Part shown: one piece after another, positions 1 through 64,000 of the stretch
How the letters are laid out: each line of letters opens with the position of its first letter
How positions within the stretch are numbered: position 1 is the first letter of the stretch
DNA from: Deltaproteobacteria bacterium
GTDB lineage: Bacteria > Myxococcota_A > Polyangia > JAAYKL01
NCBI GenBank assembly: GCA_016937015.1
Contig: JAFGWT010000273.1
Coordinates: forward strand, 22,878 to 86,877
Direction: 5' to 3'
Length of the DNA: 64,000 nucleotides
Made by a program: the position numbers and the translations under genes
Notes under the pieces: model-generated
Databases searched by the model: none
What the model was told of the DNA's origin: nothing
The model's input: the letters and a program-made list of their open reading frames with translations, nothing else

Positions 1-311
1 TGTCTTTCTGCGGCGCTCATAAATGATACCAGGTATGGCATGTATTCCCATGGCTCCGACACGTACGCGGCAGCATCGAGAGCGACACGACGGTATACGC
101 GGCTATTTCCGTACAATGCTGCCTTGAAATCGCTTAACGTGAGCTTCTGTGCAATCAGTGCAAATGTGGCATCGGTCACCGCGCCCTCTCCACGGGCGAG
201 CAAATCCATTCCTGCCCTGGAAACGGATTCATCGCTTTCCTCACAGTATATGGCGATGCTGAACAGATGAATAAACAATACAATTTGAACTATCGTTGCG
301 AATCGATTCAT
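1..311 (-). CDS. Partial CDS (N-terminal part; gene runs off left edge): predicted secreted/lipoprotein of unknown function
   Basis: Minus-strand frame is open from ATG (rc of 309-311) to position 1 with an in-frame stop just upstream (rc of 318-320). N-terminus MNRFATIVQIVLFIHLFSIAIYCEESDES.. looks like a signal peptide with lipobox-like ..AIYC. Absent from the ORF track only because there is no stop inside the window. Confidence 0.4.
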   Translation of the reverse strand, partial: MNRFATIVQIVLFIHLFSIAIYCEESDESVSRAGMDLLARGEGAVTDATFALIAQKLTLSDFKAALYGNSRVYRRVALDAAAYVSEPWEYMPYLVSFMSAAER

Positions 312-440
312 GAGTTTTCATTAACCGCTTATTCGTATTTATTCAAGAACGCAATGTCAGCTGTTTACAATAGGCTGAATTCCCAAAAGACAATTCATTG
401 CGTTGGTCCCGCCCCGGAAAAATTGTGGAGCGCAACTATT

Positions 441-1190
441 CTACACTCTCCCAAAGGTAGCTGGTGACTTATCGCCACAGACGCGACACGACGCAGACCG
501 CTGTATACGCATCGATTTTTCCCTCATGTTTGCACCATCAAACGCAAACAGCTTACCCGTATCATCACCCATCCCCGCCAGAAAACGAATCGCCAACAGG
601 GCCTGACGCGTCCCGATGACTCCAGCGGTGACGCCAAGTATGCCCAGCCCCTGCGGCGCTTCAAGCGACTCCGGCAACGTGGGAAAAAGGCAACGCAGAC
701 AGGCCTGACCCGTTTGATAAAGATACAATTGTCCGCTCATCCCGGTCGCGCCCGCATGAATGAACGGCGTGCGCTCTCGAACACATACATCATTGATGAC
801 GAACTTCGCACCAAAGCTGTCTACAGCGTCCAAAACCAGGTCGCTTCCGGTTATCAATTCCCCCAGATTATTGGCCGTCACTCTTTCGCAAAGCCCTAAA
901 ATGGATATTTCCGGATTTATCTCACGCAACCTGTCAAGGGCTGAATCCACTTTTCGCCGCCCCAAATCGCCAACGCCATGGAGTATCTGGCGATTCAGGT
1001 TGGTTTCGTCCACCACGTCAAAATCCACCACAACAATATGGCCCACTCCCGCCGCCGCCAGATACATAAGCAGTGGTGACCCCAGCCCTCCAGCGCCAAC
1101 CACCACCACTCGGCTTTTTCCGAGCTTCTCCTGTCCCGATTCACCAATTTCGGGCATCATAATTTGCCGTGCATATCTCGCCTTCGTCAT
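441..1190 (-). CDS. ThiF/MoeB/HesA-family E1-like adenylyltransferase (sulfur-carrier protein activating enzyme)
   Basis: RYARQI..GQEKL..VVVVGAGGLGSP Rossmann motif typical of MoeB/ThiF; two CxxC pairs (CLRC, CRVC) for the Zn site; GAGG RBS upstream of ATG at 1190. Confidence 0.8.
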   Translation of the reverse strand: MTKARYARQIMMPEIGESGQEKLGKSRVVVVGAGGLGSPLLMYLAAAGVGHIVVVDFDVVDETNLNRQILHGVGDLGRRKVDSALDRLREINPEISILGLCERVTANNLGELITGSDLVLDAVDSFGAKFVINDVCVRERTPFIHAGATGMSGQLYLYQTGQACLRCLFPTLPESLEAPQGLGILGVTAGVIGTRQALLAIRFLAGMGDDTGKLFAFDGANMREKSMRIQRSASCRVCGDKSPATFGRV

Positions 1191-1384
1191 TTTATCATCC
1201 TCGCGTGAAAATCAGGCATTCTAATACTACATTAAGCCCTGGCTGGTAAACCCATTTCATTTTTGGGCTGTGACATAATACGAATTTGCCGTATAACCAT
1301 ATTCCACTGAACATTTGCAGGGGTTTGCTTCCGGCGGATCGCGCAACTGACAATAGACGTTCATGGAAAACGGGGGAATATAAA

Positions 1385-2140
1385 ATGAACACCGACGCCA
1401 TTGTGTACGACCAAATGATGCAGGAGATTACATCGATTCCGCCACACAAGACACTCTCGCCATCTATGCCGATGGACGCTTACATACAGGAAGCGTTGCT
1501 GCTCCACCACTGGACGCAAGCCGACCACGACGCCCTGTTAAAGGCCGGCCTCTCTGAAACGCTGCTTGTTGATTTGCCGTATCGTGCCAACGCCGCACGT
1601 GAAGCACAGACAATCTGGCGAAATTTTCTGGAGGGTCAAAGTGAAGCACAGCAGCGATGGCGCATCGAAACCGCTGAGGCATACGAGCTTCGCGACGAGC
1701 TGATTCACGTGATGAAATATGCATATCGCGAAGAGGCAAATGCGATGTCAAAATTGATGCAAATCTGTGATTATGACAAAAATTTTGATTTAGTATCCGA
1801 CCTGCACGAACTCGCCTCACTGGGACGCGAAAACCTATCGCCACTGCGCAACGTCGGATTCAATCTTGCCCGGCTGGAACAGGCAGCAGTGCTGAGTCAC
1901 GGCATGCGTCAATTGATGGATGCCGCGGCGGGGACTGACACTCTGGTCAAAACGGTTCGCGACCAGGCATATACCTATCTAAAGGAGGCGGTTGATGCGA
2001 TTCGGGAATGCGGACTTTGCGTATTCTGGCAAAATCCGGAAAGGCGCAAGGGGTACGAAAGCAACACACTACGTCGTAAAGAATACAGTCGGAACGACGT
2101 TACCCAACCCTATGTGGCCACCAAATCATTAGGCAAATAA
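1385..2140 (+). CDS. Hypothetical cytoplasmic protein
   Basis: Long ORF; likely start ATG 1385 (MNTDAIVY) preceded by GGGGGAATATAAA; no recognizable motif. Confidence 0.45.
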   Translation: MNTDAIVYDQMMQEITSIPPHKTLSPSMPMDAYIQEALLLHHWTQADHDALLKAGLSETLLVDLPYRANAAREAQTIWRNFLEGQSEAQQRWRIETAEAYELRDELIHVMKYAYREEANAMSKLMQICDYDKNFDLVSDLHELASLGRENLSPLRNVGFNLARLEQAAVLSHGMRQLMDAAAGTDTLVKTVRDQAYTYLKEAVDAIRECGLCVFWQNPERRKGYESNTLRRKEYSRNDVTQPYVATKSLGK

Positions 2141-2300
2141 AATAATCTCACAGCTACGCGGCAACCTTCCTTTTCCAGCTCTGCGGAAATCATCAGTTCT
2201 TCATCAAATTTAGTTTTCCATATGACTTTTCAAGATAAACCTGAACCTTTTTGAATCGTTTGGATCACATAATTCATGTAACCGTTACCTCTAAAAAAAA

Positions 2301-2321
2301 TGCAACCGAATGTCGGTTGCA
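2301..2321. other. Perfect 9-bp stem hairpin (TGCAACCGA-atg-TCGGTTGCA) flanked by A8 upstream and T4 downstream
   Basis: Inverted repeat read directly; sits between the upstream gene end (2140) and the ECF sigma start; possible bidirectional terminator/attenuator. Confidence 0.35.
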
Positions 2322-2333
2322 ACGTTTTAATCC

Positions 2334-2999
2334 ATGTCCGGCAGCGAACGAAAAACGGGAATTGCAATGAAAAGACAGGATGACGAAAAGCTGTACCAGG
2401 ACGCCCTGGGAAAAATTGATGTGTTGAAGTTATATGACACATATTATGATGACATCTTTCGGTATGTATTGAATCGCACGGGAGATGTTGAGATGTCTCG
2501 GGACATCACCGCCGATGTATTCTTTAAAGTGTATCGGCACCGCTGGAAGTATGTGTTTACCAGCGCCCCTGTCTCCGCGTGGCTGTATCGCATTGCGGGC
2601 AACGAAGTGGTCTCTGCGCATCGCAACACAACACGCCGTCCTCTGCTGCTGGATGGCGAACTGCAGCACAGTGATGTTGTGCCCGTGGCATTGCGCGGAG
2701 ATTTGCAGGAGGAAATACAGCAGGCGCAGGAACAGGTCAATCGCAATGCTGCTTTTCAACGGGTTAACCAGCAGCTGAAAAAACTGCCCTCTAAGTATCA
2801 GGAAGTGATTGTATTGAGATATTTGGAAGAAAAAAGCATAAAGGAAATCGCCCTCTTACTTGGAAAACGGGAAGGCACGGTAAAATCTTTAATATCACGA
2901 GGCATTAGCCAACTAAAGCGCATCAGCTTTACCGAGAAGGATTTTTTTGCGCAAAATGGGCTGCTCGTTGAAGCGCGCACCAATGAAGGAGTGAACTGA
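2334..2999 (+). CDS. ECF-type (group IV) RNA polymerase sigma-70 factor
   Basis: Region-2-like YRIAGNEVVSAHRN and region-4 HTH EVIVLRYLEEKSIKEIALLLGKREGTVKSLISRGISQLK; true start possibly ATG 2366 (MKRQDD); stop TGA overlaps next start (TGATGATG at 2997-3004). Confidence 0.8.
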   Translation: MSGSERKTGIAMKRQDDEKLYQDALGKIDVLKLYDTYYDDIFRYVLNRTGDVEMSRDITADVFFKVYRHRWKYVFTSAPVSAWLYRIAGNEVVSAHRNTTRRPLLLDGELQHSDVVPVALRGDLQEEIQQAQEQVNRNAAFQRVNQQLKKLPSKYQEVIVLRYLEEKSIKEIALLLGKREGTVKSLISRGISQLKRISFTEKDFFAQNGLLVEARTNEGVN

Positions 3000-3838
3000 T
3001 GATGAGTCAGCACCCTGTTGAATTTGATTTGAAAGCGGCCAGACTGACTGATATTCGGATGGATAAAAATCGGACTTCCACTCGACGGGCTTTGCAGTCC
3101 GCGACTGAATACAGCTGCGTGCAGGCAAAGAAAAAACGTGTGGTCAGAGTCATCTTTTCCATGGGGGTCACGTTTGGTTTTGTGCTGGGTATTGTATGCG
3201 TTTGGATGCTGCAGCCGGCACCACAGCCGACGGTGGTTAAAGTGGCCACCAATCTGGGTTCAATATGGTGTACATACAGCGACAACGCCACAGGAGGCAG
3301 TTCAGTAGTTTGGCCTCCGGAATCCACGGAGGGGCAAAACAACTTTGTAAAAAGCGCACCGGGGTATGGAGACAAAGGGTATGCTGTGCGTTTCAAAGGA
3401 AAAGCAGGAGAACGCAGCCGAGAGGGATTTATTGGGGTTAGTACCCGCCTGGGCCCCCCATGCCAGTTCACTGGCTGCAATGGCGTCAATATTCAGAAGT
3501 TTAATAAAATCAGATTTAAAATGAAAGGCGCGGTATCCAGCGGTGAACTGGTGCTGCTCATTTCGAATGATGACGCGGCCGTCAATTCGGAGACCGAAGC
3601 TGTGTCAATGTTGGCTTCCGCAGATGTCTATGAAGCACAAATAACTGAATTTGTTTCTGATGAATGGCGCACTGTGACCCTTGACCTGAGATCAGATTTT
3701 GCGTTTGTAAAGGATGATGCAGGGGGGGCGCAGAAAGCAGACGACATTTTGGCGGATGCCAAAAACCTGAAATGGCACGTGCGTAACGCCAAGGGTGCTG
3801 ATGTCGATGTATGGATTGATGAGCTCGAATTCTTTTAA
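2999..3838 (+). CDS. Single-pass membrane anti-sigma factor with C-terminal extracytoplasmic carbohydrate-binding-module-like beta-sandwich domain
   Basis: Translationally coupled to the ECF sigma; ~50 aa cytoplasmic N-terminus, one TM (VIFSMGVTFGFVLGIVCVWML), then a ~200-aa domain paralogous to the secreted protein at 3903-4580 (shared ..LEFKMKG..SGG.L.V.L.., W.TV.L.LR.DF.., ..VWIDE/D..F/Y). Confidence 0.55.
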   Translation: MMSQHPVEFDLKAARLTDIRMDKNRTSTRRALQSATEYSCVQAKKKRVVRVIFSMGVTFGFVLGIVCVWMLQPAPQPTVVKVATNLGSIWCTYSDNATGGSSVVWPPESTEGQNNFVKSAPGYGDKGYAVRFKGKAGERSREGFIGVSTRLGPPCQFTGCNGVNIQKFNKIRFKMKGAVSSGELVLLISNDDAAVNSETEAVSMLASADVYEAQITEFVSDEWRTVTLDLRSDFAFVKDDAGGAQKADDILADAKNLKWHVRNAKGADVDVWIDELEFF

Positions 3839-3902
3839 AACAGTAAACCGCAATCGATAAACTGTTTTCGGTTGCCTGGTTTTGATTCGCAAGGAGAATG
3901 GA

Positions 3903-4580
3903 ATGAAATATACAACCCTCACCATCATAATACTTTCAATTTTGGTTTCGCTGCCTGTACTGGCTGGTAAAAAGAAATTGCACATCGACAGTTTTAGCGA
4001 CGGCAACAACGCTTCCGAACAGGGGGGGTGGTGGTACGTATACGACGATGCGCGATTGGGCGGTAACACAGAAGTCACACCACTGGGCCCTCTGAACCCG
4101 ACGAAATGTGGCGACAAGCAGGGGTTTGCCGCGCATGTGGAAGGCACCACCGGCAACAAACTCGGGTGGGACTATTTTGGATTTGGCGTCACACTGGCAT
4201 CAGACTCCGGATGTCCTGGCGGTCAAAAAGTGGACATCAGCGGGTACAGCACCCTTGAATTCAAAATGAAAGGCGATGCCTCCGGCGGACGACTGACTGT
4301 CACACTGCTTCATACCAGTGACAAGTGTGAAGGTTTAGTGCCTGAGACGCTTACACACTGGGCCGACTATGAAGCCAGCGTTACATCTGAACTGACCGGC
4401 CAATGGACAACCGTGCGCCTTAACCTGCGCAACGATTTTTCCCAGCCCAAATGGGCCAAACCCGAGGACAAAGTATCAATTGAAGCCGTGCTCAAACAGG
4501 CCAGCCAGATTCAATGGCACTACTCCAGCGCCGACGGGGACAACCTCAGCGTATGGATTGACGACATTTATCTGTATTGA
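3903..4580 (+). CDS. Secreted protein consisting of a CBM-like domain paralogous to the anti-sigma sensor domain
   Basis: AAGGAG RBS 6 nt before ATG 3903; signal peptide MKYTTLTIIILSILVSLPVLAGKK; domain-wide similarity to residues ~85-279 of the upstream anti-sigma factor. Confidence 0.6.
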   Translation: MKYTTLTIIILSILVSLPVLAGKKKLHIDSFSDGNNASEQGGWWYVYDDARLGGNTEVTPLGPLNPTKCGDKQGFAAHVEGTTGNKLGWDYFGFGVTLASDSGCPGGQKVDISGYSTLEFKMKGDASGGRLTVTLLHTSDKCEGLVPETLTHWADYEASVTSELTGQWTTVRLNLRNDFSQPKWAKPEDKVSIEAVLKQASQIQWHYSSADGDNLSVWIDDIYLY

Positions 4581-4586
4581 TGGCGT

Positions 4587-6878
4587 TTACTCCGTCAGCG
4601 TCACTGTGCCTTTGAGCCGAATATCGGCGGATGACGCACCAATAAGAACTTCCATTTCACCTGGTTCAGTCACAAACTGACTGGCGCTCATGTCAAAAAA
4701 GCCAAGATCCTTCGCATGAACAGTGAAGGCCAGTGTTTGAACTTCGCTCGGTACCAGGCTGACTCTCTTAAATCCCTGAAGTTTCTTTATCGCGACTGGA
4801 ACCGTGGCGTCCATGTCGCGAATGTACACCTGGGCCACTTCGTCCCCTTCTCTCTCCCCTGTGTTCATTACATCAAATGAAATGGCGATGTCCCCATTTA
4901 CATCAGTCGATGGAGACAGGGTTAGATTGCTGTACTCAAACTGTGTGTAACTTAGGCCATATCCGAAGGGATACAGCACTTCTCCCTCAAAAAACATATA
5001 GGTGCGTTTGCCCTGGATGATGTCGTAATTGTCCATGGCAGGTAAATCCTCGATTGATTTAAACCAGGTTTGCGGGAGCCGTCCGCCTGGGTTCTGATTT
5101 CCAAAAAGCACGTCGGCAATGGCTTTGCCCGCTGCCTGTCCGCCATACCCCGCATTGATAATGGCAGGAAGGTTTTCGTCTGCCCAATTGATGGCCAGAG
5201 GCATGCCTGTGACCAGCACGAGTATGGTATTGGCATTTACAGCCTGTACAGCGCGCAACAGTTCCTCCTGAATAGCGGACAGCGTGATGTCGTCGCGATC
5301 CTTCTCTTCGTCGGCCACGCTCAAATCGGTTCCAAGGACGACAATTGCAGCATCTGCAGATGCTGCGATGGCCGTTGCATCCTCGATACTCGACGTTTCT
5401 GACTCTCCTGGAATCGCTGCCCCCTCGGCAAACAAAACGGATATGCCAAATTTTTCAGCTTCTGCTGTGATGCCATCCAAAGGGGTCACCGGCGCTGCGG
5501 CCGTACCGCTGTATCCGCCAAACACCAATCGATTCGCATTGGGGCCGATGACCGCGAGAGACGACACGGTGGTGCCTTCGAGGGGAAGAATTCCGTCATT
5601 CTTGAGCAGTATCATAGATTTGATGGCTGCTTTTTCTGCCAGCATCCGATTGTCGGGACTGTCCAGCGCAGAATTTGGGATGGCACGGTAAGGCACATTC
5701 TGGGGCGCATCAAATTCGCCAAGCATAAAACGCGCGGTAAAAAGCCGTGTCAGCGCCTGATCCACTTCGGCTTCGCTGATAACGCCCAGTGCAACGGCTT
5801 CCACAATATCCGCCTGATAACGATCGCCACAATTCAGATCCGTCCCCGCGGCAATGGCAACATCAGATGCTTCAATATCCGTTTCGGCGTATTTATGATT
5901 TTCCACAATGTCACGAATTGCCCAGCAATCAGAAACCACATATCCCCCAAATCCCCATTCGTTTCGTAGCACATCTGTTAGCAGCCATGAGTTGGCGCAC
6001 GAGGGAATGCCGTTAACGCGATTGTAGGCACACATTACCGATTGCGCCCCTCCCTCCACCACTGTGGCTTTAAACGCCGGCATATAAAATTCACGGAGGT
6101 TGCGTTCATCCATATCTGACGATCCGGTGTGGCGCGTCGCCTCAATGTTGTTCGCAATAAAGTGTTTGGGGGTAGACACCGTTTTTAAAAATATCGGATC
6201 GTCGCCCTGCATGCCGCGCACGAATGCGACTCCCATGCGAGAGGTCAGATACGGGTCTTCGCCATAGGTTTCCTCATTGCGACCCCATCTGGGGTCTCTC
6301 GCCAGATTGACAGTGGGACTCCAGTAGGTCAGTGGCTTTTTCTGCACATTGTTTTTCACTCGCGCCTCTGTTGAAATGACAGTTGCGACCTCGAATACCA
6401 ACTGATCGTCAAAAGTGGCTGCGAGCGAAACAGCCTGAGGAAAAACAGTGGCAATCCCGGCTCGGGCCACGCCATGCAGCGCTTCGTTCCACCAATCATG
6501 TTCTTCGATATTCAGTCTTGGAATCGCTGGCGCCCGATCTCCCATTTGCGACGCTTTTTCCTCGATAGTCATCCTGGCCACCAACGCTCTGGCGCGGGAC
6601 ACAAAGTCCGTATCCACAGCCGTCAGCGCGGTGTCAGTATCGATATTGGCGGTATCGCTCTCCCCTGCGGTAGCGGTTTCGGTATCGGCTGCCGTGTCAG
6701 CATTTGTATCGGGTAAATCCGTTGATGCGGTCCCCGTTTCCACGGAGTCTGTGCCAGGATAGACTGAATCGCCGTCGCTGTCGTTATTTTTAGAGAGAGT
6801 TGTGCACCCCATAGGGGAGACCATCCAGATTATCCATGTCAGGTATATCATCCCACTTCTGGCAGACCCATTTATCAT
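4587..6878 (-). CDS. Glycoside hydrolase family 3 (beta-glucosidase/beta-xylosidase-like) lipoprotein with acidic T/D-rich N-terminal linker and C-terminal Fn3-like domain
   Basis: GH3 nucleophile motif GFGGYVVSDCWAI, KHFIANN, RDPRWGR; lipobox MVSPMGC; low-complexity DTNADTAADTETATAGESDT linker. Confidence 0.85.
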   Translation of the reverse strand: MINGSARSGMIYLTWIIWMVSPMGCTTLSKNNDSDGDSVYPGTDSVETGTASTDLPDTNADTAADTETATAGESDTANIDTDTALTAVDTDFVSRARALVARMTIEEKASQMGDRAPAIPRLNIEEHDWWNEALHGVARAGIATVFPQAVSLAATFDDQLVFEVATVISTEARVKNNVQKKPLTYWSPTVNLARDPRWGRNEETYGEDPYLTSRMGVAFVRGMQGDDPIFLKTVSTPKHFIANNIEATRHTGSSDMDERNLREFYMPAFKATVVEGGAQSVMCAYNRVNGIPSCANSWLLTDVLRNEWGFGGYVVSDCWAIRDIVENHKYAETDIEASDVAIAAGTDLNCGDRYQADIVEAVALGVISEAEVDQALTRLFTARFMLGEFDAPQNVPYRAIPNSALDSPDNRMLAEKAAIKSMILLKNDGILPLEGTTVSSLAVIGPNANRLVFGGYSGTAAAPVTPLDGITAEAEKFGISVLFAEGAAIPGESETSSIEDATAIAASADAAIVVLGTDLSVADEEKDRDDITLSAIQEELLRAVQAVNANTILVLVTGMPLAINWADENLPAIINAGYGGQAAGKAIADVLFGNQNPGGRLPQTWFKSIEDLPAMDNYDIIQGKRTYMFFEGEVLYPFGYGLSYTQFEYSNLTLSPSTDVNGDIAISFDVMNTGEREGDEVAQVYIRDMDATVPVAIKKLQGFKRVSLVPSEVQTLAFTVHAKDLGFFDMSASQFVTEPGEMEVLIGASSADIRLKGTVTLTE

Positions 6879-7233
6879 CCGTTGCTCCTTCGTTTATCAC
6901 CGCATACATCACATACGTCACGTACGTCTTTATGATTATCGTTTTTTCCAGCTCGCATATATCACCGCAGCCTTCAAAAGTCGATTCAATCCCAAACCGA
7001 ATCTAATCGGCCGCAGTTCCGAGCAGCGAAGTATTTGAAAATAAATTTTAGTATTTAGTCGATGATAAGGATGGTGTTTCCACTGTATCGCAAAAATTAT
7101 TAACAGCAACAATCTGAATATGAAAACATAATACTTCTTACGATAGATTGCATATCCGATGGGAAGCAAAGCACCACCATTGTTGCACCTGAGTGTGTGC
7201 CTGGGATGAGCGACGATCACTCAAAACAGACAA

Positions 7234-7779
7234 TCAAGCCATGTCCGGAGGGGGATCCAGATAACCGATTTCCGGGAGGTTTCGGTATTTGCCAGCGAAA
7301 TCGAGGCCGTATCCGATTACAAACTTATCAGGCACTTCGAAGCCCAGATAATCGATGGGAACCTCGACTTTGGTGCGAGAGGGTTTGTGCAGCAATGCGG
7401 CCAGCGCCAGCGACGCGGGATTTCGAGTACGCAAATTTTTGATCAGATAATCAAGCGTAAGCCCGGTATCCACAATATCCTCAACAATGAGAACGTGCTC
7501 CCCCATGAGTGGATGTTTCACATCCATGGTAATTTCAACCACCCCTGACGTGGTCATTCGATCACCATAGGATCGCAGACCGATAAACTCCACATTTATG
7601 GGCAATTCAATGGCCCGTACCAAGTCAGCGGCAAACACATAGCTGCCTTTGAGCACCACCAGTACGGTGAGTGGTTTCCCCTTGTAACTTTGGGTAATTT
7701 GAGCGCCGAGCGTCAAAATTCGCTGCGCAATTTCACCACGGGAAAAAAGGGGGTGGTAGTTGGGAGGCAAAAAGGACAT
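7234..7779 (-). CDS. hpt: Hypoxanthine-guanine phosphoribosyltransferase
   Basis: PRTase motif [14 protein letters not shown]; track ORF 7234-8094 is over-extended into purC, true start is internal ATG at 7779 ([21 protein letters not shown]). Confidence 0.85.
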
Positions 7780-7786
7780 CACAATT

Positions 7787-8779
7787 TTACAGCGCCATGT
7801 TTCTGGCAAGACGTGCGTTCGGTTCTTCGGTATTGGGTTCAAACGACTCGCCCGTGATCTGATCACACGCTGCAATATATCTGCGCGCCGCCTCCACTTT
7901 AATCTCATCGGGAATGTGCGGCAGGGGACCATCGCCAACAAAGTTTTTCTCCGTTTTAAGCCACACGCGCACATATTCCTTGTCCAATCCCTGAGGATTT
8001 TCACCTTTTTCGAACAACTCCTGATAGGTGTCGGCCTGCCAGAATCGGGATGAATCCGGTGTATGCACTTCGTCGATAACAACGATACGCCCATCAGCCG
8101 TTTTACCGAATTCGTACTTGGTATCCACCAGAATCAGTCCCTGTCTGGCGCAATGCGCTTGTCCAAAGGCAAAAAGATCCAGGCTCATTTGGGCCATGGC
8201 ATCGAAATCTTCGGCAGAAATGCGCCCAATAGCCAGAATTTCATCACGGGACACCGATACATCGTGATCACCCTGCTCTGCTTTGGTCGATGGTGTTAAA
8301 ATCGGTTTCTCCAATTTCTGATGAATCTTAAGCCCATCCGGCAACGGATTACCGCAAAAATTCCGAACGCCATTTTTATAATGTGTCCAAATTGATGTTG
8401 ATGTTGAGCCTGTAATATAAGCGCGAACAACCATCTCTACTGGCATGGGCGTACAATCTGCCACGATCATCACTGCGGGATCCGGCGTGGAAACCAGATG
8501 ATTGGGGACCATCCTCGCCGTTTTTTCGAACCAGAACGCCGCCACGCGGTTCAGTACCTGACCCTTGTACGGAATCGTTCCCAAAACCCTGTCGAACGCC
8601 GAAATTCGGTCACTGGTGACAATGTAACGCATACCATCTTTCACGTACGAATTTCGAACCTTTCCCTTTTGCGGTTCTCCATACCCCTCGAGACTGGGGT
8701 CATCAAGTGTTTTTTTTAGTCCTTCTTTTAATATTTGTTCACTTACCATGTTCTCTCCAACAGAATATTTATGTGTCAT
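7787..8779 (-). CDS. purC: Phosphoribosylaminoimidazole-succinocarboxamide (SAICAR) synthase
   Basis: 330 aa with SAICAR-synthetase-like sequence (..GKVR..Y..D.. ..[11 protein letters not shown]..); sits 7 bp upstream of hpt in the same orientation. Confidence 0.8.
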
Positions 8780-8915
8780 CTACCATACGGCGTGTTACCA
8801 CAACCGCAATACGGGTTTTAAATCGCGCCATTCATAACATAAAATTTGCGCTTCATCCCGGTTTTTGTGTTATTGCCATTACTTATAAATGTTATTTTTT
8901 CTGACTCGAAAAATA

Positions 8916-9983
8916 ATGCCGCAAATGTTTTGCGCACTTTCCACCGCATTTTTCTCAGTGCTGGTACCGGAGACCGTGCACGCCGGGCGAGGTCATGGCA
9001 CCACTGTACTCCTTGCCAGGGATACACAAATGTCAGGCTTCGAGCGCCGCATTAAAGCCGAACTCGAAGTGGCCGGATTCAATGTCAAACTCTTCGATAT
9101 GGATTTTAGAGAAGACACACAAAGAATACTTGATTTGCGGGCTCACGCGCTCAACGCGGCTGCAGCGATTGTATGTCGCCAATCTGCGGGGTTTGTCGAA
9201 ATATGGATAGCGGATAAAGTCACCAATAAGACCGTATTGCGACGTATTCAGATCCCGGCAGACGAAGATGCCGAAGCATTTGTGGCCATCAGCACAGTGG
9301 AACTTTTGCGTGCCAGTCTGCTCGAGATTCATACGGTCGCAGAATTGACCGGAACCGTAAGACCAACCCCAGAAATTGAAAAGCTGATAGCCCCCAAACC
9401 CGGTGACAGATCATCCATTCGTGCCATATCCGGCACCCCTCCGCCCCGTTTCAGCCTGCAAGTCAATCCTGCGGTTCTTATTCTTCGTTTTGAGGGGAAT
9501 CCGCTGATTAACATCCAACTGGGATTCGCCATGGTGCTGCATAAACAGTTGGAGTTAAAACTCCACGGCCAGACACCGGTAATACCGCAGCGGTTTTCTG
9601 AAGATATTGGTGAAGTGGCGGTGCGGGCGGGATACGCGGCACTGGGGCTGAACTGGATTTTGGTGCATCCCCGATATCTGGCCAGCGGCGATATTGGCAT
9701 GGGCATGGCGCTTGTCGCATGTCGCATCGAAGGGGAACCTTTTGAGCGCACCACCGCAGATAGCAACTCATACCCCACAGGGTCTCGTCAAACATACTTT
9801 CTTCCAGCGCCATATATCGTGTTTGGTATGGATGTCCGCCTGACTAAAACGGTTCGTATTCGTCTCGAAACCATGGCCGGCTGGTCCCTGTCGCCTATTT
9901 CCATCACGGTAAACAAAGAGGAAGTCGCCATTATGGGCCATTTCCTGATCAGTGCGGGCCTGGGGCTGATGTTCCTGCTGTAA
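8916..9983 (+). CDS. Hypothetical secreted protein
   Basis: Signal peptide MPQMFCALSTAFFSVLVPETVHA; no known motif. Confidence 0.45.
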   Translation: MPQMFCALSTAFFSVLVPETVHAGRGHGTTVLLARDTQMSGFERRIKAELEVAGFNVKLFDMDFREDTQRILDLRAHALNAAAAIVCRQSAGFVEIWIADKVTNKTVLRRIQIPADEDAEAFVAISTVELLRASLLEIHTVAELTGTVRPTPEIEKLIAPKPGDRSSIRAISGTPPPRFSLQVNPAVLILRFEGNPLINIQLGFAMVLHKQLELKLHGQTPVIPQRFSEDIGEVAVRAGYAALGLNWILVHPRYLASGDIGMGMALVACRIEGEPFERTTADSNSYPTGSRQTYFLPAPYIVFGMDVRLTKTVRIRLETMAGWSLSPISITVNKEEVAIMGHFLISAGLGLMFLL

Positions 9984-10095
9984 TTCAGTTGCCGCCTCTC
10001 CATCCCCAAAAAAAGCATATTTTTTTTCAGTCGGTTCTCTCCGATGTGATGTCCGGGATTTGTTCCTGTAAATACCTCAAAAGGAGCGTGACTGA

Positions 10096-11172
10096 ATGAA
10101 AATTTATGCAAATTATCTGATTCTCGCCGCCTGCTATATGCTGGCAGGCACCACAATTGGCTGCGACGGCGAAATTTTTGATACCGTTGAACGAAAAAGC
10201 GATACCGAAACTGGCCAACCTCCCCAAAACCAGGGTTCAAACATGTCGCAGACCCCGGTTGATATGGTATCCAGTGCGGAGTCGCCTGTTCAAACTGTTG
10301 TGGATACAGATTCCGCTGCGGGTAATACGCCTGAAACTGGTGCCGCCCTATCCACCGATAGCGCTGCGTTGTCCAATAGCGTTACAGACACTGCTGAACC
10401 GGCATCGTCCCCAAACGCCAATGCCGAAAATTGTGTGGCGCCGTCCAGAGAGGACTACATGGCCAGCCATGGTATCACCGCCGATAACAGAGATTTGACT
10501 GATCCCAATGTGGTAACGGCAAAGGCGTATACCCAGCTTTTCATTTTTGACAAATCCGGCAGTATGGATAGCGCATGGAATGAAGATGGCGGTTCAAAAT
10601 GGGACATTGCCCGAGATACTATGATTGCCGCCGTTTCTCCATTTCAACAGTATTTAAGTGCAGGGGCCATATTTTTTTCGCTGGAGGACGGCACGCATGA
10701 AGTCGCCTTAATCGACTCAGGAAAACAAATAGACTATGCCAGCGCCACCGATTTTCTGGATATATGGGACGAAAACATGGGTATGTACGCAGCAGGTGGC
10801 GGCACCCCGCTAATGGATGCATTGGAAGCGGCCAATGATGCAATTGCCCACGCCTGCGAACTGGGTCTGTTAAACTGGCCTTTTGAAATCACTCTGATTA
10901 CGGATGGAATGCCCGATTACTGGAATTCACAGAGAGGCCTTGAACTCGTTAAGGATTGGTACGACCACGGCATTCCGACATCAGTGGTCGGCATGCCAGG
11001 TTCGGATTCCGCAACGCAGATTCTGTCGGACATCGCCGCTGTTGGAAGTGGCGGCGAACTCCAGATTGATGGCACTGTGGACAATTCCACCGCTACGGCA
11101 GAAGAAATTGTATATACACAGGACAGTACTGTGACTGATTTTGAAGAAGATATGATGCTGCTGGTGGAATAA
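10096..11172 (+). CDS. Lipoprotein with von Willebrand factor A (vWA) domain and Ser/Thr/Asp-rich linker
   Basis: Lipobox ..TIGC; MIDAS motif LFIFDKSGSMD; acidic S/T-rich spacer after the signal peptide. Confidence 0.6.
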   Translation: MKIYANYLILAACYMLAGTTIGCDGEIFDTVERKSDTETGQPPQNQGSNMSQTPVDMVSSAESPVQTVVDTDSAAGNTPETGAALSTDSAALSNSVTDTAEPASSPNANAENCVAPSREDYMASHGITADNRDLTDPNVVTAKAYTQLFIFDKSGSMDSAWNEDGGSKWDIARDTMIAAVSPFQQYLSAGAIFFSLEDGTHEVALIDSGKQIDYASATDFLDIWDENMGMYAAGGGTPLMDALEAANDAIAHACELGLLNWPFEITLITDGMPDYWNSQRGLELVKDWYDHGIPTSVVGMPGSDSATQILSDIAAVGSGGELQIDGTVDNSTATAEEIVYTQDSTVTDFEEDMMLLVE

Positions 11173-11220
11173 CGAGGGCTATGATGGTGCGCGCTTAATC
11201 TTGCAGGTGAAAGTTGCGAT

Positions 11221-12483
11221 TTACGGGAATCTGAATCCCACCATAAATTCAAATCCATACCCGCGCCCAAAATTGATAACCTTTGACACCTGTTCCTCCA
11301 CAATCTGATTCAGCGTCTCATCCGGCGACCAATCCGGACCGGCATTGGGAGGAGGCTCGATGCCAAGACGATCAGCCAGCGCCGTCCGGTCGCTTTCACT
11401 TTCCAAATCGTAGTCATTCCAGTCAATGGATTCGACATCATTCTGAGTGATGCCATACTGCGACTCCAGGTCGGCGTACAGCGCATCCTGATCCGGCATT
11501 TTTTTACGAATACCTGTCACGCCGAGCATAAACGCGAATTCAACAACAATTCCAAGATGTTTGGCAACGTACCATGTAAATCCAGCGGGGATTCGGCCAT
11601 AAATATCGGCACCATACTCGATACCATCGCCAAAAAGATACGTTCCGTGAAAACCAATTCCCAGATGAGGGAAAAAGCTACCCCATGATCCACGGAACAT
11701 AAGGTTCATCTGACCTCCGGCTGCCAGCAGGCTACCCGACACACCACTGCTTAAATCCTCGCTGAAACTGCGGATGTCACCACCAATCTTTTGGTATGCG
11801 AGCAACGGGACAAGTTCAAACGCGAGCCCGTCACCTCCCATGTCGAGATGCAGTTTCAGTACAAATGAGTTTCGTTTATCAACATTAAAAGAAAGACCAT
11901 CATACTCAAACTCAGATTCCGGGAAGTAGGCGTATCCAATCTGCGGGGAGAAGGAAAACGGAGCGAACGTCTGTTCGTCTTCACCAGAAGGAGAAGACAC
12001 CGGCGCAGGCGGCTGAGTAATCGGTTCCGACGCGGGCGGCACTGATTCGTCAACCGGGGTGGGGGGGCCCTCAACAACGGGTTCAGGTGGTGCTTCAACA
12101 GGCGCCAGTGGTTGCGCAGGGACCGTGGTGATGCCAGTCAGATTCGCTGGGGTATTTGCAGCGCTGGGACCAGCTGGCGGTAGAGTGGCAGGCGCCAATG
12201 GTTGAGAAAGTGGCGGCGGACCGGCAGGTGAAACCGGTGGTGATTCGACCATAGGCGGCTCCTCAACCGGTGTGGGAGGTTCCTCCAGTGCAGGGGGGGA
12301 AACTTCGGCAGGGGGTGGTTCTTCCGTTGGGGGCAGTTCTTCGGCCGGAGGTTGGACTTCATCCGGGGCTTCCGACATCGGCGGTGCCTCTATGGCGCCG
12401 TCATCGGCGAAAGCCGTCGTGCCTTGAGTTATCGGCAAAAACAGAAAGACAAGGGCAGCCACGGCAGGCACGTGTAATTTCAT
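11221..12483 (-). CDS. Secreted proline-rich protein (EPP/PPA repeats) with C-terminal globular domain
   Basis: AAGGAG RBS 7 nt upstream of ATG (rc 12481-12483); signal peptide MKLHVPAVAALVFLFLPITQG; ~150-aa Pro-rich segment. Confidence 0.55.
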   Translation of the reverse strand: MKLHVPAVAALVFLFLPITQGTTAFADDGAIEAPPMSEAPDEVQPPAEELPPTEEPPPAEVSPPALEEPPTPVEEPPMVESPPVSPAGPPPLSQPLAPATLPPAGPSAANTPANLTGITTVPAQPLAPVEAPPEPVVEGPPTPVDESVPPASEPITQPPAPVSSPSGEDEQTFAPFSFSPQIGYAYFPESEFEYDGLSFNVDKRNSFVLKLHLDMGGDGLAFELVPLLAYQKIGGDIRSFSEDLSSGVSGSLLAAGGQMNLMFRGSWGSFFPHLGIGFHGTYLFGDGIEYGADIYGRIPAGFTWYVAKHLGIVVEFAFMLGVTGIRKKMPDQDALYADLESQYGITQNDVESIDWNDYDLESESDRTALADRLGIEPPPNAGPDWSPDETLNQIVEEQVSKVINFGRGYGFEFMVGFRFP

Positions 12484-12591
12484 AGGTACTCCTTTGAAAA
12501 GATTTTTCTTTCTGGACAAACCATCGTAAAATCGCCTACACCAAGTCTAACACAAGATGCAGGGTTGCGAAGCGTAAGAAGGAGCTTTCCG

Positions 12592-12948
12592 ATGGAAATT
12601 TCAGAAAAAATTAAAATCTGCAAAGTTGTTGCACAGGCGGTTCTCGCAGATGGACAAATTACCGATGAAGAAGATGGCTTCATCAAAGCCCTGATGGATA
12701 AATATGCACTCACCGATGAGCAGCGTAACGCTGTGATGGAGCGCAACATCGATGACGATCCAGCCTCTCTCGTCGAGGGTATAACAGCATTTTCATCGAA
12801 AAACGAGCTTATCGTTGAACTGGTAATGGCCGTTGCCGCAGACAATAAATTGACTAAAACCGAAACCCAGCTTCTAAACACAGTCGCAGCGGCCATTGGC
12901 GTCGACGAAGCAGACATGGCCATGCTTGTTAAAAATGCGTTGATGTAG
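12592..12948 (+). CDS. TerB-like (tellurite-resistance TerB / DjlA N-terminal-like) domain protein
   Basis: AAGGAG RBS before ATG 12592; ..DGQITDEEDGFI..LTDEQRNAVME.. pattern typical of TerB-family helical bundle. Confidence 0.45.
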   Translation: MEISEKIKICKVVAQAVLADGQITDEEDGFIKALMDKYALTDEQRNAVMERNIDDDPASLVEGITAFSSKNELIVELVMAVAADNKLTKTETQLLNTVAAAIGVDEADMAMLVKNALM

Positions 12949-12993
12949 TTCGTCCAGGACGTTACGTCCGCTCATATAAATGGATACCGCGTA

Positions 12994-13371
12994 ATGATTG
13001 AGGTGCTTTGTGTAATGACAGCCGGCGCGGTTGGCGCTCTGGCACGGTGGGGGACGGACAATCTCTCAAGACACTATCTGGGTGCGGCGTTCCCCTGGGG
13101 CACCCTGTTTGTCAACGTACTGGGGTGCTTTCTGTTTGGTCTCTTCATGCAAATCGACGCCCAGAGCGGCGGATTTTCCAAACCGCTAAAACTGGTTGTC
13201 ACCAGTGGGTTTCTTGGCGCGTTCACCACTTTTTCCACGTTTGGATTCAACACATGGATTTTTATTAAAGACGGTCATTACACATCGGCGTTGCTCAATA
13301 TTGGCACCAATCTGATATTGGGTATTCTGGCAGTATGGGGCGGCGCCACAATTGCAAAATTCCTGAACTGA
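12994..13371 (+). CDS. crcB: Fluoride ion channel CrcB/Fluc
   Basis: Four-TM ~125-aa protein with GALARW, FPWGTLFVNVLGCFLFG and GFLGAFTTFSTF motifs; start may be 13015. Confidence 0.8.
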   Translation: MIEVLCVMTAGAVGALARWGTDNLSRHYLGAAFPWGTLFVNVLGCFLFGLFMQIDAQSGGFSKPLKLVVTSGFLGAFTTFSTFGFNTWIFIKDGHYTSALLNIGTNLILGILAVWGGATIAKFLN

Positions 13372-13500
13372 CGTTTTTTTTTACACTCAGTAAATACATG
13401 AATATACGGCACTATTTTGCGTGAAATTGTTTGTCAAACCACTCTAATTTGTATACGATTGCGCAGATTTTCAATCGTAAACGTTTACTGAAAGGTACCC

Positions 13501-15414
13501 TTGATGCCGAAAATGTTCCGAAGCATATCAGTTTTCGTCGTTATATTGAGCTTTATCCCGATAAGTCTTTGGGCTCAAAGCAATCGTCTCGTGCGAAGCG
13601 GTCATGGTATGTCCCAATCCCTTTTTGATCCCGCAATTGACACGAAAGGGCACATTACAGTTGATGGCAGTCCTGTGCTTCCTCATCTTCGCTTTTCTCT
13701 CGGCCTGCTGCTCGATTTGGGTTTTAATTCATGGGTAGCTGTGGAGCAGAATGATACGCCTATCGAGGATGAAATACCCACTACTCACAGTGGCGAGTTC
13801 ACAACAATAGACGGATATAATCACATCACACTCGACCGCATGGTGTCCGCCCGATTTCAGGCCAACTTTGGGTTGTTCAACCGATTTGCTGTTGGTCTTC
13901 AAATTCCATTGCTTGTGCCAGTGGGTCAATATTATTCCTTTGACGCTGAAGGTTACGAAGATCAAACCCATTGGTCCAACAAAGGGACGTTCGGGGACAT
14001 TTCTCTGCACATTAAAGCTTCCATACTGCGATCCGATTGGCATCCGTTTGGTCTCGCGTTCATTGCTCAGTATTTTATTCCCACAGGCAAGTCCGAATTA
14101 CTTACCGGCGAACCTGGCGGCGGTGCATTTGCATTTAAGGCGATTTTGGATGCTGAACCGTTTTCCTGGTACCGAATTGGGTTTAACGCAGGCGTCCGGC
14201 TGCCGCTTGGTGCAGAAGAGCGCAATCTGCTTAGCTGGCATCGTGGCGATGATGCCTATGATGATATTGAAGGTCACGTAAACGGATGTGATGGTGACTG
14301 TCAGGACAATGAACCTCGCGAATTGTTTAAATATGGTTCGTCCTTTTACTTCGGCGTCGGTCAGAGTATTACGATGTTTCCTGAAATCATGGACCTGGTG
14401 CTGGAATTTTACGGAAATCAACTGATTTCCCAAATGGGCAATACAAAATATCTGTCATTGGAGGCATCCGGCGCGCTCAAATTTTTCATCGAGGAAAGCT
14501 CTTATCTGATGGCAGGATATGCCCATGGTATTCCGGTTGCCGATACCCAATCCGGTTATGCATATCAGAACATGGAACATCGTATGTTCCTGGGATTTTG
14601 CTACGAACCGTCCATGGATGTACTTATTCGCGACGAAGACATGGATCGTGACGGAGACGGTATTCCCGATAAGAGCGATGCATGTCCCGACGATCCAGAG
14701 GATTTGAACGGAATTGAAGATGATGACGGTTGCCCCGAAAACGATATGGACGGTGACGGCATCAAAGATAAGTTCGACCGTTGCCCACTGGTGCCCGAGG
14801 ACCGTGACGGTGATCGCGATGACGACGGCTGCCCAGAGTCAAACGAATACGTGGGTGCTGCAAACGCTGGTCCATCGCAGACATCTGACCGCGATATGGA
14901 CAGGATAGTCGATGTAAACGATCAATGCCCTGATTCACCTGAAACCTACAACGGTTTCAATGACGAAGACGGCTGCCCGGATGAAGGCGATGTCGTTGTG
15001 ACCGCCGGCGAAATCCAGATTTTAAAGAAAATATATTTTGAGTACAATTCTTCAACTATCAAACCCATTTCTTACCCAATTCTGGACCAGGTGGCTGCGA
15101 CAATCATTAACAATCCGCAAATCACAAAAATCGAAGTTCAAGGCCACGCTGATGAGCGGGGAAAAGACAGCTACAACCTGAAACTCACCAAACGTCGCGC
15201 GCGTTCGGTAAAAAAATACCTTACGGGAAAAGGTGTTCCGGATGCGAAACTTCAATCACAGGGATATGGCGAGTACTGCCCCATTGATGAGTCAGGTACC
15301 GAGAAAGCCTGGGAAGAAAATCGCCGCGTTGAATTTAAAGTGGTTACGCTTAATAACAAACCCACTGGAATTAAACTCGGCTGTGCGCTTTCTGATCAAA
15401 AAGGTGTGAAGTAA
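13501..15414 (+). CDS. OmpA-family outer-membrane protein with thrombospondin type-3 (Ca-binding) repeats and C-terminal OmpA/MotB peptidoglycan-binding domain
   Basis: Signal peptide; N-terminal beta-barrel-like region; repeated DxDxDGxxDxxDxCP units (14626-15001); C-terminal ..NSSTIKP..ILDQVA..KIEVQGHADERG..YNLKLTKRRARSV.. Confidence 0.75.
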   Translation: MMPKMFRSISVFVVILSFIPISLWAQSNRLVRSGHGMSQSLFDPAIDTKGHITVDGSPVLPHLRFSLGLLLDLGFNSWVAVEQNDTPIEDEIPTTHSGEFTTIDGYNHITLDRMVSARFQANFGLFNRFAVGLQIPLLVPVGQYYSFDAEGYEDQTHWSNKGTFGDISLHIKASILRSDWHPFGLAFIAQYFIPTGKSELLTGEPGGGAFAFKAILDAEPFSWYRIGFNAGVRLPLGAEERNLLSWHRGDDAYDDIEGHVNGCDGDCQDNEPRELFKYGSSFYFGVGQSITMFPEIMDLVLEFYGNQLISQMGNTKYLSLEASGALKFFIEESSYLMAGYAHGIPVADTQSGYAYQNMEHRMFLGFCYEPSMDVLIRDEDMDRDGDGIPDKSDACPDDPEDLNGIEDDDGCPENDMDGDGIKDKFDRCPLVPEDRDGDRDDDGCPESNEYVGAANAGPSQTSDRDMDRIVDVNDQCPDSPETYNGFNDEDGCPDEGDVVVTAGEIQILKKIYFEYNSSTIKPISYPILDQVAATIINNPQITKIEVQGHADERGKDSYNLKLTKRRARSVKKYLTGKGVPDAKLQSQGYGEYCPIDESGTEKAWEENRRVEFKVVTLNNKPTGIKLGCALSDQKGVK

Positions 15415-16061
15415 ACGTTTCACTGCCCCAGCTCCCGTTTGCCCCTGCCCTCTTCCCACATTGCTTTTTGTTTTGCACTTGCCCAGCATGATTTGATTGC
15501 TATTTAGTCATGACATTAACTGAATTTATCAAGACGCCTGCCGTTAGATTCAGTGCTCATTGCAGAGGCGTTCTCCTGGCTTTCCCCTGGTTGCTTTTGC
15601 GGCACATCATCAGCAGGCTGATTGCCTTTACTTAGGTAAAGAAGCTTGTTGCATACTGATGAACGCGCCAACCTCGCTTCCGAAAACTTGAATGTCACCG
15701 TTGAAACGCACATCGTTTTCTTAATTCAGGTCAACAGGTTTTGTAAAAAAACTCTGAGTCGGCAAGGTTTCCAACTATTTCGGCGGGCACCATCCGCGTC
15801 CTTTTAAAGATACGATGTCACGGTGGACCTTTTGGACGCCAAAAAACCAAGGTATCACAGGCTGTAATGCAACACATCAATAAACAACAGTCTTTTGCGC
15901 CTGATAGTGTTCTTCCACGGACGAGGCGCATCCTACAATAGGCAGGTACTGTTGGTCGTTGCGGTAAACATGCAGCTCTGCGATTGTCAAAGACCGCAAA
16001 TGATAAGTTGCAAACAATAGGGGAATAGGGGAATGAAGCAAATCAGGTGAAATGAGGAGAA

Positions 16062-17495
16062 CTACTCAGCAGAACCAGCGTTATTGGCTTTGTTGGCTTT
16101 GTATTCTTCGAAGAGTTCCTCTGAATTGATACCACTTGCGGTAATGGCGGGAACGGGCTCACGAGAACAGTTATCGTCGAGAGGTCCGAACATATTATCC
16201 TGCTCCTCACCCATGATTTTTAACAATTTGGCCATCTCTTCCAGACGGGAAATGTATGCATTAAAATGCGACTGAGTGGCATTTTGCAAAACGGATTTTT
16301 TGGATTGCGCACCAACCGGGATCACATAGGAATCCGGCTCAGTGGTCAACTTGTCGTCCGCGCCTTCAGGATTGTAAAGCTTCCGTTTATCGCTAAAGGA
16401 ACCTGGCTTGGCTTGAATCTGGATTTCGTCGCCTTCCGCTGCGCCAAGTAAAACGATATTACCAGTAAGTGCGCCATTGTTGTTTTTATCGCGACTGAAA
16501 ATCACACCGTAATTAGCCTGCATCAGCTTAGCAAACTCCTCACCGGCTGCAGACAATGCTTTCTCATCGTTATTGGTCGCAGCGCGATGCTCTGCAATCA
16601 GATTGGCCAACTGATCCCAATTGCGAAACAGATTGGCCATCATCTGCACAACCAATGGATTGAGCGCTTTATAATTGCGTTCTGTAAAGAGGCGTGCATC
16701 AAATGGATTGCCTTTAACCTTTTGAGCCAGCAAAGCAACGTGTGCCTTATTGAATTTTTTCTGCTGTGCATCAGCCAGAGCAGTATTGACTGCCGCCTGC
16801 ACCTCTCCGTGAAGATTACGCAGCTCCTTCATTTCGTATTGAATGATCCAGGCATCGGCAAGTACCTTATTGAGAACACCGCGCTGGTTCACCGCAAGTC
16901 CGGCGCCGTAACCGATGCCAAAGAACACTAAGCCCAGGATGGCGCCAATAACGAAAAGCGCTTTGGTGTTTTTTCCTGGCGCCAAATCGCCAAGCCCTGC
17001 GGAACCCATATCAGATGCGGCATCAATAGGGGCGCTGAAAGAACCAGGCGCCGGTCCGCTTTGTGCAAACGGATCTCGTGCCATCTCTTTTTGTCGCTCA
17101 GCTTCCTGCTGTTTTTTAATAAAATCGGGCACCGCACCGCCAGCTGCAGGGCCAGGCATGGGGGCAACACTGGGCCCGCCAATACCGGGGAGACCGCCAG
17201 CCGGTTTTGCGCCGATACCGGGGAGACCACCGGCGGGTCGCTGACCAATGCCGGGGAGACCGCCCGCTGCCGGGGCAACGGAACCGAGACCTGGAAGTCC
17301 ACCTGGCGCAGGTGCTGTCGAACCAAGGCCGGGGAGGCCGCCACCCACGGGCCTTGCCCCCAGACCTGGCAAACCGCCAGCGGGTCTGGAACCGAGTCCG
17401 GGTAAACCGCCTGCTGCAGGAACAGTACTGGTTGGTTGTAGTGGAGCACCTGCTGGAGATGCGCTAGTTTGTCCTAAGTTTTTCTGGTCGCTCAA
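16062..17495 (-). CDS. Membrane protein with 8 N-terminal GGLPG(L/I)G tandem repeats, one TM helix and a C-terminal extracytoplasmic domain; function unknown
   Basis: Repeats (R/K)PAGGLPG(L/I)G x8 at residues ~27-112; TM ALFVIGAILGLVFFGIGYGAGL; no family assignment possible. Confidence 0.55.
   Translation of the reverse strand: MSDQKNLGQTSASPAGAPLQPTSTVPAAGGLPGLGSRPAGGLPGLGARPVGGGLPGLGSTAPAPGGLPGLGSVAPAAGGLPGIGQRPAGGLPGIGAKPAGGLPGIGGPSVAPMPGPAAGGAVPDFIKKQQEAERQKEMARDPFAQSGPAPGSFSAPIDAASDMGSAGLGDLAPGKNTKALFVIGAILGLVFFGIGYGAGLAVNQRGVLNKVLADAWIIQYEMKELRNLHGEVQAAVNTALADAQQKKFNKAHVALLAQKVKGNPFDARLFTERNYKALNPLVVQMMANLFRNWDQLANLIAEHRAATNNDEKALSAAGEEFAKLMQANYGVIFSRDKNNNGALTGNIVLLGAAEGDEIQIQAKPGSFSDKRKLYNPEGADDKLTTEPDSYVIPVGAQSKKSVLQNATQSHFNAYISRLEEMAKLLKIMGEEQDNMFGPLDDNCSREPVPAITASGINSEELFEEYKANKANNAGSAE
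17160..17420. repeat. Imperfect ~27-30-bp tandem DNA repeats encoding the GGLPGLG units
   Basis: Recurrent ..ccggggagaccgcc.. / ..accgccagcggg.. units visible in sequence. Confidence 0.6.
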
Positions 17496-17781
17496 CGTAT
17501 TCCTCCCAAGCTTCGACGCGTCAGAAACTTCCCTGGAAGTTTCGCTATTTTGTACTGTGAGGCAGCATTACTGCCTGGGGCGCCTCCAGCCTGAACTGTC
17601 GGCTAAACTCCAAACAGTTGTTTGGCGGCCAAACATTACTGACAATTCCCCTTCCTTGTCAAGGCATCTGATCGTATAAAGTAATGGAAATATCAACACT
17701 TTAACAGTGCAAATTTACCTACAGAGGAACTTAACAGAATCATTACAAATCATGCCCTGTCTGAAGGATTTTCCATTATTT

Positions 17782-18453
17782 ATGCCACAGAAATCGACAG
17801 CCTATTTCTCTTTGATAACAGCAACTGCGGCGCTTTTTTTCTTCGCACCATCAGTATGTTCATCCACCGATTTATCGGTCGATTACCAGGGTAAATTCGG
17901 AATTGGTGCAGAGCTGGGATATACTCGCCTTCCACTTCGGAACCGTCATGCGCCAGACCACGTGCCTGGAATATCTGGCGGATTTCGAATCTTCTGGGCC
18001 ATTACCAACGCCATCGGTCTCGAAGCATCAATCATCGGAAGCAATCTGCGCGACTATGAACCGTTAATGTCCATTCCCTCCGAAGACGAGACGCTTGCAC
18101 CCCAGGTCGTTGCCTATCCCAAGGTATATCGTCCGCAGCAGCAACAGTTGTCAGTCGGGGTTATTTACAATCTCGATATTTACAGACTCACTCCCAGTAT
18201 TTCAGCCGGATTTGCACGAATGCGCACAGGCGCATTTTCGGTGGAACGCGGTGCAACTGTAATGGACAATCATTTATATCTGAATTTAGGTGCAGATTAT
18301 CGTATTACCTCGTATGTCTGGGCCGGTTTCCATACGCGTTTCAATCTTGCCCTAAGTGAAAATGCCCCTTATTCCGGCCCGATTGGCTTTATGATTAGAA
18401 TTACTGCGGTTTGGACAATTGAAAGATTGAGTTCCTCATTTAAAAAAAGGTAA
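17782..18453 (+). CDS. Putative outer-membrane beta-barrel protein
   Basis: Signal peptide MPQKSTAYFSLITATAALFFFAPSVC; alternating amphipathic beta-strand-like segments. Confidence 0.4.
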   Translation: MPQKSTAYFSLITATAALFFFAPSVCSSTDLSVDYQGKFGIGAELGYTRLPLRNRHAPDHVPGISGGFRIFWAITNAIGLEASIIGSNLRDYEPLMSIPSEDETLAPQVVAYPKVYRPQQQQLSVGVIYNLDIYRLTPSISAGFARMRTGAFSVERGATVMDNHLYLNLGADYRITSYVWAGFHTRFNLALSENAPYSGPIGFMIRITAVWTIERLSSSFKKR

Positions 18454-18463
18454 AAAGTAGCCA

Positions 18464-19210
18464 ATGAAGCCCGTACTCACCATCTGCCTCCTTCTAACAA
18501 TGGCTTTGTTGTCCTGTGGCGGCAACCGGCAGAGGCCTACTAACCCACACCACGGTGCTTTTTTTCGTTCAGAATGGCAGCCAATTTACCTTGCAGGTAA
18601 TGATACATCATTAACATCCGCAACAATATCCGCAACATCCGCCTCCCATGCAAAAAAGGAAACCGAGACATTTCGCGCAACTGGGAATGCCATGCGTGAC
18701 GCCATCGTACGCGAGGCGCTTCAGTTATACCGCTCGGGAAAATCGGCAGAACACTATGGCGACGGCGATGTGGCCGACGTTTTCAACAAGGCCGGGTATC
18801 CCGGCTGTTGGCAGACGAACGATGATGTGCCGAAAATGGTAAAGAAAGCGGTTCAACTAAAGGCTTATCGCACCAAAGAAAAACCGGAGCCCGGAGATTT
18901 GTTGCTTTTTCACAACCAGACAGATCGAAATCGCAATGGCAAATCTGATGACTGGTTTACCGGTGTGGCCATCGTTGTTGAGACGGGGCGTCACACTCAT
19001 TTGGCGGTAACACGCACCGGTGGTCAACCCATAAAAATTTTCATTTCCCCGAATGGGCCAATGGTCCGGACTTATAAAGGCACAACCGTAAACAGCTTTG
19101 TTCGCCTTCCTGGTCCCCATGATCCGCTGGACGCCCAGTATCTGTCCGGGCAGCTGTACGCAGGATTCATTGATTCCGAAGTGATTGTCTCCCGGCGCGA
19201 TGTCAAATAA
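18464..19210 (+). CDS. Hypothetical lipoprotein
   Basis: Lipobox LLSCGG; no confident domain call. Confidence 0.45.
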   Translation: MKPVLTICLLLTMALLSCGGNRQRPTNPHHGAFFRSEWQPIYLAGNDTSLTSATISATSASHAKKETETFRATGNAMRDAIVREALQLYRSGKSAEHYGDGDVADVFNKAGYPGCWQTNDDVPKMVKKAVQLKAYRTKEKPEPGDLLLFHNQTDRNRNGKSDDWFTGVAIVVETGRHTHLAVTRTGGQPIKIFISPNGPMVRTYKGTTVNSFVRLPGPHDPLDAQYLSGQLYAGFIDSEVIVSRRDVK

Positions 19211-19239
19211 TTGTCAAACAAGCAAGGCATCCCAACGAT

Positions 19240-19992
19240 ATGAGCAAGGAACGAATTGACAAATTGATGGTTGAACAACAACTCGCACCGACCCGGCAAA
19301 GGGCTCAGGCACTGCTGATGGCTGGGCAGGTGTTGGTGGACGATACCGCAGTCACCAAAGCGGGGACCCTTGTGAGTCGCGTTGCGGCCATTCGTATTCG
19401 CGGCGAACAGAATCCCTATGTTTCAAGAGGCGGACTAAAGATGGCGGGTGCGCTCGATCTGCTGCATATCGATGTGTCGCAAAAAATCGTGCTTGATATT
19501 GGCGCATCAACCGGTGGATTTACCGATTGCTGCCTGCAGAAAGGCGCGTTGAAATCCTATGCCGTCGATGTAGGCACAAACCAGTTGGTCTATTCACTGC
19601 GAACGGACGCGCGAGTGGTGAGTTACGAACAGACCAATGCCCGAGATATCACCCCGGAGCTGTTTGATCCACCGCCAAATTTCGCGGTGATTGACGTTTC
19701 TTTCATATCAATAACCAAGCTGCTTCAACCTGTGGTGGACTGTCTTTCCGCCTCCGCTGATATTCTGGCCATGGTGAAACCCCAGTTCGAAGTGGGCAAG
19801 GACAAAGTGGGCAAAGGCGGCGTGGTCCGAAGCGATGCGGATCGCATGGCAGCAGTTGAGAAAGTTAAGGCCTGCGCCATTGAGCTGGGGCTCGAGGTTA
19901 TTGCTCAGGCCGAATCAGTAATCAGCGGTCCCAAAGGAAACCGGGAAGTGTTCGTCCATTTTAAAAAGAGGATTTGTCCGGATACACCATGA
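19240..19992 (+). CDS. tlyA: TlyA-family rRNA 2'-O-ribose methyltransferase (S4 + FtsJ-like domains)
   Basis: N-terminal S4-like RIDKLMVEQQLAPTRQRAQALLMAGQVLVD; SAM motif VLDIGASTGGFTDCCLQKGA. Confidence 0.8.
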   Translation: MSKERIDKLMVEQQLAPTRQRAQALLMAGQVLVDDTAVTKAGTLVSRVAAIRIRGEQNPYVSRGGLKMAGALDLLHIDVSQKIVLDIGASTGGFTDCCLQKGALKSYAVDVGTNQLVYSLRTDARVVSYEQTNARDITPELFDPPPNFAVIDVSFISITKLLQPVVDCLSASADILAMVKPQFEVGKDKVGKGGVVRSDADRMAAVEKVKACAIELGLEVIAQAESVISGPKGNREVFVHFKKRICPDTP

Positions 19993-20897
19993 TTGTTATC
20001 GGCATTGACGAAAACGGATTAGGGCCAGTGCTGGGCCCAATGGTAGTCACCGCCTGCGCTTTTCGTGCGAGCAGTTACAATACACAGACGTTCTGGACGC
20101 TTGCCGATGCGGCGCTTCCGGCCGACGACTCCAAAGTGGTCTTTAAACAAAATAAAAAAGTTCAGGCAGAGCAGGCAGTTCTCAAATGGTTGCAACTCTT
20201 CAATCAGAGCGCCAACGACGCCGTTGCGTTGTATGATAGAGTATCCCGCCCGCTCAAACGTCCCTGCCCCGGTCAGCAACAAAATATGTGCCGTCCCGCC
20301 GTTTCCCTGTCCGTCCCGCAATTTGGGGCATCCGTGCCCAAAATCACCGATGAAATAAATGCGCGTTTCAACACGGCTGGCATCGAAACGTTGACCTGTG
20401 CCGCCTTTACAGTCTGCCCTGGAACTTTTAATCAAACACTCAAAGATAAAAATCTGAACAAACTCAAGCTCGACTTTCTGCTGATGCTTCAGCTGACAGA
20501 CCATATCCGTCGCCTGTACCCCTGCGAATCTGTTCTTGCGTTGTGCGGAAAAGTTGGCGGCACCCGGTGCTACCTGCCGTGGTTTGAATTCGCAAAAGTT
20601 CATGATGCAACACCTATACACGAAGAACATGATGAAAGCAGGTATGCGGTAGGCACCGACTTTGAAATCGCATTCATTAAAAACAGCGACGCCCTTCACT
20701 TACCTGTTGCCGTGGCGTCGATGGTCGGCAAGTATCTGCGTGAGCTGCAAATGACCGAAATTAATGAATTGCTGCTGCCCGGCGAAAAGCATGTGAGCGG
20801 ATACCGGGACACGCGAACCAGGGCATTTATTCAGAGAAGCGCGCAGAAGCGACTTGAACTCGGATTACCTGAACGATGCTTTTCCCGCAACTGTTGA
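19974..20897 (+). CDS. Divergent RNase HII-family-like protein with ~100-aa C-terminal extension
   Basis: N-terminus IVIGIDENGLGPVLGPMVV resembles the RNase HII GxDEAGRGPxxGPxV active-site motif (Arg->Leu), followed by a DSK motif (PADDSKVV); overlaps tlyA by 19 nt. Confidence 0.35.
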   Translation: MSGYTMIVIGIDENGLGPVLGPMVVTACAFRASSYNTQTFWTLADAALPADDSKVVFKQNKKVQAEQAVLKWLQLFNQSANDAVALYDRVSRPLKRPCPGQQQNMCRPAVSLSVPQFGASVPKITDEINARFNTAGIETLTCAAFTVCPGTFNQTLKDKNLNKLKLDFLLMLQLTDHIRRLYPCESVLALCGKVGGTRCYLPWFEFAKVHDATPIHEEHDESRYAVGTDFEIAFIKNSDALHLPVAVASMVGKYLRELQMTEINELLLPGEKHVSGYRDTRTRAFIQRSAQKRLELGLPERCFSRNC

Positions 20898-20925
20898 AAA
20901 AACATTAAAAAACCAATTACCTATC

Positions 20926-20954
20926 TTGACACATGAATTGCGTGCATGTAAATA
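20926..20954 (+). promoter_or_regulatory. Candidate sigma-70-type promoter for the tRNA pair: TTGACA-N17-TAAATA
   Basis: Perfect -35 hexamer, 17-nt spacer, A/T-rich -10; predicted TSS ~6-8 nt before tRNA-Gln. Confidence 0.35.
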
Positions 20955-20967
20955 AGCCGCCTGTGAT

Positions 20968-21038
20968 TCGGGAATCGTCTAACGGCAGGACGACGGGTTC
21001 TGGCCCCGTTAATCTAGGTTCGAATCCTAGTTCCCGAG
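20968..21038 (+). tRNA. tRNA-Gln (anticodon CUG)
   Basis: Cloverleaf folded by hand: acceptor TCGGGAA/TTCCCGA, T-arm CTAGG-TTCGAAT-CCTAG, anticodon stem ACGGG/CCCGT with loop TTCTGGC, discriminator G; CCA not encoded. Confidence 0.85.
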
Positions 21039-21046
21039 CAATGCAA

Positions 21047-21119
21047 GGCCCCATCGTCTAGTGGCCTAGGACACTGGCCTCTCACGCCGGTAACAGGGGT
21101 TCGAGTCCCCTTGGGGTCA
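21047..21119 (+). tRNA. tRNA-Glu (anticodon CUC)
   Basis: Near-identical in architecture to E. coli tRNA-Glu (GTCTAGTGGCCTAGGACAC..TAACAGGGGTTCGAGTCCCCT); anticodon loop CTCTCAC; discriminator A. Confidence 0.9.
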
Positions 21120-21121
21120 AA

Positions 21122-21157
21122 GCCTTGAATTCCTTACGGTTTCAGGGCTTTTTTTTG
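21122..21157 (+). terminator. Rho-independent terminator after the tRNA pair
   Basis: 8-bp stem GCCTTGAA/TTCAGGGC (one G-U pair) with 11-nt loop followed by T9. Confidence 0.6.
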
Positions 21158-21263
21158 TCCCTCCCTTTTCCTGCAAACACCAAATTACAAGCCAATAAAA
21201 TCTACACGCAGCCAGGGCAATTCATTTTTGCTGCGCTCACAATTCCGCCAACTCTGAATAATC

Positions 21264-22229
21264 TTAAAAGTTCAAAAAATGAAGTACCACACTGGTGATT
21301 GCAGCAGTGGAAACACCAACGGTGAGGAGGATGACGGCGGCGCGCTTTCGCGCTCGGATTTTCATTCGGTGATGGCGCGCATGTGCGGCAACTTTTCGTC
21401 TTTCAATTCGCTGATTATTCCGAGCGGTTTCTTCGTTTAGTCGGCGCAGCGTCCGATCGATTTTTTGTCGAAGCACCGACGGTCCCTGAAATACCATCCA
21501 CCAGGGCGTAGGCGAATCGGGAACCGGCAGCGTGGGACGGGAATCATCCTTTGAGCGTTCGGCCAGATGCCAGGGACTGATACATGCAAACAGAAACAGA
21601 TAGTCTTCGATGTTTGACATCAATTCATATTCCTGAAATTCGCCGCATTCACCACACTGAGTCACAAGCGTACCGTCATCAACACGAATGGCCAATGGCA
21701 AATGGCAATTCTCGCATACTGGATTTCCCGGGCTAACATCGACGTTATATTGGGCCAGATGGGGCCGGCGGTTGGTAATAGTATATGCCGCGCTGTTTCT
21801 GCCAATGGCGCGAAATCGGCGAAGGACATCCTCCCCTTCCCGCTCCCGAAATGTCTGCCAGAAAACGGTATCCGTCGCATCCGGTTGATCAAACCCGCAT
21901 AAATCCGCCACATTGTGCGCGTATTTAACGATATCCTCCCAAAGCGCCCAGTCGAATCGTTCCTGACTGTTACATACTGGGCATTGAAATCCTTCCAACG
22001 TAAAATGGCTGATGGCTATATTTTCGCCGCATCGCCTGCAAACAAAATTTCCAATCAGTCTGGCATAGCTCAGTTCGTTATCAGGGGGAGACACCTCGAC
22101 CCGGTTCGAATCAAACAGTGCATGACACTGCGCACACTGATATTTGCCGGGGGGTGCGATGGTCCCGCAGGAACCGCAGATTTCCATTCTGTCTTTCATG
22201 ACGCGCAGCATACGAAAATTGCGTTCCAT
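21264..22229 (-). CDS. Tail-anchored protein with three tandem zinc-ribbon (paired CxxC) modules
   Basis: CxxC pairs at C18/C21+C32/C35, C64/C67+C83/C86, CENC+CGEC; basic stretch RRKVAAHARHHRMKIRARKR then C-terminal TM AAVILLTVGVSTAAITSVVLHFL. Confidence 0.5.
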   Translation of the reverse strand: MERNFRMLRVMKDRMEICGSCGTIAPPGKYQCAQCHALFDSNRVEVSPPDNELSYARLIGNFVCRRCGENIAISHFTLEGFQCPVCNSQERFDWALWEDIVKYAHNVADLCGFDQPDATDTVFWQTFREREGEDVLRRFRAIGRNSAAYTITNRRPHLAQYNVDVSPGNPVCENCHLPLAIRVDDGTLVTQCGECGEFQEYELMSNIEDYLFLFACISPWHLAERSKDDSRPTLPVPDSPTPWWMVFQGPSVLRQKIDRTLRRLNEETARNNQRIERRKVAAHARHHRMKIRARKRAAVILLTVGVSTAAITSVVLHFLNF

Positions 22230-22280
22230 TACAAGACTGAATGGTCAGTTATTTCAAAAAAACTGTAATTCGAGAAAGGT

Positions 22281-23819
22281 TCAGGTGGGAATATTGCCGT
22301 TGCGGCGCTCTGGGCGGACTTCAATCTTGTTGAAGTGACTCTTCAGATGCCGATAAAGTTTCTGTCGTGTTTCACTGGGTTGAATCACCGCATCCACATA
22401 GCCGCGTTCCATCGCGCGAGCGGGATTGAGGAATTTGCTCTCGTATTCCTCCATTTTTTCTTCTGTGGCCTGCTTCTGATCCGGTGCCTGGATTATTTCC
22501 TTGCGGAAAAGCACCTCCACCGCACCTGCTGCCCCCATAACCGCCACTTCAGCAGTGGGCCACGCGAGGTTGACATCCGCGCCCACGTGCTTGGAGCTCA
22601 TGACAATATAAGCGCCGCCATATGCCTTGCGCATAATCACCGCTATCTTGGGCACTGTCGCTTCGCAGTAGGCGTACATTAACTTTGCGCCATGTGCAAT
22701 CACACCGTTATGTTCCTGGCCGGTCCCTGGCAGAAAACCCGGTACATCAATCAGTGAAATAATTGGAATATTAAATGAATTGCATGTCCGAATAAACCGC
22801 GCTGCCTTTCGGGATGCATCGCAGTCAAGTACCCCGGCCATCATACCAGGCTGATTGGCAATCACACCAACGGAATATCCGCCAAGTCTTGCGAAACCAA
22901 CCACGACGTTCTTTGCCCAGTTCTTCTGGATTTCAAAAAACGAGTTTTCGTCAAAAATGGTTTTTACAATGGTTTTCACGTTGTAAATCTGCTTTGATGA
23001 TACGGGAATCGCAGAATCAAGTTCTGAACAATCCCTGTCGATCGGATCATGATTTTCTTCAAAGGGAGGTTTTTCCAGATAACTCTGAGGCAGATAACTG
23101 AGCAGCTCGCGTACCCCTGCAATCGCTGATTCATCATCTTTATAGATGAGGTGCGCAATACCACTTGTTCGCCCGTGTACATCTGCACCCCCCAACGACT
23201 CAGCATCAACATCCTCAAACGTCACAGTTTTTACAACTTTGGGGCCGGTGAGAAACATGTAACTCTGCTTGCGAACCATAACCACAAAATCGGTAAGCGC
23301 GGGCGAATATACGGCTCCCCCTGCACATGGCCCCAAAACCATTGAAATCTGGGGACAAACGCCCGAACTCAGCACATTTCGCCTGAAAATTTCACCATAT
23401 CCCCCCAGTGAATCAATCCCTTCCTGTATCCGCGCTCCGCCTGAATCGTTTATTCCAACAAGTGGCGCCTTGGCACGCATGGCCAAGTCCTGGATGCGCG
23501 CAATTTTTTTCGCGTGTGCTTCTCCCAGTGACCCGCCCATTACACTGCGATCCTGAGAATAGGCAAAAACAATTCTGCCGTTCACTTCGCCAGAACCCGT
23601 AATGACGCCATCACCTGGAATGCGCTTTTTATCCAGTCCAAAATCCGTTGATCGATTCACGACACCGGCGCCGATTTCCTCAAAAGTTCCTTCATCAAAC
23701 AGCATGTCCAGGCGGCGACGGGCCAATCCTTCAAACGGATTTTTGCTGTCTCTTTTTTCGGCGTTATTTTCGGAGGTTTCGGGGGTAATGACTTGTTGTA
23801 CTGCATTATTTTCGGACAT
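22281..23819 (-). CDS. pccB: Acyl-CoA carboxylase carboxyltransferase subunit (propionyl-CoA carboxylase beta / methylmalonyl-CoA carboxyltransferase family)
   Basis: 512 aa with two carboxyltransferase halves; characteristic ..GGARIQEG..SLG.. and ..GGAYIVMSSKHVGAD.. segments. Confidence 0.8.
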   Translation of the reverse strand: MSENNAVQQVITPETSENNAEKRDSKNPFEGLARRRLDMLFDEGTFEEIGAGVVNRSTDFGLDKKRIPGDGVITGSGEVNGRIVFAYSQDRSVMGGSLGEAHAKKIARIQDLAMRAKAPLVGINDSGGARIQEGIDSLGGYGEIFRRNVLSSGVCPQISMVLGPCAGGAVYSPALTDFVVMVRKQSYMFLTGPKVVKTVTFEDVDAESLGGADVHGRTSGIAHLIYKDDESAIAGVRELLSYLPQSYLEKPPFEENHDPIDRDCSELDSAIPVSSKQIYNVKTIVKTIFDENSFFEIQKNWAKNVVVGFARLGGYSVGVIANQPGMMAGVLDCDASRKAARFIRTCNSFNIPIISLIDVPGFLPGTGQEHNGVIAHGAKLMYAYCEATVPKIAVIMRKAYGGAYIVMSSKHVGADVNLAWPTAEVAVMGAAGAVEVLFRKEIIQAPDQKQATEEKMEEYESKFLNPARAMERGYVDAVIQPSETRQKLYRHLKSHFNKIEVRPERRNGNIPT

Positions 23820-24125
23820 TACTTTTCCTTCTTTTCTGAAATTATGTGCAACGTTGATTAACGTATTTGAAATTTGAAATATGCTCTAGCAACAATTGCA
23901 CCATCGTGCAACAATGGATTTCACGGCTCTAAAAAAACTGATTATGTCATTAATTTAAAAAGGTTACACCAAAACAGATTATTTGCGAACAGTTCTTTAA
24001 GTCTTACGATAAGAGAGCCCGGTTACGCACCGACACTTTTGGTACGCACTCATGACTCAACGAAGATTCCTTGCCAAAAGGAACCGGATTGATGTAGGAA
24101 ATATTCTATTTAACAAGGACTACCA

Positions 24126-25130
24126 ATGAAGAGTATTTCCGTGTCTCGTACGGTCGCAATTTTACTTTTATTTCCGCTTTGTCTGGCATCATGCGCGCCA
24201 AAGCAAACCGAATATGTATCACAACGCATCCTGAAAATATTAGGTTCAAGACCGCCCATTGACGAGGATCTCGCGACCCTCGCACCAGCCGGACTGCAGG
24301 GCGCAGCGTGGATAAATCTTGATTCCATGCGCCACTCTCCTTTGTGGCCAACCCTTGAATCCGTGCTTGAGACCCATTATGCCAGCGATCTGTTTCCACG
24401 CGAAACAGTACTTTATATCTTGCGCCACGCAGATGAAATTCTTGCAGTCAGTGGCCATCGAAATGAACACGAGGCGGATGGCTTTGTAACGCTTATGAAA
24501 GGCAGCTGGGACACAGCTGAAGTGCTCAATCGCCTGACAGCGACAGGCGAGTTTAAGTCCACAGCCAGTGAAACAGGAAATATGCTGGCGAGGTCGAATA
24601 TTCGAATATTCGCAGTCACAGCAAAAACGCTTGCTGTTGTATCTGACAACCTGCTGGATAAAGTGATTGAGCTGATTGCACAAAATGGCAGGTCGCTCAG
24701 AGAAGACAATCATTTTGACCAGCTCAAACTGCCGGACAACGGCGGTTCAATTGCCCGTTATGTACGTGGCAATTCATCGTTAAACACCCAATCATTCAGT
24801 GCTCTTCCTCTCGTGTATCGCAAGTTTGCAAAAAATGCTGAAGGCGCCGATATCGCCTTTCGCATCAGTCACGCCATCGCGGTCAAGGGGAACATCACCA
24901 TGTCGTCAGAGAAGCAGGCGAGTCAATTGAAAAAATCCGTTGATCGTGAACTGAAGACGTTGTCGTCAAATGTTCTGATTGCCATGCTGGGTGTCAAATC
25001 ATTGTTTAATAAACTCAAACTCTCAACCCAGGCAAATCGTGTCAAACTATCCATGGGGCTGACACAAAAGGACGTAAATAAACTTCTGCAGCTGGTCGAC
25101 CCCCTGATGCAGCTGAAAGAGATGCTTTAA
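24126..25130 (+). CDS. Hypothetical lipoprotein
   Basis: Signal/lipobox MKSISVSRTVAILLLFPLCLASC. Confidence 0.45.
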   Translation: MKSISVSRTVAILLLFPLCLASCAPKQTEYVSQRILKILGSRPPIDEDLATLAPAGLQGAAWINLDSMRHSPLWPTLESVLETHYASDLFPRETVLYILRHADEILAVSGHRNEHEADGFVTLMKGSWDTAEVLNRLTATGEFKSTASETGNMLARSNIRIFAVTAKTLAVVSDNLLDKVIELIAQNGRSLREDNHFDQLKLPDNGGSIARYVRGNSSLNTQSFSALPLVYRKFAKNAEGADIAFRISHAIAVKGNITMSSEKQASQLKKSVDRELKTLSSNVLIAMLGVKSLFNKLKLSTQANRVKLSMGLTQKDVNKLLQLVDPLMQLKEML

Positions 25131-25148
25131 TTCGGAAAGATTTCACCT

Positions 25149-25814
25149 ATGAGAAACAAACCTGTTGTAGCCATTGATGGCCCATCCGGCGTCGGCAAAA
25201 GCACCGTAGCCAAAGGTGTCGCCGCCGCGTTGAATTTTCAGTTTATAGATACCGGCGCCATTTACCGGTCCGTCGCCCTTGCGGCGAAAAGAAACAAAAT
25301 AGACTGGCATGACGGTCCCAAAGTGGGAGAGGAAGCGTTACGCCACCGATTTGCATTTGATGGGGATGGGAATCTGTTGCTCGATGGCGGCCCAGTGGGA
25401 GACCTCATTCGCACGACAGAGATGAGCGAAGGGGCATCAACGGTGGCAAAGCATCCTGAGGTGAGAGACGCCCTGTTGGATATTCAGCGCCTGCTCGGGA
25501 AGGACGGCGGAGTGGTGCTCGAGGGCCGAGATATTGGGACCGTTGTATTTCCAGACGCTGAAGCCAAATTTTTCCTTGTGGCGTCATCGAAGGAACGCGC
25601 CCGACGCAGATATTTACAACTAAAAGAAAAAGACGAATCGGTGACATTGGACGAAATCGAAAAGGCGCAGCAGATTCGCGATGAGCGGGATGCCAATCGC
25701 CTTGTCGCCCCCCTGCGTAAAGCCAATGACGCCGAAGAAATCAATTGCGAAAAAACATCCGCAGCCGAGGTGATTAACCACATCACGCATTCAGTAGTCT
25801 CCCGTTTTCCTTGA
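25149..25814 (+). CDS. cmk: Cytidylate kinase
   Basis: P-loop VAIDGPSGVGKST; conserved cmk-rpsA adjacency. Confidence 0.9.
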   Translation: MRNKPVVAIDGPSGVGKSTVAKGVAAALNFQFIDTGAIYRSVALAAKRNKIDWHDGPKVGEEALRHRFAFDGDGNLLLDGGPVGDLIRTTEMSEGASTVAKHPEVRDALLDIQRLLGKDGGVVLEGRDIGTVVFPDAEAKFFLVASSKERARRRYLQLKEKDESVTLDEIEKAQQIRDERDANRLVAPLRKANDAEEINCEKTSAAEVINHITHSVVSRFP

Positions 25815-25928
25815 TTTTTGGCGCAAAATCCTTTGACTTCCAATTAAAAAGAATATAAAGGTGCCTGCGTCGCAGTCGAAGGCCTTGTAACATCAATAAT
25901 ATTTTATTTAAACCTTCAACCCGTTACA

Positions 25929-27731
25929 TTGCCGACGGCAGACAATGAGAGGAGTGTGGCCAAGTGGCCAACAACTGAAAGAATGAACGATATTAAAACA
26001 GCCAAAGCAAATGATTTTGAAATGCTGCTCGAAGGAACCTTTGAGCAGGAAAATTCCCTGGAGGAGGGAAACATCATCACGGGAACCGTGGTCAAGGTGA
26101 GCAAGGATTTCGTTATCGTTGACATCGGTTACAAATCAGAAGGAGAAATTCCCATTTCTCAGTTCACCGCTCCCGACGGCAGAGTTGCCGTGGAGATTGG
26201 TCAGAAAATTGATGTTTATCTGAACGAACTTGAGAATGAGCACGGTTTGGTTGAGCTTTCAAAAGAGAAAGCTGACAAGATGCGTGTATGGGATGATATT
26301 TCCGACGCATGCGATCAGGAGTCCATCATCGAAGGAACTATCAGTCAGCGCGTCAAAGGCGGGCTGTCGGTAACCATCGCCGGTGGCGTGAAAGCATTTT
26401 TACCCGGATCTCAGGTTGATCTTCGTCCGATTCGCAACCTCGAAAAGCTTATTGGCGAAACGCACCGATTCAAAATCATCAAGTTCAACAAGAAGCGCGG
26501 CAACATCGTACTTTCCAGAAGAGCACTCCTCGAGCAGGAACGCAATCAGATGAAAGAGCACACACTGGAAAATCTCCAGGAAGGTGCCATCATCGAAGGT
26601 ATCGTCAAAAATATCACCGAATACGGTGCGTTTGTTGATCTCGGCGGTATCGATGGTCTGCTCCATATCACAGATATGAGCTGGGGACGCATTGGTCATC
26701 CCTCTGAAATCCTCAAGGTTGGTGACAAAATTGAAGTTCGCGTACTTAAGTACAACGAAGATAACGAGCGCGTATCGCTCGGTCTCAAACAGACACAACC
26801 CGATCCATGGGAAGATGCGGTATCCCGTTATCCCATCGGTCTCAAAGTCAGCGGCAAGGTTGTTTCAGTTACCGATTACGGCGCATTTGTCGAACTCGAG
26901 CAGGGTATCGAAGGTCTCATTCATGTTTCCGAGATGAGCTGGACCAAACGCGTGAAACATCCTTCCAAAGTATTGGAAGTTGGTGATGAAGTTGAATGTG
27001 TCATCCTCGATGTGGATACGAGTGCTCAGCGCATTTCACTTGGCCTGAAACAGCTCGAACCGCATCCATGGGAGCGCTTTATTGAGCAGTATCAGCCGGG
27101 TAACACCATTAAAGGCAAGATTCGCTCCATCACCGATTACGGTGTGTTCATTGGTATCGATGACAACATCGACGGCATGGTTCACAAAAGCGATTTGTCC
27201 TGGACGCAGCGTATCAATCACCCATCTGAACTTTTCCGCAAAGGTGAAGAGGTTGAGGCAGTAATTCTCAACATCGATCATGAGGAAGAAAAGGTCAGCC
27301 TGGGCATTAAGCAGTTGTACGAAGATCCATGGGAAAGAATTCCAATGGATTACCCCCTTGGCCAGGTTCGAGAAGTGAAGGTTATCAAAATCACCGATTT
27401 CGGTGCGTTCGTGGAACTTGAACCCGGCATTGAAGGTCTGATTCACGTTTCCGAACTCAGCAATGAACGAATCGATGATCCCAAAAGCATCATTCAGGAA
27501 GGCGAATCCATCAAGGCGGAAATCATTACTCTCGATCCTCAGGAACGCAAAATCGGTCTGTCCATTAAGTCACTGACCGGTAATGAGGAAGAAGGCGACA
27601 TGACTGAATACGCCAAAAAGATGGCCAAGAAGCCCACTGAAAAAGCCACTTTGGGCGACCTTCTCAGCAGTCAAATTGGTCATATCGCTGAAAAGAAAGA
27701 AGCTAAGGTCGATGCCGACGACGCCGAATAA
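25929..27731 (+). CDS. rpsA: 30S ribosomal protein S1 (six S1 domains)
   Basis: Six repeats of the S1 OB-fold pattern (G.V..I...GAFV.L..GI.GL.H.S.....); true start possibly ATG 25983 (MNDIKTAK). Confidence 0.9.
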
Positions 27732-27964
27732 TTCGGAATAGCTATCTCAAGGGCAACACGCCTGTTTCGCCCTCCCCTCTGTCCCGACACTTCTAAATGC
27801 CAATTACCCTTTTAAGCCTTTCGGAGGTTTTCATAAATAAGAACTGAGACTGCACGAAGCGCAGCCGATTTTCCAAGCTGATTGCATTGGCAAAAATTGG
27901 AACTGGTTTCTACCCAAATACAAATTATCAAACACCAAATACCCAAAACGATTCTTGATATTAT

Positions 27965-28657
27965 TTGGGACTGTGTTTATCTAACCACATGCAAATCCCC
28001 GTTCAAACCCATGCTGCGCAAAGTCGAATCGAAACATATATGGAGATCCTTCAGCGGGAATCAGCTGCCGCCGGTCTGGCGGATTTCCGGTTGGCCAGGG
28101 AAGAATTTCACAGGCTCACCGGTGAGTTCGAAGAGGGCGAGCCATGGTTTGAGACCCGGATGACCATGTTTATGGACTGGTATTTGCTGGAACGAAAGGA
28201 TAAAAGCGGACACACCCCGGTTGCTAAATATTTGATTGCGCACGGTGACAATTTAAGTGACGATGATTTGCGCTCATTCCAAAACCTGAATGTCTCAATG
28301 CGTTCCACATTTCAGATTCAAAAGATGTCAGGTGATATTCTGCTGCTGGAAGACCTCATCCTGGGTGGCCAATGGAAGGCACACTGGATTTTGCCGTTTG
28401 CCGGTCTGAAGGTCGATGACATCTTTAATTCACGAATCATCCTCGCTGATTCTGAAATTGAGGTGGGCAGAGGCGCTGTCCTCCATCCCACAGACGCCCA
28501 TGAAGCGTTGTTCGACATTGTGGACAGGGCGCGTCGGGAGCACATGCCGCTGAGTCAAACGGTATGTCATCTTGACAAAGTAAAATTGAAGCTGGATCGT
28601 TATTCAAACGTTAAAATCAGACACGTTTACAAATACCCAACCGATGTAGTGTTTTAA
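27965..28657 (+). CDS. Hypothetical protein
   Basis: ORF only; start uncertain (27965/27989/28016). Confidence 0.4.
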   Translation: MGLCLSNHMQIPVQTHAAQSRIETYMEILQRESAAAGLADFRLAREEFHRLTGEFEEGEPWFETRMTMFMDWYLLERKDKSGHTPVAKYLIAHGDNLSDDDLRSFQNLNVSMRSTFQIQKMSGDILLLEDLILGGQWKAHWILPFAGLKVDDIFNSRIILADSEIEVGRGAVLHPTDAHEALFDIVDRARREHMPLSQTVCHLDKVKLKLDRYSNVKIRHVYKYPTDVVF

Positions 28658-28661
28658 ACTC

Positions 28662-29888
28662 ATGTTAAAATACACAATAAAAACAAAAGTGAAACCTGTG
28701 ACAGAACGACTTCCCAAGTGGTCGAATTTCATGCAATTACAAATCACTGTGGTCGGTTTATTTTTACTGTTTGCCACAGGCATTGCAGCAAATCCAACCA
28801 CGCCAAATGCCGCGAGTCAGGTCAGCAACGACGCCATTGACGCAAAAGAAAAGACCGCTGAATCTCCTGGACCTCTATACACCGCGCCACCTGCACAGAA
28901 AGGCGTTGCACTGGGTCTGTTTCGGCAGGAGCCCAACTGGAATTACAGTGATTTCATTGTGGAGATAAAACAGCTCGGCGCGTCGCACGTCGCCATTGTT
29001 GTTTCGAATTACATGAAAACCAATCTTCACGACGAAATTTATGATCTAAAGGGATACACAACCCCGATGCCCACAGTGGAAAAAACAATTCGGCAGGTTC
29101 AGAAAAACGGCATGCAGGTTTTTCTGTTTCCCATTCTTCGCGTGGAAGACAAATCGAACGGTGGCTGGCGCGGCACTCTTGCCCCCGCAAATCCAGATAC
29201 CTTCTTTGCCAACTATATCAATTACATTATTCGCTATGCAAAAGTAGCCGAAAAATATCATGTGCCGTTAATGAGTATTGGATCTGAACTGGGTTCAATG
29301 GATGTGCTTACTGACAAATGGCGTGATATCATTATGGAAGTACGAAAAGTCTATCAAGGAAAACTCACCTACTCCGCCAACTGGGACCACTACGAGAAAG
29401 TGGAATTCTTCGATGAGCTCGACTACCTGGGCGTTACCGGTTATTTTCAGTTGGCCGATCACAGACTCCCGTTCGAGAATAACCCACCTGTGGAATCGCT
29501 GGTACATAGCTGGCGCGAAATCTATTTCAAGCTGATGCGCTGGCAACACAAATGGCAAAAACCGCTGATATTCACGGAAGTCGGTTACCTTAGTCAGAAA
29601 GGGGCGGCAGCGCAGCCATGGGCGGAAGGTGCAAATGAAAAGGTGGACCTCGAAATTCAAAGACGCTGTTACGAGGCGTTCATTCGTGTATGGGATGGCG
29701 AAGATCGGGTTGCAGGCGCATATTTCTGGAACTGGTTTGATTGGGAAGGCGAAAATGATCGCGAATACACTCCACGTGAAAAGCCTGCAGCGTCCGAGAT
29801 GGAAAACTGGTTCTCCGCTGCCGCGCAGACTGAACCCAGTTCACAGGAGTCATCATCTCCACCATCTAAAGTTCGTGCTGGACGCTGA
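28662..29888 (+). CDS. Secreted putative glycoside hydrolase, clan GH-A-like (beta/alpha)8 barrel; family uncertain
   Basis: Signal peptide; candidate catalytic Glu pair ..MSIGSELGS.. and ..LIFTEVGY.. at spacing typical of GH-A strands 4/7. Confidence 0.45.
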   Translation: MLKYTIKTKVKPVTERLPKWSNFMQLQITVVGLFLLFATGIAANPTTPNAASQVSNDAIDAKEKTAESPGPLYTAPPAQKGVALGLFRQEPNWNYSDFIVEIKQLGASHVAIVVSNYMKTNLHDEIYDLKGYTTPMPTVEKTIRQVQKNGMQVFLFPILRVEDKSNGGWRGTLAPANPDTFFANYINYIIRYAKVAEKYHVPLMSIGSELGSMDVLTDKWRDIIMEVRKVYQGKLTYSANWDHYEKVEFFDELDYLGVTGYFQLADHRLPFENNPPVESLVHSWREIYFKLMRWQHKWQKPLIFTEVGYLSQKGAAAQPWAEGANEKVDLEIQRRCYEAFIRVWDGEDRVAGAYFWNWFDWEGENDREYTPREKPAASEMENWFSAAAQTEPSSQESSSPPSKVRAGR

Positions 29889-29961
29889 AGACAAAATTCA
29901 GTACCCTTGGGCGCAAAATCAGTTAAGCATGGAACCGAAATATCAGAAAGGATACGTGGCT

Positions 29962-30678
29962 ATGAAAAGTGCGATTTACGGAATGACAGGCTTCATGATT
30001 CTGGCAGTTGTTGCCGCCTGCTCCCCGACACCGGTAGGCATTAAGTTTGAAAAGGATATGTACGTCCTGGAAGGCCCCGATGCCGAAGACAAAATCGTTG
30101 CCTATGGCGTGGATGCGGACGGAAATAAAATCACAGAGGGTCTCAATTATACGTTTTTCTGCGAGAAAAGGGATATAGTTATCTCTTCCAATGACGGTAC
30201 CATTAAAGCAGTTGCATCCGGCGAGGAAACCGTGGAAGCGGAAATTGTCGGCTACGACATTAAAGCCACTGTAAAAATCCGAGTCAAGATTCCCACTGAC
30301 ATCGAGGTCTCCCACGAAAAACTGAGCCTGTGGGTTGGTCAGGTGAAAAAGAACGTGGCGGCGTGGGTTGTGAGTGAAAAAGGTGCATATGTCGAAGGAT
30401 ATACGCCCAAATGGATTTCCGCCGATCCTACCATCGTCAGCGTTAAGGATATTCCCGACCCCACCAGGGGCAAAATGCAGAAATCCTACGTTGAGATGAA
30501 AGGGCTCAAATCGGGCGACACCACAATAAGTGCCGTATTTGAGGGCATGGAAAAAGAGATAACCGTACGCGTCTACCGCGAAGACGAGGAACTGGATCTT
30601 TCCGGACGCAGAAAGCCACCGGTCGAAGAGCAGGAAAAAGAGACGAAGAAAAAGAAAAAAAGCGGCAAAAAGCGATAG
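29962..30678 (+). CDS. Lipoprotein with bacterial Ig-like (Big_2) domains and Lys-rich C-terminal tail
   Basis: Lipobox VVAACS; Big_2-like segments (..YTFFCEKRDIVISSNDGTIKAVASGEETVEAEI.., ..TTISAVFEGMEKEITVRV..); C-term KKKKKSGKKR. Confidence 0.5.
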   Translation: MKSAIYGMTGFMILAVVAACSPTPVGIKFEKDMYVLEGPDAEDKIVAYGVDADGNKITEGLNYTFFCEKRDIVISSNDGTIKAVASGEETVEAEIVGYDIKATVKIRVKIPTDIEVSHEKLSLWVGQVKKNVAAWVVSEKGAYVEGYTPKWISADPTIVSVKDIPDPTRGKMQKSYVEMKGLKSGDTTISAVFEGMEKEITVRVYREDEELDLSGRRKPPVEEQEKETKKKKKSGKKR

Positions 30679-30802
30679 TTGCCTTTTTCCGTTTCCGTAT
30701 TCTTCCCACCACTGAAGGGGCAAAGCACCTGCGGCGCTCATAAAATATCGATTCCGTTCTGTTATACTTTTAAGTATACTGTCGCATCGCCAAAGTGAGG
30801 AA

Positions 30803-31303
30803 ATGATGAGCAAGCAAATTTGGGCCCCGTGGCGCATGGAATATATCAAGGATAAGGATACGGGCAGTTGCGTCTTCTGCGAAGGTGCGATTGCCGGCCA
30901 TCGCGACCGTGCCGCATACAGGATTCTGGCTGGTCGCGCTGACGAGTTTGTGGTGCTCAACAAATACCCTTACGTATTTGGACATATTCTCATCTGCCCC
31001 CGGAGGCACGTGTCCAGTCTGGAAGACCTGCTGCCAAAGGAGCAGGAGAGTCTGTTCCGTCTGGCGATAGATGCTCAGATTATGTTGAAAAGCATCCTCA
31101 ATCCGCACGGAATTAACTGGGGGATCAATATTGGTAAACAGGCGGGTGCCGGTATTGAAGCCCATCTGCATGTGCACATCGTTCCCAGATGGGAAGGAGA
31201 TACCAATTTTATGCCGGTCGTGGCGGACTGTCACATAATGCCAGGCCATTTGGACAAACTATACGCGCAGCTGATACCTGAATTCAGCAGACTGGATTCG
31301 TAA
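30803..31303 (+). CDS. HIT-family (histidine triad) nucleotide hydrolase/transferase
   Basis: Histidine-triad HLHVHIVPRW; GTGAGGAA RBS. Confidence 0.7.
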   Translation: MMSKQIWAPWRMEYIKDKDTGSCVFCEGAIAGHRDRAAYRILAGRADEFVVLNKYPYVFGHILICPRRHVSSLEDLLPKEQESLFRLAIDAQIMLKSILNPHGINWGINIGKQAGAGIEAHLHVHIVPRWEGDTNFMPVVADCHIMPGHLDKLYAQLIPEFSRLDS

Positions 31304-31305
31304 AC

Positions 31306-31689
31306 GTGTCATCCACCAGAAACACAAAGCGCAGAATTGGTGCAATATTCGTTACCTCTGTCGCAGGATGCATTTTTTTGATACTGGTTGTAATCACCAA
31401 TACCCACTGGATTCCCTTGTATATTCCCAGTCTCCCCTGGAAATCAGATCCTGTTCTTGTCGCATTTGAAACCCCCCTCATCGCAGCGCTGGCTGTCTCA
31501 TTCGCCATTGGATGCCTGGTGACCTTTGTTATCTGGCGGGCAATTTACCAGCAGTCACAAATCAAACAAGGGATGCTTCGACAGCATGTATCTTCCCTTG
31601 AGAACACGCTTGAAAAAACCCAGCGGCTGATTTCCACCGCAACGGTGGACGCTGGTCATTCACGCGATTCGTCCCAGGAACAGGAATAG
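31306..31689 (+). CDS. Small membrane protein (two N-terminal TM helices)
   Basis: ORF with hydrophobic segments IGAIFVTSVAGCIFLILVVI and LIAALAVSFAIGCLVTFVIW. Confidence 0.4.
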   Translation: MSSTRNTKRRIGAIFVTSVAGCIFLILVVITNTHWIPLYIPSLPWKSDPVLVAFETPLIAALAVSFAIGCLVTFVIWRAIYQQSQIKQGMLRQHVSSLENTLEKTQRLISTATVDAGHSRDSSQEQE

Positions 31690-31691
31690 CT

Positions 31692-32360
31692 ATGATTGTA
31701 TTTTCTTATCGCGTTTTTTTGGTTGTATTACTCAGTGCATTCGCATTGGGGTGCAATACCCCATTGCAGTCTCAAAAATATTTTGCGCAGGCCGTCAAAA
31801 ACGATCCGGTGATGGAGCCGCTGCATCAGACCGCGCTGTACACGGTGTACTTCGACCATGCTCTGCAACGGTGTGTGCTGCATTCCTCTTACACCTGGGG
31901 GGAAAGCGGTGGCGGCACAGGGGGAACGGGGCTGGGCGTCAGTGTGTTCAACTGCAATCCGCAGGCGCTCAAAGCCCATGCGGACAGACTTCGAGAGCAA
32001 ATTAAAAATGGAACCGACTATTTTGAATTGCCCGTCCCCAAAGTACGCCAGACAAAACCCACATCGCAGCAATCGACCTCCGGGCTGACCCAACCCGGTC
32101 CGCGCCTTTCCACCGCCCCGGCTACAGTATCGAAACCGTCGACCCCGCCGATGATGTCCCCATCTGTGCAGGTTCAAACCGCGCCCCCTGCCTCCCAGTC
32201 CGTTCAGGGAGCCGCAGCATCGCCACCGGCATCATCGTCCGGCAAGGGATTGGCACCACAGGGGAAAAGCACCACATCGCCCCCGCCAGAGGAACAGCCC
32301 TCCCCCGGAAATCAACAGAATGGCGGTCCAAAATTGCTTCAACCCATCACCATGCCATAA
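31692..32360 (+). CDS. Hypothetical secreted protein with Pro/Ser/Gln-rich C-terminal tail
   Basis: Signal peptide MIVFSYRVFLVVLLSAFALGC; low-complexity tail. Confidence 0.45.
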   Translation: MIVFSYRVFLVVLLSAFALGCNTPLQSQKYFAQAVKNDPVMEPLHQTALYTVYFDHALQRCVLHSSYTWGESGGGTGGTGLGVSVFNCNPQALKAHADRLREQIKNGTDYFELPVPKVRQTKPTSQQSTSGLTQPGPRLSTAPATVSKPSTPPMMSPSVQVQTAPPASQSVQGAAASPPASSSGKGLAPQGKSTTSPPPEEQPSPGNQQNGGPKLLQPITMP

Positions 32361-32371
32361 TAAGTGACACT

Positions 32372-32824
32372 ATGAACGAAGACAAAACACCCAAAGACGA
32401 GACTTCATCATCCCCCCCCCATGAGGATTCCATCTTTGAAAAAGTCCTTAAAAAAGATGGGATAGCAGGACGAGTGAAGCAGGTTGTAAACGAATTGAAA
32501 ATGCCCCGAGAAGCGATAAATTATATTTTTAAGCAGGTTGATGAAACCAAACATGCCGCTGTAAAAATAATTGCCAAAGAAGTACGGGAACTGCTTGAAA
32601 AAACGGATCTGGCCGAGGAAGCCACAAAAGTACTCACCAGCGTGTCCTTCGAAATAACAACCAACATTCGTTTTGTTCCAAATCCTGACGGGAAAAACAA
32701 ACGGGTGAAAATAAAAATGACCAGCCATCAGGACCCTTCTGAACAACGAAACCTAAATAAGGATAGCGGTGAAGCAGACACTGACATCTCGGACAATCCC
32801 GCCGATTTATCTAACAACGACTGA
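32372..32824 (+). CDS. Hypothetical acidic protein
   Basis: ORF only. Confidence 0.35.
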   Translation: MNEDKTPKDETSSSPPHEDSIFEKVLKKDGIAGRVKQVVNELKMPREAINYIFKQVDETKHAAVKIIAKEVRELLEKTDLAEEATKVLTSVSFEITTNIRFVPNPDGKNKRVKIKMTSHQDPSEQRNLNKDSGEADTDISDNPADLSNND

Positions 32825-32836
32825 TGGCATTTGACT

Positions 32837-32864
32837 CACATGCGTTAGCATGTGCCAATTTTCG
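32837..32864 (+). terminator. Candidate terminator hairpin CACATGC-gtta-GCATGTG followed by CCAATTTTCG
   Basis: Perfect 7-bp inverted repeat 13 nt after the stop of the 32372-32824 ORF; weak T tract. Confidence 0.3.
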
Positions 32865-33059
32865 AAATGCGATTACTTTTCTGCATGCGGCATTACAATT
32901 CCAGGTAAAGAAAACACGGCAATACGAATATGCTGCCTGCGCCATATTCCAATAGAAACAATGATATCCTGTCGCCACATATTGGGGTTTACTTATTCAA
33001 AAACAGGCATTAGAGTACCAATTTATTTTTTGAAAGTCATACAAACAAAAGGAATTATT

Positions 33060-34196
33060 ATGGGGTTCAATACAAAAGCAGTTCACACTGGTGTCGCTAA
33101 GGATTCACAATACAAATCAGTGACCACGCCACTTTATACATCGTCCAACTTTGCATTCAGTGATATCAGTACCCATACCGGATATGATTATACACGTTCC
33201 GGGAACCCAACTCGCAGAGCGGCCGAAGAAAACATAGCCACTCTTGAAGAGGGCGTGGACGCCCGCTGCACGTCAACTGGCATGAGCGCCGTGACAGGCG
33301 TTCTGCATCTGTTACAGGCCGGCGACCATGTTGTATGCGGCAATGATATATACGGCGGCACATTCAGACTCATGCACAGCGTATTTTCGAAAATGGGAAT
33401 CGTATTTTCATTTATTGATATGCGGAAAGCGCAAAACGTGACCGAAGCACTGCGGGCCAACACCAAAATGGTTTGGATAGAAACCCCCTCAAATCCGCTG
33501 TTAAATATTGTGGACATCGAAGCCGTTGCAGCAATTGCCAGAAAACACGGTGCGATAAGCGTGGTCGACAATACATTCATGACCCCTTACTATCAGAAGC
33601 CCATTCGGCTGGGAGTGGATATCGTGCTGCATTCGACCACAAAATATATCAATGGACACAGCGATGTGGTCGGTGGCGCAATTGTCAGCTCTTCCAAAAC
33701 GCTGGCAGAACAGATACAGTTCAATGTCAATGCCCTTGGCATAGGTGAGGCGCCATTCGATGCATGGCTGGTTTTGCGCGGTGTTAAAACACTGGGCCTT
33801 CGCATGGAGCAACATTCTCGCAATGCAATGGCTGTGGCGCAATTTCTTGATGGTCATCCCAGCATTGAAACGGTTTACTATCCTGGATTGCCTTCTCATC
33901 CGGGACACGACCTTGCCAAACGTCAAATGAGCGGATTTGGGGGCATGGTCAGTTTTGATTTCAAACCCAACACCATTGATTTGAATGTTTTTTTCAATAG
34001 GCTGACCTACTTCACCCTTGCCGAATCACTGGGCGGCGTGGAATCACTCGTGGAGGCGCCGTACTTTATGAGTCACGCATCAATGACCGAATCAGCCCGT
34101 ACTGAAGCAGGAATAAAACAAACCAATGTGCGTTTGTCAGTTGGCATAGAAGACGTCAATGATCTGCTTGACGATTTGAAATCCGCACTAAAATAA
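33060..34196 (+). CDS. PLP-dependent Cys/Met-metabolism enzyme (cystathionine gamma-synthase / gamma-lyase / beta-lyase family)
   Basis: MGFNTKAVHTG.. start with AAGGA RBS; PLP-lysine region ..DIVLHSTTKYINGHSDVVGG..; the track ORF from 32850 is an over-extension. Confidence 0.8.
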   Translation: MGFNTKAVHTGVAKDSQYKSVTTPLYTSSNFAFSDISTHTGYDYTRSGNPTRRAAEENIATLEEGVDARCTSTGMSAVTGVLHLLQAGDHVVCGNDIYGGTFRLMHSVFSKMGIVFSFIDMRKAQNVTEALRANTKMVWIETPSNPLLNIVDIEAVAAIARKHGAISVVDNTFMTPYYQKPIRLGVDIVLHSTTKYINGHSDVVGGAIVSSSKTLAEQIQFNVNALGIGEAPFDAWLVLRGVKTLGLRMEQHSRNAMAVAQFLDGHPSIETVYYPGLPSHPGHDLAKRQMSGFGGMVSFDFKPNTIDLNVFFNRLTYFTLAESLGGVESLVEAPYFMSHASMTESARTEAGIKQTNVRLSVGIEDVNDLLDDLKSALK

Positions 34197-34328
34197 CCCT
34201 TCCTGGAACTTTTTCGAAAAGTCAGATGTCGATGTAGTCATGCCGATTGGTGCGGATTGGCAGTTGCGGGCAGGATAATTGTGGAATCCAAATTGCAATT
34301 CGAAAAGAGCAACATATACTCACACCAA

Positions 34329-37300
34329 ATGAATCGAATAGGTGTTATATTCAGTCTGCTCTTCTCCCTCTTCGTTCCGGCATATGGGCATACCCATTCA
34401 AAAGCGCTTTCCGCTCTGCAGCGCCAGCCCGATTCGCGGTTTGCAGACTTGCTTGTGTTGCAGATTTTTGACGAATATGCCACGTCAGGAAGAGTCGTTA
34501 TTGAAGCGGAGCTGAATGCAGCACTGAGTCTAAAAAGGCTTGATTGGGCAGCAAGGGACCGTGTCCTCTATCTGTTGGCACAACTGAAAATGATGTCGGG
34601 GGATTACAACACAGCCAACCGGATGTTTGCCGAATTGGGATTTATCACGGACTGGACAATTGTTGGACCGTTCCCACATGAATCCGGTTCAGGAATTACC
34701 GACACGCTTTCGATTAACAGTGAAGACAGCTCCACAACGCCATTAAACCTGCAGGTTGCCCCGAACTGCGTCCCGTCTCTGTCTCGCGGTCCCTGTCAGT
34801 TTTCGACCAGCTGGATGAGCCACAGCATGGGACGAATCAGTTTCGAGCCACTGTTTTCGCCCTCGTCAAACATCTGTACACTGGCGCAAACAACTGTACA
34901 CGTTGACAATGCTGGCGTGCATCAACTGGTTTTTGGCGCTGGAGGGCAGAGTCAAGTCACAGTTGACACAAAAATTGTCCTCACTGACACAAGTGAGTAT
35001 GACGCGGATATTAACCGCCATGCACTGCAGATACCGCTCGAAAAAGGGGCTCACACACTGACAGTTAAGATCTGCAGCGGTGAATCTGGCAGAGCCGGAT
35101 TTTATGCACGTCTGATTGCGCCGGAGGGCCGACCACTGCATTCAGCGAAAGCCAGTCCGTTTGAACCCGTTTCAATGGCAACTCCCGTAAACGCGCCTAA
35201 TAAGTCACCACTTAAGAAAATGACGCCAAGTGAAAAGAGCCGTCTCGCGCATTTGGGATTTTTCGCTCAGTATGCCAAGCATACCGGCGCTGTTGGGAAA
35301 GACACAACTGTATTCGATGCCGCCAGAGCGGCATGTACGTCACTGAAAACCGTTTCATTTTGCAAAACATTTGCCGAATTGTCGGGCGACATCAATACAA
35401 AGCTTCAAGCATGGCGAAACGTTCTTTCCGCCACACCGGAAAACAGGGAAGCAAAACTGGCGATACTGTTACTTCGCGCGCGACACCAGCTTGATTCAGA
35501 TGCTGCTTATGCCCTTCAGGAACTGGCAACTGCAAAAGATGCAGACATCAATTCTCGTTGTGCCCTTCTCGAATATTTCACAATGAATCTTCCACAGACG
35601 GCGCAGCATTTGCGAGTGGCGCATATGGATGATGCCGACATATTGCCTGGAGAGATTCGGTGCATCGCAGACAATCTGAAAGGTATTCCTGTGGACCTGC
35701 ACACGGCTGCACTTTTAGACATGGCGCTGCGGATTGATTTTACGGATTATGATTATCAAATACGCCGAATGAATATGCATGGCCGCACCCTTGAAAACGA
35801 GCTTCCCAAAGTGGCGGCTGCGTGGAAGGGACTTGGCGCGCCACCTGTGCACGGGGTTCGGGCACTCATTGAACTCGCCCGCGGCGCTGGCCTCAACCGA
35901 CTGGCATCCGACCTCGCCAAAGATACACGCCTTTATGCTCCTGCTGTGAGTCTGTATCGCCAGGATGCGGGTAAAGCAGCCCTTTTTACCGATCAGTCCA
36001 TGGGGATAAGCCTGTTAAAGGAAGCATTGGCTCAGTCCCCTCAGAATAAGTCACTAAGAGACTACATCGCGCACATCGAACCCCAACGCAGTTTTGAATC
36101 AGCGTATATTGTGCCCCCGTCAGATTTTTTAAACAACAAACAAAAATGCATATCTCAAAAGACAGATTGTTACCTGGTGAACAACACCATGGTTCGGGTG
36201 CATGAAAACGGCCTTGCATCGTCAGTCTCTCAAATAGTTGTTGCCATCGCTTCTGCAGAGGGAACACGTCAATGGCAGCAATACAGTGAGCAGTTTTCAT
36301 CTAATCAAACAATCCAGGTTCTGGGTGCGCGAATTTATCGTGCAGATGGCAAAGTGGAGCAGGCAACGGGACAGGCCACGTTCCCCGTATCGGAACCATG
36401 GTATCGCCTGTACTACGATATAGAAGCAGAAGTGGTTGAGCTACCCAGCCCTGAAGTGGGTGACGTTGTCGAATTTCAATTTCGAATTGACGATATTGGC
36501 AGCGAGAACATGTTTGGCGAATACTTTGGCACAATCGTTCCAATCAACGCCGAACTTCCGGTCGAATCGTTTCAACTGGTTATCATGCGCCCCAAATCGC
36601 TTCCGCTTCAGTTTGAATCCAGCAAGGCGGTTCGACGCGACGAATGGATTGAAAATGAAACGGTCACCACCGTGTTCAGTGATAAAGGAATTAAAGCAAT
36701 TCCCGACGAACCTGCAGCACCTGGTGCGATGTCGCTGGTCCAGTATGTGCATGCCACCACTTGGACATCGTGGGCCAAAATGGAAGCGTGGTATCGCGCA
36801 CTTATTAAGCCCCAGTTAAGACACGATGCCGAATTAAAAGAACGTGTGTTGGCGCTTACGCACGGGGCAAAATCCAGGCAGGAAAAAATTGCTGCTATTT
36901 ATAACTGGGTTACAACAAATATCCGCTACGTTGGGCTGGAATTTGGAATTCATGGCTATAAGCCATACAGCACCACACAGGTGCTGACCAGGGGTTTTGG
37001 CGACTGTAAAGACACAGCATCGCTCATCGTCACAATGTTAAATGAAGCGGGAATCGACGCACATGTGGCATTGGTCCGAACCCGAACAGCCGGGGAATTG
37101 AATACTCGTTTTCCGTCGCTCGCATTGTTTAACCATGCGATTGCATATGTTCCGGAATTTGATCTTTGGCTGGACGGCACTGCAACATTTCACGGCACAA
37201 CGGATATGCCGTTCGAAGACCAGGGTATCAACGCCCTGGTGATTGGGCTGGCACCGATGTTACCCAGACAAACCAAAACTCTGAGGCCAGAAGACGCCAC

Positions 37301-37934
37301 GTTTGTGCAACACGATGTAATATCGCCAAACCCGGATGGCAGCGCAGCTATCGCGAGCACAGTTACCGCTTCCGGATCCCCTTTTGCGCCATGGCTGAGA
37401 AGCACATTTGCATCTGCGCAACGACAGGATATACTGGAAAACCATTTTTCTGACATGTATTCCGCTGTTACAATAGACCATGCTGACTTTACAGAATTTA
37501 GCCCATTGTCCCCCTCCCCTGTCATAACATTTCAAGGAAACATCCCATCACTTTTTATATTAAAAAGGGGTATTGCGACATTCCGTGCAGCGCCGCCCCT
37601 GAATCTGAAGCAGAAATTCGCCCCCATTGCTAAACGGCAGCATGCGCTGCAAATTGGCCCGGCTCGAAAAGCAACCTACACGGTCCGATATCTGTTGCCG
37701 GCTGGATTTGTTTCAACAACTGAGCCATCCGTCGCGTCAGTTCACACAAAATTTGGTACATATCAACGGGAAATCCAATCCGAAACAAATTGCATCACGG
37801 TGTCGCGTACCTTCGAGATCAATCAACCCCTTGTGCCTGCGTCGCAATATGGTGAATTTGTCAAATTCACTCGTGATGTGGACGTACTCGAAAAAGCGCA
37901 GATTTCAATAAAACAACAGGAGATCACACCGTAA
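34329..37934 (+). CDS. Large secreted multidomain protein with transglutaminase-like cysteine-protease-fold domain (Cys-His-Asp present) and DUF3857-like architecture
   Basis: Signal peptide MNRIGVIFSLLFSLFVPAYG; TGase core GFGDCKDTASLIVTMLNEAGIDAHVALV..FNHAIAYV..WLDGTA. Confidence 0.6.
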   Translation: MNRIGVIFSLLFSLFVPAYGHTHSKALSALQRQPDSRFADLLVLQIFDEYATSGRVVIEAELNAALSLKRLDWAARDRVLYLLAQLKMMSGDYNTANRMFAELGFITDWTIVGPFPHESGSGITDTLSINSEDSSTTPLNLQVAPNCVPSLSRGPCQFSTSWMSHSMGRISFEPLFSPSSNICTLAQTTVHVDNAGVHQLVFGAGGQSQVTVDTKIVLTDTSEYDADINRHALQIPLEKGAHTLTVKICSGESGRAGFYARLIAPEGRPLHSAKASPFEPVSMATPVNAPNKSPLKKMTPSEKSRLAHLGFFAQYAKHTGAVGKDTTVFDAARAACTSLKTVSFCKTFAELSGDINTKLQAWRNVLSATPENREAKLAILLLRARHQLDSDAAYALQELATAKDADINSRCALLEYFTMNLPQTAQHLRVAHMDDADILPGEIRCIADNLKGIPVDLHTAALLDMALRIDFTDYDYQIRRMNMHGRTLENELPKVAAAWKGLGAPPVHGVRALIELARGAGLNRLASDLAKDTRLYAPAVSLYRQDAGKAALFTDQSMGISLLKEALAQSPQNKSLRDYIAHIEPQRSFESAYIVPPSDFLNNKQKCISQKTDCYLVNNTMVRVHENGLASSVSQIVVAIASAEGTRQWQQYSEQFSSNQTIQVLGARIYRADGKVEQATGQATFPVSEPWYRLYYDIEAEVVELPSPEVGDVVEFQFRIDDIGSENMFGEYFGTIVPINAELPVESFQLVIMRPKSLPLQFESSKAVRRDEWIENETVTTVFSDKGIKAIPDEPAAPGAMSLVQYVHATTWTSWAKMEAWYRALIKPQLRHDAELKERVLALTHGAKSRQEKIAAIYNWVTTNIRYVGLEFGIHGYKPYSTTQVLTRGFGDCKDTASLIVTMLNEAGIDAHVALVRTRTAGELNTRFPSLALFNHAIAYVPEFDLWLDGTATFHGTTDMPFEDQGINALVIGLAPMLPRQTKTLRPEDATFVQHDVISPNPDGSAAIASTVTASGSPFAPWLRSTFASAQRQDILENHFSDMYSAVTIDHADFTEFSPLSPSPVITFQGNIPSLFILKRGIATFRAAPPLNLKQKFAPIAKRQHALQIGPARKATYTVRYLLPAGFVSTTEPSVASVHTKFGTYQREIQSETNCITVSRTFEINQPLVPASQYGEFVKFTRDVDVLEKAQISIKQQEITP

Positions 37935-40900
37935 TGAGCAATCTTCCCCAATGGGCTAATTCCGCGCGAGTGATGGCTCTAATATTCTTTGTGCTGGGGT
38001 GTGCCGCCGCTCATTCTCCTGCACACAAAACAGAAACATTAAGCGAAAACCGGACTTTTCTTTCTGCGCCAACAATACCACAGCTGGAGAAGCAATTTAA
38101 GTCCAGCAACCGTGAAGGCGATCTGTTTGTTTTGGCCACTCTTTACGACAAGACTGGTCGCCCTGAATTGGCTTTCAACACATATATTCAGGCAATGGAT
38201 GCAGCCAGTATATCCCCCGGACTTTACTGGGAAGGCATAGGTGCAGCCATTGGCATTGTCAATATCCGGCGCCGGGTAAGGGACTTTGAAAACAGGATTT
38301 ACCCGCATCTCATGAAATGGTCGGCTTCCCCCGGTGCGCTTGCGCCGGAAGCGTTGTATCAGTTACGCACGCTAACGTTCTCCTTCGCACTAAAAAAAGG
38401 AAAGATGAAGCACGCCAGCCAATTGCTGAATCAAACCGGTTGCATCACAGATTGGCTGGTCGCCGGCCCCATCGCGACCGACAAGCGCGGCGCAATTAGC
38501 AGCAAACAGCTTCTGGATTCACGCGTGTGGCCGAGGGAAATTGACGCGGGTGCCGGCCGTCCAAATATGCCTGTGGTTCATAAATCGCTTGGAATCTGCC
38601 AATTGACTGCGCCCCCGGTATCCTCTGCCAGTACAGGCACAATCATTGGCACAACAGCAATACATGTTTCATCGACGGGAGATGCCAGTTTCAGACTGCA
38701 TTCAACATCTGATTCAAAAATTTTTATTAACGGCCATCAGGTGTATTCCCAGCAGAGTCAGACACGTTGGCTTCCGGAAACCCGTTGGTTTACCGTATGG
38801 CTTCCCGCAGGCCACCACCAGATTACCGTGCAGGTATTTTCACCCACTTTTGAACCATCTTTTTCGTTGAGCGTATTGTCATCCAGTCAACGCCCACTGA
38901 CTAACAACAGCACAACCCTGCCAGTGACTACAGAATACAAACCCAATAAAGGCATTACACGCATTGATTCAAAGATGACGGGTGAGTCAACCATTCTGGC
39001 GAGAATGCAATATGCGCTTTGGAACGTGGATCCATACGAGTGGCAAGAATATGCAAAAATGCTCGATGAGAAGTTGCCGCTGCACCGGTTATTCATCGCG
39101 GCGTATCAGCTGATGACTCCGTTCAACGCGCCCGAGGTTGCCATGGAAAGCGCCAGACATCTCTACGCTGGCGTGTTATCAAAAATGCCTACTGCGTTCG
39201 AAGCGTCGGTTTATCTGGCCAAACAGGCGCACAGCAACGGCCGCACCGAAGAATCGATTGGCATGCTTAAAAACGCAATCGCCGCGATGCCTGATGAGCC
39301 AATGCTGCCACTGGTGCTTACTGAAATTGCGTTTGAAAAGGAATGGATACCCGAAACGAGAAAATACCTCTCAATGGCAACCGATATGCTCGGTGACAAC
39401 TGCGAAACCCTGCAATGGAGATATGCTGTTGCGTTGCATGAAAAAAAATTTGATGCGACAATGCAGCTTGCTCACTCAATCAGCCAATGCGCCGCATCAT
39501 CCACTGATTTGGCCACAGAACTCACCAGAGAGGGAGATTTTATGGGCGCCTCAAATATTTTGTGGCGACAGGCCAAACGGCAGCCCAATTCGATGTCGGC
39601 ACAATTAGATGCAGCGCTGAGTTTTGCCCGTTCCGGTGCCCCGGATAGAGGCATCGAATTATTAGAGATTACCCACAGGCAATTTCCACTTTCCAACACG
39701 CCAGTTTTACACCTGATTGACGCGTATCTTGCTTCCAACAAAACTGAGAAGGCACAGGTACTATGCCACCTACAGCACCGAATGCCATCTGATCCTCAAA
39801 CACTCCTTGCGTGTGAGTCGGTCGAACTGACAAACCCGCTTGGTATGTATCGGGTGGATGGACTGAAAACGGTCAATCAGTTTATCAAGAGAGATGACAA
39901 ACCGAAATCGGACTTTTCATGGGTACTGGATCGGACAGTTTACGCGGTTGACAGGTTTGGCACAGGTAATCAATTGGTGCACTCGATTGGATACATCAAT
40001 TCACAGGATGCGGTCTCCGAGTACGGCGAGTTGAGTATTCCTTACGGATCAAAAGTTTTGCAGGCGCGTGTCATCAAACCATCGCTTGAGCAGTTTTATC
40101 CAACACTGGTCGAAGGTAAACCGGGGCTATCGCTGCCCAATCTGGCCGTCGGCGATTTTGTCGAATTGGAAACAATAAGTGCCATTCCTGCGCATTCTGT
40201 ATTTCCAGGCGGGTTCGACACCGAGCCCTTTTATTTCCGGGACTTTAATTCGGCATTCGTAAGATCGGAACTGATAGTCGTTGCGCCTGAATCGTTTAAT
40301 CTGCAATTCGATACACGAGGCGCCGCTCCTCCACCTGTCCATCATTCACTGAACGGAATGCAGGTCGTCACTTTTCGAACCAGAGACCAGCATCCGTTGC
40401 GAATTGAACCGGACACACCGGATGCCCGGGAGTTTTTACCTTCAGTGCGCATTACAGCCCACGCGTCCATTGAATCGGTATGTCAAAATATTAACGAACA
40501 GTTGTATGCGATGTCACAATGGTGTCCGGAGATTGACCAGACGATAACTCGCAGCATCGTCAAACAAAACAATCGCGACGCAAAAATCGAGGCGATATAC
40601 AATTGGATCTCTTTAAACATTGAGGATGACATGATACTGTTTGAGCCTGCCGCCCATGTACTAAGCCGAAAAAGAGGTAGTCGTGCCCGGCTGTTTATAC
40701 AAATGCTCGCACAGGCAAATATCGATGCAGAACTGGGGTTGGCAATGACTGCGTTCGATGACCATACACCCGCTACCGTTGCTGATGTGAACCGCTATAC
40801 GGTTCCTGTGGTTAAATTGCCGAACGGTAAATGGATCAGTTTTCAGGAACGACATGCTCCTTTAGGGACCTTACCTTCGGAGTTGCGACATCAGCCGGTT

Positions 40901-41590
40901 TTGCTGCCCAAAAATTGCCGTATTGAAAAGACAGATGCGGGCACTGTCCCATTTGAAAGTTCCACTGTTACCGCCGAACTAAACATTGATCAACAGGGGA
41001 ACGCAACAGGAACAGTAACCGAACTGATTGAAGGCGATACCGCAGCCATACTTCGGTCGCTACTGGAGAGTCCCGAATCCGAACACCGGAAGCTTTTCGA
41101 GGAACATTTACTGTCGGCTCTTTTCCCGGATGCAGTGCTCACAGCATTTTCCGTGGAAAACACGCGCGAGGTTCAACTACCACTCAAAATAGTATACAAT
41201 GTAGCCGTTTCACAGATCATCAAACAGGCCAATAATGTCGCACGCATGTTCGTTCCTATGCCAGTCAGTTTTGAACAGTTCACCAATGGCATTGCCAGTC
41301 GTGAATTGCCACTTGTATTGGCAACATATCTAAAAAACAGCCGTAAAATACATTTAAACCTGCCGTCCAATATGATCATTCAACAGCTGCCCGAAAATCA
41401 CTGTGAACAATCAGCCAACACCGTCGCGAGCTATTGTATGCAATTCAAATCCTCAGAAGACTCAATATACATAGATATGGAAGCCATTATTAATATCCAG
41501 CGAATCCCGGCCAGACACTACACGGATTTTCAGAATTTCATACTGACAACCAAACAAATGAACAGTTCATCTATTGATATCCAATACTAA
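37934..41590 (+). CDS. Paralogous large lipoprotein with degenerate (Cys-less) transglutaminase-like domain
   Basis: Lipobox FFVLGCAAA; N-terminal region homologous to upstream gene (G(F/C)ITDW.(V/A)GP); TGase position reads KRGSRARLFIQMLAQANIDAELGLA (no Cys/His); start overlaps upstream stop (TAATG). Confidence 0.6.
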   Translation: MSNLPQWANSARVMALIFFVLGCAAAHSPAHKTETLSENRTFLSAPTIPQLEKQFKSSNREGDLFVLATLYDKTGRPELAFNTYIQAMDAASISPGLYWEGIGAAIGIVNIRRRVRDFENRIYPHLMKWSASPGALAPEALYQLRTLTFSFALKKGKMKHASQLLNQTGCITDWLVAGPIATDKRGAISSKQLLDSRVWPREIDAGAGRPNMPVVHKSLGICQLTAPPVSSASTGTIIGTTAIHVSSTGDASFRLHSTSDSKIFINGHQVYSQQSQTRWLPETRWFTVWLPAGHHQITVQVFSPTFEPSFSLSVLSSSQRPLTNNSTTLPVTTEYKPNKGITRIDSKMTGESTILARMQYALWNVDPYEWQEYAKMLDEKLPLHRLFIAAYQLMTPFNAPEVAMESARHLYAGVLSKMPTAFEASVYLAKQAHSNGRTEESIGMLKNAIAAMPDEPMLPLVLTEIAFEKEWIPETRKYLSMATDMLGDNCETLQWRYAVALHEKKFDATMQLAHSISQCAASSTDLATELTREGDFMGASNILWRQAKRQPNSMSAQLDAALSFARSGAPDRGIELLEITHRQFPLSNTPVLHLIDAYLASNKTEKAQVLCHLQHRMPSDPQTLLACESVELTNPLGMYRVDGLKTVNQFIKRDDKPKSDFSWVLDRTVYAVDRFGTGNQLVHSIGYINSQDAVSEYGELSIPYGSKVLQARVIKPSLEQFYPTLVEGKPGLSLPNLAVGDFVELETISAIPAHSVFPGGFDTEPFYFRDFNSAFVRSELIVVAPESFNLQFDTRGAAPPPVHHSLNGMQVVTFRTRDQHPLRIEPDTPDAREFLPSVRITAHASIESVCQNINEQLYAMSQWCPEIDQTITRSIVKQNNRDAKIEAIYNWISLNIEDDMILFEPAAHVLSRKRGSRARLFIQMLAQANIDAELGLAMTAFDDHTPATVADVNRYTVPVVKLPNGKWISFQERHAPLGTLPSELRHQPVLLPKNCRIEKTDAGTVPFESSTVTAELNIDQQGNATGTVTELIEGDTAAILRSLLESPESEHRKLFEEHLLSALFPDAVLTAFSVENTREVQLPLKIVYNVAVSQIIKQANNVARMFVPMPVSFEQFTNGIASRELPLVLATYLKNSRKIHLNLPSNMIIQQLPENHCEQSANTVASYCMQFKSSEDSIYIDMEAIINIQRIPARHYTDFQNFILTTKQMNSSSIDIQY

Positions 41591-41668
41591 TCTCCTGCAA
41601 TTTCAATAAAAAAGTATGCCAACAATTTGACTCTATGCTCTCCTGTTCAGTAGTATTGCTTACACTTA

Positions 41669-41684
41669 CTGCACCAAATAACAG
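41669..41684 (+). promoter_or_regulatory. Candidate SOS/LexA-type operator CTGC-N8-ACAG (TACTGCACCAAATAACAGGT) upstream of the LexA-family gene
   Basis: One mismatch to CTGT-N8-ACAG, 28 nt upstream of the start codon; the box consensus is lineage-specific, so this is a weak call. Confidence 0.25.
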
Positions 41685-41711
41685 GTTGTTGACCGTGGAG
41701 GAAACTTTCAT

Positions 41712-42335
41712 ATGCAAGGACTGACAAAAAGACAGGAAAAAGTGCTCGATTACATCACCAGCTCAATTACGGAACGCGGTTATCCGCCTACGTTGAGGGA
41801 GATTGGGCGCCATATGGGAATTCGATCAACGAATGGGGTCAACGACCACCTGCGTGCTTTGGAGCGCAAAGGATATTTAAAACGCGAAGATATGAAATCC
41901 CGCGCACTCAGACCTGTAAACATGGAAGACAAAAAGCAGTCCGATACGGTCAAAATTCCAGTTGTAGGCCGTGTCGCCGCGGGCCAGCCTGTGCTGTCAG
42001 AGCAGAACATTGAAGACTACGTTACAGTCGATCGTTTTCTTATCGGTAATACAAAAGAAGTTTTTGGGATGTGGGTTCACGGTGATGCCATGTTGCAGGC
42101 GGGAATACACAACGGCGATTTTATTTTTGTAAAAAAACAGATGTTCGCCGAAAAAGGTGATGTCGTGGTTGCATTGCTTGGTGATAACGCCGCAGTTCGT
42201 TATTATCATCCGGAGCGTGACCATATTCGCTTTGTACCAGCCAACACCAATTGCGCGCCAATCATGGTTCGACGTCAGGATTTCCTGCCCATGCAGCTAC
42301 TGGGTGTCGTTACCGGCATTTACAGACGCCTGTAG
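41712..42335 (+). CDS. lexA: LexA-family repressor with both catalytic dyad residues substituted (Ser->Ala, Lys->Arg)
   Basis: LexA wHTH N-domain (LTKRQEKVLDYI..GYPPTLREIG..), linker with VVGRVAAGQP (Ala-Gly site kept), S24 domain; aligned to E. coli LexA GMSM->GDAM and VTVKRL->AAVRYY. Confidence 0.8.
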   Translation: MQGLTKRQEKVLDYITSSITERGYPPTLREIGRHMGIRSTNGVNDHLRALERKGYLKREDMKSRALRPVNMEDKKQSDTVKIPVVGRVAAGQPVLSEQNIEDYVTVDRFLIGNTKEVFGMWVHGDAMLQAGIHNGDFIFVKKQMFAEKGDVVVALLGDNAAVRYYHPERDHIRFVPANTNCAPIMVRRQDFLPMQLLGVVTGIYRRL

Positions 42336-42371
42336 TCGCTTACGTCTCTGCAACTCACCAAAAAAATAATA

Positions 42372-43493
42372 TCAGAGTCTCTCTCTTGTTTCGAAAATCG
42401 CTGCGTATATGTTTGCGATGTCTGAACTGGTCAAAGCAACCGGGTGGTTTTTCAATCGTTCGATGTTCACCTGTTCCATTAAACGCATCATCTGTGTCCC
42501 GGAGATGTTGAATCGCATCTCTCCCAAAACCCGGCGGTATGCGTCGAGCATACATTTTTGAAAGGCCATAAAACCCGCAACAAAATCACTGCCCCATGGC
42601 ATCAACACTTTATCAAGCGCTGCCGAACTGTCTCTAAAGAAGCCATATTTTTGCGCCATAAGCTGTATCAGCGGCCCCATCACCAGCAGCACAGCGATCC
42701 CATGAGGTATTCCCAGCTCAGCAGTAAGACCGTAGCTCAGTGCATGTCCCGCAGTTGTTTTGGTAATATTTATGGCTTTGCCAGCCAAATTCGCAGCCCG
42801 GAGCAAATTCTGCCTCGCTGCATGGTGCGCTGGAGTCGTCAGAACAAGCGTTAAATTGTCAGGAATTATCTGCAAGGCCGACAGGGCGTATGACCGTGAC
42901 GTATCGGTGGCCTTCGGTGACCAGAATGACTCAATCGATTGACAAAACGCATCCACGCCACTTGCGATGGTCACCGACGGTGGACATGTAATGGTAAGGG
43001 ACGCATCCAGCACCGTCCAGTCAGGAAGCAACGTGTCGTGAGCGACGGAATACTTACGCCCATTCTGGTAAGCAACGGCAAAATGGGTTGCCTCACTACC
43101 GGACCCGGCTGTCGTTGGCGCGACCCAAAATAACGGCCTGTCTTTCCCACGAATCTCATTTCGCAATAAATCAAACGCGGATGTGCCCATTGCGATGGCA
43201 AGCAGCAGTTTCGAGGTGTCGATAACGCTGCCGCCGCCAATTGCAACGATCAAATCGAGCTGCCGCAGCGGAAGTGTTGTCGACAGACTGGCAATGAAGT
43301 CTATGTCGGGATTAGAGGGAATATTGCTGATACAAATCAGATTTTGAATATCAATATCATGCTGTATCGCGGACAGTGCTGCCGCAAAGGCGCGTCCATG
43401 CAAAACAAGGACATTTTTAAAATGCCGTTCAGACGCAGCAGCAAGCATGCGCCGGATAACGCCTTCACCAACTGCATCAGTATCTGCGTTCAT
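42372..43493 (-). CDS. Group III iron-containing alcohol dehydrogenase; putative phosphonoacetaldehyde reductase (FomC/PhpC-like)
   Basis: Fe-ADH motif GGGSVIDTSK; start overlaps upstream stop (ATGA 43490-43493); last gene of the PEP-mutase operon. Confidence 0.6.
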   Translation of the reverse strand: MNADTDAVGEGVIRRMLAAASERHFKNVLVLHGRAFAAALSAIQHDIDIQNLICISNIPSNPDIDFIASLSTTLPLRQLDLIVAIGGGSVIDTSKLLLAIAMGTSAFDLLRNEIRGKDRPLFWVAPTTAGSGSEATHFAVAYQNGRKYSVAHDTLLPDWTVLDASLTITCPPSVTIASGVDAFCQSIESFWSPKATDTSRSYALSALQIIPDNLTLVLTTPAHHAARQNLLRAANLAGKAINITKTTAGHALSYGLTAELGIPHGIAVLLVMGPLIQLMAQKYGFFRDSSAALDKVLMPWGSDFVAGFMAFQKCMLDAYRRVLGEMRFNISGTQMMRLMEQVNIERLKNHPVALTSSDIANIYAAIFETRERL

Positions 43494-44635
43494 TTAATTA
43501 TTTTATCCATAAATGTGTGTTTATTGTCGATTGGCGTTGTGGTTGGACGCCCCAGATCCTCGCGAGCGCCCTTCTTTATCACAAATTCAATAAATGCAGG
43601 GCCCTGCTTCTTCCTGATGTCATCCATCGCGGTGTGCAATTCAGTAATGCTCCGGACGGTCACCGTCGACTTGTATCCACAGGCACTGGCAATTGATGCG
43701 AACGAAATTTGCCTGCCAATGGTGGGCTGCCCCCCAACCGAATCATGTGCGCCGTTATTCAGTACAAAATGCAAAAATGACGATGGGGCGTATTGCGCAA
43801 TCAGCGGCAGTGCACCCATGTGCATCAGCACAGCGCCATCGCCGTCAATGCACGCAACGGGGCTATCCTGGTAGCCGGCAATTCCCAATGCAATCATTCC
43901 GGCATGGCCCATCGATCCCACGGTTAAAAAATCCCGGTGGTGCCCCTGATTCAGCCTCTCTCGTATCTCAAAAATTTCACGGGAAGTCATTCCGGTTGTG
44001 GAGACAATTTTTGTTTTCTCGTTTACCATTGCCAGAATTGATTCCACCGCCTGCTCACGGGTCATCAGTTCGGTTTCGGCCACGTCTGGCACTGCCGTAT
44101 CTGCGCCGGCGACACTGTACTTTCCAAAAGCTCCCTTGGGCACAAGCAATAACACCGGGGTGGACGCTGCCTTCATTTGCCGGGAAAGCCGCTCTATCTG
44201 CAATCGGACTTCATCCGTATTTGACGCCAGTATTTCATGTGGATACCCGATGGCGCTCATTAAATCCATTTGCACTTTTCCCTGTTTTACATGTTGCGGT
44301 TCGTCTTTTATCCCCGGCGCGCCGCGCCAGCCAATCATTACAAGCATGGGGATACTGTATACATCCGGATCAGCCAGAGACAATAACGGGTTAATCGCAT
44401 TTCCAATGCCTGAATTCTGCATGTAAACCAGTCCCGACTCTCCCGTTGCCAGGTGGTACCCTGTCGCTAAACCAATCGCCGCGCCCTCATTGGCTGCGAT
44501 AATGTGCTGCCGCTCTGGAAATTGATCCGTAACGCAGGCGCAGAATTCCTTTAACAGGGAATCCGGCACTCCCGTAAAAAAGCTGAAGCCGCTGGCCTTA
44601 AGTAGATTAACAAAACTGGACGGATCTAGCATCAT
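43490..44635 (-). CDS. ppd: ThDP-dependent phosphonopyruvate decarboxylase
   Basis: N-terminal [13 protein letters not shown]; ThDP-binding GDGA..NN ([31 protein letters not shown]); coupled to neighbours by ATGA overlaps. Confidence 0.7.
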
Positions 44636-45933
44636 GCCCCTCCCAGCGGAATCAGCTCAAGAATTTCCCTGATGGGCAGCAATCCGGATCTCGCCTCGTA
44701 AGCCCGCTGATGAGTCAGTATACTGCGAGCGGTTTGCATCATGGCCGGGTATGCGCTGCGTATAAGCTGGTTTGCGTAAATGATCACATTGGCCCCTGCT
44801 CTTGAGAGCTCGTCTTCGTAAATGGTGTCATATGTTGTCGGCACAACAACAACTGGCACTTTGCGACTGAAATTTCGATAAGCATCAAGAAATGCGAGGA
44901 TCTCATCGGGAGTCTCCTGTTTGGAATGAATCATTATGCCATCCGCACCGGCAGCAATATAGCTCCTGGCCCGTAACAGCGCATCGTCAATCCCCTGTTT
45001 GAGAATCAGGCTTTCGATTCGCGCGATAATCATAAAGTCATCGCTTACCTGGGCGCGCTTCCCCGCAGCAATTTTCTGTGTAAAATGCTCAATACTATCC
45101 TGATTTTGTGGCACTTCCAGCCCATACAGGGAATTTCTTTTAAGACCTATTTTATCTTCAATAATGACAGCGGACACACCCAGTCGCTCCAGCGTGCGGA
45201 CCGTAAAAATAAAGTGTTCGGTTTTTCCCCCGGTATCGCCATCGAAGATGATGGGTTTGGTGGTCACTTCAAGCAGATCGTTAATATTGGTTAACCGTGC
45301 TGAAATATCGACTGCTTCTATATCGGGCTTTCCTTTTGCGGTGGAATCTGTCAGGCTGGATGCCCACATTGCATCAAATTCGCGACGTTTGCCATTGACT
45401 TCCACATACGTCTCCTCAACGATGCGACCGGTTAGCCCGCTATGCGCCTCAATAACGCGAACCACTTCTTTTGCCTGAATGAGCCGCCGCAACCGCAATC
45501 GACGAACGTCGGGACTGATGCCAACTTCACGGATAGCCTTGTTTAATTGCGTGGAGGAAATACCTGTAGTGTATGAAAGCTCAACAAGCTGCCCCCCCCA
45601 TTGCTGCAGAGTATCGATAACCTGCTGCCGGGTTTCCTTCTGAACCCCCTCTTTCCAGTCATCGCCATGAACCACAAAGTCCGGACGAAGTTGTTCAAGA
45701 TTAGGACGGTAATCCAGAGTCTCCTGCGCAACAACACGGCTTACACCTTTTAATCCCTCAACCACTGCTTTCCGCTGTTCAAATTCCAGATACGGCAGGC
45801 GTTTGTAACTTGCGATGGCTCTGTCTGTCAGCAGACCGACCGTTAATTCCCCAAGTTTCGCTGCTTCCCTGATGATATTCATGTGACCGGGATGCACTAA
45901 ATCGGCACTCATCCCTACATACACGGTTTTCAT
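44632..45933 (-). CDS. Bifunctional TagD-like cytidylyltransferase / phosphoenolpyruvate phosphomutase (Fom1-like fusion)
   Basis: Residues 1-135 align to glycerol-3-phosphate cytidylyltransferase ([32 protein letters not shown]); residues ~140-433 are PEP mutase ([40 protein letters not shown]). Confidence 0.8.
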
Positions 45934-46033
45934 AAGATTTATTCCTTCGTTAAATTACGCTGTCGACAAACGTCACTCAAAACATGAAAAAAATGATACT
46001 ATTTCGCTTTTATGCGGCTGTCTATAAAGAGTG

Positions 46034-46048
46034 TCTGCAGCCTGCAGA
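46034..46048. promoter_or_regulatory. Perfect 7-1-7 palindrome TCTGCAGcCTGCAGA in the divergent intergenic region of the phosphonate locus (candidate operator)
   Basis: Read directly; lies midway in the 277-bp region between the divergently transcribed operons. Confidence 0.25.
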
Positions 46049-46210
46049 ATATCTTTCTGAATTTGAGCGCAACAAGGCCACATGAACCCCGGCAATCACG
46101 CACAGACAGCGACGATATTTGTTTCATTTTTGTGACAATTATTGTAAGCAACAACGACCGATTTTCCTGAGCCAAACAGAAAGACAACCTTCAACCAAGA
46201 TCATTGAATC

Positions 46211-49200
46211 ATGTCTGATTTTTTTTATACCGTTTTTATCTATCCATTGGAATTTCTGATGAAGTGTGTGATGGAAACGGTTCTGAATAATACGGGAGAC
46301 CCCATTCTTTCTCTCGTTGCTGTAAGCGCGTTTGTTTCAATTGGGTCATTACCGCTGTATCACATTGCCGAGAAATGGCAGGACAACGAACGGGCCATTC
46401 AGGAAAAGCTTCAACCCAAAATAAGAGAATTTAAAAGCGTATTCAAAGGCGCCAGCCTCAACGCTTATATTCAAACGCTGTATCGACAAAACGAGTATCA
46501 TCCGGTAATGGCGATTCGTGCTGTATTGGGGATACTGATTCAGATTCCCTTCTTCATCGCCGCTTACCATTTGCTATCCGAATATCCGGCATTCGAGGGC
46601 GTTTCCGCTATATTTTTTAACGATCTGGGTCGCCCGGATGGTTTGATCAAACTTGGAAGTTTAAGTATCAATGTGCTTCCTTTCCTGATGACTGGCGTCA
46701 ATATTCTGTCCGCAGTGATTTACGGCAAGAAACTTGGGACAAAGGAAAAAATTCAAACATATGGCATCGCCGGCGTATTTCTTGTGGCGTTGTATTCATC
46801 GCCGGCATCTCTTCTCTTTTACTGGACATCAAACAACATTTTCAGTCTGGCCAAAAATGGCATATATCGACTGATTTATCCTGACGGAAGAATTAAATCC
46901 ACGCAGCAGAATGAAACACGGATCTGGCCAATATTTCTTCGGATTTCCGCGTTGCGCCCCTCGACATGGGGACAGATAACTCTGTTTGTTTTAACGCTGG
47001 CGCTGTATCTCATTGCGCCGGAATTCACAAAGCCTAACTCTGAAACACAGGGACAGCTTTATGGCCTGATCTACACCGTGTTGCTAATGCTGGGCGGATT
47101 GACGATCGCTGGCGCGCTGGCCAATAAAACAATGCGACGCAGCGCCAGAAATACGACTGCCGCGGTTTATGGCATCGTTGTTCTTATTTCATTGGGACTG
47201 CAACTGGTATGGATGCTGAATGTGGTGCCGGACGTTAAATTCACCCAATACGCCGCCAATAGCCTGTTCGCTTTAATGTTTTTTAACGGCGCGCGCAGTG
47301 TTTTCGCTCTCTGGTCCAACTGGATAGCAAAAAACGAACTTGAAGTCACCACACGCCCCGGGACGCTGTTTGCGCTTGCCGTGCTGACCCTCCTGACCAC
47401 AATTTTTATTGCTGTCCCGTTGCCGCTTGTTTCAACCGCCAGTGTTGGTGATTTCGAAAAATCGCTTTCTTATTATCTATTTTTTATGCTGATGCTGGTT
47501 GTTTCCTTTTTTATACTCAGCTGCGTTGTGTATTCGTATCTGTCCAGAGCATCCCGTAGCCTCCTTATCTACATCATCAGTTTCCTTGCAATCCTGTCAC
47601 TGGTCAATGCCTTCGTGTTTGCAGGCGAATACGGTGATATGAGCAATTTCAATTTCGAAAATGGTCTGCCGGAAGAACCCGTCGCCAAAATCGTAAATAT
47701 GTTTGTACTCATCATCATTGGCGGCGGACTCATTCTGCTGTTTCTCAAACGTTTGTACAAATGGCTGTTGCCAGTGTGGATCATATGCCTGCTGTCAATC
47801 GGTGTTGTGACTGTCAGCGAAAGCCATCGGTTTTACCAAAAGAGTCAAAAGATATCCCTTAAGTTCGCGCAGGCTTCGCAGCTTGACAAGCAATTTGTTT
47901 TTTCGAGGACGCAGCCAAATGTTCTGGTGATCATGCTTGACCGATTTGTTGGAGGTATGGTGCCCAAAGCATTTGAGCTGGCGCCGGTGTTAAAGAGTCA
48001 GTTTGAAGGATTCACGTGGTATCCGCAATATTTTTCCGATGGTGCATTCACCATTTTAGGGGTGCCTTCGCTGATGGGGGGATGGGAATATCATACAAAA
48101 GAAGTGCAATATACGCGCACGACAATGCCACTCAAACAGAAGCTGGACGAGTCTGCCAGAGTACTGCCATACAATTTCAACAAAGCCGGTTATCAAACAA
48201 CCGTTTTTGCCGATCTTGAGGCATACTTTGATCCCGAAAACAGGAAATACATTGAGCGAACAAAATTTGCGTCATTGAAAGCCCAATACAAGGACCTTTG
48301 GCTGCAGGAGCATCAAAAAAAACTCAAAGAAGATAATGTCAGAGGAAAGCTGGCTATCTTTGGACTTTTCCGAACAGCTCCACCGATATTGCGAAACTAT
48401 ATTTACGACAATGGTGACTGGTTACTCGGTTCGAAGGCAAAAAACACTGACATGGGAAACAAAAGCATCATAGGGGACAAACAGGTATCATTCCTGACAA
48501 CAAATGATGCGCAGATAAATCGTGCTGTTGAAGGGTTCAGCACGCTATACTTTTTGCCTCGCCTGTCAGCAACATCCGACAAAGCGCATAAACAGTTTTA
48601 CTATTTCTCAAATGCATTCACCCACGAACCGGTTATAGCGAACGCGAATTTTGACTTGTCTGTTCACGAGCGAATTTTCTACCCAAGGGATGTGTACGAC
48701 GAGTTTGATGAAAGTATGTATACACTGCAGCATCTGTACACCGACACAACCGCCCTTGTGGCGATTGGAAAATGGTTCGAGTGGATGAAGCAGAACGATG
48801 TATACGACAACACAAAAATAATAGTGGTTTCCGATCATGGCAGAAATGTTTACGATCCTGTTTTAAAATCTCAGAAAATCATCAGTTCACTCAACGCTAA
48901 AAAGCCCGATGCGTCATGGTTTCATGGTTTACTCATGGTGAAGGATTTTGGGCAAAAAGGGGCCATGCGAAAAAGCAATCAGTTTCTCACGACGTGTGAT
49001 GTTCCGTGGCTGACCATGAAAGACATTGTCACCAATCCAATCAACCCGACATCGAAAAAGAAAATCGTGTTCAACGCAGACAGGTATCCATTCTCCATGT
49101 TTTTCACGCCACCGATGATCTGGCAGCAGACAAAATATAAATACAAGGTGAAAGATATTTTCGAGATTCAGCGTAAAAATGATGTCCTGGATCCGGCGAA

Positions 49201-49225
49201 ATGGAAGCGCGTTAATGTTAAATAG
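46211..49225 (+). CDS. Fusion membrane protein: N-terminal YidC/Oxa1-family insertase core (5 TM), additional TM region, C-terminal sulfatase/LtaS-like (alkaline-phosphatase superfamily) extracytoplasmic domain
   Basis: Residues ~3-225 align to the YidC core (LPLYHIAEKW..LQPKIREF..LYRQNEYHP..LIQIPFFIAAYHLL..FFNDL..VLPFLMTGVNIL..LLFYWTSNNIFSLAKNGIYR); C-terminal VLVIMLDRF..FTILGVPSLMGG..IIVVSDHG matches the LtaS/EptA/sulfatase fold without a CxPxR sulfatase motif. Confidence 0.65.
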   Translation: MSDFFYTVFIYPLEFLMKCVMETVLNNTGDPILSLVAVSAFVSIGSLPLYHIAEKWQDNERAIQEKLQPKIREFKSVFKGASLNAYIQTLYRQNEYHPVMAIRAVLGILIQIPFFIAAYHLLSEYPAFEGVSAIFFNDLGRPDGLIKLGSLSINVLPFLMTGVNILSAVIYGKKLGTKEKIQTYGIAGVFLVALYSSPASLLFYWTSNNIFSLAKNGIYRLIYPDGRIKSTQQNETRIWPIFLRISALRPSTWGQITLFVLTLALYLIAPEFTKPNSETQGQLYGLIYTVLLMLGGLTIAGALANKTMRRSARNTTAAVYGIVVLISLGLQLVWMLNVVPDVKFTQYAANSLFALMFFNGARSVFALWSNWIAKNELEVTTRPGTLFALAVLTLLTTIFIAVPLPLVSTASVGDFEKSLSYYLFFMLMLVVSFFILSCVVYSYLSRASRSLLIYIISFLAILSLVNAFVFAGEYGDMSNFNFENGLPEEPVAKIVNMFVLIIIGGGLILLFLKRLYKWLLPVWIICLLSIGVVTVSESHRFYQKSQKISLKFAQASQLDKQFVFSRTQPNVLVIMLDRFVGGMVPKAFELAPVLKSQFEGFTWYPQYFSDGAFTILGVPSLMGGWEYHTKEVQYTRTTMPLKQKLDESARVLPYNFNKAGYQTTVFADLEAYFDPENRKYIERTKFASLKAQYKDLWLQEHQKKLKEDNVRGKLAIFGLFRTAPPILRNYIYDNGDWLLGSKAKNTDMGNKSIIGDKQVSFLTTNDAQINRAVEGFSTLYFLPRLSATSDKAHKQFYYFSNAFTHEPVIANANFDLSVHERIFYPRDVYDEFDESMYTLQHLYTDTTALVAIGKWFEWMKQNDVYDNTKIIVVSDHGRNVYDPVLKSQKIISSLNAKKPDASWFHGLLMVKDFGQKGAMRKSNQFLTTCDVPWLTMKDIVTNPINPTSKKKIVFNADRYPFSMFFTPPMIWQQTKYKYKVKDIFEIQRKNDVLDPAKWKRVNVK

Positions 49226-50477
49226 CATCCTGTTATATTTGGATCCCGGTTCCGGAAGTATGTTGCTCTCGGCGGTGGCGGGCATTATTGCAACGCTCTA
49301 TTTCCTGATAAAAGGGGTATTCTTCAAGTTGCTCAATATGCCCGCATATCTGTCGGGAAAAAGAACAAAATCGGCTATCAAAGACAAAATTGTGTTTTAT
49401 TCAGAGGGCGGCCAGTACTGGAACGTTTTCAAGCCCATTATTGAAGAACTGAATCACCGCGAAATATCCTGCCTCTACCTTACAAGCAAAGAGAACGACG
49501 AAGGTCTTTCGTGCGGACTTGATCACGTTAAAACGAAGTATATTGGCGAGGGAAACAAAGCCTATTTCGTTCTCAATACGCTCAGTGCGGAACTGCTAAT
49601 CATGACCACGCCGGGAGTTGATGTTTTGCAAATCAAACGCAGCAGAGGTGTAAGGAAATACGTACACATAACCCATTCGGCCGGTGGTTGCAGCGGATAT
49701 GCCACCTATGGTGTAGACTATTACGATGTGGTCCTGACAGGAGGAACCGGCGACAAGGCAATGATTGAGGATTTGGAACGCGCTCGCGGCACTCACAAAA
49801 AAGATATTAGAATCATCGGATGCACATATCTTGATGTTCTCAGAAAAAAACTGCGTGAAACCGATGCTGAGCTTTATTTTGAGCGCGTTCGACCCACCAT
49901 TATGCTGTCGCCCACGTGGGGATTGCACGGGTTGCTCAGAAAATCCGGTGAAACTATTTTAAAACAGCTCACTTTGCTCGACAGGTACAATATAATTGTC
50001 AGACCGCACCCCCAGGCGTTTATTTCAGATAAAGATGTAATGGAAAAACTTACGGCACTGTTTCCCGACAGTGAAACCTTACGGTGGGATAACGCGCCTG
50101 ATGGCCTGAATTCAATGCGCCAGTCCGATATGATGATTAGCGATTTTTCAGGGGTTCTGTTTGATTACATTTTCCTTTTTGAAAAGCCGGTGCTGTCATT
50201 TAAAGGACATTATGACAAAAGAGGCCACGACTCGATGGACCTCAGCGATGACCCATGGAATCTGCGCATGCTTGAAAAAACAGGCCTCTCAATTAGCCAC
50301 GATGATCTGAGCACATTGCCCGACATTGTGGAGAATCAGCTCAAAGGGGGCACAGCGATAAGCACCTTTCTCGATGAACTGCGTGATGGGATGGACAAAT
50401 ATCCCGACCTTTCCGGTATTCGCGGCGCAGACGCTGTTGAGTCACTCCTCATGGCAAACGATGCGCAAATTTCCTGA
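49179..50477 (+). CDS. TagB/TagF-type CDP-alcohol phosphotransferase (Glyphos_transf family)-like protein
   Basis: LSPTWG..(TagF YAPTWR-like), IVRPHPQ, MMISDFSGVLFDYIFL (TagF ITDYSSV.FD-like); start overlaps upstream gene (49179 or 49215). Confidence 0.7.
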   Translation: MMSWIRRNGSALMLNSILLYLDPGSGSMLLSAVAGIIATLYFLIKGVFFKLLNMPAYLSGKRTKSAIKDKIVFYSEGGQYWNVFKPIIEELNHREISCLYLTSKENDEGLSCGLDHVKTKYIGEGNKAYFVLNTLSAELLIMTTPGVDVLQIKRSRGVRKYVHITHSAGGCSGYATYGVDYYDVVLTGGTGDKAMIEDLERARGTHKKDIRIIGCTYLDVLRKKLRETDAELYFERVRPTIMLSPTWGLHGLLRKSGETILKQLTLLDRYNIIVRPHPQAFISDKDVMEKLTALFPDSETLRWDNAPDGLNSMRQSDMMISDFSGVLFDYIFLFEKPVLSFKGHYDKRGHDSMDLSDDPWNLRMLEKTGLSISHDDLSTLPDIVENQLKGGTAISTFLDELRDGMDKYPDLSGIRGADAVESLLMANDAQIS

Positions 50478-50660
50478 CTGTTGTTTCGAATATCAGCAGG
50501 CACGACACAAGCCGCGCATTGCAGAACGACCGGCGAGAAAAGTTTTACTCCCTCAGCACAAAAAAAAATGATTTCGAGATTGACTGAATCCGCTTGAACT
50601 GAAAATATGCCACCCTCGTGATTCTATGGATGTTCAACCTATTATTTAAAGGAGAGTGCC

Positions 50661-51530
50661 ATGTATAAAGTAATCGTAGCGAGTGCTGTTACCCTGCTGC
50701 TTGTTGCATGCAATAAACCATGCCCCGAATGCAAACAGGAAGAGCCTCAAAAAGTGGAAGTTACCAAAAAAGAACTGAAAGATCTCAACGATAAGTTAAA
50801 TTATTCAGTGGGTTACGACGTCGGTCGCTCCGCCGCCCGAAACCAGATGGAACTCAAGGACGAAATATTCCTCAAAGGCGTAAAAGACGGCATGAACGAC
50901 GAAGAAAATCCCGAAGCCGCACTCATGGATGATAAAGAGCGCATTGAAACCAAGCGTGAGCACTCCAAAATCAGAAGAGAAGAAGAGCGCAAGCAACGGG
51001 AAGTCGAAGCGGTTGAGAATAAAAAGAAAGCCGATGCCTTCATGGCTGAAAACAAAAGCAAGGAAGGCGTAATCACCACCGAAACGGGTCTCCAGTACAT
51101 CATCGAAAAAGAGGGTGATGGTCCCAAACCCGCCATGGAAGACAGAGTGTCGGTTCACTACAAGGGGACACTCATTGATGGTACAGAGTTCGACAGTTCC
51201 TACAAACGCAACCGCCCGGCAACGTTCCCGGTGGGCCGTGTTGTCAAAGGCTGGACCGAAGCGCTCCAGCTGATGCCTGTAGGATCCAAATGGAAGCTGT
51301 TTATCCCACCGGATTTGGGATATGGCGAACGCGGCGCTGGCTCAAAAATCGGTCCCAACAGCGCATTGATTTTCGAGATTGAACTGCTTGAAATCATCAG
51401 TGGCGAAGAAACTGCCCCGGGGGCCCCAGCGGCATCCGGAAAACCAGCCCCCCCCAAACCGGCTGCAAAAAAATCGCCAGTTGCACCAGCCCCGGCGGCA
51501 GCCGCTGCTCAGCCTGCTGCTGCTGAATAG
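50661..51530 (+). CDS. FKBP-type peptidyl-prolyl cis-trans isomerase lipoprotein (FkpA/Mip-like) with Ala/Pro-rich C-terminal tail
   Basis: Lipobox LLVAC; FKBP core [52 protein letters not shown]. Confidence 0.8.
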
Positions 51531-51667
51531 CAACAGAGATTACTGAATTTCCCGTATCCATCTCCCATTTTTTCCCTGAAAAACCAAATCTGCCGTTGCA
51601 AAACAAAAAATATTCTCTATTATCCGCAGGTCTTTGGTCGCACTAACCTGATAAATACCAGCCACTA

Positions 51668-52063
51668 ATGGAGCGAACTCAAATGAAACTAAACTTCGAT
51701 AAACTGGGAAACGGTCTGCTTCCCGCGATTGTGCAGGACTTCGAATCCGGAAAAGTGCTCATGGTCGCGTTTATGAATCAGGAAGCCTTCGACCACACTG
51801 TGAAAACAAAAAAAGCCACTTTCTACTCCCGCTCACGCAACCAGCTCTGGGTCAAAGGCGAGAGTTCCGGAAATATTCAGGAAGTGAAGGAAATATACGT
51901 CGATTGTGACGAAGACACCGTGCTGGTTAAAGTGAATCAGATTGGAAACGCCGCCTGTCATAAAGGATACAATTCCTGCTTCTACCGGAAGCTTGACGAC
52001 AATGGGGCGCTTAACATTGTAGAGGAGCTCGTGTTCGATCCGAGCGAGGTATACAAAAAGTAA
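51668..52063 (+). CDS. hisI: Phosphoribosyl-AMP cyclohydrolase (standalone HisI)
   Basis: [27 protein letters not shown] metal-binding segment; 131 aa. Confidence 0.85.
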
Positions 52064-52075
52064 GGGAGGGTTGAC

Positions 52076-52951
52076 ATGAGCCGTACACTTAAACTGGGTA
52101 TCCCCAAAGGCAGTCTGCAGGAAAGCACTGCTGCACTTTTCGCCAAGGCTGGTTATCACATCACTTTTCGTTCAAGAAGCTATTATCCGTCCATTGATGA
52201 TAAGGAAATTGAATGCATGCTCATCCGGGCACAGGAGATGTCCCGATATGTTGAAAACGGTATTCTCGATTTGGGACTGACCGGGCTTGACTGGATTGTT
52301 GAGAATGGATCGGATGTGGCAGAGGTTGCGGAGCTTGAATATGCCAAGGCCAGCTATGGGAACGTACGCTGGGTACTCGCGGTGCCCAACGATTCGGATA
52401 TTAAGGGGCCAAAGGATCTCGAAGGAAAAACCATCGCCACGGAAGTGGTCAATTTGACCAAAGAATATCTGAAAAAACATGGTGTAACCGCTAAAGTCGA
52501 ATTTTCCTGGGGGGCGACCGAAGTCAAACCGCCCAAACTGGCCGACGCGATAGTGGAAATCACCGAGACCGGTTCGTCGCTCCGAGCCAATAATCTTAAA
52601 ATCATTGACGACATTCAGGTCTCCACCACCCGTCTCATCGCCAACAAAGAGGCAATGAAAGATGAGTGGAAAAGCGGAAAAATATCCCGCATTGCATTGA
52701 TGCTCGAATCCGCCATTCGCGCCCGCAGTTTTGTGGGCGTCAAGCTCAACTGCTCAGTGGATGCCCTCGATAAAATCATCGAATTACTGCCTTCGCTCCA
52801 CAACCCCACAGTATCGCATCTGACAGATGAAAACTGGCGTGCTGTGGAAATCATTGTGGAAGAGTCGATAGTTCGCACACTGCTTCCCCGGCTGAAGGAA
52901 GCCGGTGCAGAGGGCATCATTGAGTATCCGATCAATAAGATAATTCCCTGA
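52076..52951 (+). CDS. hisG: ATP phosphoribosyltransferase, long form with C-terminal regulatory domain
   Basis: [19 protein letters not shown]..; 291 aa; GGAGG RBS. Confidence 0.85.
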
Positions 52952-53026
52952 ATTGATTCTTTTTCAGATCATTTCCATCCAGCAAAAAGTTTCGGTCAAA
53001 ATCAAGCTCTGTGATATAGTTGCCCA

Positions 53027-53452
53027 ATGATGTTTGGGCGATGCCATCAACTCCAGATTCTCGCAATACTCATGTGTGTTGAATTGCTTTCAGTTTCCGC
53101 CTGCGCCCGAAGCTACCATCCAGGCGCCCGTCTTTCTGGAATTGCCGCGTATTACGCTGATAAATTTCAAGGCCGCAAGACCGCCAGTGGCGAGGTGTAC
53201 GACAAAAACCAATTTACTGCCGCGCATAAAACCCTCCCCTTTGGCACGAAAGTAAAAGTGACGAATTTATCGAACATGCAAACCGTTATCGTCAGAATCA
53301 ACGACCGCGGGCCGTTTGGGGACCGAAAGCGCATAATCGATTTATCGCGTGCCGCAGCGGAGCAGCTGGATATGATTCGTCAGGGAATTATCGAAGTTGA
53401 AGTTGAGATACTCGAAATGCCGGAAAAACAGGCGAAGAAATCAGAGAGTTAG
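53027..53452 (+). CDS. rlpA: RlpA-like double-psi beta-barrel lipoprotein
   Basis: GIAAYYADKFQGRKTASGEVYD..TAAHKTLPFGTKVKVTN..VIVRINDRGPF; signal peptide. Confidence 0.7.
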   Translation: MMFGRCHQLQILAILMCVELLSVSACARSYHPGARLSGIAAYYADKFQGRKTASGEVYDKNQFTAAHKTLPFGTKVKVTNLSNMQTVIVRINDRGPFGDRKRIIDLSRAAAEQLDMIRQGIIEVEVEILEMPEKQAKKSES

Positions 53453-54466
53453 CTTTCGAATCCATCCGTGCACGTCAGCGTCGATGCCAAGCTGAATGTT
53501 CACCAGCCGGTTATACAGTTTGGTGCAGTATTCCCCTGGGTTGTCGTCGGCACAGTAAACGACTTCCCTGTCTCTCCAGGTGATGGATTTGACAGGCGTT
53601 ATCACCGCAGCGGTGCCACAGCACCCCGCATCAACAAAGTCAAAAATTTCCTCAACAGGCACTGCCCGACGCTGGGGTTGCATGCCCATATCTTCAGCGA
53701 TCTGAATCAGGGACATATTCGTAATGGAGGGCAACACGGAGCTGCTGGCCGGGGTAACGTACTGCCCGTCTTTGGTAATTCCAAAGAAATTGGCAGGACC
53801 GGATTCGTCCAGATATTTCTTTTCTTTGGCATCGAGGTAGAGCGCCTCGGTAAACCCGTTGTTTTTTGCTTTGATACTGGCGCGCAATCCTGCCGCATAG
53901 TTTCCCCCAACCTTGACATCTCCCACGCCATTGGGGGCAGCGCGATCGAACAACTCCTCGACGACAAGGGTCACCGGTTTAAATCCCGCTTTAAAATATG
54001 GACCAACCGGAGTGACCATCACGATAAACATATATTCGTCGGCTGGACGCACGCCGATGCGCGGCCCGGTGCCAATCATCAACGGTCGAACATACATTGT
54101 CGCCCCCGTGCCAAATGGGGGCACGAAACGGCGGTTGGCAGCCACCACGCGATCAATTGCATCCTGAAACATCGCCGCGGGGACTGGCGGCATATAAATT
54201 TTTTCGCAGGACCGAATCATTCGGCGGGCATTCTCAATATCCCGAAAGACAACTACATCGCCATTTTTCTGTTCATAAACTTTCAGGCCTTCAAATGCTT
54301 CCTGACCATAGTGAAGACAGGAAGCGGCCATGTGCATGGGAATATACTCATCGCTGCTGAGTACACCATCACCCCACTCCCCATCTTTCCAGGTGTAGCG
54401 AATATTGAAATCGGTTTTCCGATATGTAAATCCCAGGTTTTTCCAATCCAAATCGACCCGTTGCAT
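53441..54466 (-). CDS. ilvE: Branched-chain amino acid aminotransferase (fold-type IV)
   Basis: ..EGLKVYEQKNGDVVVFRDIENARRM..; 341 aa. Confidence 0.85.
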   Translation of the reverse strand: MQRVDLDWKNLGFTYRKTDFNIRYTWKDGEWGDGVLSSDEYIPMHMAASCLHYGQEAFEGLKVYEQKNGDVVVFRDIENARRMIRSCEKIYMPPVPAAMFQDAIDRVVAANRRFVPPFGTGATMYVRPLMIGTGPRIGVRPADEYMFIVMVTPVGPYFKAGFKPVTLVVEELFDRAAPNGVGDVKVGGNYAAGLRASIKAKNNGFTEALYLDAKEKKYLDESGPANFFGITKDGQYVTPASSSVLPSITNMSLIQIAEDMGMQPQRRAVPVEEIFDFVDAGCCGTAAVITPVKSITWRDREVVYCADDNPGEYCTKLYNRLVNIQLGIDADVHGWIRKLTL

Positions 54467-54590
54467 CCAGTTACTCCAAACTACGTTAATATTCCATCAA
54501 AGCCATTACAAAGCGGCATCATTTACCATCCCATACCATCCCGGTTTCTGCATGGCTGATGGGGCCAAACGTTATAAAATGACGTATCGA

Positions 54591-55466
54591 TTATTTCAAT
54601 CTTTTTAATGCATTAAAGCTTAACTCCCGCATCTGGGAATTCTGATGCCCAAGCGCCAGCATTTCAAGCCAGGCCACGGCGTCTTCTCCGCCAATGCGTG
54701 ACAGTACCTGAATACACCTTGCCTCCACTTCAATGCCCCCCCCCTGTGCAATCTCAATAATCCGATTGGCGTGCCGCTGATCCGCCAGCTCGGATGCTGC
54801 TTCAACCGCGGCCTGCCCCACCTCAATCCGGGGATCATTCAATAATTCAATCACCTTGGAGGCGGCAAACTTTTTCCGGTATTGCTGAAGTAATGATAAT
54901 GCCAGAATCTGTTCGTCGGGTTCAGGAGACTTAAGCGCTGCCACCCATCGCTTTGCCGTACCGTTACAGATACGGATATGAGATGCCAGTCCACGCTGAA
55001 GGTCGGTCATCGCCCCCAGAACCAGACGATTCCGTTTTTTTGGATCTGTGCCGTCTATTCTGCCAAGCACCACAACTTTTACCGGAAGATGTACTGCCGC
55101 AGACATATCGCTGTATAAAAAACGCCCTTCGAGCATCATTTCACTCTGATCATATCGGGGGTCATCGCTCCGGACAGTAATTGTTGTCAAAGTGCCGCGA
55201 ACAAATAGAACCGAAACACCTTCCTGTGCCAGTCGGGGGAGTGGCGTGACTACTTTTGTTTTTAAAAGCTGCTCAAAAGATGCATTTGTAATGGCTCCCG
55301 AATCATCGTGCCATTCCCGAATGTTTAAATCAAATTCGTCCTCGCCGGTAATGGGGTTGAACTTTTCACATCCAGCCGTCAGTCCACCAACGACAATCAG
55401 GGCTATTAAAAGGGGCCACGCTGAGCGACTCGCTGAGGTGGGATATGGTGCAGTATTATGCGTCAT
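54591..55466 (-). CDS. HEAT-repeat lipoprotein
   Basis: Lipobox GGLTAGC; C-terminal HEAT/PBS-like repeats (LLNDPRIEVGQAAVEAASEL..). Confidence 0.5.
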   Translation of the reverse strand: MTHNTAPYPTSASRSAWPLLIALIVVGGLTAGCEKFNPITGEDEFDLNIREWHDDSGAITNASFEQLLKTKVVTPLPRLAQEGVSVLFVRGTLTTITVRSDDPRYDQSEMMLEGRFLYSDMSAAVHLPVKVVVLGRIDGTDPKKRNRLVLGAMTDLQRGLASHIRICNGTAKRWVAALKSPEPDEQILALSLLQQYRKKFAASKVIELLNDPRIEVGQAAVEAASELADQRHANRIIEIAQGGGIEVEARCIQVLSRIGGEDAVAWLEMLALGHQNSQMRELSFNALKRLK

Positions 55467-55503
55467 TGCTTCAGATTCATTTCAAAATCATTTCAGAGTT
55501 ATC

Positions 55504-56421
55504 TCATTTGGGGGAACCGGCACAATCGTCCAGCAACCGATGCAATGCCTCATTTCCTGTTTCATCAAAATCAGACCGATAATTATGCCCCGCGCCACCC
55601 ATGTCAACATATACGGAAATTATCCCGGTTTTTTTAATTCTCTTTTGCAACACCGGAATTTTTGAACGATTTGCGGGTGTGCTCATTGCCAGTCCTATCC
55701 GATTGACACCGTTCCGCTTCATGCCTTGCAGGTATCTTTCCATCTGTTTTATACCGCCCTCAATTATAAACACTGTTTCAAATTCGCCGGGCTGCAATTG
55801 AACGATTTCAGGCAACAAAATTGCGCCAAGGGAAAATCCCACCAAAACGGTCCCCTCCAGACTAATAGCGCCGGGAAAACGATTTTGGAGAGCGATAAGT
55901 GCCGCGTTCATCTCTTTGGAAACCTGTCCTGCACCACCTCGATACGTCCAGCGATCTTCCTCGAGCGTGGCATAAGGTGTGCGGACACCGCGGGGACACA
56001 GCACCCATCCGTACCACGACGCGACATCCCGCCACATTTCGCATTGCCATTCGGGTCGATCAAAATTACCGTGCAGCACAATAACCACAGGCATTGGCGT
56101 ATTCGACTCTGTTGACGGTGTCACAAAAGATGCGTCGTTAAATCCAGGCACTGATAGTCTCTGCGGCGCCGTCAGCACCGGAAACAGAGAACCAGCAGAG
56201 GAATCGCCGATCGGGTCTGGTCCATTATTCGGTTCAACAATCCTCCTGGGTGTACCATTTTGCGGATTCAACTGGGCTTCAGCGGGAACATGTTGCGCGG
56301 GGTAAGGCATATCCAGAGGCTCAGCCAGATGCGGTTCATTGCCATCTCCGCTCCCGCTGCCACAGCATGGCCAACTGAACGCCGCGAATGCGAAAATAAC
56401 GATTCGGATACGACATTTCAT
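55504..56421 (-). CDS. Secreted alpha/beta-hydrolase (esterase-like)
   Basis: Signal peptide; nucleophile elbow GFSLGA; VIVLHGN oxyanion-region. Confidence 0.6.
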   Translation of the reverse strand: MKCRIRIVIFAFAAFSWPCCGSGSGDGNEPHLAEPLDMPYPAQHVPAEAQLNPQNGTPRRIVEPNNGPDPIGDSSAGSLFPVLTAPQRLSVPGFNDASFVTPSTESNTPMPVVIVLHGNFDRPEWQCEMWRDVASWYGWVLCPRGVRTPYATLEEDRWTYRGGAGQVSKEMNAALIALQNRFPGAISLEGTVLVGFSLGAILLPEIVQLQPGEFETVFIIEGGIKQMERYLQGMKRNGVNRIGLAMSTPANRSKIPVLQKRIKKTGIISVYVDMGGAGHNYRSDFDETGNEALHRLLDDCAGSPK

Positions 56422-58448
56422 TTTGCCGCCGCAAGATCTCTCAGCGCGCCATACTTGTGATTTCGCTCGGGAAAGTTAATATCATCGGTGAGTCCAAAAC
56501 TTCCATATCGCGTGTAGGCACTGCTCAAAATAAAGTGCATCGCCATTGCTCCACCTAGCTCAAGAAACGCGTCGCCATAATTGTATTTAAGAAGTTCCCC
56601 CATTCCAGAATCTCTCTCAGCGCTGATAACGTTATCAATGTTTGTCAGATTTCCAAGTTCCGGGTGGCCGCCGCCCTCATAAATGAAATATCCGCCAGCC
56701 AGTCCCCAGTCTCCGGCGGTGGTTATCCATTGCATTCGTCCGGCTTCATTCACCCCATCGGTTTCATCAATCTGCGCTGCAATATCATCGCGGGCCAGTG
56801 CCAGAATATCTGCAATACTTTGCCCGTCTTCCATTGGCATTGAAAAGTAGGCCTGACTGGCAATACCATACAAATAATTGGCCGGCTCACCGATATTGTC
56901 GCGAATGTATTCCAGCATGGGAACCACCCACCATTTCAGCATTGGTTTGTGACTGCACAAAATCGGGCGGATCCGTGTATTGATAGCCCCCTGCCCCATT
57001 ACTTCTCCAAAAATGTCTGCCAGTTCAACGGTTCGGCGCGCATGATTCTCATGTTCGCCAATTCCGAGGTCATCTGCCTGCGCCAGGTTCCAGGGCTGTT
57101 GCGGAAAAATGCTATTCCAAACTTCGTTGGAGTTTTCCACGTAAACATTCAGGTCACTGTCCAGTGTGTCGGCGATAAGTTGTGCCAGATTTCGCACGTA
57201 GTCCTCGGTGGCACTGTTCGGTATGCATATCCAAATGTCCTTTCTGAGCATGTTCCCAAGCGCAATGACATATTCCCATGCCGCTGCATCATACTTTCCA
57301 GTAGAATCGAGTCTGGACTGAGATGCATCGTCCGGAAGTTTTCGCATGGCCCATTCGGTGACTTGCGGATACGTTTCTTCCACGTCATTTGTACCCACAA
57401 ACGGCATAAACCGGATAGCCTCAAACGCAATCCCCTGCAAGGCCGCAATAAACGCATCAGTAAAGATTTTATCGGTATCAGGCGGATAGCCCGGACGATA
57501 CATTTTAAAATCCGTGAATCCGCTTTCACCAGTATCTGATGCGGTGCGTCTGGTCTCTGTAAAGTCAATGAGCACAAACCCGTATCCAGCCCCTGAGGCG
57601 TCTGGAATAACAAAATCAAATGTCGTTGTGTTCGTCGCCGTATCGTAATTGAGATTCTCAACAGTCCCACCCGAGTTGCCCGACACATTTGCCTGCCCTT
57701 TAAATGAACACTTATACGTTCCGGAGATATTAATGCGATATTCCTCGGGATCGTCAATTTCACCTGCCCATTCCGCCACGGGGCGATTGTCCCACACAAA
57801 CTGGGCGTCCACTTTAGGCCATCCTTTGCTGTCCACCTGTGAAGCGGTTAAGTCGCTTCCACCTGTATTCCAGCGGTAATTCTCCTTCACCACATCCACG
57901 AATGTACCGCCGCGTTCCGGAAAATTTAGATTAATGCCAATGCCTGTGCGGGGCGGCAGCATCAGGGACACGGTATCGCTGTCACTGTCGTTGACCGTGA
58001 TAGTCTCGGTTTCTGAGTCATTTCCACTGTCAGTGCCATTTTCAAAAGGATCACCGGTACTGCTGCCAGTGTCTGCCTCTGTTCCCGTATCCTGTCCCGT
58101 CTCCGTATTTGAATCATTAGCTGTCACGATGTCGGATTCGCTGTCGGTGCTGTTTAAAGCTGTATTTGAATCATTAGCTGTCACGATGTCGGATTCGCTG
58201 TCGGTGCCGCCCAGGACTGTGTCGGCGGAACGACTGTCGGTCTCATTGGTTATATCTGAAACCGTTCCCGTATCCTGCCCAATGACCGTATCATTGTCGG
58301 TGGGAGTAGAAATTGAGTCATTAGAATCATTCACAGTCTCCGAATCGGCCACAGTCTCCGAATCGGTGGTACCGGAAGAACTACTGCCACTGCAGCCAGC
58401 GAACAGAAACACGCCAGCCAATCCCAATAATGCTAATATTTTTTTCAT
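56418..58448 (-). CDS. Secreted lipoprotein: acidic S/T/D-rich repeat linker plus clan GH-A-like glycoside-hydrolase domain
   Basis: AGAGG RBS and lipobox LFAGCSGS; YVENSNEVWN (NE acid/base-like); start overlaps esterase gene stop (ATGA). Confidence 0.55.
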   Translation of the reverse strand: MKKILALLGLAGVFLFAGCSGSSSSGTTDSETVADSETVNDSNDSISTPTDNDTVIGQDTGTVSDITNETDSRSADTVLGGTDSESDIVTANDSNTALNSTDSESDIVTANDSNTETGQDTGTEADTGSSTGDPFENGTDSGNDSETETITVNDSDSDTVSLMLPPRTGIGINLNFPERGGTFVDVVKENYRWNTGGSDLTASQVDSKGWPKVDAQFVWDNRPVAEWAGEIDDPEEYRINISGTYKCSFKGQANVSGNSGGTVENLNYDTATNTTTFDFVIPDASGAGYGFVLIDFTETRRTASDTGESGFTDFKMYRPGYPPDTDKIFTDAFIAALQGIAFEAIRFMPFVGTNDVEETYPQVTEWAMRKLPDDASQSRLDSTGKYDAAAWEYVIALGNMLRKDIWICIPNSATEDYVRNLAQLIADTLDSDLNVYVENSNEVWNSIFPQQPWNLAQADDLGIGEHENHARRTVELADIFGEVMGQGAINTRIRPILCSHKPMLKWWVVPMLEYIRDNIGEPANYLYGIASQAYFSMPMEDGQSIADILALARDDIAAQIDETDGVNEAGRMQWITTAGDWGLAGGYFIYEGGGHPELGNLTNIDNVISAERDSGMGELLKYNYGDAFLELGGAMAMHFILSSAYTRYGSFGLTDDINFPERNHKYGALRDLAAAK
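58105..58207. repeat. Perfect 57-bp tandem duplication (2 copies; 46 nt identical core) encoding TDSESDIVTANDSNT
   Basis: gtatttgaatcattagctgtcacgatgtcggattcgctgtcggtgc occurs at 58105-58150 and 58162-58207. Confidence 0.9.
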
Positions 58449-58724
58449 ATTTACCTCTTTTGTGAACAGGATAAACATCATCGTATCATTAAAATCAGGC
58501 AAATGAAAATCAGGCAAATGCAGTAAAGCGAAATGAATTGGCGGCAGTATACAGGAGGGAAAGATATAGCGTCACTCGTGGGAACGTTCCAGATTTTCAA
58601 CCCAGTACCGCTGCGTTACCCATTTCATCCTTTACACCTGGCGCCAATAGTGCCAAAGATGAGCCGTTAACTCTGAAAAAGGAAGCCCCTGATTATCAAC
58701 AATTTCGGTCAGGCTGAATTTAAA

Positions 58725-60686
58725 ATGAAGTTATTACGCGTCGCTGCAGCAAGTCTCAATCAAACACCCATTCATTGGGCGCGCAATTTAAACAACATCA
58801 AATCAGCTGTCTCGCTGGCCAGGACACAACAGGTATCCCTGCTCTGTCTTCCCGAGATGGCGATTACCGGTTATGGCTGCGAAGATGCGTTTCTTTCTCC
58901 GTCACTCCAGCAAACCGCCCTCGATATGCTGGGGGAAATTGTTGATGTCTGCCGCGATATCACTGTGGCAGTTGGATTGCCGGTGAATTTCGAAAACACC
59001 CTATACAACTGTGTGGCGCTGATCAGTGACGGCGAGCTCTGCGGCATTGTGGCCAAGCAATACCTCGCAGGCGATGGCATACATTACGAACCCAGGTGGT
59101 TCAAGCCATGGCCATCCGGCAAACGCGGAGCGTTGCGGTTTCGAGACACGACAGTCCCGTTTGGAGATATTCTGTTCGCTATTAACGGCGTACGGATTGG
59201 CTTCGAAATCTGTGAGGATGCATGGGTGGCAGAGCGGCCCGGGGTACAGCTGGCCAAACGGGGCGTCGACATCATCCTCAATCCCAGCGCGAGTCATTTC
59301 AGTTTTGGAAAGCACGAAATTCGAAAATCCTTTGTCCGCGAAGGCTCTCGTGCGTTTGCTGCCATCTATGTGTACACAAACCTTGTTGGCAACGAAGCGG
59401 GTCGAATTGTGTACGATGGTGGCCCACTGATTGCTGCCGCAGGTAAGATGATGGCCACAGGCAAGCGGTTTACTTTCGAACCCGTTATGCTGCTGGCACA
59501 CGATGTCGATATAGAGCATACCCGAATGCATAAAACGCAGCGCCCTGCATCCCTTTCTGAAGCGGGCGCCGTCGATGTCTCGCTGACCCGCGCTCATTTC
59601 AGCGAACCTGTTTCACCTTTGCCCCGGGACCATCGCAGCGAAGATGCGGTTTTCGAAAAGGCGGATGAATTCGCCCGCGCTGTCAGTCTGGGACTCTGGG
59701 ACTATATGACCAAAAGTCGTTCAAGGGGCTTTGTACTGTCCTTAAGTGGCGGCGCGGATTCCAGCGCAGTCGCGACACTCATTCGAATTATGGTAGAGTT
59801 GGCCCTCAGGGAAATCGGCGAACAGAAAATCAGGGCTGCAGCGCCATGGATTTCCATGGACGCCCCAAACGCAGATGCGATTATGAGCCAACTGCTGACA
59901 TGTATATACCAGAGCACCCGTCACAGTTCAGCGGTCACGCTCGATGCAGCACGAACCGTAGCCCAATCCGTTGGTGCACAGTTCATGCGTTGGGATGTGG
60001 ACAATCTGGTGTCGTCCTATACGCACATGCTCGAACGATCCATTGAAAGGCCGCTCAGCTGGGATACAGACGATTTGGCGCTGCAGAATATCCAGGCGAG
60101 GGTAAGAGCCCCGGGGGTCTGGATGCTGGCCAACATCAAAGGCGCACTCCTTATTTCCACCAGCAACCGATCCGAGGCGGCAGTCGGGTATGCGACCATG
60201 GACGGCGACACCAGCGGGGGACTGAGTCCTATCGCCGGTATCGACAAGGCGTATCTGTTGGACTGGCTTCGCGAAGCCGAAACCGCCGGTGTGTCAGGGT
60301 TGGCCTCCATGCCATGGTTAAGGGTGATTACATCGCAAAATCCCACCGCGGAATTGCGTCCAATCGAAAATGAGCAGACAGATGAAGGAGACCTCATGCC
60401 CTACCCGGTTCTTGAAGCCATTGAAAAGCTGGCCATCCGGGACAGAAAAGGTCCCGTTCAGATTTACAGACTGCTCAAACATGAACGTCCAGAATCAGGT
60501 GCCCAGTTGAAGCAATGGGTTCGCCGATTTTTTACTCTGTGGTCCCGCAACCAGTGGAAAAGGGAGCGATATGCCCCATCATTTCATTTGGATGACAAAA
60601 ACCTGGACCCCAAAACATGGTGCCGGTTTCCGATTCTCAGTGGCGGATTTTCCCTGGAACTGGACTTAATGGATAAAGAATCCTGA
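58725..60686 (+). CDS. nadE: Glutamine-dependent NAD+ synthetase (N-terminal nitrilase-like domain + NAD synthetase domain)
   Basis: CN-hydrolase N-domain; PP-loop SLSGGADSS; 653 aa. Confidence 0.9.
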   Translation: MKLLRVAAASLNQTPIHWARNLNNIKSAVSLARTQQVSLLCLPEMAITGYGCEDAFLSPSLQQTALDMLGEIVDVCRDITVAVGLPVNFENTLYNCVALISDGELCGIVAKQYLAGDGIHYEPRWFKPWPSGKRGALRFRDTTVPFGDILFAINGVRIGFEICEDAWVAERPGVQLAKRGVDIILNPSASHFSFGKHEIRKSFVREGSRAFAAIYVYTNLVGNEAGRIVYDGGPLIAAAGKMMATGKRFTFEPVMLLAHDVDIEHTRMHKTQRPASLSEAGAVDVSLTRAHFSEPVSPLPRDHRSEDAVFEKADEFARAVSLGLWDYMTKSRSRGFVLSLSGGADSSAVATLIRIMVELALREIGEQKIRAAAPWISMDAPNADAIMSQLLTCIYQSTRHSSAVTLDAARTVAQSVGAQFMRWDVDNLVSSYTHMLERSIERPLSWDTDDLALQNIQARVRAPGVWMLANIKGALLISTSNRSEAAVGYATMDGDTSGGLSPIAGIDKAYLLDWLREAETAGVSGLASMPWLRVITSQNPTAELRPIENEQTDEGDLMPYPVLEAIEKLAIRDRKGPVQIYRLLKHERPESGAQLKQWVRRFFTLWSRNQWKRERYAPSFHLDDKNLDPKTWCRFPILSGGFSLELDLMDKES

Positions 60687-60895
60687 ATTAAAAATCATCC
60701 AGTCACATTCGGGGCATTTGTCACGTTTAAATTAAAGAAAAATTCAAAAATTCATTATTTTTGTTTTTTTTCATTCGTCTCATTGACTTCGCCTTCAGAT
60801 AATGTAAATATCACGCCATCTTGAAAGCTAAATGGACGAATTTTTTGCACAAAGGGAAATCCCTCTTTTGCAACAACTCAATCAAGGAGAAGAAA

Positions 60896-61108
60896 ATGAA
60901 AAAAATGGTTAAAGTATTCGTTGGTGCATTGGTTCTCGCAGCTGCAGTTACAGCATGTTCTTATGGCAGCATGGCAATTACACCTTCAAACAAAGCAATC
61001 GTTCTTCGCAACGACGGTTTCCTGATGGGTGCGTTGAGAAAAGCATATGTATGCGACGTTTCTGACGCCGGTTTAAGCAACTGCCAGGCCTCTGCAGAGA
61101 AGCCATAA
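60896..61108 (+). CDS. Small lipoprotein (70 aa)
   Basis: AAGGAGA RBS; MKKMVKVFVGALVLAAAVTAC. Confidence 0.45.
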   Translation: MKKMVKVFVGALVLAAAVTACSYGSMAITPSNKAIVLRNDGFLMGALRKAYVCDVSDAGLSNCQASAEKP

Positions 61109-61152
61109 TCTCCCTTCTTGAGTCAATCTCAATTTCCAGCTAAAGTCTTCCC

Positions 61153-61608
61153 ATGAAATTTTATACTGTTTTCAAATCAATGATGGTTTTGTGCCTCTTT
61201 AGCGCGCTCAGTGGCTGCGGGACGGAATCAGAACGGGGCAACACTGCAGTCGACCCTGCCCAGGAACCTGTTGCCATTATTCTAAACCCCAAAGGCAATC
61301 TTCCTGGCATGGATATCGCCGCGGTTTTAACCCCCAAGGCAGACTCTCTTAAAACCGCAGAAGCGCTGTCGCTGGCATTTCATACGGCCAGAGCAGCCTG
61401 TGCCGAAAGTCTCATTAAGCCCAACGAAAAAATTCACAGTATCGAAGGGATCACTGTTTTCGAAGGAAAAATGTCGGTTAAACCATCAGGGGAATCTGAC
61501 AACGGCCTGTCGTGCCTGACATCAAAACTCGACGGCCAGACACTGAAGGGGTTTAAGGACATGACCCACATGATGGATTTGCAAATTAAATTGAGAAGTG
61601 CCCAATGA
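61153..61608 (+). CDS. Lipoprotein
   Basis: MKFYTVFKSMMVLCLFSALSGC lipobox. Confidence 0.45.
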   Translation: MKFYTVFKSMMVLCLFSALSGCGTESERGNTAVDPAQEPVAIILNPKGNLPGMDIAAVLTPKADSLKTAEALSLAFHTARAACAESLIKPNEKIHSIEGITVFEGKMSVKPSGESDNGLSCLTSKLDGQTLKGFKDMTHMMDLQIKLRSAQ

Positions 61609-62177
61609 CAAACAAATTGTCACTGGTTTGTCTTTCATTTGTTTTCACAACGCTGCTCTCACTAAATGCAGTATCGGTGAATGCCGGGGGCTCGAGTCGA
61701 GGCAAATCAAGGGGCGGGGGACCTATGTTCGACTCCAGAAATATCAACGCCGAACTGGAAACCGGATTTGTCGCCTTTAACAACAGCCAGATTCCCGGGC
61801 GACTCTTTGCGCGAATGCAGGTGGGGATGCTTAGAGCAATAGATCCCGTTTTTGCCACAGCGGGACTGGGGCTGGATATTGGCGGCATCAGAAATGCAGC
61901 CCCTGGTGTACATATGAGCGTCATGCATCTTGTCAGCGGATTCAGTGCACAGGCATTTTTCAATTTGGCGCTCGATGGCACTCCCATATTCGGCGCAGGC
62001 GTTGGCTGGAGTCTGATTGGCGCCGAATATCAGGTTGGAAAAAGCGAAAAATTTGAACGGCTGTTGCTTTTTAAATTAAAAATTCCTTTCGGAGTGGGGA
62101 TGTATGGCATTCATAAAATGGCACGGGATGTGAAATTGCAGTCACTTAATCCCCACAGTTCAACCGACACCCCATAA
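61605..62177 (+). CDS. Secreted protein, unknown function
   Basis: Signal peptide; start overlaps upstream stop (ATGA). Confidence 0.4.
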   Translation: MTNKLSLVCLSFVFTTLLSLNAVSVNAGGSSRGKSRGGGPMFDSRNINAELETGFVAFNNSQIPGRLFARMQVGMLRAIDPVFATAGLGLDIGGIRNAAPGVHMSVMHLVSGFSAQAFFNLALDGTPIFGAGVGWSLIGAEYQVGKSEKFERLLLFKLKIPFGVGMYGIHKMARDVKLQSLNPHSSTDTP

Positions 62178-63036
62178 TCGCTCGCTCCATTTGTCCCAAT
62201 GGATCGATGATTGTAACCAGAATATTTCTCAATACCCTTGTTGACACGCCCCGCAAAATAAGTCGAATCAGCTGATAGCGCAGTTCGCCAATGACCGCAC
62301 CTGCAAAGGGCGTCCATGCCAAATCGATACCGGACGGTCTCTGGAACCAGGATTCAACAAGATACTCCCAGGTAAACGAGGCAAAAACAGCGTATAAGAA
62401 CGAAACAAACCCATTATGTCCGTAAGTCCGTCCAGCCAGATAGACCTCGGAACCATACAGCCCATGCAGTACTGTGTTGATCACCCACGGATCGTCATCG
62501 AGTTCAAAAAAAATCCTGCTGCCGTTCATGTACGGAGGTTGTGTCCAGCTTTCCCGAAATTGTGCCCGGCTGCCCTCGGTCGGTAAAAATGCATGCGGCC
62601 ACAATACCATCAGCCCCACGTACATACCCACATCAAGAATCGCTGTTCGCATCAGAGGCAATTTGGCTCGCGTGGCGCCAGACAATGTGTCACATTCAGG
62701 TCGGGGTGGACCTTCCGGTTCTACACCATGAGAGTAAGACGGCGCAATCGTCAAAAAAACCAAAACGAGAATGAAAAACCTGGACAAATGAACAAGGCTG
62801 CGTCTATCGCCTTTTTGGGATGTTACAGTAGATCTTGTCGACATTGTCTGGACCCCTTCATAACACGGATTCCCGCGCAGCCTACCCGTCTGAAGGGGGA
62901 CGTGACAAACGTTATCGAGTGTGGCCAATGGCCCGATTTTTCTGTTTATTCCAATCTCTTTTAAAAACGAAACCGCCAAAAAATTGAGACTAATCTTCTT
63001 TGACTGAGCTGATTTTGCTGACGCAGCGCTATCCAT
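62146..63036 (-). CDS. Hypothetical membrane/secreted protein
   Basis: ORF with hydrophobic segment LVHLSRFFILVLVFLTIAPSYS; start probably internal (~62844). Confidence 0.35.
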   Translation of the reverse strand: MDSAASAKSAQSKKISLNFLAVSFLKEIGINRKIGPLATLDNVCHVPLQTGRLRGNPCYEGVQTMSTRSTVTSQKGDRRSLVHLSRFFILVLVFLTIAPSYSHGVEPEGPPRPECDTLSGATRAKLPLMRTAILDVGMYVGLMVLWPHAFLPTEGSRAQFRESWTQPPYMNGSRIFFELDDDPWVINTVLHGLYGSEVYLAGRTYGHNGFVSFLYAVFASFTWEYLVESWFQRPSGIDLAWTPFAGAVIGELRYQLIRLILRGVSTRVLRNILVTIIDPLGQMERAIMGCRLNCGD

Positions 63037-63499
63037 TCAGACACTCCGCCATTAAATTCTTAATTTCCGATGGCGTGACAGCATCCGGTACCCAACGCAG
63101 AGATGGATGAATCCGGCGAAGGTGCTCATAGCGCTTGAGTTGCCTCGAAAAATCATATGCCAGAATCACTGGTATCTGTCCATGCCCTTCGTTTCGCAAT
63201 TTTTCCAAAATAAAAAGCCCCTGATTATTTTGCAGAAACTTAAACGCCCGCAAGGGGTCCCCATTGTGTTCGCGGGTGGCCTTGACGTGATCACCGAGAA
63301 GATCACCAATAGGAATCCGGTCGAATCTCATATCCAGATAAATCAAATCCACCGAACGTTCCTGAAGCAGACTGACAGCCTGATCGCCGTTTCGGGCCTG
63401 CAGGTAAAGGGGGCCTTCCACAAATTTGCTCAAGCTGTCCAAATACTCGTCGCCGTCTTCAATGATCAGCACCACAGCATCTGAAATATTTTTTGTCAT
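63029..63499 (-). CDS. Standalone response-regulator receiver (CheY-like) domain protein
   Basis: VVLIIEDGDEY..LIYLDMRF (phospho-acceptor Asp) pattern; 156 aa, no output domain. Confidence 0.6.
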   Translation of the reverse strand: MTKNISDAVVLIIEDGDEYLDSLSKFVEGPLYLQARNGDQAVSLLQERSVDLIYLDMRFDRIPIGDLLGDHVKATREHNGDPLRAFKFLQNNQGLFILEKLRNEGHGQIPVILAYDFSRQLKRYEHLRRIHPSLRWVPDAVTPSEIKNLMAECLNG

Positions 63500-64000
63500 C
63501 AGGTATCATCTCCATAGGTAGCCACAGGCAACTTGACCGCCACAGCCTTCTGCCAGGTTGAATCTCCACCGTACACATCAAGGGTACCATCGTATCGCGT
63601 CACCAAATCGGCGGTCAACCCCAACCCCTCCTCAATATAACGTCCGCGAAGCATCTCGGCTGTCAGCTCTCTCGGCGACTTATCTTTTACCAGCAGCACT
63701 GCCCGCTCAATACCCGTCACCATATCCACTTCAGTCTGAAGTGTGAGTCCAATTTCCACGGCCTCCAAATCTTCGACATACAGGAGGGATGACTGCACTG
63801 CATTACGAATCAGGTTCGTCACAATATCAACGAATGCGGCACGGGGGACGGCCACATTTACCGAGCTGTTGTCCGGGACGTTCAGCTCCAGCGTCAGAGG
63901 TGCAAACCGGGCGCCAGAAAACGCGGGTTCAAGCCGGCACTGTTCGTACACTGTGCGCAAAAGCTTCTCATTCACCTCAAGGGTGCGCAACTGATTCAGC
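63499..64000 (-). CDS. Sensor histidine kinase, C-terminal HATPase_c part (partial; N-terminus beyond right edge)
   Basis: G1/G2-box-like ..IEEGLGLTADLVTRYDGTLDVYGG..; frame open to window end; stop overlaps RR start. Confidence 0.55.
   Translation of the reverse strand, partial: LNQLRTLEVNEKLLRTVYEQCRLEPAFSGARFAPLTLELNVPDNSSVNVAVPRAAFVDIVTNLIRNAVQSSLLYVEDLEAVEIGLTLQTEVDMVTGIERAVLLVKDKSPRELTAEMLRGRYIEEGLGLTADLVTRYDGTLDVYGGDSTWQKAVAVKLPVATYGDDT

Follow-up and report, generated by a model that had tools for sequence, protein, structure and literature searches.

Genes and features of the locus

The window (the whole stretch of DNA analysed, 64 kb) contains, near its 5' end, the four open reading frames of the original prediction, all where it had placed them: an ECF sigma factor gene, a gene for a single-pass membrane protein, a gene for a secreted protein and, on the opposite strand, a gene for a GH3 glycoside hydrolase (Table 1). 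The sigma factor consists of sigma-2 and sigma-4 domains only (Pfam Sigma70_r2, PF04542, and Sigma70_r4_2, PF08281, the latter at E 1.3e-15) and matches the general ECF model of NCBIfam (TIGR02937, sigma70-ECF) at 82.4 bits (cut-off, 42.9), which places it among the ECF (group 4) sigma factors; none of the specific ECF subgroup models matched it at its cut-off, and the closest solved structures are SigW and SigL. The start codon is most likely ATG 2367 rather than 2334 (a small correction), because of the gene starts of homologs at loci L001 and L002 and of the -10 element, which ends at 2330. The stop codon (TGA 2997-2999) overlaps the ATG of the membrane protein gene (2999-3001) by 1 nt, with a second ATG at 3002-3004 (the junction reads AAC TGA TGA TGA G, cTGATGATG), which bears out the predicted translational coupling of the two genes; overlap or near-abutment of this pair is also found at L001, L002, L003 and L021.

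Table 1. Coordinates of the features of the locus, with the evidence for each
Feature	Position	Strand	Description	Evidence
ECF-type cassette promoter	2294..2330	+	A-tract, -35 TGCAACC, 15-nt spacer, -10 CGTTTTAA	
ECF sigma factor gene	2367..2999	+	Sigma-2 and sigma-4 domains; open reading frame opens at 2334	Pfam, NCBIfam
Single-pass membrane protein gene	2999-3838	+	Start overlaps sigma stop	
Cytoplasmic N-terminus	2999..3142	+	~48 aa, helical; putative sigma-binding segment	Context, alignment, AlphaFold2
Single transmembrane helix	3143..3211	+	~Residues 49-71, N-terminus inside	Hydrophobicity, AlphaFold2
Extracytoplasmic sensor domain	3245..3838	+	CBM11/CIA30-like beta-sandwich, residues 83-279	Foldseek
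Secreted (periplasmic) paralog of the sensor domain	3903..4580	+	225 aa, signal peptide	BLASTP, AlphaFold2, Foldseek
GH3 glycoside hydrolase gene	4587..6878	-	Outside conserved module	Pfam

The membrane protein has the architecture that had been read from the sequence (a short cytoplasmic N-terminus, one transmembrane segment and a beta-sandwich ectodomain): in its AlphaFold2 model, a helix at residues 7-12 is followed by one unbroken helix (25-71) and, approximately 12-15 residues beyond the transmembrane helix, by a beta-sandwich (87-278). The transmembrane region is a KKKRVVR stretch followed by a Gly-rich hydrophobic segment, and the N-terminus carries a pattern, E..L..A.L....L..NR...R.AL, that is kept across phyla. 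No known anti-sigma domain was matched in this protein at E 0.01 (Pfam and NCBIfam), anti-sigma families are absent among the Pfam matches of 27 relatives at E up to 1, and residues 1-48 contain no HxxxCxxC motif; with neither an N-terminal anti-sigma domain nor this motif, assignment to the class I anti-sigma factors (ZAS/zf-HC2, RskA and RsiW types) was rejected. The cytoplasmic part, at approximately 48 aa, is of the size that we take to be usual for class II anti-sigma factors such as CnrY. Because no known anti-sigma domain family matches, we infer the role of the protein from context (translational coupling, strict co-occurrence with the sigma factor, N-in single-pass topology and the conserved cytoplasmic helix) and refer to it as the putative transmembrane anti-sigma factor of the ECF sigma factor; with the anti-sigma factor so qualified, the predicted sigma/anti-sigma pair is supported.

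The third gene, whose ATG (3903) is preceded by a good Shine-Dalgarno sequence (AAGGAG), encodes a free secreted homolog of the sensor domain, as had been proposed: the product has a type-I signal peptide (MKYTTLTIIILSILVSLPVLA, followed by GKK) and shares 30% identity with the sensor domain over 205 aa (BLASTP, E 3e-22). NCBI names this paralog 'CIA30 family protein', and its AlphaFold2 model has a pLDDT of 91.8. Beyond the sensor and the paralog, no further copy of the domain was found in the 64-kb window.

Fold and family of the shared domain

Comparison of the models with CBM families and CIA30, which the original prediction had put forward as its check, returned a CBM-like fold, with CBM11 first, followed by CBM30 and CIA30/NDUFAF1; the lack of such a fold, which had been named as grounds for refutation, was thus not the outcome. 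The best Foldseek matches of the sensor model in the PDB were CBM11 (1v0a/6r31; E 4e-7, TMt 0.67), CIA30 (7zkq_A), CBM30 (1wzx) and SGBP-B (5e7g), and those of the paralog model were CBM11 (E 1.5e-8, TMt up to 0.72), CBM30, NDUFAF1 and CBM8. The CBM11 matches (1v0a, 6r31 and 6r3m) range over both models from E 1.5e-8 to 4e-7 and from TMt 0.64 to 0.72, and CBM11 ranks above CIA30 for sensor and paralog alike. As modelled, the shared domain is a beta-sandwich of the CBM11/CBM30/CIA30 type and resembles modules that bind cellulose or xylan. It has the beta-jelly-roll of CBM11 (from C. thermocellum Lic26A-Cel5E), CBM30 and CIA30/NDUFAF1, at a sequence identity to them of only 12-18%, and the window proteins lie under the Pfam cut-offs: neither matches CBM11 (PF03425) at E 0.01, and against CIA30 (PF08547, cut-off 24) the paralog scores 16.4 bits and the sensor 13.6 bits.

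Relatives of the domain were also weakly matched by these families. Of the 27 sensor relatives, 8 match CBM_11 (their matches to CBM_11, SGBP_B_XBD and CIA30 being sub-threshold), as do 6 of the 67 paralog relatives, and CIA30 is the Pfam family most often matched by paralog relatives (42/67). Alignments of the shared domain show an N-terminal signature, W...D...GG(S/N), that we take to be typical of CIA30-like domains. A profile search with the family yielded 541 cluster representatives; searched against PDB sequences, the profile did not find the CBM11 chains. In the 18 large relatives that were scanned, GH8 was present on eight and GH5, GH10 and CotH on one each, and most of the 18 were also above threshold for CIA30 or CBM_11. 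The window paralog shares 33-37% identity with the modules at the N-terminus of a GH5, a GH10 and a CotH protein. Beta-glucanases and xylanases carry relatives of the domain as appended modules, a location within carbohydrate-active enzymes that is a property of the shared-domain family and not of the window proteins; whereas CBM11 and CBM30 are enzyme appendages, the window module is a stand-alone periplasmic protein and a signalling ectodomain.

The reading of the sensor as carbohydrate-binding-like holds, because the nearest multidomain relatives lie on GH5, GH8 and GH10 enzymes and CotH proteins, and it is good at the level of fold and family only. A common fold is by itself no proof of carbohydrate binding, since CIA30/NDUFAF1, a protein-assembly factor with a CBM11-like fold, folds alike. 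The beta-sandwich could be no glycan sensor but a CIA30-like module that binds protein or lipid, and the cassette an envelope-stress circuit that watches, for example, for misassembled envelope proteins, with the paralog as a periplasmic chaperone. ECF systems are classically envelope-stress systems, and this alternative would fit the CIA30 matches of most paralog relatives, the presence of NDUFAF1 among the top structural matches and the lack of carbohydrate genes in most cassette neighbourhoods; we nevertheless consider it unlikely, given that the nearest multidomain relatives are overwhelmingly glycoside hydrolases and that CBM11 is structurally closer than CIA30 to both models.

Conservation, promoter and predicted targets

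The trio of sigma factor, membrane protein and paralog recurs at approximately 16 distinct loci with unrelated flanks, in Myxococcota/Polyangia, Fibrobacter, Spirochaetia, Goldiibacteriota and FCPU426 MAGs. We take all of these host lineages to be diderm, and the sensor would therefore lie in the periplasm rather than facing polysaccharide outside the cell, as it does in clostridia. The paralog adjoins the membrane protein gene at most loci for which downstream sequence is available (an adjacent copy is missing at L030, L036 and possibly L032). No obvious glycan-use genes lie near most cassettes (L001, L002, L004 and L021); glycoside hydrolase genes occur within 8 kb at L003 (GH10 and GH63-like) and L017 (GH130).

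Upstream of every sigma gene examined there is a conserved motif (A-tract, GCAAC[C/G], N15, CGTT), and one GCAAC-N14-16-(CGT/GCA)W site precedes the sigma gene at 10 of 10 loci; the -35 AAC and the -10 CGT are those of an ECF promoter. The window promoter, which belonged to the training set, has a PWM score of 34.3, and the sigma-upstream sites of L019 and L020, which are outside that set, score 26.3 and 25.5. The runner-up in the 64 kb, at 17.9, is at shuffle level (shuffle maximum 16.9), and the motif is absent from the window beyond the 2294-2330 site. Over 317 kb of non-redundant loci there were 23 hits with scores of at least 17, compared with 2 in shuffles. Second sites lie immediately 5' of the anti-sigma gene (L013/L017, L010, L014, L004 and L036), others face an adjacent CotH gene (L003, 20.8; L017, 17.4; L019, 23.0; L020, 24.7), and in a related genome (L042) one site (28.4) stands ahead of an unlinked paralog copy. 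The promoter is missing from unlinked CotH homologs (in two related genomes and one further contig), and the motif was found on no glycoside hydrolase gene at any locus examined. The targets predicted from the motif, for which the scan of this genome covered the 64 kb of the window, are the cassette itself, further paralog copies and CotH-family genes.

In the rpoE-rseA-rseB operon (sigma-E, Proteobacteria), the genes for an ECF sigma factor, a single-pass anti-sigma factor and a soluble periplasmic protein follow one another in the order seen here, and ECF autoregulation, with AAC in the -35 element, is common to both systems. The likeness is one of gene order alone, and membership was rejected: no Pfam match to RseA_N, RseA_C or RseB (MucB) was found in the window proteins or their relatives, and, unlike RseB, the third protein of the cassette is a paralog of the anti-sigma factor's own sensor, with a CBM-like fold. 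The paralog might still act in an RseB-like way, binding the periplasmic domain of the anti-sigma factor and keeping the site-1 protease off it until the paralog is displaced by a ligand; the third gene would then be a co-regulator and not an output, which is compatible with glycan sensing. Besides the gene order, this would suit an ancient duplication whose two products stay together in most lineages examined, and the stronger conservation of the paralog, which is 81% identical to its nearest relatives where the sensor is 73-75% identical to its own. The cassettes at L030 and L036, which have no adjacent paralog, and the unlinked paralog at L042, which with its copy of the promoter looks more like an output gene, speak against such a role, and we give it a low probability.

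The protein encoded by the neighbouring gene (Pfam Glyco_hydro_3, Glyco_hydro_3_C and Fn3-like) had been described as a convergent GH3 beta-glucosidase lipoprotein. Its family and orientation stand; 'beta-glucosidase' is not established, because the best NCBIfam similarities (xylosidase Xyl3A, then BglX) are both under cut-off, and 'lipoprotein' is plausible but unproven, because the lipobox (SPMGC) is non-canonical. Because the gene is convergent, it is not co-transcribed with the cassette and needs a promoter of its own. The search for an ECF motif upstream of it, also proposed at the outset, found no sigma-type promoter in the 355 bp 5' of the gene (scan of 6850-7300, minus strand; best PWM score 2.2, against 34.3 at the sigma promoter). 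No GH3 gene lies in the flanks of the approximately 15 other distinct loci, and relatives 62-69% identical carry other genes at its position. The GH3 gene is probably a chance neighbour of the cassette and not a target of the sigma factor, and the idea of a switch that controls this enzyme or glycoside hydrolases in general found no support in the window or at the other loci.

Relation to known systems and proposed mechanism

In SigI, a sigma-I-C domain replaces sigma-4 (PMC6056542), and RsgI carries an autoproteolytic juxtamembrane domain (PMC10328401). The suggested likeness to SigI/RsgI does not extend to membership, which was rejected: the window sigma factor has Sigma70_r4_2, RsgI_N is absent (it was not among the Pfam families found at E up to 1 in 27 relatives), and the approximately 12 residues between membrane and sandwich leave no room for an autoproteolytic juxtamembrane domain. 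Unlike SigI/RsgI, the cassette has a true ECF sigma factor with sigma-4, a co-encoded free paralog of the sensor, a sensor that is periplasmic (taking the hosts as diderm) and predicted targets that do not include glycoside hydrolase genes. The two are alike as autoregulated operons of a sigma factor and a transmembrane anti-sigma factor with an extracytoplasmic CBM-type module, and in having CotH in the regulon, in that the C. thermocellum CotH-dockerin gene cseP is under the polysaccharide-sensing sigma-I6 (PMC4711584) and CotH genes adjacent to several of the other cassettes carry the sigma promoter. That a polysaccharide-sensing anti-sigma factor lets the sigma factor turn on the neighbouring GH3 gene or other glycoside hydrolase genes, as SigI/RsgI would, is very improbable: the CBM-like fold, the end of the GH3 gene 6 nt from that of the cassette and the hydrolase genes near L003 and L017 favour it, but they are outweighed by the convergent orientation, the lack of the motif on hydrolase genes, the lack of GH3 beside other cassettes (close relatives included) and the missing features that define SigI/RsgI.

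Two further systems invite comparison. In ECF52 of Actinobacteria (for example, SCO4117), a membrane span connects an ECF sigma factor with a carbohydrate-binding module outside the cytoplasm, and this module has been proposed as an activation gate (PMC5826349); the cassette likewise links an ECF sigma factor across the membrane to a CBM-type module. ECF52, which is restricted to Actinobacteria, unites the sigma factor, a zinc-finger anti-sigma domain and a proline-rich linker in one polypeptide; in the cassette, by contrast, sigma and anti-sigma factors are separate, a ZAS motif is absent, the CBM belongs to a different family and a secreted paralog is added. The PUL systems of Bacteroidetes (ECF10, now ECF240), with a FecR-like anti-sigma factor and a SusC-like protein, serve carbohydrate scavenging (PMC7826278) and are, like the cassette, ECF systems of diderm bacteria. 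Whereas they sense by way of an outer-membrane transducer that depends on TonB and an anti-sigma factor of the FecR type, the anti-sigma factor of the cassette itself bears the module; no FecR domain was matched by Pfam in the window proteins or 27 relatives and no TonB-dependent receptor was found in annotated cassette neighbourhoods, so that membership of this type was rejected as well.

Our preferred reading, which we hold to be probable with its proposed mechanism included, is of a self-contained ECF signalling cassette of three genes that regulates itself and combines a CBM-like sensor in the periplasm with a soluble paralog of that sensor. The anti-sigma factor would use its short cytoplasmic N-terminus to keep the sigma factor at the inner membrane. 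The most likely ligand of the ectodomain is a beta-linked glycan, as a chain or an oligosaccharide, that has entered the periplasm; this ligand is suggested by the occurrence of the family on enzymes of GH5, GH8 and GH10. When ligand occupancy changes, the sigma factor would be freed, probably through regulated proteolysis of the anti-sigma factor (by analogy with other ECF systems), and the freed sigma factor would transcribe its own GCAAC-N16-CGTT promoter, to which sequence conservation points; this single promoter would drive sigma factor, anti-sigma factor and soluble periplasmic paralog alike. The paralog would be the main output, given that the same promoter lies on extra paralog copies and adjacent CotH genes, and it may bind glycans as an effector, buffer the ligand or, as a co-receptor, exert feedback on the sensor. 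The cassette is best filed as a variant of known autoregulated ECF modules, distinguished by its periplasmic CBM-like sensor and soluble paralog.

Anatomy and distribution of the cassette

Scattered across phyla and equipped with a defined promoter, the cassette is a compact ECF module of three genes: an ECF sigma gene, a gene for a single-pass membrane protein (the putative anti-sigma) and a gene for a secreted paralog of the outer, or sensor, domain of that membrane protein. The four long ORFs of the original prediction, these three and a GH3 glycoside hydrolase gene that converges on them, are present exactly where it had placed them. The sigma factor carries Sigma70_r2 and Sigma70_r4_2 (Pfam) and matches TIGR02937 at 82.4 bits (cut-off 42.9); none of the specific ECF subgroup models in NCBIfam reached its cut-off, and the nearest solved structures are SigW and SigL. 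Because homologues are called from the equivalent Met and the -10 element of the promoter ends at 2330, the gene very probably starts at ATG 2367, not at 2334. The predicted stop-start overlap with the membrane-protein gene reads cTGATGATG (TGA 2997-2999, ATG at 2999, second ATG at 3002).

Features of the window and of related loci (L numbers, cassette neighbourhoods or contigs from other genomes and metagenomes; PWM, promoter matrix score)
Feature	Source	Coordinates	Strand	Length (aa)	PWM
ORF between ThiF and sigma gene	window	1286-2140	+	284	
Cassette promoter	window	2294-2330			34.3
Hairpin	window	2301-2321			
ECF sigma ORF	window	2334-2999	+	221	
Membrane protein ORF (putative anti-sigma)	window	2999-3838	+	279	
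Near-invariant sensor stretch (residues 104-134)	window	3308-3400			
Secreted paralog ORF	window	3903-4580	+	225	
GH3 ORF	window	4587-6878	-	763	
hpt-like phosphoribosyltransferase ORF	window	7234-8094	-		
SAICAR-synthase-like ORF	window	7787-8779	-		
Runner-up promoter match (rejected)	window	31379-31344	-		17.9
DUF3857 ORF, transglutaminase-like core	window	34257-37934	+	1225	
DUF3857 ORF, TPR repeats	window	37934-41590	+	1218	
YidC/60KD_IMP-sulfatase ORF	window	46211-49225	+	1004	
CotH neighbour with sigma-type promoter	L003	9689-9725			20.8
CotH neighbour with sigma-type promoter	L017	7251-7215			17.4
CotH neighbour with sigma-type promoter	L019	7302-7266			23.0
CotH neighbour with sigma-type promoter	L020	6796-6760			24.7
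CotH neighbour	L026	3583-5412			
CotH neighbour	L037	1209-3668			
Unlinked CotH gene, divergent ECF-like sigma gene	L024	4052-4783, 5001-6434			
Unlinked second paralog copy and upstream site	L042 (GCA_016935665.1)	6719-6755, 7001-7675			28.4

The layout predicted for the anti-sigma (short cytoplasmic N-terminus, one TM helix, beta-sandwich) is seen in the AlphaFold2 model of the membrane protein (mean pLDDT 73.8), in which a cytoplasmic segment of about 48 residues ending in KKKRVVR precedes a single TM helix, and the sandwich runs from about residue 87 to the C-terminus. The free secreted homologue is likewise borne out: the paralog aligns with the sensor at 30% identity over 205 residues (E 3e-22), and the two are the sole copies of the domain within the window. 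The paralog begins with a type-I signal peptide, its gene has a Shine-Dalgarno sequence of its own, and the reading frame is also opened by a TTG at 3882. This separate Shine-Dalgarno sequence, together with a gap of only 64 nt, suggests that the paralog is co-transcribed with the upstream cassette genes.

In a collection of 5.8 billion sequences the membrane protein has 27 relatives of about 270-290 aa, all with the same architecture, and the paralog has at least 68. Comparison of neighbourhoods from genomes and metagenomes by tblastn revealed approximately 16 distinct loci in which sigma, membrane protein and paralog follow one another in this order; they are drawn from Deltaproteobacteria/Polyangia MAGs, uncultured Fibrobacter, Spirochaetia, Goldiibacteriota, candidate division FCPU426 and unassigned metagenome contigs. 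The flanks differ from locus to locus and are unrelated; upstream synteny (ThiF, then a protein of 254-284 aa) extends no further than the closest relatives, at 62-69% identity. In the window the second of these positions holds a 284-aa ORF that matches nothing in Pfam or NCBIfam and is kept at 51-54% identity only in those relatives (L001/L006, L007/L021); because it is missing from more distant cassettes, it probably lies outside the conserved module. Among the distant cassettes (L030/L031/L034, L032, L036), tblastn found no separate paralog after the membrane-protein gene in at least L030 and L036, and in L036 a weaker promoter-like site (15.8) follows the membrane-protein gene and faces the downstream gene. 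We regard the anatomy described here as highly secure.

Fold and family of the shared domain

Neither the membrane protein nor the paralog of the window matched a Pfam or NCBIfam model at E 0.01, and searches of PDB chains by sequence, queried with both proteins and with the family profile, returned nothing meaningful. When all relatives (67 of the paralog and 27 of the sensor) were rescanned with Pfam at a lenient threshold, the weak matches fell consistently within one clan: CIA30 in 42 of the 67 paralog relatives, CBM30 in 9 and CBM_11 in 6, with SGBP_B_XBD in 12 of the 27 sensor relatives and CBM_11 in 8. The structure model of the paralog (pLDDT 91.8, pTM 0.85) has as its top PDB match the family-11 CBM of C. 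thermocellum Lic26A-Cel5E (E 1.5e-8, TMt up to 0.72), followed by CBM30, NDUFAF1/CIA30 and CBM8, and the anti-sigma model yields the same list.

An exhaustive profile search retrieved 541 cluster representatives at E <=1e-3, many of them large multidomain proteins. Among 18 large relatives scanned with Pfam, eight carry a GH8 catalytic domain and one each GH5, GH10 and CotH, the remainder being surface or T9SS repeat proteins or arrays of CIA30/CBM_11 domains. In their N-terminal modules the GH5, GH10 and CotH proteins share 33-37% identity with the window paralog (E 1e-32 to 6e-42), which is closer to these modules than to the anti-sigma's own domain. Given these structural matches, and relatives habitually attached to beta-glucanases and xylanases, we assign the shared domain, on sequence and model comparison, to the CBM-like modules of CBM11/CIA30 type at the level of fold and family. 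The structural half of the original prediction, a CBM-like sensor with a secreted paralog, is supported at that same level.

Residues 104-134 of the sensor (VWPPxSTxxQNNFVKSAPGYGxKGYAVRFKG) are almost invariant in all 27 relatives, and residues 106-120 nevertheless fall below pLDDT 50 in the AlphaFold2 model. Many related lipoproteins, like the GH5 and GH10 modules, contain a similar xPGYGxxGYA motif, for which reason the stretch is probably part of a putative functional (binding) surface.

Promoter, predicted regulon and the adjacent GH3 gene

The 260-nt region upstream of each of ten sigma genes contains one single site of the form [T/C]GCAAC[C/G]-N15(14-16)-CGTT, with GCAT replacing CGTT in two; an A-tract precedes the site in the myxobacterial clade, and a T-tract follows AAC in the other loci. 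AAC at -35 and CGT at -10 are the classic signature of ECF promoters. A position weight matrix built from these ten sites only scores the cassette promoter, itself one of the ten, at 34.3, and it recovers sigma promoters outside the training set in L019 (26.3) and L020 (25.5). Where coupling to the sigma gene is absent, a second site lies just upstream of the membrane-protein gene (L036, 28.3; L013/L017, 24.1; L010, 17.8; L014, 17.0; L004, 15.4). In 317 kb of non-redundant loci the matrix has 23 matches scoring at least 17, versus 2 in shuffled sequence.

Elsewhere in the 64-kb window no site rises above shuffle level. The runner-up (17.9, against a shuffle maximum of 16.9) was dismissed as chance, having GCATCC for GCAAC and CGAA for CGTT; the 346-aa ORF downstream of it has no Pfam match. 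An internal paralog promoter was also ruled out (best score 4.0 in the 64-nt gap). The cassette promoter is itself overlapped, across its -35 element and spacer, by a hairpin with a perfect 9-bp stem (TGCAACCGA-ATG-TCGGTTGCA), which scans as a bidirectional intrinsic terminator because of its flanks, A8 upstream and a T-run downstream. Partial in L002 and L007 and absent in L001, the hairpin may be a terminator of the upstream 284-aa ORF or a lineage-specific regulatory feature. Further along the window, two tandem abutting giant DUF3857 ORFs look like a duplicated pair, and another ORF joins an N-terminal YidC/60KD_IMP membrane-insertase domain to a C-terminal sulfatase-family domain, a fusion that looks uncommon.

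The regulatory half of the original prediction, SigI/RsgI-like control of the adjacent GH3 gene or of glycoside hydrolase expression, found no support in either synteny or the promoter scan. The enzyme does have GH3 N, C and Fn3-like domains; its naming as a beta-glucosidase is less secure, the closest models being xylosidase Xyl3A and BglX, both below their cut-offs. None of the other cassettes had a GH3 glycosidase in the surrounding 6-8 kb (the 'PF03321:GH3' of L020 belongs to the plant-type acyl-amido synthetase family and was not counted), and in close relatives the corresponding position holds a 232-aa protein (L001) or an acetyltransferase (L021). The best site upstream of the GH3 gene scores 2.2 versus 34.3 for the cassette promoter, and no glycoside hydrolase gene in any examined locus carries the motif. 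On synteny and promoter scan we therefore rejected the GH3 gene as a sigma target, a role that we consider very unlikely, and genome annotation should not list it among the targets of the cassette regulator. On the same strand, 355 bp upstream of the GH3 gene, lies a pair of purine genes; in that pair the hpt-like ORF overlaps the SAICAR-synthase-like ORF by about 300 nt, and the real hpt start is probably an internal Met near 7770.

The only recurrent neighbour of the cassette is instead a gene of the CotH family, whose members are atypical kinases. It occurs in 6 of the approximately 16 distinct cassettes, lying divergently to sigma in loci of Fibrobacter type (L013/L017/L018, L019/L033, L020) and immediately after the paralog in L003, L026 and L037. 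In L003, L017, L019 and L020 a matrix site is oriented towards the CotH gene; one relative (P0108) is a fusion of the CBM-like domain with CotH. No CotH homologue was found in the 64-kb window. CotH homologues unlinked to a cassette, examined in two related genomes (L022, L024) and one further contig (L023), do not carry the promoter motif, so control of CotH seems limited to cassette-adjacent copies. An unlinked second paralog copy, in the genome of a 69%-identical relative, does have a strong upstream site (L042); it adjoins an Mrp antiporter operon and TIR/STAND genes. In that same genome the unlinked CotH gene of L024, which lacks the GCAAC-N16-CGTT motif, has as its divergent neighbour another ECF-like sigma gene (Sigma70_r2, weak Sigma70_ECF), and CotH genes may commonly be paired with ECF sigmas. 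The predicted regulon centres on CBM-like secreted proteins, with CotH proteins in some lineages.

Proposed mechanism and relation to known systems

We infer that the membrane protein is an anti-sigma from its context, its topology and its conserved cytoplasmic helix; domain searches matched it to no known anti-sigma domain. Its ectodomain would bind a beta-linked glycan or oligosaccharide, and a glycan is the ligand that we favour by a modest degree. Whether sigma is released would then depend on ligand status, with regulated proteolysis as the probable route. The output of sigma in the window would be the cassette operon itself, so that sigma feeds back positively, the anti-sigma feeds back negatively and the soluble paralog is induced. 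The paralog might serve as an effector (a periplasmic glycan-binding protein), as a ligand buffer that resets the sensor, or as an RseB-like partner of the sensor domain. Because we take the host lineages, including Fibrobacter and myxobacteria, to be diderm, the sensor would be periplasmic and would see imported or endogenous oligosaccharides rather than bulk extracellular polymer. The fullest reading is an undescribed cross-phylum periplasmic glycan-sensing ECF module, in which the ectodomain and its co-induced soluble paralog work together as sensor and buffer or as sensor and co-receptor, the conserved regulon consists of secreted CBM-like proteins and CotH kinases, not glycoside hydrolases, and oligosaccharide sensing is tied to an extracytoplasmic CotH function; taken whole, we offer it tentatively, as possible and rather doubtful.

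The closest functional analogue is the SigI/RsgI system of cellulolytic clostridia, which is also autoregulated and also has a CBM-bearing anti-sigma; in C. thermocellum the sigma-I6 regulon includes a CotH-dockerin gene, cseP (PMC4711584). The cassette does not belong to that family. Sigma-I has sigma-I-C in place of sigma-4 (PMC6056542), whereas the cassette sigma has a sigma-4 domain; Pfam detected no RsgI_N domain in the 27 relatives; and the cassette's sandwich begins about a dozen residues past the TM helix, which leaves no room for the autoproteolytic juxtamembrane domain of RsgI (PMC10328401). In ECF52 (for example, SCO4117) a single actinobacterial protein combines an ECF sigma, a zinc-finger anti-sigma domain, a TM segment and a carbohydrate-binding module (PMC5826349), and the PUL-linked ECF systems of Bacteroidetes sense carbohydrate via SusC-like transducers and FecR-type anti-sigmas (PMC7826278). 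The rpoE-rseA-rseB operon resembles the cassette in gene order, with no homology. Our literature search found no paper joining an anti-sigma with CIA30, and no description of the cassette in work on Fibrobacter ECF or anti-sigma factors.

If the sensor binds glycan, the cassette would be the ECF equivalent of the RsgI biomass sensors of clostridia, in lineages that we take to be diderm. It would be simpler than RsgI, with a single CBM-like domain set directly on the membrane span, and unusual in placing a soluble copy of the sensor domain under the same promoter; the defined promoter and compact three-gene part list would be useful for polysaccharide-responsive switches. We know of no study of 'CIA30 family' protein function in bacteria and of no extracytoplasmic function assigned to CotH outside spore formers, and the cassette would provide a first regulatory handle on both families in bacteria. 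Its interest would rise further if the sensor/paralog interplay and the CotH link hold up experimentally.

Follow-up and report, generated by a model that had tools for sequence, protein, structure and literature searches.

Two overlapping genes of a Deltaproteobacteria MAG encode a pair of large paralogs with predicted export signals, one with an intact Cys-His-Asp triad (A) and one without catalytic residues (B), and hundreds of genomes have kept the pair. We propose that A and B, as active and inactive subunit, form a complex in the cell envelope, with coupled translation and membrane tethering, and put the probability of this reading at roughly 55%. The genes, like all features given below, lie on the plus strand of a stretch of 64,000 nucleotides (the window), to which all positions refer.

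The two genes and their junction

Gene A (34329..37934), defined by its open reading frame, translation and Pfam matches, extends from ATG (34329) to TAA (37934) and encodes a 1201-aa exported transglutaminase-like protein, the catalytically intact paralog, identical to NCBI P0001 ('DUF3857 domain-containing protein', Deltaproteobacteria MAG). Gene B (37934..41590), defined by its open reading frame, translation and homology to A, extends from ATG (37934) to TAA (41590) and encodes a 1218-aa predicted lipoprotein paralog of A without catalytic residues (a pseudoenzyme), identical to NCBI P0012 ('hypothetical protein JXX14_12700'). Together they make up 7.3 kb of coding sequence. At the junction (37919..37936), read from the sequence, a Shine-Dalgarno-like AGGAG stands 10 nt 5' of the ATG of gene B and is followed by TAATG, in which one base is common to the stop of A and the start of B. 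The initial annotation had described adjacent giant genes with a 1-nt overlap in TAATG, and both coordinates and overlap proved correct; its length of ~1220 aa for both products fits B but is too long for A. Of 48 other loci, about 37 have the start of B overlapping the stop of A as ATGA/GTGA. These overlaps, together with TAATG and its upstream AGGAG, indicate translational coupling.

BLASTP aligns A with B across ~520 C-terminal residues (E 4e-09) and over an N-terminal block (A 88–250, B 153–303; E 2e-05) that includes GFITDWTIVGP in A and GCITDWLVAGP in B. The family HMM cross-scores between A and B are 100–270 bits; the identity of the two proteins is ~19%. In a neighbour-joining tree all B proteins (51/51) form a clade with a long branch and all A proteins (85/85) another clade, which points to one duplication; B is a full-length paralog of A from a single ancient event. 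Despite the very great age of the duplication, A and B are alike in length and in their six-part architecture. The common N-terminal blocks and the DUF3857/transglutaminase-like architecture, recognized from the start, are thus borne out as paralogy by BLASTP and the HMM cross-scores.

The catalytically intact paralog A

A begins with a signal peptide (aa 1–20, MNRIGVIFSLLFSLFVPAYG; 34329..34388), read from the sequence, that lacks a lipobox Cys; its orthologs have plain signal peptides too. There follows an N-terminal helical (TPR-like) segment (aa 21–104; 34389..34640), taken from an AF2 model of aa 21–330 with helices at model residues 5–83 (pLDDT 81–95), and then a PA14-like beta-sandwich (aa ~105–264; 34641..35120), assigned from AF2 strands at model residues 88–243 and from Foldseek, which begins at the shared motif GFITDWTIVGPFP. 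The central alpha-helical/TPR-like region (aa ~300–600; 35226..36128) was delimited by alignment to the parts of B and of the orthologs P0005–P0007 that carry a TPR annotation; a Pfam search of A gave no TPR match in this region. The DUF3857 domain (aa 627–790; 36207..36698) is recognized by Pfam PF12969 (E 1.3e-19; 71.3 bits for A and 29.6 bits for B, cut-off 24.6). It precedes the transglutaminase-like core (aa 842–952; 36852..37184), matched by Transglut_core (PF01841) at E 3.8e-11 and 43.7 bits (cut-off 23 bits). The C-terminal domain (aa 1102–1179, probably spanning ~970–1196; 37632..37865) is DUF3858-like by Pfam PF12970 (21.1 bits, under the 27-bit cut-off) and by phmmer, which aligns this region to residues 426–486 of the crystal structure 3KD4.

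The catalytic codons, checked in the sequence, are those of Cys893 (37005-37007), His936 (37134-37136) and Asp949 (37173-37175), in the motifs GDCKD, NHAIAYV and WLDGTA, respectively; all three motifs had been read in A before and are present, in register as a triad. A is not itself degenerate, as Cys, His and Asp are kept in 80 of 80 A-type genes, and the core is its most conserved domain (54% mean pairwise identity). A should be an active thiol enzyme, a protease, an amidase or a transglutaminase, among which sequence cannot tell.

We call the beta-sandwich after the shared N-terminal motif PA14-like, on weak scores. With the A model the top Foldseek matches were PA14 domains (3AC0, 7KMP, 5J6Y, Flo1/Epa adhesins and anthrax PA) at E 2e-05 to 1e-03, with low TM and a mean pLDDT of 70. 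The Pfam PA14 profile (PF07691) matched 2 of 10 family members weakly (best E 0.0057) and neither A nor B of the window; hhalign to the PA14 repeats of P0040 gave E 0.002 at 14% probability. This domain did not figure in the initial annotation.

The predicted lipoprotein paralog B and its dead core

The signal peptide of B (aa 1–23; 37934..38002), read from the sequence, ends in the lipobox VLGC (FFVLGC) with Cys23 (codon 38000-38002), by which B is a predicted lipoprotein. Most myxobacterial B genes encode a lipobox; ortholog lipobox regions read, for example, LLCCGCAS, VVGCAT and YTGCAT, and 81 of 117 full-length B representatives fit a loose lipobox pattern. Some B proteins from beyond the Myxococcota carry a plain signal peptide instead, so membrane tethering would not be universal. 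The earlier description as a secreted/lipoprotein pair holds, with a plain signal peptide in A and the lipobox Cys23 in B.

The putative PA14-like beta-sandwich of B (aa ~166–320; 38429..38893), located by BLASTP and alignment to A, begins at TGCITDWLVAGP and contains G293 and H295, near-invariant across B. In the TPR region (aa ~345–625; 38966..39808) Pfam finds TPR_19 (1.2e-05), TPR_14 and TPR_16, NCBIfam TPR matches being far under their cut-offs; Cys490 and Cys519 lie in columns that are 0.69–0.70 conserved. The DUF3857 domain (aa ~640–840; 39851..40453), to which PF12969 matches at aa 732–821 (E 8.3e-07), is the most conserved part of B. Its near-invariant residues D666 (39929), H683 (39980), E699 (40028), K715 (40076) and E746 (40169) are specific to B, as computed over 198 B versus 81 A sequences; conservation is 0.98 for D666, 0.99 for H683, 1.00 for E825 and 0.97–0.98 for G740/D741. 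The mean pairwise identity of the domain in B is 33%, the same as in A. At the C-terminus a DUF3858-like domain (aa 1121–1213 of a domain spanning ~990–1215; 41294..41572) is indicated by the model and by PF12970 (16.1 bits, under the 27-bit cut-off). Pfam annotation of the pair thus agrees with the domains first suggested for DUF3857, in A and B, and for Transglut_core, in A, while DUF3858 stays below cut-off in both.

Between these two domains lies a pseudo-transglutaminase core (aa ~845–975; 40466..40858), delimited by alignments, for which a Pfam search of B returned no Transglut_core match. At the columns of A's triad motifs B reads KRG---SRARL, YTVPVVKL and KWISFQ, that is, a 3-residue deletion at the former Cys (between G915 and S916; 40676-40681), Val/Pro in place of the His and Ser/Phe in place of the Asp. 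GSRARL and the absence of catalytic Cys and His had been noted previously; the Asp is gone as well. The deletion is found in 196 of 197 B-type proteins (48/49 from genomes and 148/148 representatives), the single exception being a sequence cut by a contig end. Nor has a catalytic Cys moved elsewhere in the core, which has no conserved Cys column and no conserved His in the B family and is free of Cys in 133 of 198 of its proteins. The mean pairwise identity of the core is 24% in B versus 54% in A; constraint is relaxed and the dead core drifts. Purifying selection on B acts mainly in the DUF3857 domain, outside the dead core.

An AF2 model of the C-terminal half of B (pLDDT 85) matches 3KD4 in Foldseek with E 5e-27 and TM 0.72 on the target over ~600 columns, the whole 3KD4 chain; the alignment behind the model held A-family rows, which may bias the pseudo-core toward a transglutaminase-like fold. 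According to this model the three-domain fold is kept in B despite the loss of the whole triad. [quoted passage not shown]

Distribution of the pair

Of 68 informative loci, mostly from Myxococcota, 55 have a B-type gene immediately downstream of A, so that the co-occurrence of active/inactive pairs in related genomes is strongly positive. The adjacent A-B loci span Myxococcota, Acidobacteriota, Planctomycetota and Verrucomicrobiota, and in relatives at 45% and 32% identity B is again directly downstream on the same strand. The 13 loci without a B gene downstream of A belong to several minor clades, among them two of Myxococcaceae and Minicystis, and indicate that A can exist without an adjacent B. 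There are also single-gene relatives, e.g. P0007, and forms in which the TPR region has moved to the C-terminus (P0009, P0010 and P0018). At E ≤ 1e-10 the B family comprises 774 representative clusters, of which almost all are full length; 235 clusters (50% identity) reach E ≤ 1e-30, nearly all of 1200–1300 aa.

When the neighbourhoods of A/B loci were compared, no further gene was found conserved beside the pair. The neighbours in the window are housekeeping genes (a Cys/Met PLP enzyme, lexA, HIT) that are syntenic in relatives (lexA downstream), and the composition across the region is unremarkable. A and B are an old two-gene module rather than a local oddity. The age and wide spread of the module were not part of the initial annotation.

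The pair of Parabacteroides

The only solved structure of the family is 3KD4 (BDI_1141, 'putative protease') from Parabacteroides distasonis, which the family profile matches at E 1.8e-32, aligning to residues 425–493. Like A and B, 3KD4 combines DUF3857 with a transglutaminase-like core; its third domain, DUF3858, has a DUF3858-like counterpart in A and B that scores below the Pfam cut-off. The gene order is also alike: in 29 of 30 Parabacteroides loci a Cys-bearing paralog is upstream and the gene of the Cys-less 3KD4 protein follows 13 nt downstream. The upstream paralog has the motifs CGVCKD, FNHCVAVV and PLDPTW; 3KD4 reads YGTPLE. That 3KD4 is the Cys-less member of a comparable pair was not touched on in the initial annotation.

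The Parabacteroides proteins differ from A and B in being half the size (652 and 527 aa), without PA14-like and TPR parts, and both carry plain signal peptides, unlike B with its lipobox. In 3KD4 the Cys was lost by substitution rather than by the 3-residue deletion of B. Since 3KD4 lacks the signature residues of the B clade and is matched better by the A profile than by that of B, its Cys was probably lost independently of that of B. A literature search found no published function for 3KD4 or its upstream paralog and no paper stating what any DUF3857/DUF3858 protein does.

Proposed function

In the proposed complex coupled translation would set a constant ratio of A to B, and the two would pair as a pseudo-symmetric heterodimer of a live and a dead subunit. 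This heterodimer would be found in the periplasm or at the outer membrane, where lipoprotein B would be the membrane tether for A. B would also provide a binding or regulatory surface, composed of the DUF3857 domain with D666, H683, E699, K715 and E746 and of its own PA14-like and TPR modules. A would cleave or cross-link the substrate. To judge by the PA14-like and TPR modules, that substrate would be a protein or be glycan-decorated, and would belong to the cell surface or the matrix. The evidence for all these steps comes from gene order, signal sequences and conservation. That B is functional is argued by its hundreds of clusters, nearly all of full length, and its own near-invariant DUF3857 residues. 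An enzyme with a regulatory or scaffolding partner, one of the two relationships first considered for the pair, is the best-fitting reading in view of the adjacency, the 1–4 nt overlaps, the combination of a soluble with a lipid-anchored protein and the selection on B, a circumstantial case.

A and B could also act in the same pathway without forming a stable complex, B being an independent binding protein or receptor that works upstream or downstream of A, e.g. in substrate capture, and the linkage reflecting co-regulation only. This is possible, though we consider it rather unlikely. It would suit the DUF3857 residue set conserved in B, which is unlike that of A, the 13 of 68 loci in which A lacks an adjacent B, and the existence of the single-gene (P0007) and TPR-rearranged (P0009/P0010/P0018) relatives. 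It accounts less well for start/stop overlaps of 1–4 nt across phyla, which are usual for subunits produced at a constant ratio, and pseudo-symmetric pairing better explains why the same six-part architecture and length were kept at ~19% A-B identity.

Improbable, in our opinion, is a role of B as a 'prodomain in trans', acting on A as inhibitor or chaperone and keeping the thiol enzyme inactive in the envelope of the producer until release; in the strong, effector/immunity form A would be a toxin against competitors. An active enzyme beside an inactive look-alike is a common inhibitor/immunity layout, and the signal sequences indicate that both proteins are exported. However, B is as large as A and has every domain in common with it, whereas known immunity proteins are compact. 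Near the A/B loci there is no conserved gene for a secretion system, toxin delivery or a mobile element, and a PADLOC search gave no model matched by A or B. The housekeeping, syntenic neighbours and the unremarkable composition also speak against it, and single clades of A and of B over four phyla fit vertical inheritance rather than arms-race turnover. The effector/immunity-like relationship originally considered is not supported, in view of the equal size and architecture, the export signals on both proteins, and the lack of a conserved neighbour and of a defence-model match. That B is a functionless, decaying duplicate whose pairing is left over from tandem duplication would agree with the background rate at which its former catalytic core evolves (24% identity) but is contradicted by the conservation data, namely an intact 1218-aa frame in hundreds of lineages (774 clusters at E ≤ 1e-10), near-invariant D666, H683, E825 and G740/D741, and conserved lipoboxes and overlapping start codons, and is most improbable.

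Relation to other systems

LapG cleaves the LapA adhesin. LapG (4FGQ) was placed in the same superfamily as 3KD4 (PMC4866520), and in Caulobacter the transglutaminase homolog HvyA is described as preventing capsulation (PMC4241560). These bacterial transglutaminase-like cysteine proteases of the envelope (BTLCP) resemble A in being exported and in having a Cys-His-Asp transglutaminase-like fold, and they act on structures of the cell surface, as A may do, but they are small, single-domain proteins without DUF3857/DUF3858, PA14/TPR modules or an inactive paralog as partner. Membership of A and B in the BTLCP was rejected, as no such Pfam family is among the matches at E ≤ 1 and both are multi-domain proteins of ~1200 aa.

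Dead proteins of the transglutaminase fold that have lost the Cys and taken on a binding or scaffolding role are erythrocyte band 4.2 (EPB42), Rad4/XPC (versus PNGase) and FBXO21 (PMC10318531). They share with B the fold without catalytic Cys but are eukaryotic, cytoplasmic or nuclear, and neither adjacent to nor co-translated with an active paralog. Bacterial M16B peptidase pairs are heterodimers of an active and an inactive paralog from adjacent genes; EnvC and NlpD are degenerate LytM factors that activate amidases, NlpD being also a lipoprotein. In both, a dead paralog or dead catalytic domain is required by, or activates, a working hydrolase of the envelope, which offers a possible parallel to A and B, although folds and chemistry are unrelated and the A/B partnership is a proposed one.

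Wider meaning

A bolder and quite tentative suggestion is that A and B belong to an undescribed surface machine for protein processing or cross-linking, an obligate live/dead dimer in which the dead DUF3857 domain has a new ligand-binding or catalytic site (D666, H683, E699, K715, E746). Such a machine may be present in Myxococcota, Acidobacteriota and Planctomycetota, with a minimal form in Bacteroidota, and its dead subunit may be more than a scaffold. On this reading the live/dead tandem evolved on two or more occasions; such a recurrence would imply that pairing has a strong functional reason, and the sole crystal structure (3KD4, 'putative protease') would show the non-catalytic partner.

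The live/dead pairing corrects the interpretation of the only available structure. The A/B pair is kept in many soil and sediment bacteria, and the minimal form occurs in a common genus of the human gut. A co-translated live/dead pair leads to a testable hypothesis: a heterodimer with a lipoprotein tether, the thiol enzyme of which would act on a surface glycoprotein or matrix component. If A and B act on envelope or matrix proteins of myxobacteria, they may bear on surface remodelling in these social and predatory bacteria.

An Intact and a Cys-Less Paralog in Tandem

Gene A (ATG at 34329 to TAA at 37934, plus strand) is a long open reading frame encoding 1201 amino acids and gene B (ATG at 37934 to TAA at 41590, plus strand) is one encoding 1218 amino acids. 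The two genes meet in the sequence TAATG, in which one base is common to the stop codon of A and the start codon of B, and an AGGAG is found 10 nt 5' of the ATG of B. Both proteins are identical to NCBI entries of a "Deltaproteobacteria bacterium" MAG, where A is named "DUF3857 domain-containing protein" and B "hypothetical protein JXX14_12700". A has an ordinary signal peptide at its N-terminus; that of B is of the lipoprotein type and ends in VLGC (Cys23). Pfam recognized DUF3857 (1.3e-19) and Transglut_core (3.8e-11) in A and DUF3857 (8.3e-07) and TPR in B, with DUF3858 sub-threshold in both; Transglut_core was not found by Pfam in B, and NCBIfam gave sub-threshold TPR matches and nothing else. 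Scanned for promoters and terminators, the surroundings of the pair scored no better than shuffled sequence, and we therefore claim no operon boundaries from these scans.

BLASTP aligned A with B over the C-terminal ~520 residues (E 4e-09) and over an N-terminal block (E 2e-05) that reads GFITDWTIVGP in A and GCITDWLVAGP in B; judged from sequence, the homology spans the whole length of the two proteins. In a 17-sequence alignment GDCKD, NHAIAYVP and WLDGTA are present in A and all its orthologs, and RG---SRARL, YTVPVVKL and WISFQE in B and its orthologs. The initial annotation, which had described tandem paralogs, one with Cys-His-Asp and the other Cys-less, thus proved right in every particular by Pfam, BLASTP and these motifs. 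[quoted passage not shown]

Conservation and Spread of the Pair

In relatives at 44-45% identity A and B likewise form a pair, here overlapping by 4 nt, and lexA comes next, just as in the window; a relative at 32% identity has the pair too. When one genome per species was scanned, at least 596 A-like loci came up, and the best 80 were analysed; these 80 are mostly from Myxococcota (Polyangia, Nannocystaceae, Myxococcaceae, Bradymonadales), the rest being some MAGs of Acidobacteriota, Planctomycetota and Verrucomicrobiota. A same-strand B-type gene lies downstream of A in 55 of the 68 loci with enough flank, which bears out the co-occurrence of active and inactive partners in related genomes, and its start overlaps the stop of A as ATGA or GTGA in about 37 of 48 loci. 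Cys-His-Asp is kept in all 80 A-type genes, so A is not degenerate. The same 3-residue deletion at the Cys was found in 48 of 49 B-type genes, the lone exception being cut by a contig end, and a catalytic Cys elsewhere in the core of B was looked for in vain: none of its alignment columns has a conserved Cys, and in 133 of 198 B proteins the core is entirely free of Cys.

The C-terminal half of B was searched exhaustively against 1.84 billion representative proteins; 1505 clusters were hit at E ≤ 1e-3, 774 at E ≤ 1e-10 and 235 at E ≤ 1e-30. Each of the top 148 is of the B type and carries the deletion, and with few exceptions they are 1200-1300 amino acids long. A homolog search with a 48-sequence B alignment yielded zero new B relatives: its word pre-filter gave preference to the repeats, and unrelated TPR proteins flooded the results. 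A neighbour-joining tree of the C-terminal module separates the 85 A proteins from the 51 B proteins, each set forming a single clade and the B clade sitting on a long branch, which indicates one ancient duplication followed by one active-site loss. The A and B genes are linked tightly and anciently. An all-against-all BLAST of the flanking ORFs for a conserved third gene returned antisense-ORF artefacts and lineage-local synteny only.

No B gene is found within about 5-6 kb downstream of A in 13 of the 68 loci (L010, L023, L031, L032, L036, L045, L054, L056, L067, L068, L072, L075 and L080). These belong to several small clades, including Pyxidicoccus (P. caerfyrddinensis), Myxococcaceae (such as GXIMD 01537) and Minicystis rosea, so B has been lost or relocated several times. 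The idea that A itself had turned into a lipoprotein in the B-less Myxococcaceae (VLAC or VLTC near the N-terminus, L036 and L010) was dropped because other B-less loci have no Cys at this position. More distant Cys-bearing relatives (P0009, P0010, encoded at L006:8001-11234, and P0018) are single genes with reversed part order: N-terminal DUF3857, transglutaminase-like core and DUF3858, with the TPR region C-terminal. The A ortholog P0004 (1072 amino acids, from a 5.5-kb contig) matches A to just beyond the catalytic Cys and then runs into sequence with a match to the NusG N-terminal domain (PF02357); it is probably a chimeric assembly and was excluded from the analyses.

Predicted Structure and Selection

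A and B have six parts in common: a helical N-terminus, a beta-sandwich, a TPR-like solenoid, DUF3857, the transglutaminase-like core and DUF3858. For residues 21-330 of A, AF2 predicted helices and, after them, a beta-sandwich, with a mean pLDDT of 70 that is exceeded in the structured parts; the top PDB matches of this model are PA14 domains from glycosidases, adhesins and anthrax protective antigen (E 2e-05 to 1e-03); since the sequence support for PA14 is weak, we term the domain PA14-like. Residues 625-1218 of B, modelled with A-family rows present in the alignment (pLDDT 85, pTM 0.75), match the crystal structure 3KD4 of a Parabacteroides distasonis protein over its full length (E 5e-27, TM 0.72 on target), and the catalytically dead B is therefore predicted to retain the fold.

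Among orthologs from the same 50 genomes, mean pairwise identity in the transglutaminase-like core is 54% for A and 24% for B, in DUF3857 34% and 33%, and in the other four domains 24-32% and 20-24%, respectively. DUF3857 of B contains near-invariant residues that are absent from A, namely D666 (0.98), H683 (0.99; Gln in A), E699, K715, K729 and E746, besides positions common to both proteins such as GD..E and E794/E825. Outside the core, B has the conserved Cys pairs C170/C222 (0.69/0.43; codons 38441-38443 and 38597-38599) and C490/C519 (0.69/0.70; codons 39401-39403 and 39488-39490) (n = 198), which may be disulfide-bonded, as would fit an exported protein; Cys170 belongs to the GCITDW motif in the shared N-terminal block. 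From the domain identities, the B-specific DUF3857 residues and the Cys pairs B is judged to be a maintained protein, the conserved function of which has moved off the old active site.

A Second Live/Dead Pair in Parabacteroides

A and B belong to the DUF3857/transglutaminase-like/DUF3858 family defined by 3KD4. This protein reads YGTPLE where A has GDCKD, and by this reading the only solved structure of the family is that of a dead partner too. Its locus was fetched from gut metagenomes with a sequence partly rebuilt from alignment output (L087:2930-6485, a P. distasonis contig; also L088-L166). The 3KD4 gene starts 13 nt downstream of a gene for a 652-amino acid paralog with DUF3857, Transglut_core and DUF3858 and the motifs CGVCKD, FNHCVAVV and PLDPTW, and this order was found in 29 of the 30 Parabacteroides loci with enough upstream sequence. 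The deposited label "putative protease" therefore probably fits the wrong partner.

3KD4 lacks the 3-residue deletion and the B-clade signature residues and scores higher with the A profile HMM than with the B profile. These findings argue, short of proof, against its being an ortholog of B; for placement in the tree the distances were saturated and the aligned columns too few, and it was left out. The live-upstream/dead-downstream layout thus probably arose independently in Parabacteroides, in a minimal form that lacks the PA14 and TPR parts.

Surroundings of the Pair in the Window

Upstream of A and B lies a gene for an exported GH113-family glycoside hydrolase (28662-29888; Pfam 1e-41), and after it come several small proteins that match no Pfam family; in one of these (31692-32360) a hydrophobic N-terminus leads up to a Cys at residue 20, and the protein has a long tail rich in Pro and Ser. 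Downstream, lexA (41712-42335) is preceded at a distance of about 30 nt by CTGCACCAAATAACAG (41669-41684), which is similar, but for one mismatch, to the LexA box of the E. coli type, CTGT-N8-ACAG. The window shows no enrichment of the degenerate pattern (5 matches vs. 3.2 expected), so only the position of CTGCACCAAATAACAG is suggestive. At 42372-45933 (minus strand) and 46211-49225 (plus strand) follow a phosphonate-biosynthesis trio (a PEP phosphomutase-cytidylyltransferase-like fusion, a TPP-dependent, phosphonopyruvate decarboxylase-like decarboxylase and an Fe-dependent alcohol dehydrogenase) and an adjoining 1004-amino acid membrane protein with a YidC-like 60KD_IMP domain and a sulfatase-type domain, which together suggest a phosphonate-decorated envelope glycan or lipid. 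Tandem tRNA-Gln(CTG) and tRNA-Glu(CTC) at 20968-21119 are the sole Rfam matches in the window.

How the Pair May Work

We propose, with a probability of roughly 55%, that A and B work as a heterodimer in the cell envelope. Coupled translation would deliver the two proteins in fixed proportion; they would form a pseudo-symmetric heterodimer, in which the lipoprotein B anchors the soluble A to the membrane and adds a surface for binding or regulation. The PA14-like and TPR modules would pick a glycan-bearing or protein substrate, which A would cleave or cross-link. Ala at residue +2 of B points to the outer membrane as the probable site; the +2 sorting rule for lipoproteins derives from other bacteria. 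An enzyme with a regulatory or scaffolding partner had already been suggested in the initial annotation: the conservation of the pair and the active/inactive status of its members have held, and the pairing itself is inferred from linkage, signals and conservation.

The main point against an obligatory complex is the 13 loci without an adjacent B, which would suit a B acting as an independent binding protein within the same pathway as A; we regard this as possible, though clearly the less probable reading. That B is a trans-inhibitor or immunity protein, the effector/immunity-like relationship also considered at the outset, is unlikely: the live/dead gene layout speaks for it and nothing more, but the flanking-ORF BLAST disclosed no conserved neighbour genes for defence or delivery beside the pair, PADLOC gave zero matches with A and B, the window context is one of housekeeping genes, and both families look vertically inherited in the neighbour-joining tree. 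A B without any function is scarcely credible for a protein with its own near-invariant residues.

Pairing of a live with a dead paralog in a heterodimer is well known from other enzyme families. Eukaryotes have dead proteins with the transglutaminase fold that serve as scaffolds, among them EPB42, Rad4/XPC and FBXO21 (PMC10318531). A and B are not BTLCP proteins (LapG/HvyA), although that group provides the closest functional precedents for exported enzymes of the transglutaminase-like kind that act on surface structures. In Xanthomonas campestris Xcc17 a DUF3857-domain gene (AAW18_RS09795) lies 106 bp upstream of lolA, the gene of a lipoprotein chaperone, in the same orientation (PMC6341742), a neighbourhood that is noteworthy because B is a lipoprotein and that may be a coincidence. 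Literature searches for DUF3857, DUF3858, 3KD4 and transglutaminase-like with Myxococcus or pseudoenzyme turned up incidental mentions only, and no paper on this A-B pair or on the function of any DUF3857/DUF3858 protein.

A and B are best read as an operonic, co-translated live/dead pair of giant transglutaminase-like envelope proteins and are not a new kind of system, and pseudoenzyme partners as such are no surprise. The pair occurs widely, has not been studied and lends itself well to experiment.

Follow-up and report, generated by a model that had tools for sequence, protein, structure and literature searches.

A conserved lineage of Myxococcota LexA proteins in which both residues of the self-cleavage dyad are replaced

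Introduction

The switch that defines the SOS response of bacteria is the self-cleavage of LexA, and the engineered lexA(Ind-) proteins of E. coli, which are non-cleavable, leave the response uninducible. The closest natural case to have been described is the LexA of the cyanobacterium Synechocystis, which is without the Ser and the Ala-Gly bond; its cleavage has not been observed, and the genes under its control are non-SOS genes (PMC7567884; PMC4759255; PMC1524924). This protein still binds DNA as a repressor (PMC1524924; PMC4759255; PMC7567884), and there is no recognizable SOS box upstream of its own gene (PMC1524924). Among the Myxococcota, M. xanthus has a LexA with only about five directly repressed genes, and UV resistance is not altered when lexA is deleted (PMC9705874).

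Here, we analyze a LexA homologue encoded in a 64-kb stretch of DNA (hereafter "the window", by which we mean that whole stretch) from a Deltaproteobacteria bacterium. A preliminary description of the locus, made without database searches, had proposed that both residues of the catalytic dyad are replaced in this protein. We found no report of a dyad-less LexA in the Myxococcota in the literature that we searched and, within that literature, the dyad-less state does not seem to have been described outside the cyanobacteria (Synechocystis).

Results

Identity of the gene and fold of its product

The lexA coding sequence occupies positions 41,712 to 42,335 of the window (+ strand) and specifies 207 amino acids plus a stop codon, an assignment based upon Pfam, NCBIfam, and GenBank matches. 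The protein is a 100% match to GenBank entry MBN2716705.1, [quoted passage not shown], and shares 36% identity with E. coli LexA across its full length (BLASTP, E 1e-39). Pfam located the DNA-binding domain (PF01726, LexA_DNA_bind; 95.4 bits) at residues 1-65 and the peptidase domain (PF00717, Peptidase_S24; 85.7 bits) at residues 83-190, and the score with the NCBIfam lexA equivalog model, TIGR00498, was 202.6 bits (cutoff 110.95). By Pfam and alignment together, the winged-helix LexA DNA-binding domain extends over residues 1-69 (41,712 to 41,918, + strand). An AlphaFold2 model of the protein had a mean pLDDT of 83.6, with values >90 over the C-terminal domain, and upon superposition the modelled C-terminal domain lay ~2.0 Å from LexA C-terminal domain structures. 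The top full-length PDB matches identified with phmmer include the engineered non-cleavable protein 1JHH (S119A), and P. aeruginosa LexA S125A (8S7G) is also among the best solved-structure matches.

Two other identities were considered and rejected. The protein is not UmuD, given that it possesses a LexA DNA-binding domain and scores 61.8 with the UmuD model NF007621, which is under the cutoff of 110. Nor is it an S24 protein of the phage CI type, since its N-terminal domain is the LexA winged helix and not a lambda-type helix-turn-helix. By sequence, fold, and synteny (see below), the open reading frame is a full-length LexA from which two family-defining features, the Ser and the Lys of the dyad, are absent.

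Catalytic dyad and scissile site

Three independent alignments (BLASTP against E. coli LexA, phmmer against PDB chains, and MAFFT with 120 homologues) returned an identical register. In the BLASTP alignment, GDAM of the window LexA stands opposite GMSM of the E. coli protein, and VRYY opposite VKRL. The GDAM motif is encoded by GGT (Gly124), GAT (Asp125), GCC (Ala126), and ATG (Met127), and all three alignments place Ala126 (42,087 to 42,089, + strand) at the position of the E. coli nucleophile, Ser119. Similarly, they place Arg163 (CGT; 42,198 to 42,200, + strand) at the position of the general base, Lys156. This codon is the last of five, encoding Asn159-Ala160-Ala161-Val162-Arg163 (42,186 to 42,200, + strand), in which the residues aligned with E. 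coli Glu152 and Thr154 are Asn and Ala, respectively. At least two base changes would be needed to convert CGT into any Lys codon. The replacement of Ser119 by Ala (gcc) and of Lys156 by Arg (cgt), as proposed in the preliminary description, is therefore agreed upon by all three alignments, and we found no support for a shifted register.

The preliminary description had also stated that the scissile site is kept within the sequence VAAGQP, and in this respect too it was correct. The alignments equate Ala90-Gly91 (GCG GGC; 41,979 to 41,984, + strand), which sits inside VAAGQP at residues 88-93, with the scissile Ala84-Gly85 of E. coli LexA. In the MAFFT alignment, the scissile Ala is replaced by Thr, Ser, or Pro in three members of the clade described below, and the equivalent of Gly85 is invariant.

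The immediate context of Ala126, HGDAMLQAG, is without a Ser, Thr, or Cys adjoining that position. Arginine does not act as a general base at physiological pH. Because Ala provides no nucleophile and Arg no general base, the window LexA would be expected to have lost self-cleavage, and we regard its inability to hydrolyze its own Ala-Gly bond as more probable than the fuller reading of its function given in the Discussion.

Orthology and the search for a second LexA

Two tandem genes for DUF3857/transglutaminase-like proteins, of ~1220 amino acids each, are located 5' of lexA (34,257 to 41,590, + strand) and provide a marker of synteny. The same pair lies upstream of lexA at three other loci that encode Ala/Arg (L001, L002, and L126), and likewise upstream of canonical Ser/Lys lexA at the sister loci L003 to L006; the genes downstream of lexA vary among loci. 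The shared upstream pair therefore identifies the window gene as an orthologue at the ancestral position, rather than an added paralogue. It is the chromosomal lexA orthologue of a small lineage of uncultured, Polyangia-like organisms ("Deltaproteobacteria bacterium").

No second LexA or UmuD-like/S24 open reading frame was detected in the 64-kb window when E. coli LexA, UmuD, and the window protein served as tblastn queries. Likewise, no second lexA was found in the clade assemblies JAKQNG01 and JAFGVO01, which have one locus each among the best 80 loci out of 600 stretches; the complete Sorangium genomes also have one lexA each among the same 80. None of the named canonical NCBI matches of at least 63% identity falls in the MBN accession range of the clade's metagenome-assembled genomes, with most matches being without an accession. 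Together, these observations are weak evidence that the gene is the sole lexA in the genomes of the lineage. Neither recA nor SOS genes were found in the window or in the fetched loci.

A conserved Ala/Arg lineage

The 120 best homologues all come from Myxococcota or from "Deltaproteobacteria" metagenome-assembled genomes. In the MAFFT alignment, Ala and Arg occur jointly in 12 of them and Arg alone in one more (P0100, in which Ser is kept), and the remaining 107 have the canonical GDSM/Lys or close variants thereof. When the active-site columns were masked, a core clade of 11 sequences (the window LexA, P0001-P0009, and L008) was monophyletic with 99% neighbour-joining bootstrap support. It spans 70-97% identity, and every member has both Ala and Arg. 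The core clade joins P0037 and P0099 at a bootstrap value of 62%, and a homology search with the C-terminal domain alone yielded zero further members.

A concern raised in the preliminary description was that the base calls at the dyad codons might be wrong. However, ten other loci of the clade carry both residues through different codons, and we therefore rejected sequencing error at these positions. Across the 11 loci, including the window, Ala is encoded by GCC, GCG, or GCA, and Arg by CGT, CGG, CGA, CGC, AGG, or AGA. Given that the codons turn over synonymously and the residues stay, Ala and Arg are held by selection. Comparison of the window lexA with that of L001 (96% protein identity) gave a pN of 0.026 and a pS of 0.70, the latter being saturated; by domain, pN was 0.039 for the C-terminal domain and, again with saturated synonymous sites, 0.013 for the DNA-binding domain. 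Pairs of unequal length (L003) were misaligned and were left out of this comparison. The window lexA is thus functional and strongly constrained by purifying selection.

Clade-specific changes in the two domains

Residues 1-69, including the recognition helix STNGVNDHLRALERKGY, are near-invariant between the Ala/Arg clade and its canonical relatives, with Met10 to Lys as the single clade-specific change in the DNA-binding domain. Together with the Pfam matches, this bears out the view in the preliminary description that the DNA-binding domain and the S24 fold are otherwise conserved.

Changes in the C-terminal domain were scored at positions that are at least 85% conserved in the canonical relatives, and the clade departs from them at eight such positions (E. 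coli numbering): the dyad residues Ser119 (Ala in the clade) and Lys156 (Arg), the RecA-contact residues Leu113 (Met or Phe) and Glu152 (Asn), Ala90 (Ser or Leu), Thr154 (Ala), Ile149 (Leu), and a C-terminal Thr (Met or Leu). We defined a set of residues from the region around the cleavage site (79-95), the catalytic strand, and the RecA contacts, and this set takes in all but the last two, i.e., six of the eight (Fisher p = 0.034). [quoted passage not shown] Two of these RecA-contact determinants, Leu113 and Glu152, are therefore altered in the clade.

Lineage-specific substitutions in the C-terminal domain numbered 23.5 in the clade versus 11.1 in the canonical sisters, a roughly twofold excess that the N-terminal domain does not show (2.0 versus 1.3). 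For the window sequence alone, the relative-rate comparison was 16 versus 12 changes, an excess that is not significant. The cleavage loop is largely conserved in the sub-clade to which the window belongs (Gly80, Arg81, Val82, Gly85, Pro87, Leu89, Glu91, and Asn93 in E. coli numbering). As the loop is conserved, and as Ala and Arg are actively kept, the pocket and the loop still seem to have a role, which speaks against simple decay.

Promoter and ancestral LexA box

A sigma-70-type promoter is predicted upstream of lexA (41,627 to 41,656, + strand), with TTGACT at 41,627-41,632 and TAGTAT at 41,651-41,656 separated by an 18-nt spacer. Of the 116 Myxococcota-family loci with enough upstream DNA, 110 have the arrangement TTGAC...GTTCAG-TAnnnT 5' of lexA, namely all 87 family loci that were fetched first and 23 of the 29 later ones. 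The GTTCAG is located directly 5' of the -10 hexamer, usually 12-13 nt past TTGAC, and corresponds to the right arm of the M. xanthus SOS box, the consensus of which is CTRHAMRYBYGTTCAGS (PMC9705874). We built a matrix from the boxes of canonical lexA promoters (70 distinct sequences); position -5 is always C and position -6 is frequently A, which gives AC-N4-GTTCAG.

The window retains what appears to be a remnant of this ancestral Myxococcus-type LexA box, ATGCTCTCCTGTTCAG (41,635 to 41,650, + strand), with an intact right half, GTTCAG (41,645-41,650), and a degraded left half. Its matrix score, 7.7 bits, is under that of every canonical lexA promoter (n = 70; 11.6-24.2 bits). The boxes of three other clade members score 7.2 (L001), 10.5 (L008), and -2.3 bits (L009). 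At least eight sister-clade loci have exactly GGTAAACC as the left arm, and in the clade this arm is variable even between close members. This variation, along with the low scores, suggests that the auto-operator is eroding in parallel with the protease. A matrix scan of the 64 kb identified no site that reaches the score of a canonical box, and the simpler pattern AC-N4-GTTCAG has one match in the window, at the 3' end of the DNA before a stop codon, which is consistent with chance. In L117 and L119, which encode other dyad-less homologues (see below), the promoters are without GTTCAG altogether.

A conserved element in the lexA leader

Between the -10 hexamer and the ribosome-binding site (GGAGGA; 41,697 to 41,702, + strand), which is located 9 nt 5' of the ATG and is conserved in the clade, lies a conserved leader element, TTACTGCACCAAATAACAGGTTGT (41,666 to 41,689, + strand). 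It contains the CTGC-N8-ACAG sequence (41,669-41,684) that the preliminary description had suggested as a possible operator. A 24-nt block, TTACTGCACC(A/C)AATAACAG(G)TTGT, is kept in the window, L126, L127, L001, and L129, with diverged flanks. As the block is conserved at a saturated pS and its flanks have diverged, we consider it to be a genuine footprint.

The element is confined to a sub-clade of at least 92% identity, and is found neither at L008, L130, L131, and L009 (72-86% identity) nor at any canonical locus. Neither the window nor the 131 loci contain a further copy, except for those in the lexA leaders of close relatives. Of the two arms of the element, only the left, CTGCAC, is compatible with the M. 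xanthus consensus (CTRHAM), and with the family LexA-box matrix the element scores <0. CTG-N10-CAG occurs 18 times in the window, compared to 11.4 expected. We rejected the reading of CTGC-N8-ACAG as an E. coli-type SOS box, since the pattern is common (18 times in the window) and its family-matrix score is <0. Thus, the suggestion in the preliminary description held with respect to conservation, in five relatives of at least 92% identity, but not with respect to any likeness to the LexA box of the family; the element is a candidate lineage-specific operator. A search for an RNA element in the leader gave no Rfam match at E ≤1, and merely a 6-nt inverted repeat is present.

Other dyad-less LexA homologues

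A wider survey covered the 150 nearest 50%-cluster representatives. Among these, P0245, P0273, P0275, and P0353 have Ala/Arg and have lost the cleavage site, P0306 has Gly/Arg, and in P0233 and P0266, as in P0100, the Ser is kept and the Lys is changed to Arg. In a crude neighbour-joining tree, the dyad-less sequences fall into about six separate groups. Arg in place of Lys is found in every dyad-less group apart from a single sequence, P0326, in which the Lys is kept and Asn replaces the Ser. Lys to Arg is the commonest change and apparently the first step, as P0233 branches basally to the window clade in the same crude tree. As to genomic context, one of the dyad-less homologues is encoded beside a cNMP-binding protein, and one lies in a prophage or ICE-like island.

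Discussion

The reading that we favor, with a probability of roughly 0.65, is that the window encodes a DNA-binding LexA repressor that does not cleave itself and is uncoupled from RecA-triggered inactivation. The S24 domain of the lineage's LexA would have turned into a pseudo-protease. The protein would still fold, its C-terminal domain would very probably dimerize, and its unchanged winged-helix domain would bind DNA, so that it could repress transcription. Lacking both the Ser nucleophile and the Lys general base, which are replaced by Ala and Arg, respectively, the protein would leave its own Ala-Gly bond uncut, and RecA-ssDNA filaments would hence be unable to inactivate it in the manner of the canonical SOS response. 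Control of its activity would then fall to expression level, a partner protein, modification, or general proteolysis. From comparative sequence data, we infer that self-cleavage has been lost, that the protein still functions as a repressor, and that it is uncoupled from RecA; the window LexA is very probably not switched off by the usual SOS signal. Given the small LexA regulon of M. xanthus and its unchanged UV resistance upon deletion of lexA, a loss of inducibility is plausibly tolerable in the phylum.

The cleavage site nevertheless persists. Ala90-Gly91, with its invariant Gly, is retained and most of the cleavage-site loop is still conserved, as might be expected if the protein were a substrate or partner in trans, cut upon DNA damage by, or forming heterodimers that tune SOS induction with, an active S24 protein such as a divergent second LexA or UmuD-like protein. 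There is a biochemical precedent, in that an active C-terminal fragment reportedly cleaves S119A or K156A LexA intermolecularly in vitro (in the work of Kim and Little from 1993). We nonetheless consider such an arrangement unlikely. There is no other LexA/UmuD-like open reading frame in the 64 kb, JAKQNG01 and JAFGVO01 have one lexA each among the best 80 loci, and no named canonical NCBI match (at least 63% identity) lies in the MBN range of the clade's genomes. Furthermore, the gene occupies the orthologous lexA locus, and the scissile Ala is Pro in one member of the clade and Thr or Ser in others. Less likely still is that RecA filaments are sensed without cleavage, with the loop serving as a permanent pseudo-substrate, so that LexA would be reversibly titrated off its operators upon DNA damage (a reversible SOS) or would act as a modulator of the RecA filament. 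In favor of this idea are the maintenance of Ala and Arg through synonymous codon turnover, a cleavage loop that is largely kept, the conservation of Phe111 and of the Val153 equivalent (which is Ala family-wide), and the fact that non-cleavable LexA mutants of E. coli and P. aeruginosa form complexes with RecA filaments that are stable enough to be imaged by cryo-EM (8TRG, 8GMS, and 8S7G; PMC9926225). On the other hand, Leu113 is changed to Met or Phe, the negative charge of Glu152 is gone with its change to Asn and, as a weak indication, the AlphaFold2 C-terminal domain is nearer to loop-undocked structures (~2.0 Å) than to RecA-bound ones (4.6-4.7 Å). Between these two in likelihood, and accordingly doubtful, we place the more general proposal that the S24 domain, though dead, has been retained as a reversible sensor of RecA-ssDNA filaments, a ligand, or a partner, working with TTACTGCACCAAATAACAGGTTGT in the lexA leader as a new lineage-specific operator. 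Were this true, a sensor that reads RecA-ssDNA filaments would constitute a non-destructive and rapidly reversible DNA-damage switch, and the change of Lys to Arg followed by Ser to Ala, recurrent in several independent LexA lineages, would represent a general path from a self-cleaving repressor to a pseudo-protease regulator.

That self-cleavage persists through other residues, or in a shifted register, is very improbable in view of the identical registers of the three alignments and the invariant flanking residues Gly124, Met127, and Val162; in addition, no Ser, Thr, or Cys stands beside position 126 and Arg is no general base. We give the least credence of all to an artefact or a decaying gene, i.e., a sequencing or assembly error at the two codons or an incipient pseudogene. 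A single G-to-T change would suffice to relate the GCC of Ala126 to a Ser codon (TCC), but the CGT of Arg163 is at least two changes away from Lys, and the ten independently assembled loci have both residues with other codons. The intact reading frame, a pN/pS far under 1, and the conserved promoter and ribosome-binding site likewise speak against a pseudogene.

If the window LexA is a repressor uncoupled from RecA, as we favor, then the LexA regulon of an entire lineage either is never derepressed through RecA or depends on a different means of controlling LexA. There is also a practical consequence for annotation, as the label "transcriptional repressor LexA" would be taken as evidence of a functional SOS response. 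More generally, Lys to Arg together with Ser to Ala or Gly is found in several other metagenomic LexA lineages, with Lys to Arg in nearly all of them, which suggests that LexA has become a pseudo-protease repeatedly and that this outcome is under-appreciated. L117 and L119, together with P0245, P0273, P0275, P0353, and P0306, resemble the window protein in domain composition (LexA winged helix and S24 fold) and in having Ala or Gly instead of the dyad Ser and Arg instead of the dyad Lys; they differ from it in belonging to separate tree groups and in having also lost the cleavage site.

Compared to the canonical Myxococcota LexA proteins of M. xanthus, Polyangia, and Sorangium, to which it is 65-72% identical, the window LexA has a near-identical DNA-binding domain, the same chromosomal neighborhood as in the sister lineages, and a promoter with GTTCAG in the spacer. 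Unlike them, it has the changes Ser119Ala, Lys156Arg, Glu152Asn, Thr154Ala, and Leu113Met, and its gene has an auto-operator with a degraded left half and a new element in the 5' leader. The engineered lexA(Ind-) proteins of E. coli (S119A, K156A, and G85D; PDB 1JHH, 1JHE, 1JHF, and 8GMS) are its top solved-structure matches, and S119A has the same replacement of the nucleophilic Ser by Ala; the window LexA would be expected to behave as they do. However, those proteins are laboratory mutants that are deleterious under DNA damage, whereas the state seen here is naturally fixed and under purifying selection, and is accompanied by changes at Glu152, Thr154, Leu113, and Ala90 (E. coli numbering). 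As in the LexA of Synechocystis sp. PCC 6803 (sll1626), the nucleophilic Ser is naturally absent from the window protein. The Synechocystis protein has lost the Ala-Gly bond and a loss of its Lys is unreported, whereas the window LexA keeps Ala-Gly and has both dyad residues replaced. Judged from its nearest relatives, which set it apart, the loss in the window lineage is independent of that in Synechocystis, as the clade nests among canonical Myxococcota LexAs.

Genes flanking lexA

On its 5′ side, the lexA gene of the window (41712-42335, + strand) adjoins two tandem genes of ~1220 codons each (34257-37934 and 37934-41590), which encode TPR/DUF3857/transglutaminase-core proteins. This pair occupies the same position in the lineages whose LexA lacks the Ser-Lys catalytic dyad (here termed dyad-less) and in canonical Polyangia-like lineages alike. 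Directly 3′ of lexA lie a phosphonate-biosynthesis cluster and the genes that follow it (42372-45933 on the - strand and 46211-50477 on the + strand). The cluster encodes an Fe-alcohol dehydrogenase, a phosphonopyruvate decarboxylase-like TPP enzyme, and a PEP mutase-cytidylyltransferase fusion, and it is followed by a gene for a 1004-amino acid YidC (60KD_IMP)-sulfatase fusion and then by a glycerophosphotransferase-like gene. The cluster looks like an insertion, because L001, L126, and L129, the loci of close relatives whose LexA has the same Ala/Arg replacements, carry different genes at this position (amino oxidase or sulfatase).

L126, a member of the 90% cluster that contains the window protein, also carries the flagellar genes FliD and FlaG (L126 1-507), 8-10 kb upstream of its lexA. 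Flagellar genes were unexpected here, given that the LexA of this organism nests among those of Polyangia/Myxococcota, and their presence makes it uncertain where the lineage belongs taxonomically.

Promoter and leader motifs

The −35 hexamer of the lexA promoter is extended upstream by the motif GCCAACAATTTGAC (41618-41632), which is found at the equivalent positions in relatives and is kept across the dyad-less clade; canonical sister loci have the conserved form CCACAACAATTTGAC. This extension could serve either as an UP-like element or as a second binding site. Further downstream, a perfect 6-nt inverted repeat, CCTGTT … AACAGG (41642-41647 and 41680-41685, with 32 nt between the arms), joins the remnant LexA box in the promoter spacer to the conserved leader element that precedes the ribosome-binding site. 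The repeat may be coincidental.

Other LexA homologues with an altered dyad

A second, separate pair of dyad-less homologues is located at L117 (3327-3944) and L119 (242-817). The L117 protein has an Ala-Ala cleavage site, with Gly in place of Ser and Arg in place of Lys, whilst in that of L119 Ser is replaced by Arg and the Lys region is removed by a 14-amino acid deletion. Both genes are followed by one for a 438-amino acid protein with two cNMP-binding domains, and neither promoter has the GTTCAG box, the right half of the ancestral Myxococcus-type LexA box.

Eight more divergent homologues (P0245, P0273, P0275, P0353, P0306, P0266, P0233, and P0100; locus L135, 10001-10774) are 43-65% identical to the window protein. 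The Lys to Arg change is common to all eight. In most of them, the Ser position is taken by Ala or Gly and the Lys position by Arg, and the cleavage site is Pro-Gly, Ala-Asp, or Pro-Asp. The gene for P0273 shares a prophage or ICE-like region with those for SSB, RadC, and a DEAD helicase.

In P0233, P0266, and P0100, only the Lys of the dyad is changed, to Arg, and both Ser and the Ala-Gly site are retained. In P0100, Gly117 is replaced by Ser and Lys156 by Arg, but Ser119 is intact, and the promoter of its gene (L133, about 1430-1460) still has a perfect sister-type box, TTGACATGGTAAACCGTTGTTCAGTATAAT. The intact box would fit either a change in P0100 that is very recent or a Lys to Arg substitution that does not by itself abolish function.

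Follow-up and report, generated by a model that had tools for sequence, protein, structure and literature searches.

A five-gene island as a candidate for attaching 2-hydroxyethylphosphonate to the cell envelope

Decoration of the cell surface is the presumed purpose of most genes for bacterial phosphonates, and the step in which a CMP-activated phosphonate is passed to its target was left open in published work (PMC6697681). The window, which is the whole stretch of 64,000 nucleotides analysed here, contains an island in which genes predicted to supply such a phosphonate lie next to a TagF-family gene and a gene with YidC-like and sulfatase domains. This raises the question of what the activated phosphonate is made for. 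We favour, with moderate confidence, the reading that the island attaches 2-hydroxyethylphosphonate (HEP) to an acceptor in the cell envelope. The features of the island are the following.

42372-50477, both strands: five-gene island, with the Fe-ADH, Ppd and CyT-Ppm fusion genes on the minus strand and the YidC-AP and TagF-like genes on the plus strand
42372..43493, minus strand: Fe-dependent alcohol dehydrogenase (Fe-ADH), predicted to be PhpC/FomC-like (Pfam Fe-ADH and ADH_Fe_C)
43490..44635, minus strand: phosphonopyruvate decarboxylase, Ppd (Pfam TPP_enzyme_N and TPP_enzyme_C)
44632-45933, minus strand: CyT-Ppm fusion ORF, 433 aa
44632..45492, minus strand: C-terminal PEP mutase domain of the fusion, aa 148-433, stop codon included (PF13714, TIGR02320)
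45514..45933, minus strand: Fom1-type cytidylyltransferase (CyTase) domain of the fusion, aa 1-140 (PF01467 and HPGH)
45934..46210, no strand: divergent intergenic region common to both halves, GC 0.397
46211-49225, plus strand: YidC-AP gene with 60KD_IMP (YidC-like) and Sulfatase domains, between the fusion and TagF-like genes
46211..46885, plus strand: YidC/Oxa1-like five-helix membrane domain, aa 1-225 (PF02096)
46886..47875, plus strand: about nine more predicted transmembrane helices, aa 226-555, joining the YidC-like and outer domains (AF2 helices, hydropathy)
47888..49225, plus strand: alkaline-phosphatase-superfamily (AP) domain, LtaS/EptA/PbgA-like, aa 560-1004 (PF00884)
49215..50477, plus strand: TagF-family (Glyphos_transf) GT-B gene, the ORF being open from 49179 (PF04464)

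The genes within each half are tightly packed. The fusion gene and ppd share 4 nt, ppd and the Fe-ADH gene share another 4 nt, and the start of the TagF-like gene, taken as 49215, overlaps the stop of the YidC-AP gene by 11 nt. The ATG at 49215 is probably the true start, because an identical database protein (P0001) has 420 aa and a GGAAG sequence lies 8 nt upstream. The divergent intergenic region contains a 31-nt near-palindrome at 46026-46056, and a search against Rfam gave no match in this region. A promoter and terminator scan of 41500-51800 returned site numbers at chance level (14 against 13.9, and 14 against 12.0 in shuffled sequence), and is not informative on operon boundaries there. 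Two upstream ORFs of 1220 aa, considered as rpoB and rpoC, were rejected as such and correspond to DUF3857/transglutaminase-like proteins.

The fusion gene encodes both domains that the original prediction had assigned to it. At the N-terminus CTP_transf_like (PF01467) matches residues 9-130 (E=9e-14) and includes the HPGH motif (residues 14-17), and at the C-terminus PEP_mutase (PF13714) matches residues 148-406 (E=4e-56). The PEP mutase domain carries the Ppm-specific motif EDKxxxxxNS, scores 401.5 bits with the NCBIfam model PEP_mutase TIGR02320 (cut-off 319.55) and matches the solved PEP mutases 5unc (E=1e-43) and 1m1b (E=1e-40). The nearest solved CyTase is the Fom1 domain 5x3d, with 66.7% identity over 135 aa without gaps (E=1.8e-58), whereas ECT (E=2.9e-13) and TagD (E=6e-8) are more distant. 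By sequence, the domain is of Fom1 type, and the TagD/ECT fold proposed for it stands at the superfamily level, while the closer analogy with TagD does not. Similar to Fom1, the fusion has the domain order, the HxGH and EDKxxxxxNS motifs and the predicted CMP-HEP product. PF01467-Ppm fusions account for 23.6% of all Ppm proteins (PMC6697681). The predicted reaction of the CyTase domain is HEP + CTP to CMP-HEP. A PF01467 domain is also present in AEP-type clusters, which have no Fe-ADH, so homology alone does not fix the substrate of this domain.

The genes next to the fusion point to the HEP branch. Ppd scores 483 bits with NCBIfam TIGR03297 (cut-off 312.5). The top NCBIfam model for the alcohol dehydrogenase is TIGR03405 (Phn_Fe-ADH), with 169 bits and under its 424-bit cut-off; the enzyme is predicted to reduce phosphonoacetaldehyde to HEP. 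Thus the island possesses the combination expected for the HEP branch, Ppd with an Fe-ADH (under the TIGR03405 cut-off) and without an AEP transaminase, and no aminotransferase of any kind was found among its five genes. The island most likely makes CMP-activated HEP. In the proposed route, the Ppm domain would convert PEP to phosphonopyruvate, Ppd would form phosphonoacetaldehyde, the Fe-ADH would yield HEP, and the Fom1-type domain would activate HEP to CMP-HEP; the family assignments for these four steps are strong.

The gene downstream of YidC-AP belongs to the TagF family, as had been proposed for the ORF at 49179-50477. Its product scores 34.6 bits with PF04464 (cut-off 22.1), and NCBIfam has no model for it. 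The AF2 model of the protein (pLDDT 87.7) has TagF 3l7k as top PDB match in Foldseek (E=4.6e-10), and TagF-like capsule polymerases match too. Sequence likeness to TagF is weak (E=4e-4) and restricted to the C-lobe, where the invariant RPHPQ His265 aligns with TagF His584 (RPH265PQ against RMH584Y) and the conserved SDxSG motif, here SDFSG, aligns with TagF TDYSS. In the N-lobe, where TagF has its catalytic His444, histidines H151 and H154 are invariant; this lobe lies outside the sequence alignment to TagF. The N-terminus carries a YLDPGSGS motif (YxDPGxGS, invariant in the family) and a transmembrane anchor, and the predicted topology places the TagF-like domain on the cytoplasmic side. Similar to TagF, the protein possesses a GT-B fold, the His584 equivalent, the SDxSG motif and a predicted CMP-releasing type of donor, and the cytidylyltransferase superfamily is common to the island and TagD. 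However, the island differs from the TagD/TagF system in the weak similarity (34.6 bits), in the distinct N-terminal anchor motif, in the absence of tagD among its five genes and in a donor predicted to be a phosphonate. We predict that the TagF-like enzyme is a CMP-HEP-dependent HEP transferase. For the TagF-like protein of the window itself, only one 2-kb Logan contig was found.

Whether the two halves of the island work together was addressed with related loci. In L002, the closest relative, the genes YidC-AP, TagF-like, CyT-Ppm, Ppd and Fe-ADH follow each other in a single co-directional overlapping operon, and the same five-gene set recurs in L002, L025, L029, L006 and L077. Of the 48 TagF-like loci with full flanks (4 kb or more to either side), 14 have PepM no farther than 7 kb from the TagF-like gene. 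Among metagenomic relatives of the fusion, 63 of 80 carry the cassette CyT-Ppm, Ppd and Fe-ADH, and the gene directly beside this cassette encodes a Glyphos_transf protein in 29 of 78 close relatives and LicD in 17 of 78. From the L002 operon, the PepM count and the Glyphos_transf count it follows that the TagF-like gene is not a member of an unrelated neighbouring operon. The pairing of CMP-phosphonate supply with a TagF-family transferase, as first proposed, is therefore recurrent, and it is too common to be called unusual.

The two halves could nonetheless be independent. The supply genes would then make a soluble phosphonate with transient CMP-HEP, as in fosfomycin, and YidC-AP with the TagF-like enzyme would use another donor, e.g. 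CDP-glycerol. The halves are divergently transcribed in the window and differ in GC (0.50-0.51 in the supply genes against 0.45-0.47 in the transferase genes), no ppm is found near the module in 34 of the 48 full-flank loci, and Fom1 itself operates in a small-molecule pathway (PMC6697681). However, the island lacks small-molecule tailoring genes, including those of the Fom3/Fom4 type in the Fom1 pathway, in which CMP-HEP is a transient intermediate, and in the island CMP-HEP is instead the predicted donor for transfer. Genes of the Fom3, HEPD and MpnS type were not found by Pfam among the five genes, so the island contains no such other consumer of CMP-HEP, and tagD for a CDP-glycerol donor is lacking as well. 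Independence is also at odds with the repeated five-gene set and its single operon in L002, and with the LicD or Glyphos_transf gene that directly follows the HEP cassette in 33 of 45 metagenomic loci with enough flank. We consider independent halves quite unlikely.

The tightest partnership in the island, overlooked in the original prediction, is that of the TagF-like gene with YidC-AP. Among the 48 full-flank loci, a YidC-like domain is adjacent to the TagF-like gene in 44, and a sulfatase domain and a nucleotidyltransferase cassette occur within 7 kb in 42 and 39, respectively, the nucleotidyltransferase being missing within this distance in nine. The gene encodes a protein of 1004 aa. An LtaS-type transferase had been noted in the locus; it is the product of 46211-49225, in which the Sulfatase/AP domain is fused to a YidC-like domain. 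This N-terminal domain scores 71.5 bits with PF02096 (cut-off 35) and matches B. halodurans YidC 3wo7 in Foldseek (target-length-normalised TM-score, TMt, 0.72; rmsd 3.6), and so has the five-helix fold of YidC/Oxa1 insertases. It differs from them in scoring under the cut-off of the NCBIfam YidC model TIGR03592 (67.5 against 84.3 bits), in its fusion to an enzyme and in the groove arginine, as Arg72 of 3wo6 aligns to a Ser in YidC-AP and the column is variable. YidC-family insertases scramble lipids (bioRxiv 10.1101/2023.09.01.555937); since the groove arginine is not conserved, a flippase activity of the YidC-like domain is speculative. In NCBI the full-length protein goes under the name "YidC/Oxa1 family membrane protein insertase", which is probably misleading. 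A periplasmic loop further contains the conserved motif N466/F468/F470/Y474/G475.

The AP domain scores 34.6 bits with PF00884 (cut-off 25), and its top Foldseek matches are PbgA 6xlp, EptA 5fgn and LtaP 4uop. Across the family D577, H805, D875 and H876 never vary and T614 is nearly invariant (at least 90%); we take these residues to correspond to the metal and nucleophile residue numbers of LtaS. A CxPxR formylglycine motif was not found in the domain. The 14-helix topology modelled from AF2 helices and hydropathy puts the AP domain outside the cytoplasm, and it is predicted to be periplasmic. LtaS, EptA/MCR-1, OpgB, BcsG and PbgA are membrane-anchored AP-superfamily transferases that take head groups from lipids and pass them to acceptors in the envelope. 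Similar to these enzymes, YidC-AP has the AP fold and the conserved metal and nucleophile set. However, while a five-helix anchor is usual in the LtaS/EptA class, YidC-AP has about 14 helices, of which the first five are YidC-like, and its gene is coupled with that of a putative CDP/CMP-dependent loader in the cytoplasm and with cargo cassettes of several kinds.

These cargo cassettes include HEP, AEP (PntC-AEPT), LicC-like, LicC-choline kinase and TagD-like cassettes and an NTP_transf_3-Aminotran_1_2 fusion. In the tree of TagF-like proteins the cargo types are interspersed, the HEP locus L077 being sister to the LicC locus L070 and the AEP locus L051 sister to an NTP-AT12 locus, so cargo type was rejected as a marker of TagF-like clades. 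Likewise, a phosphonate-specific TagF-like subfamily was rejected because of the low PepM count. We propose from these comparisons that the TagF-like and YidC-AP pair may be a general, cargo-agnostic module, for which HEP is one of several interchangeable CMP- or CDP-activated head groups. The profile of YidC-AP retrieves 2,255 clusters at 50% identity (E<=1e-30). The module is carried by gut and oral spirochaetes, Lachnospiraceae, Sutterella and Desulfovibrionaceae. Cultured carriers are Treponema parvum ATCC 700773, T. saccharophilum, T. socranskii, Brachyspira pulli, Breznakiella homolactica and Photobacterium sp. Ph5.

The range of cargo bears on the product, for which poly(HEP) had been called conceivable at first. 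The TagF-like enzyme or the extracellular LtaS-like domain would build this polymer on a lipid or glycan primer, and the result would be the phosphonate counterpart of poly(glycerol phosphate) teichoic acid. In favour of it, a transferred HEP still has a free hydroxyl, the structure of the TagF-like enzyme is matched best by the polymerase TagF and also by the capsule polymerases, LtaS-type enzymes are polymerases with LtaP among the fold matches of the AP domain, and TagD-like (CDP-glycerol) cassettes also accompany the module. Nevertheless, orthologous modules adjoin AEP cassettes and, by gene annotation, choline cassettes (LicC/choline kinase), whose cargo has no free hydroxyl for chain extension, and the interspersed tree speaks against the polymer as well. 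With 420 aa the TagF-like enzyme is also small, and its sequence resembles polymerases only weakly. Polymerisation is therefore unlikely, poly(HEP) is improbable as the product, and surface decoration by a single head-group transfer appears more likely.

Another alternative limits the transfer to the cytoplasmic face. The TagF-like enzyme alone would decorate a lipid-linked glycan there, similar to LicD, and YidC-AP would be an insertase or anchor, a hydrolase or an editing enzyme without a second transfer. LicD and two other Glyphos_transf subfamilies adjoin HEP cassettes without any YidC-AP gene, the invariant YxDPGxGS tail and transmembrane helix of the TagF-like protein resemble a YidC-type client, and Treponema loci have GT and Bac_transf genes that serve a lipid-linked glycan. 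Against this alternative, the invariance of the AP catalytic set across the family argues for catalysis. The gene architecture of some relatives also speaks against it. Loci L006-L008 have a separate YidC ORF of 230 aa and a protein of 945-1042 aa that starts with the TagF-like domain; in its C-terminal part Pfam Sulfatase is found in L006 (24.1 bits), marginally in L008 (E=0.0088) and not in L007, so that TagF-like and sulfatase domains are fused in L006 and marginally in L008. In L005 all three parts are separate genes. At least two full-length YidC-AP paralogues occur in 13 of 56 loci, and in most of these there is only one TagF-like gene. A set of outer transferases served by one loader would explain this better than an anchor role. 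Transfer by the TagF-like enzyme alone is, in our judgement, rather unlikely.

For attachment of HEP to the envelope, the favoured reading, synteny and family chemistry suggest that the membrane-anchored cytoplasmic TagF-like enzyme would use CMP-HEP in place of CDP-glycerol and transfer one HEP-phosphonyl group to a hydroxyl on an acceptor in the membrane, either a lipid or a lipid-linked molecule, with release of CMP. The YidC-derived domain of the 1004-aa partner may then flip the loaded lipid or dock the TagF-like anchor, and the periplasmic AP domain would pass the head group to the final acceptor through its predicted Thr nucleophile, in the manner of LtaS, EptA and OpgB, which take head groups from ordinary phospholipids. 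Several observations count against this reading. No glycan-synthesis gene was found in the island, nine full-flank loci lack a nucleotidyltransferase within 7 kb, the two halves in the window are divergent with different GC, and the Fe-ADH scores under its model's cut-off. Where the cassette is TagD-like, phosphatidylglycerol is available in any case, and a dedicated lipid donor would hardly be needed. A further idea takes the pair as a three-component relay of cytoplasmic loader, YidC-derived lipid flippase and periplasmic AP transferase that fills the missing phosphonyl-tailoring transfer step, and adds that the LtaS-like domain extends the chain to poly(hydroxyethylphosphonate) in the HEP and TagD-like-adjacent versions; we regard this combination as very doubtful.

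In the proposed scheme a small head group is first activated by cytidylylation and then passed to a surface molecule, which is also the logic of the Pnt and Lic pathways with PntC/LicC and LicD-type transferases (PMC6697681). However, the activating enzyme in the island is PF01467 instead of PF12804, and the transferase is a TagF-family GT-B protein with a YidC-AP partner instead of LicD, whose gene adjoins the HEP cassette in other loci. In the literature, we found no paper that links TagF-like (PF04464) proteins with phosphonates or AEP with EptA/LtaS, or that concerns YidC-LtaS fusions.

The island and its relatives point to a concrete candidate for the machine that transfers phosphonates, and to a very widespread one. 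If true, it would constitute a new route for modifying envelope charge and antigens, and it would give a YidC-derived domain a role other than that of an insertase. It would also mean that enzymes of about 900 aa are commonly misannotated as "YidC/Oxa1 family membrane protein insertase". The poly(HEP) relay, if it were true, would place a C-P-bonded polymer resembling teichoic acid in a Gram-negative envelope.

The island consists of five genes in two divergent groups, separated by an AT-rich spacer of 277 bp:

44632-45933, minus strand: CyT-Ppm fusion, 433 aa, with N-terminal PF01467 carrying HPGH and C-terminal PF13714 carrying the Ppm-specific motif
downstream of the fusion gene, minus strand: phosphonopyruvate decarboxylase (Ppd; TIGR03297, 483 bits against a 312.5-bit cut-off)
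downstream of Ppd, minus strand: Fe-dependent alcohol dehydrogenase (Fe-ADH; best family phosphonate-cluster Fe-ADH, score below that cut-off)
46211 onward, plus strand: YidC-AP, 1004 aa, with YidC-like PF02096 and Sulfatase PF00884 (Pfam)
likely start 49215, plus strand: TagF-like protein with Glyphos_transf PF04464, its start overlapping the upstream stop by 11 nt

The predicted cytidylyltransferase/PEP-mutase fusion is borne out by both domains and their motifs, and the protein exceeds the NCBIfam equivalog cut-off for PEP mutase. The fusion gene, Ppd and Fe-ADH share one strand and are joined by 4-nt overlaps. The island is flanked by lexA, an FKBP isomerase gene, hisI and hisG, and is therefore self-contained. 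Identical database proteins belong to a Deltaproteobacteria MAG. The spacer that parts the ppm operon from the divergent YidC-AP gene contains a 31-nt near-palindrome at 46026-46056 (AAAGAGTGTCTGCAG C CTGCAGAATATCTTT), which could be an operator for co-regulation. GC contents of the YidC-AP (0.447) and TagF-like (0.466) genes are below those of the ppm-ppd-adh genes (0.50-0.51; window overall, 0.491), a gap that suggests, from base composition, separate origins of 46211-50477 and 42372-45933. Elsewhere in the window, two paralogous ORFs lie in tandem (34257-41590, plus strand; 1225 and 1218 aa); both possess DUF3857, and the first also a transglutaminase-core domain; a guess from their size that they are RNA polymerase subunits was rejected.

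Among solved structures, the cytidylyltransferase domain matches that of Fom1 (5x3d; E=1.8e-58, 66.7% identity over 135 residues, gap-free) far better than human ECT (2.9e-13) or TagD (about 1e-7), and is therefore Fom1-type; the TagD likeness originally predicted holds only at superfamily level. The fusion architecture is already known: 23.6% of all Ppm proteins are PF01467-Ppm fusions, and the product of the Fom1 domain is CMP-2-hydroxyethylphosphonate (CMP-HEP) (PMC6697681). With a Fom1-type domain, Ppd and Fe-ADH present and an aminotransferase absent, CMP-HEP is also the predicted product of the island.

The model of the TagF-like protein (pLDDT 87.7) shows a GT-B fold preceded by an N-terminal helix, with TagF 3l7k as best PDB match (E=4.6e-10). 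The RPHPQ histidine, invariant in the family, aligns with TagF His584, whose role is given in the TagF structure paper, and the SDxSG motif is conserved. An N-terminal YxDPGxGS motif, upstream of the TM helix, is also invariant. In many homologues (in alignment A1, for example P0003, P0008, P0056 and P0119) YLDPGSGS is preceded by a signal-peptide-like hydrophobic stretch ending in AxA/FxA, which the window protein and homologue P0112 do not have.

The YidC-AP model (pLDDT 85.6) begins with a five-helix YidC-like core (TM-score 0.72 to 3wo7, normalised to target length), continues with some nine additional helices and ends in an alkaline-phosphatase-superfamily (AP) domain, whose top fold matches include PbgA, EptA and LtaP. 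Residues D577, H805, D875 and H876 of this domain are invariant and T614 nearly so; the CxPxR sulfatase motif is absent from the sequence. By hydropathy and the positive-inside rule, the protein has 14 transmembrane helices and both termini outside, which would place the AP domain in the periplasm. The groove arginine of YidC aligns to serine and the domain scores below the NCBIfam YidC cut-off; judged by sequence, it is a diverged YidC derivative. At E<=1e-30 the YidC-AP profile retrieved 2,255 clusters (50% identity); nearly all of the top 150 are full-length (about 820-1250 aa). The NCBI name for these proteins is 'YidC/Oxa1 family membrane protein insertase'.

A search of representative genomes with the TagF-like homologue alignment gave 80 loci, from Treponema, Brachyspira, Sphaerochaeta, Lachnospiraceae, Sutterella, Desulfovibrionaceae, Photobacterium, SAR324 and others. 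Neighbourhoods were characterised by tblastn, ORF clustering and Pfam searches of cluster representatives. The TagF-like gene is almost always adjoined by a YidC-like/sulfatase gene; in the 48 loci flanked by 4 kb or more on each side, a YidC-like domain was found within 7 kb in 44, a sulfatase domain in 42 and a nucleotidyltransferase cassette in 39. The type of cassette, the cargo, differs:

HEP cargo: CyT-Ppm/Ppd/Fe-ADH (window, L002, L006, L025, L029, L077)
AEP cargo: CyT-Ppm/Ppd/PntC-AEPT (at least 11 loci)
further types: NTP_transf_3-Aminotran_1_2 fusion; LicC-like; LicC-choline kinase
TagD-like cargo: often with an ABC importer alongside

In the closest relative, L002 (59-71% identity), all five genes run in one direction and overlap (7309-14743). 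Together with the YidC-AP neighbour and the cassettes, this operon identifies the adjacency in the window as conserved synteny, not chance, and the proposed pairing of the TagF-like gene with phosphonate supply is real, with HEP cassettes in five other loci.

The three parts of the module are arranged differently in some loci, which speaks for one unit, physical or functional. In L005 they are three separate genes. In L006-L008 the YidC-like part is its own 230-aa ORF and the TagF-like domain begins a 945-1042-aa protein; a C-terminal Sulfatase domain (Pfam) is just below the 25-bit cut-off in L006 (24.1 bits), marginal in L008 (E=0.0088) and not detected in L007. At least two full-length YidC-AP paralogues occur in 13 of 56 loci, and a second TagF-like gene in only five.

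Other features of the loci were also recorded. AEP-type clusters (L047, L060, L072, L033, L051, others) possess one cytidylyltransferase domain fused to Ppm (PF01467) and another to the AEP transaminase (PF12804), and no Fe-ADH. The 618-aa NTP_transf_3/Aminotran_1_2 fusion is frequent (L037:1769-3625 and 11 more loci, including L014, L020, L023, L024, L031, L032, L036, L078-L081); our guess is an amino-alcohol phosphate head group made via a CobD-like decarboxylase. An octopine/nopaline-dehydrogenase-like gene adjoins the TagF-like gene in three loci (L003:11161-12282, L054, L078), which hints at yet another head-group chemistry. Two conserved families recur as neighbours of the module, in spirochaetes and elsewhere: cluster c14 (612 aa; L013, L018, L022, L023, L032, L041, L042), with a weak Wzi-like match alone in Pfam, and c16 (261 aa; L012, L028, L035, L037, L043, L048), whose representative has no Pfam match. 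Since tblastn aligns the c16 representative, which sits at a contig start, to the sulfatase portion of the window protein, c16 probably represents truncated C-terminal ends of YidC-AP genes. In the cultured oral treponeme Treponema sp. OMZ 799 (L162; CP051301.1 1637157-1657865), one TagF-like gene lies between two YidC-AP paralogues in a locus rich in glycosyltransferases (GT2, GT25, GT4), and phosphonate genes are absent near the module.

Cargo types are interspersed in the neighbour-joining tree of TagF-like proteins. L077 (HEP) and L070 (LicC) are sister loci, as are L051 (AEP) and an NTP-AT12 locus; the window protein clusters with L002 (HEP) and L003. The original interpretation had considered a poly(HEP) polymer, and chain growth is chemically possible with HEP and glycerol phosphate. 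However, AEP and choline, the predicted cargo of related modules, lack the hydroxyl for chain extension, and with the mixing of cargo in the tree a polymer is unlikely; the transfer of one head group would be the simplest function common to these proteins. Of the original interpretation, the pairing stands, a polymer is improbable and the cytidylyltransferase belongs with Fom1.

Metagenome contigs were also searched with the fusion protein, giving 80 close relatives (63-75% identity), almost all with the CyT-Ppm, Ppd and Fe-ADH cassette. The adjoining gene is LicD in 17 of 78 loci, and Glyphos_transf of the canonical, second and YidC-associated subfamilies in 11, nine and nine, respectively. 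Of the 45 loci where 6 kb or more of flank was to spare, 33 have LicD or Glyphos_transf directly beside the cassette. A LicD or TagF-family transferase is thus a routine partner of HEP cassettes, contrary to the proposal that the association is unusual. Many of these loci have a capsule-like setting with UpxY/NusG, Wzx, GT2 and DegT genes. Such loci (L099, L113, L115, L116, L128-L132, L144, L145, L148, L154, others), probably Bacteroidetes from gut metagenomes, also carry a hexapeptide acyltransferase, with LicD or canonical Glyphos_transf directly adjacent.

In the proposed pathway, PEP would be converted to CMP-HEP in four steps, according to family assignments. CMP-HEP would then be used by the TagF-like enzyme, as suggested by synteny and by an island with no other consumer. 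LtaS, EptA and OpgB draw head groups from membrane phospholipids, and by likeness to them YidC-AP may act in a sixth step outside the cytoplasm. A head group foreign to normal phospholipids would need a dedicated loader, the TagF-like protein, and a membrane crossing. YidC-family insertases scramble lipids (bioRxiv 10.1101/2023.09.01.555937); alternatively, the YidC-like groove may merely dock the TagF-like anchor. In the literature we found no paper linking Glyphos_transf genes or YidC-sulfatase fusions with phosphonates, and for the surroundings of AEP clusters Rice et al. name only LicD-like phosphotransferases or glycosyltransferases. The TagF-like/YidC-AP module, with its interchangeable cargo, seems to be undescribed.
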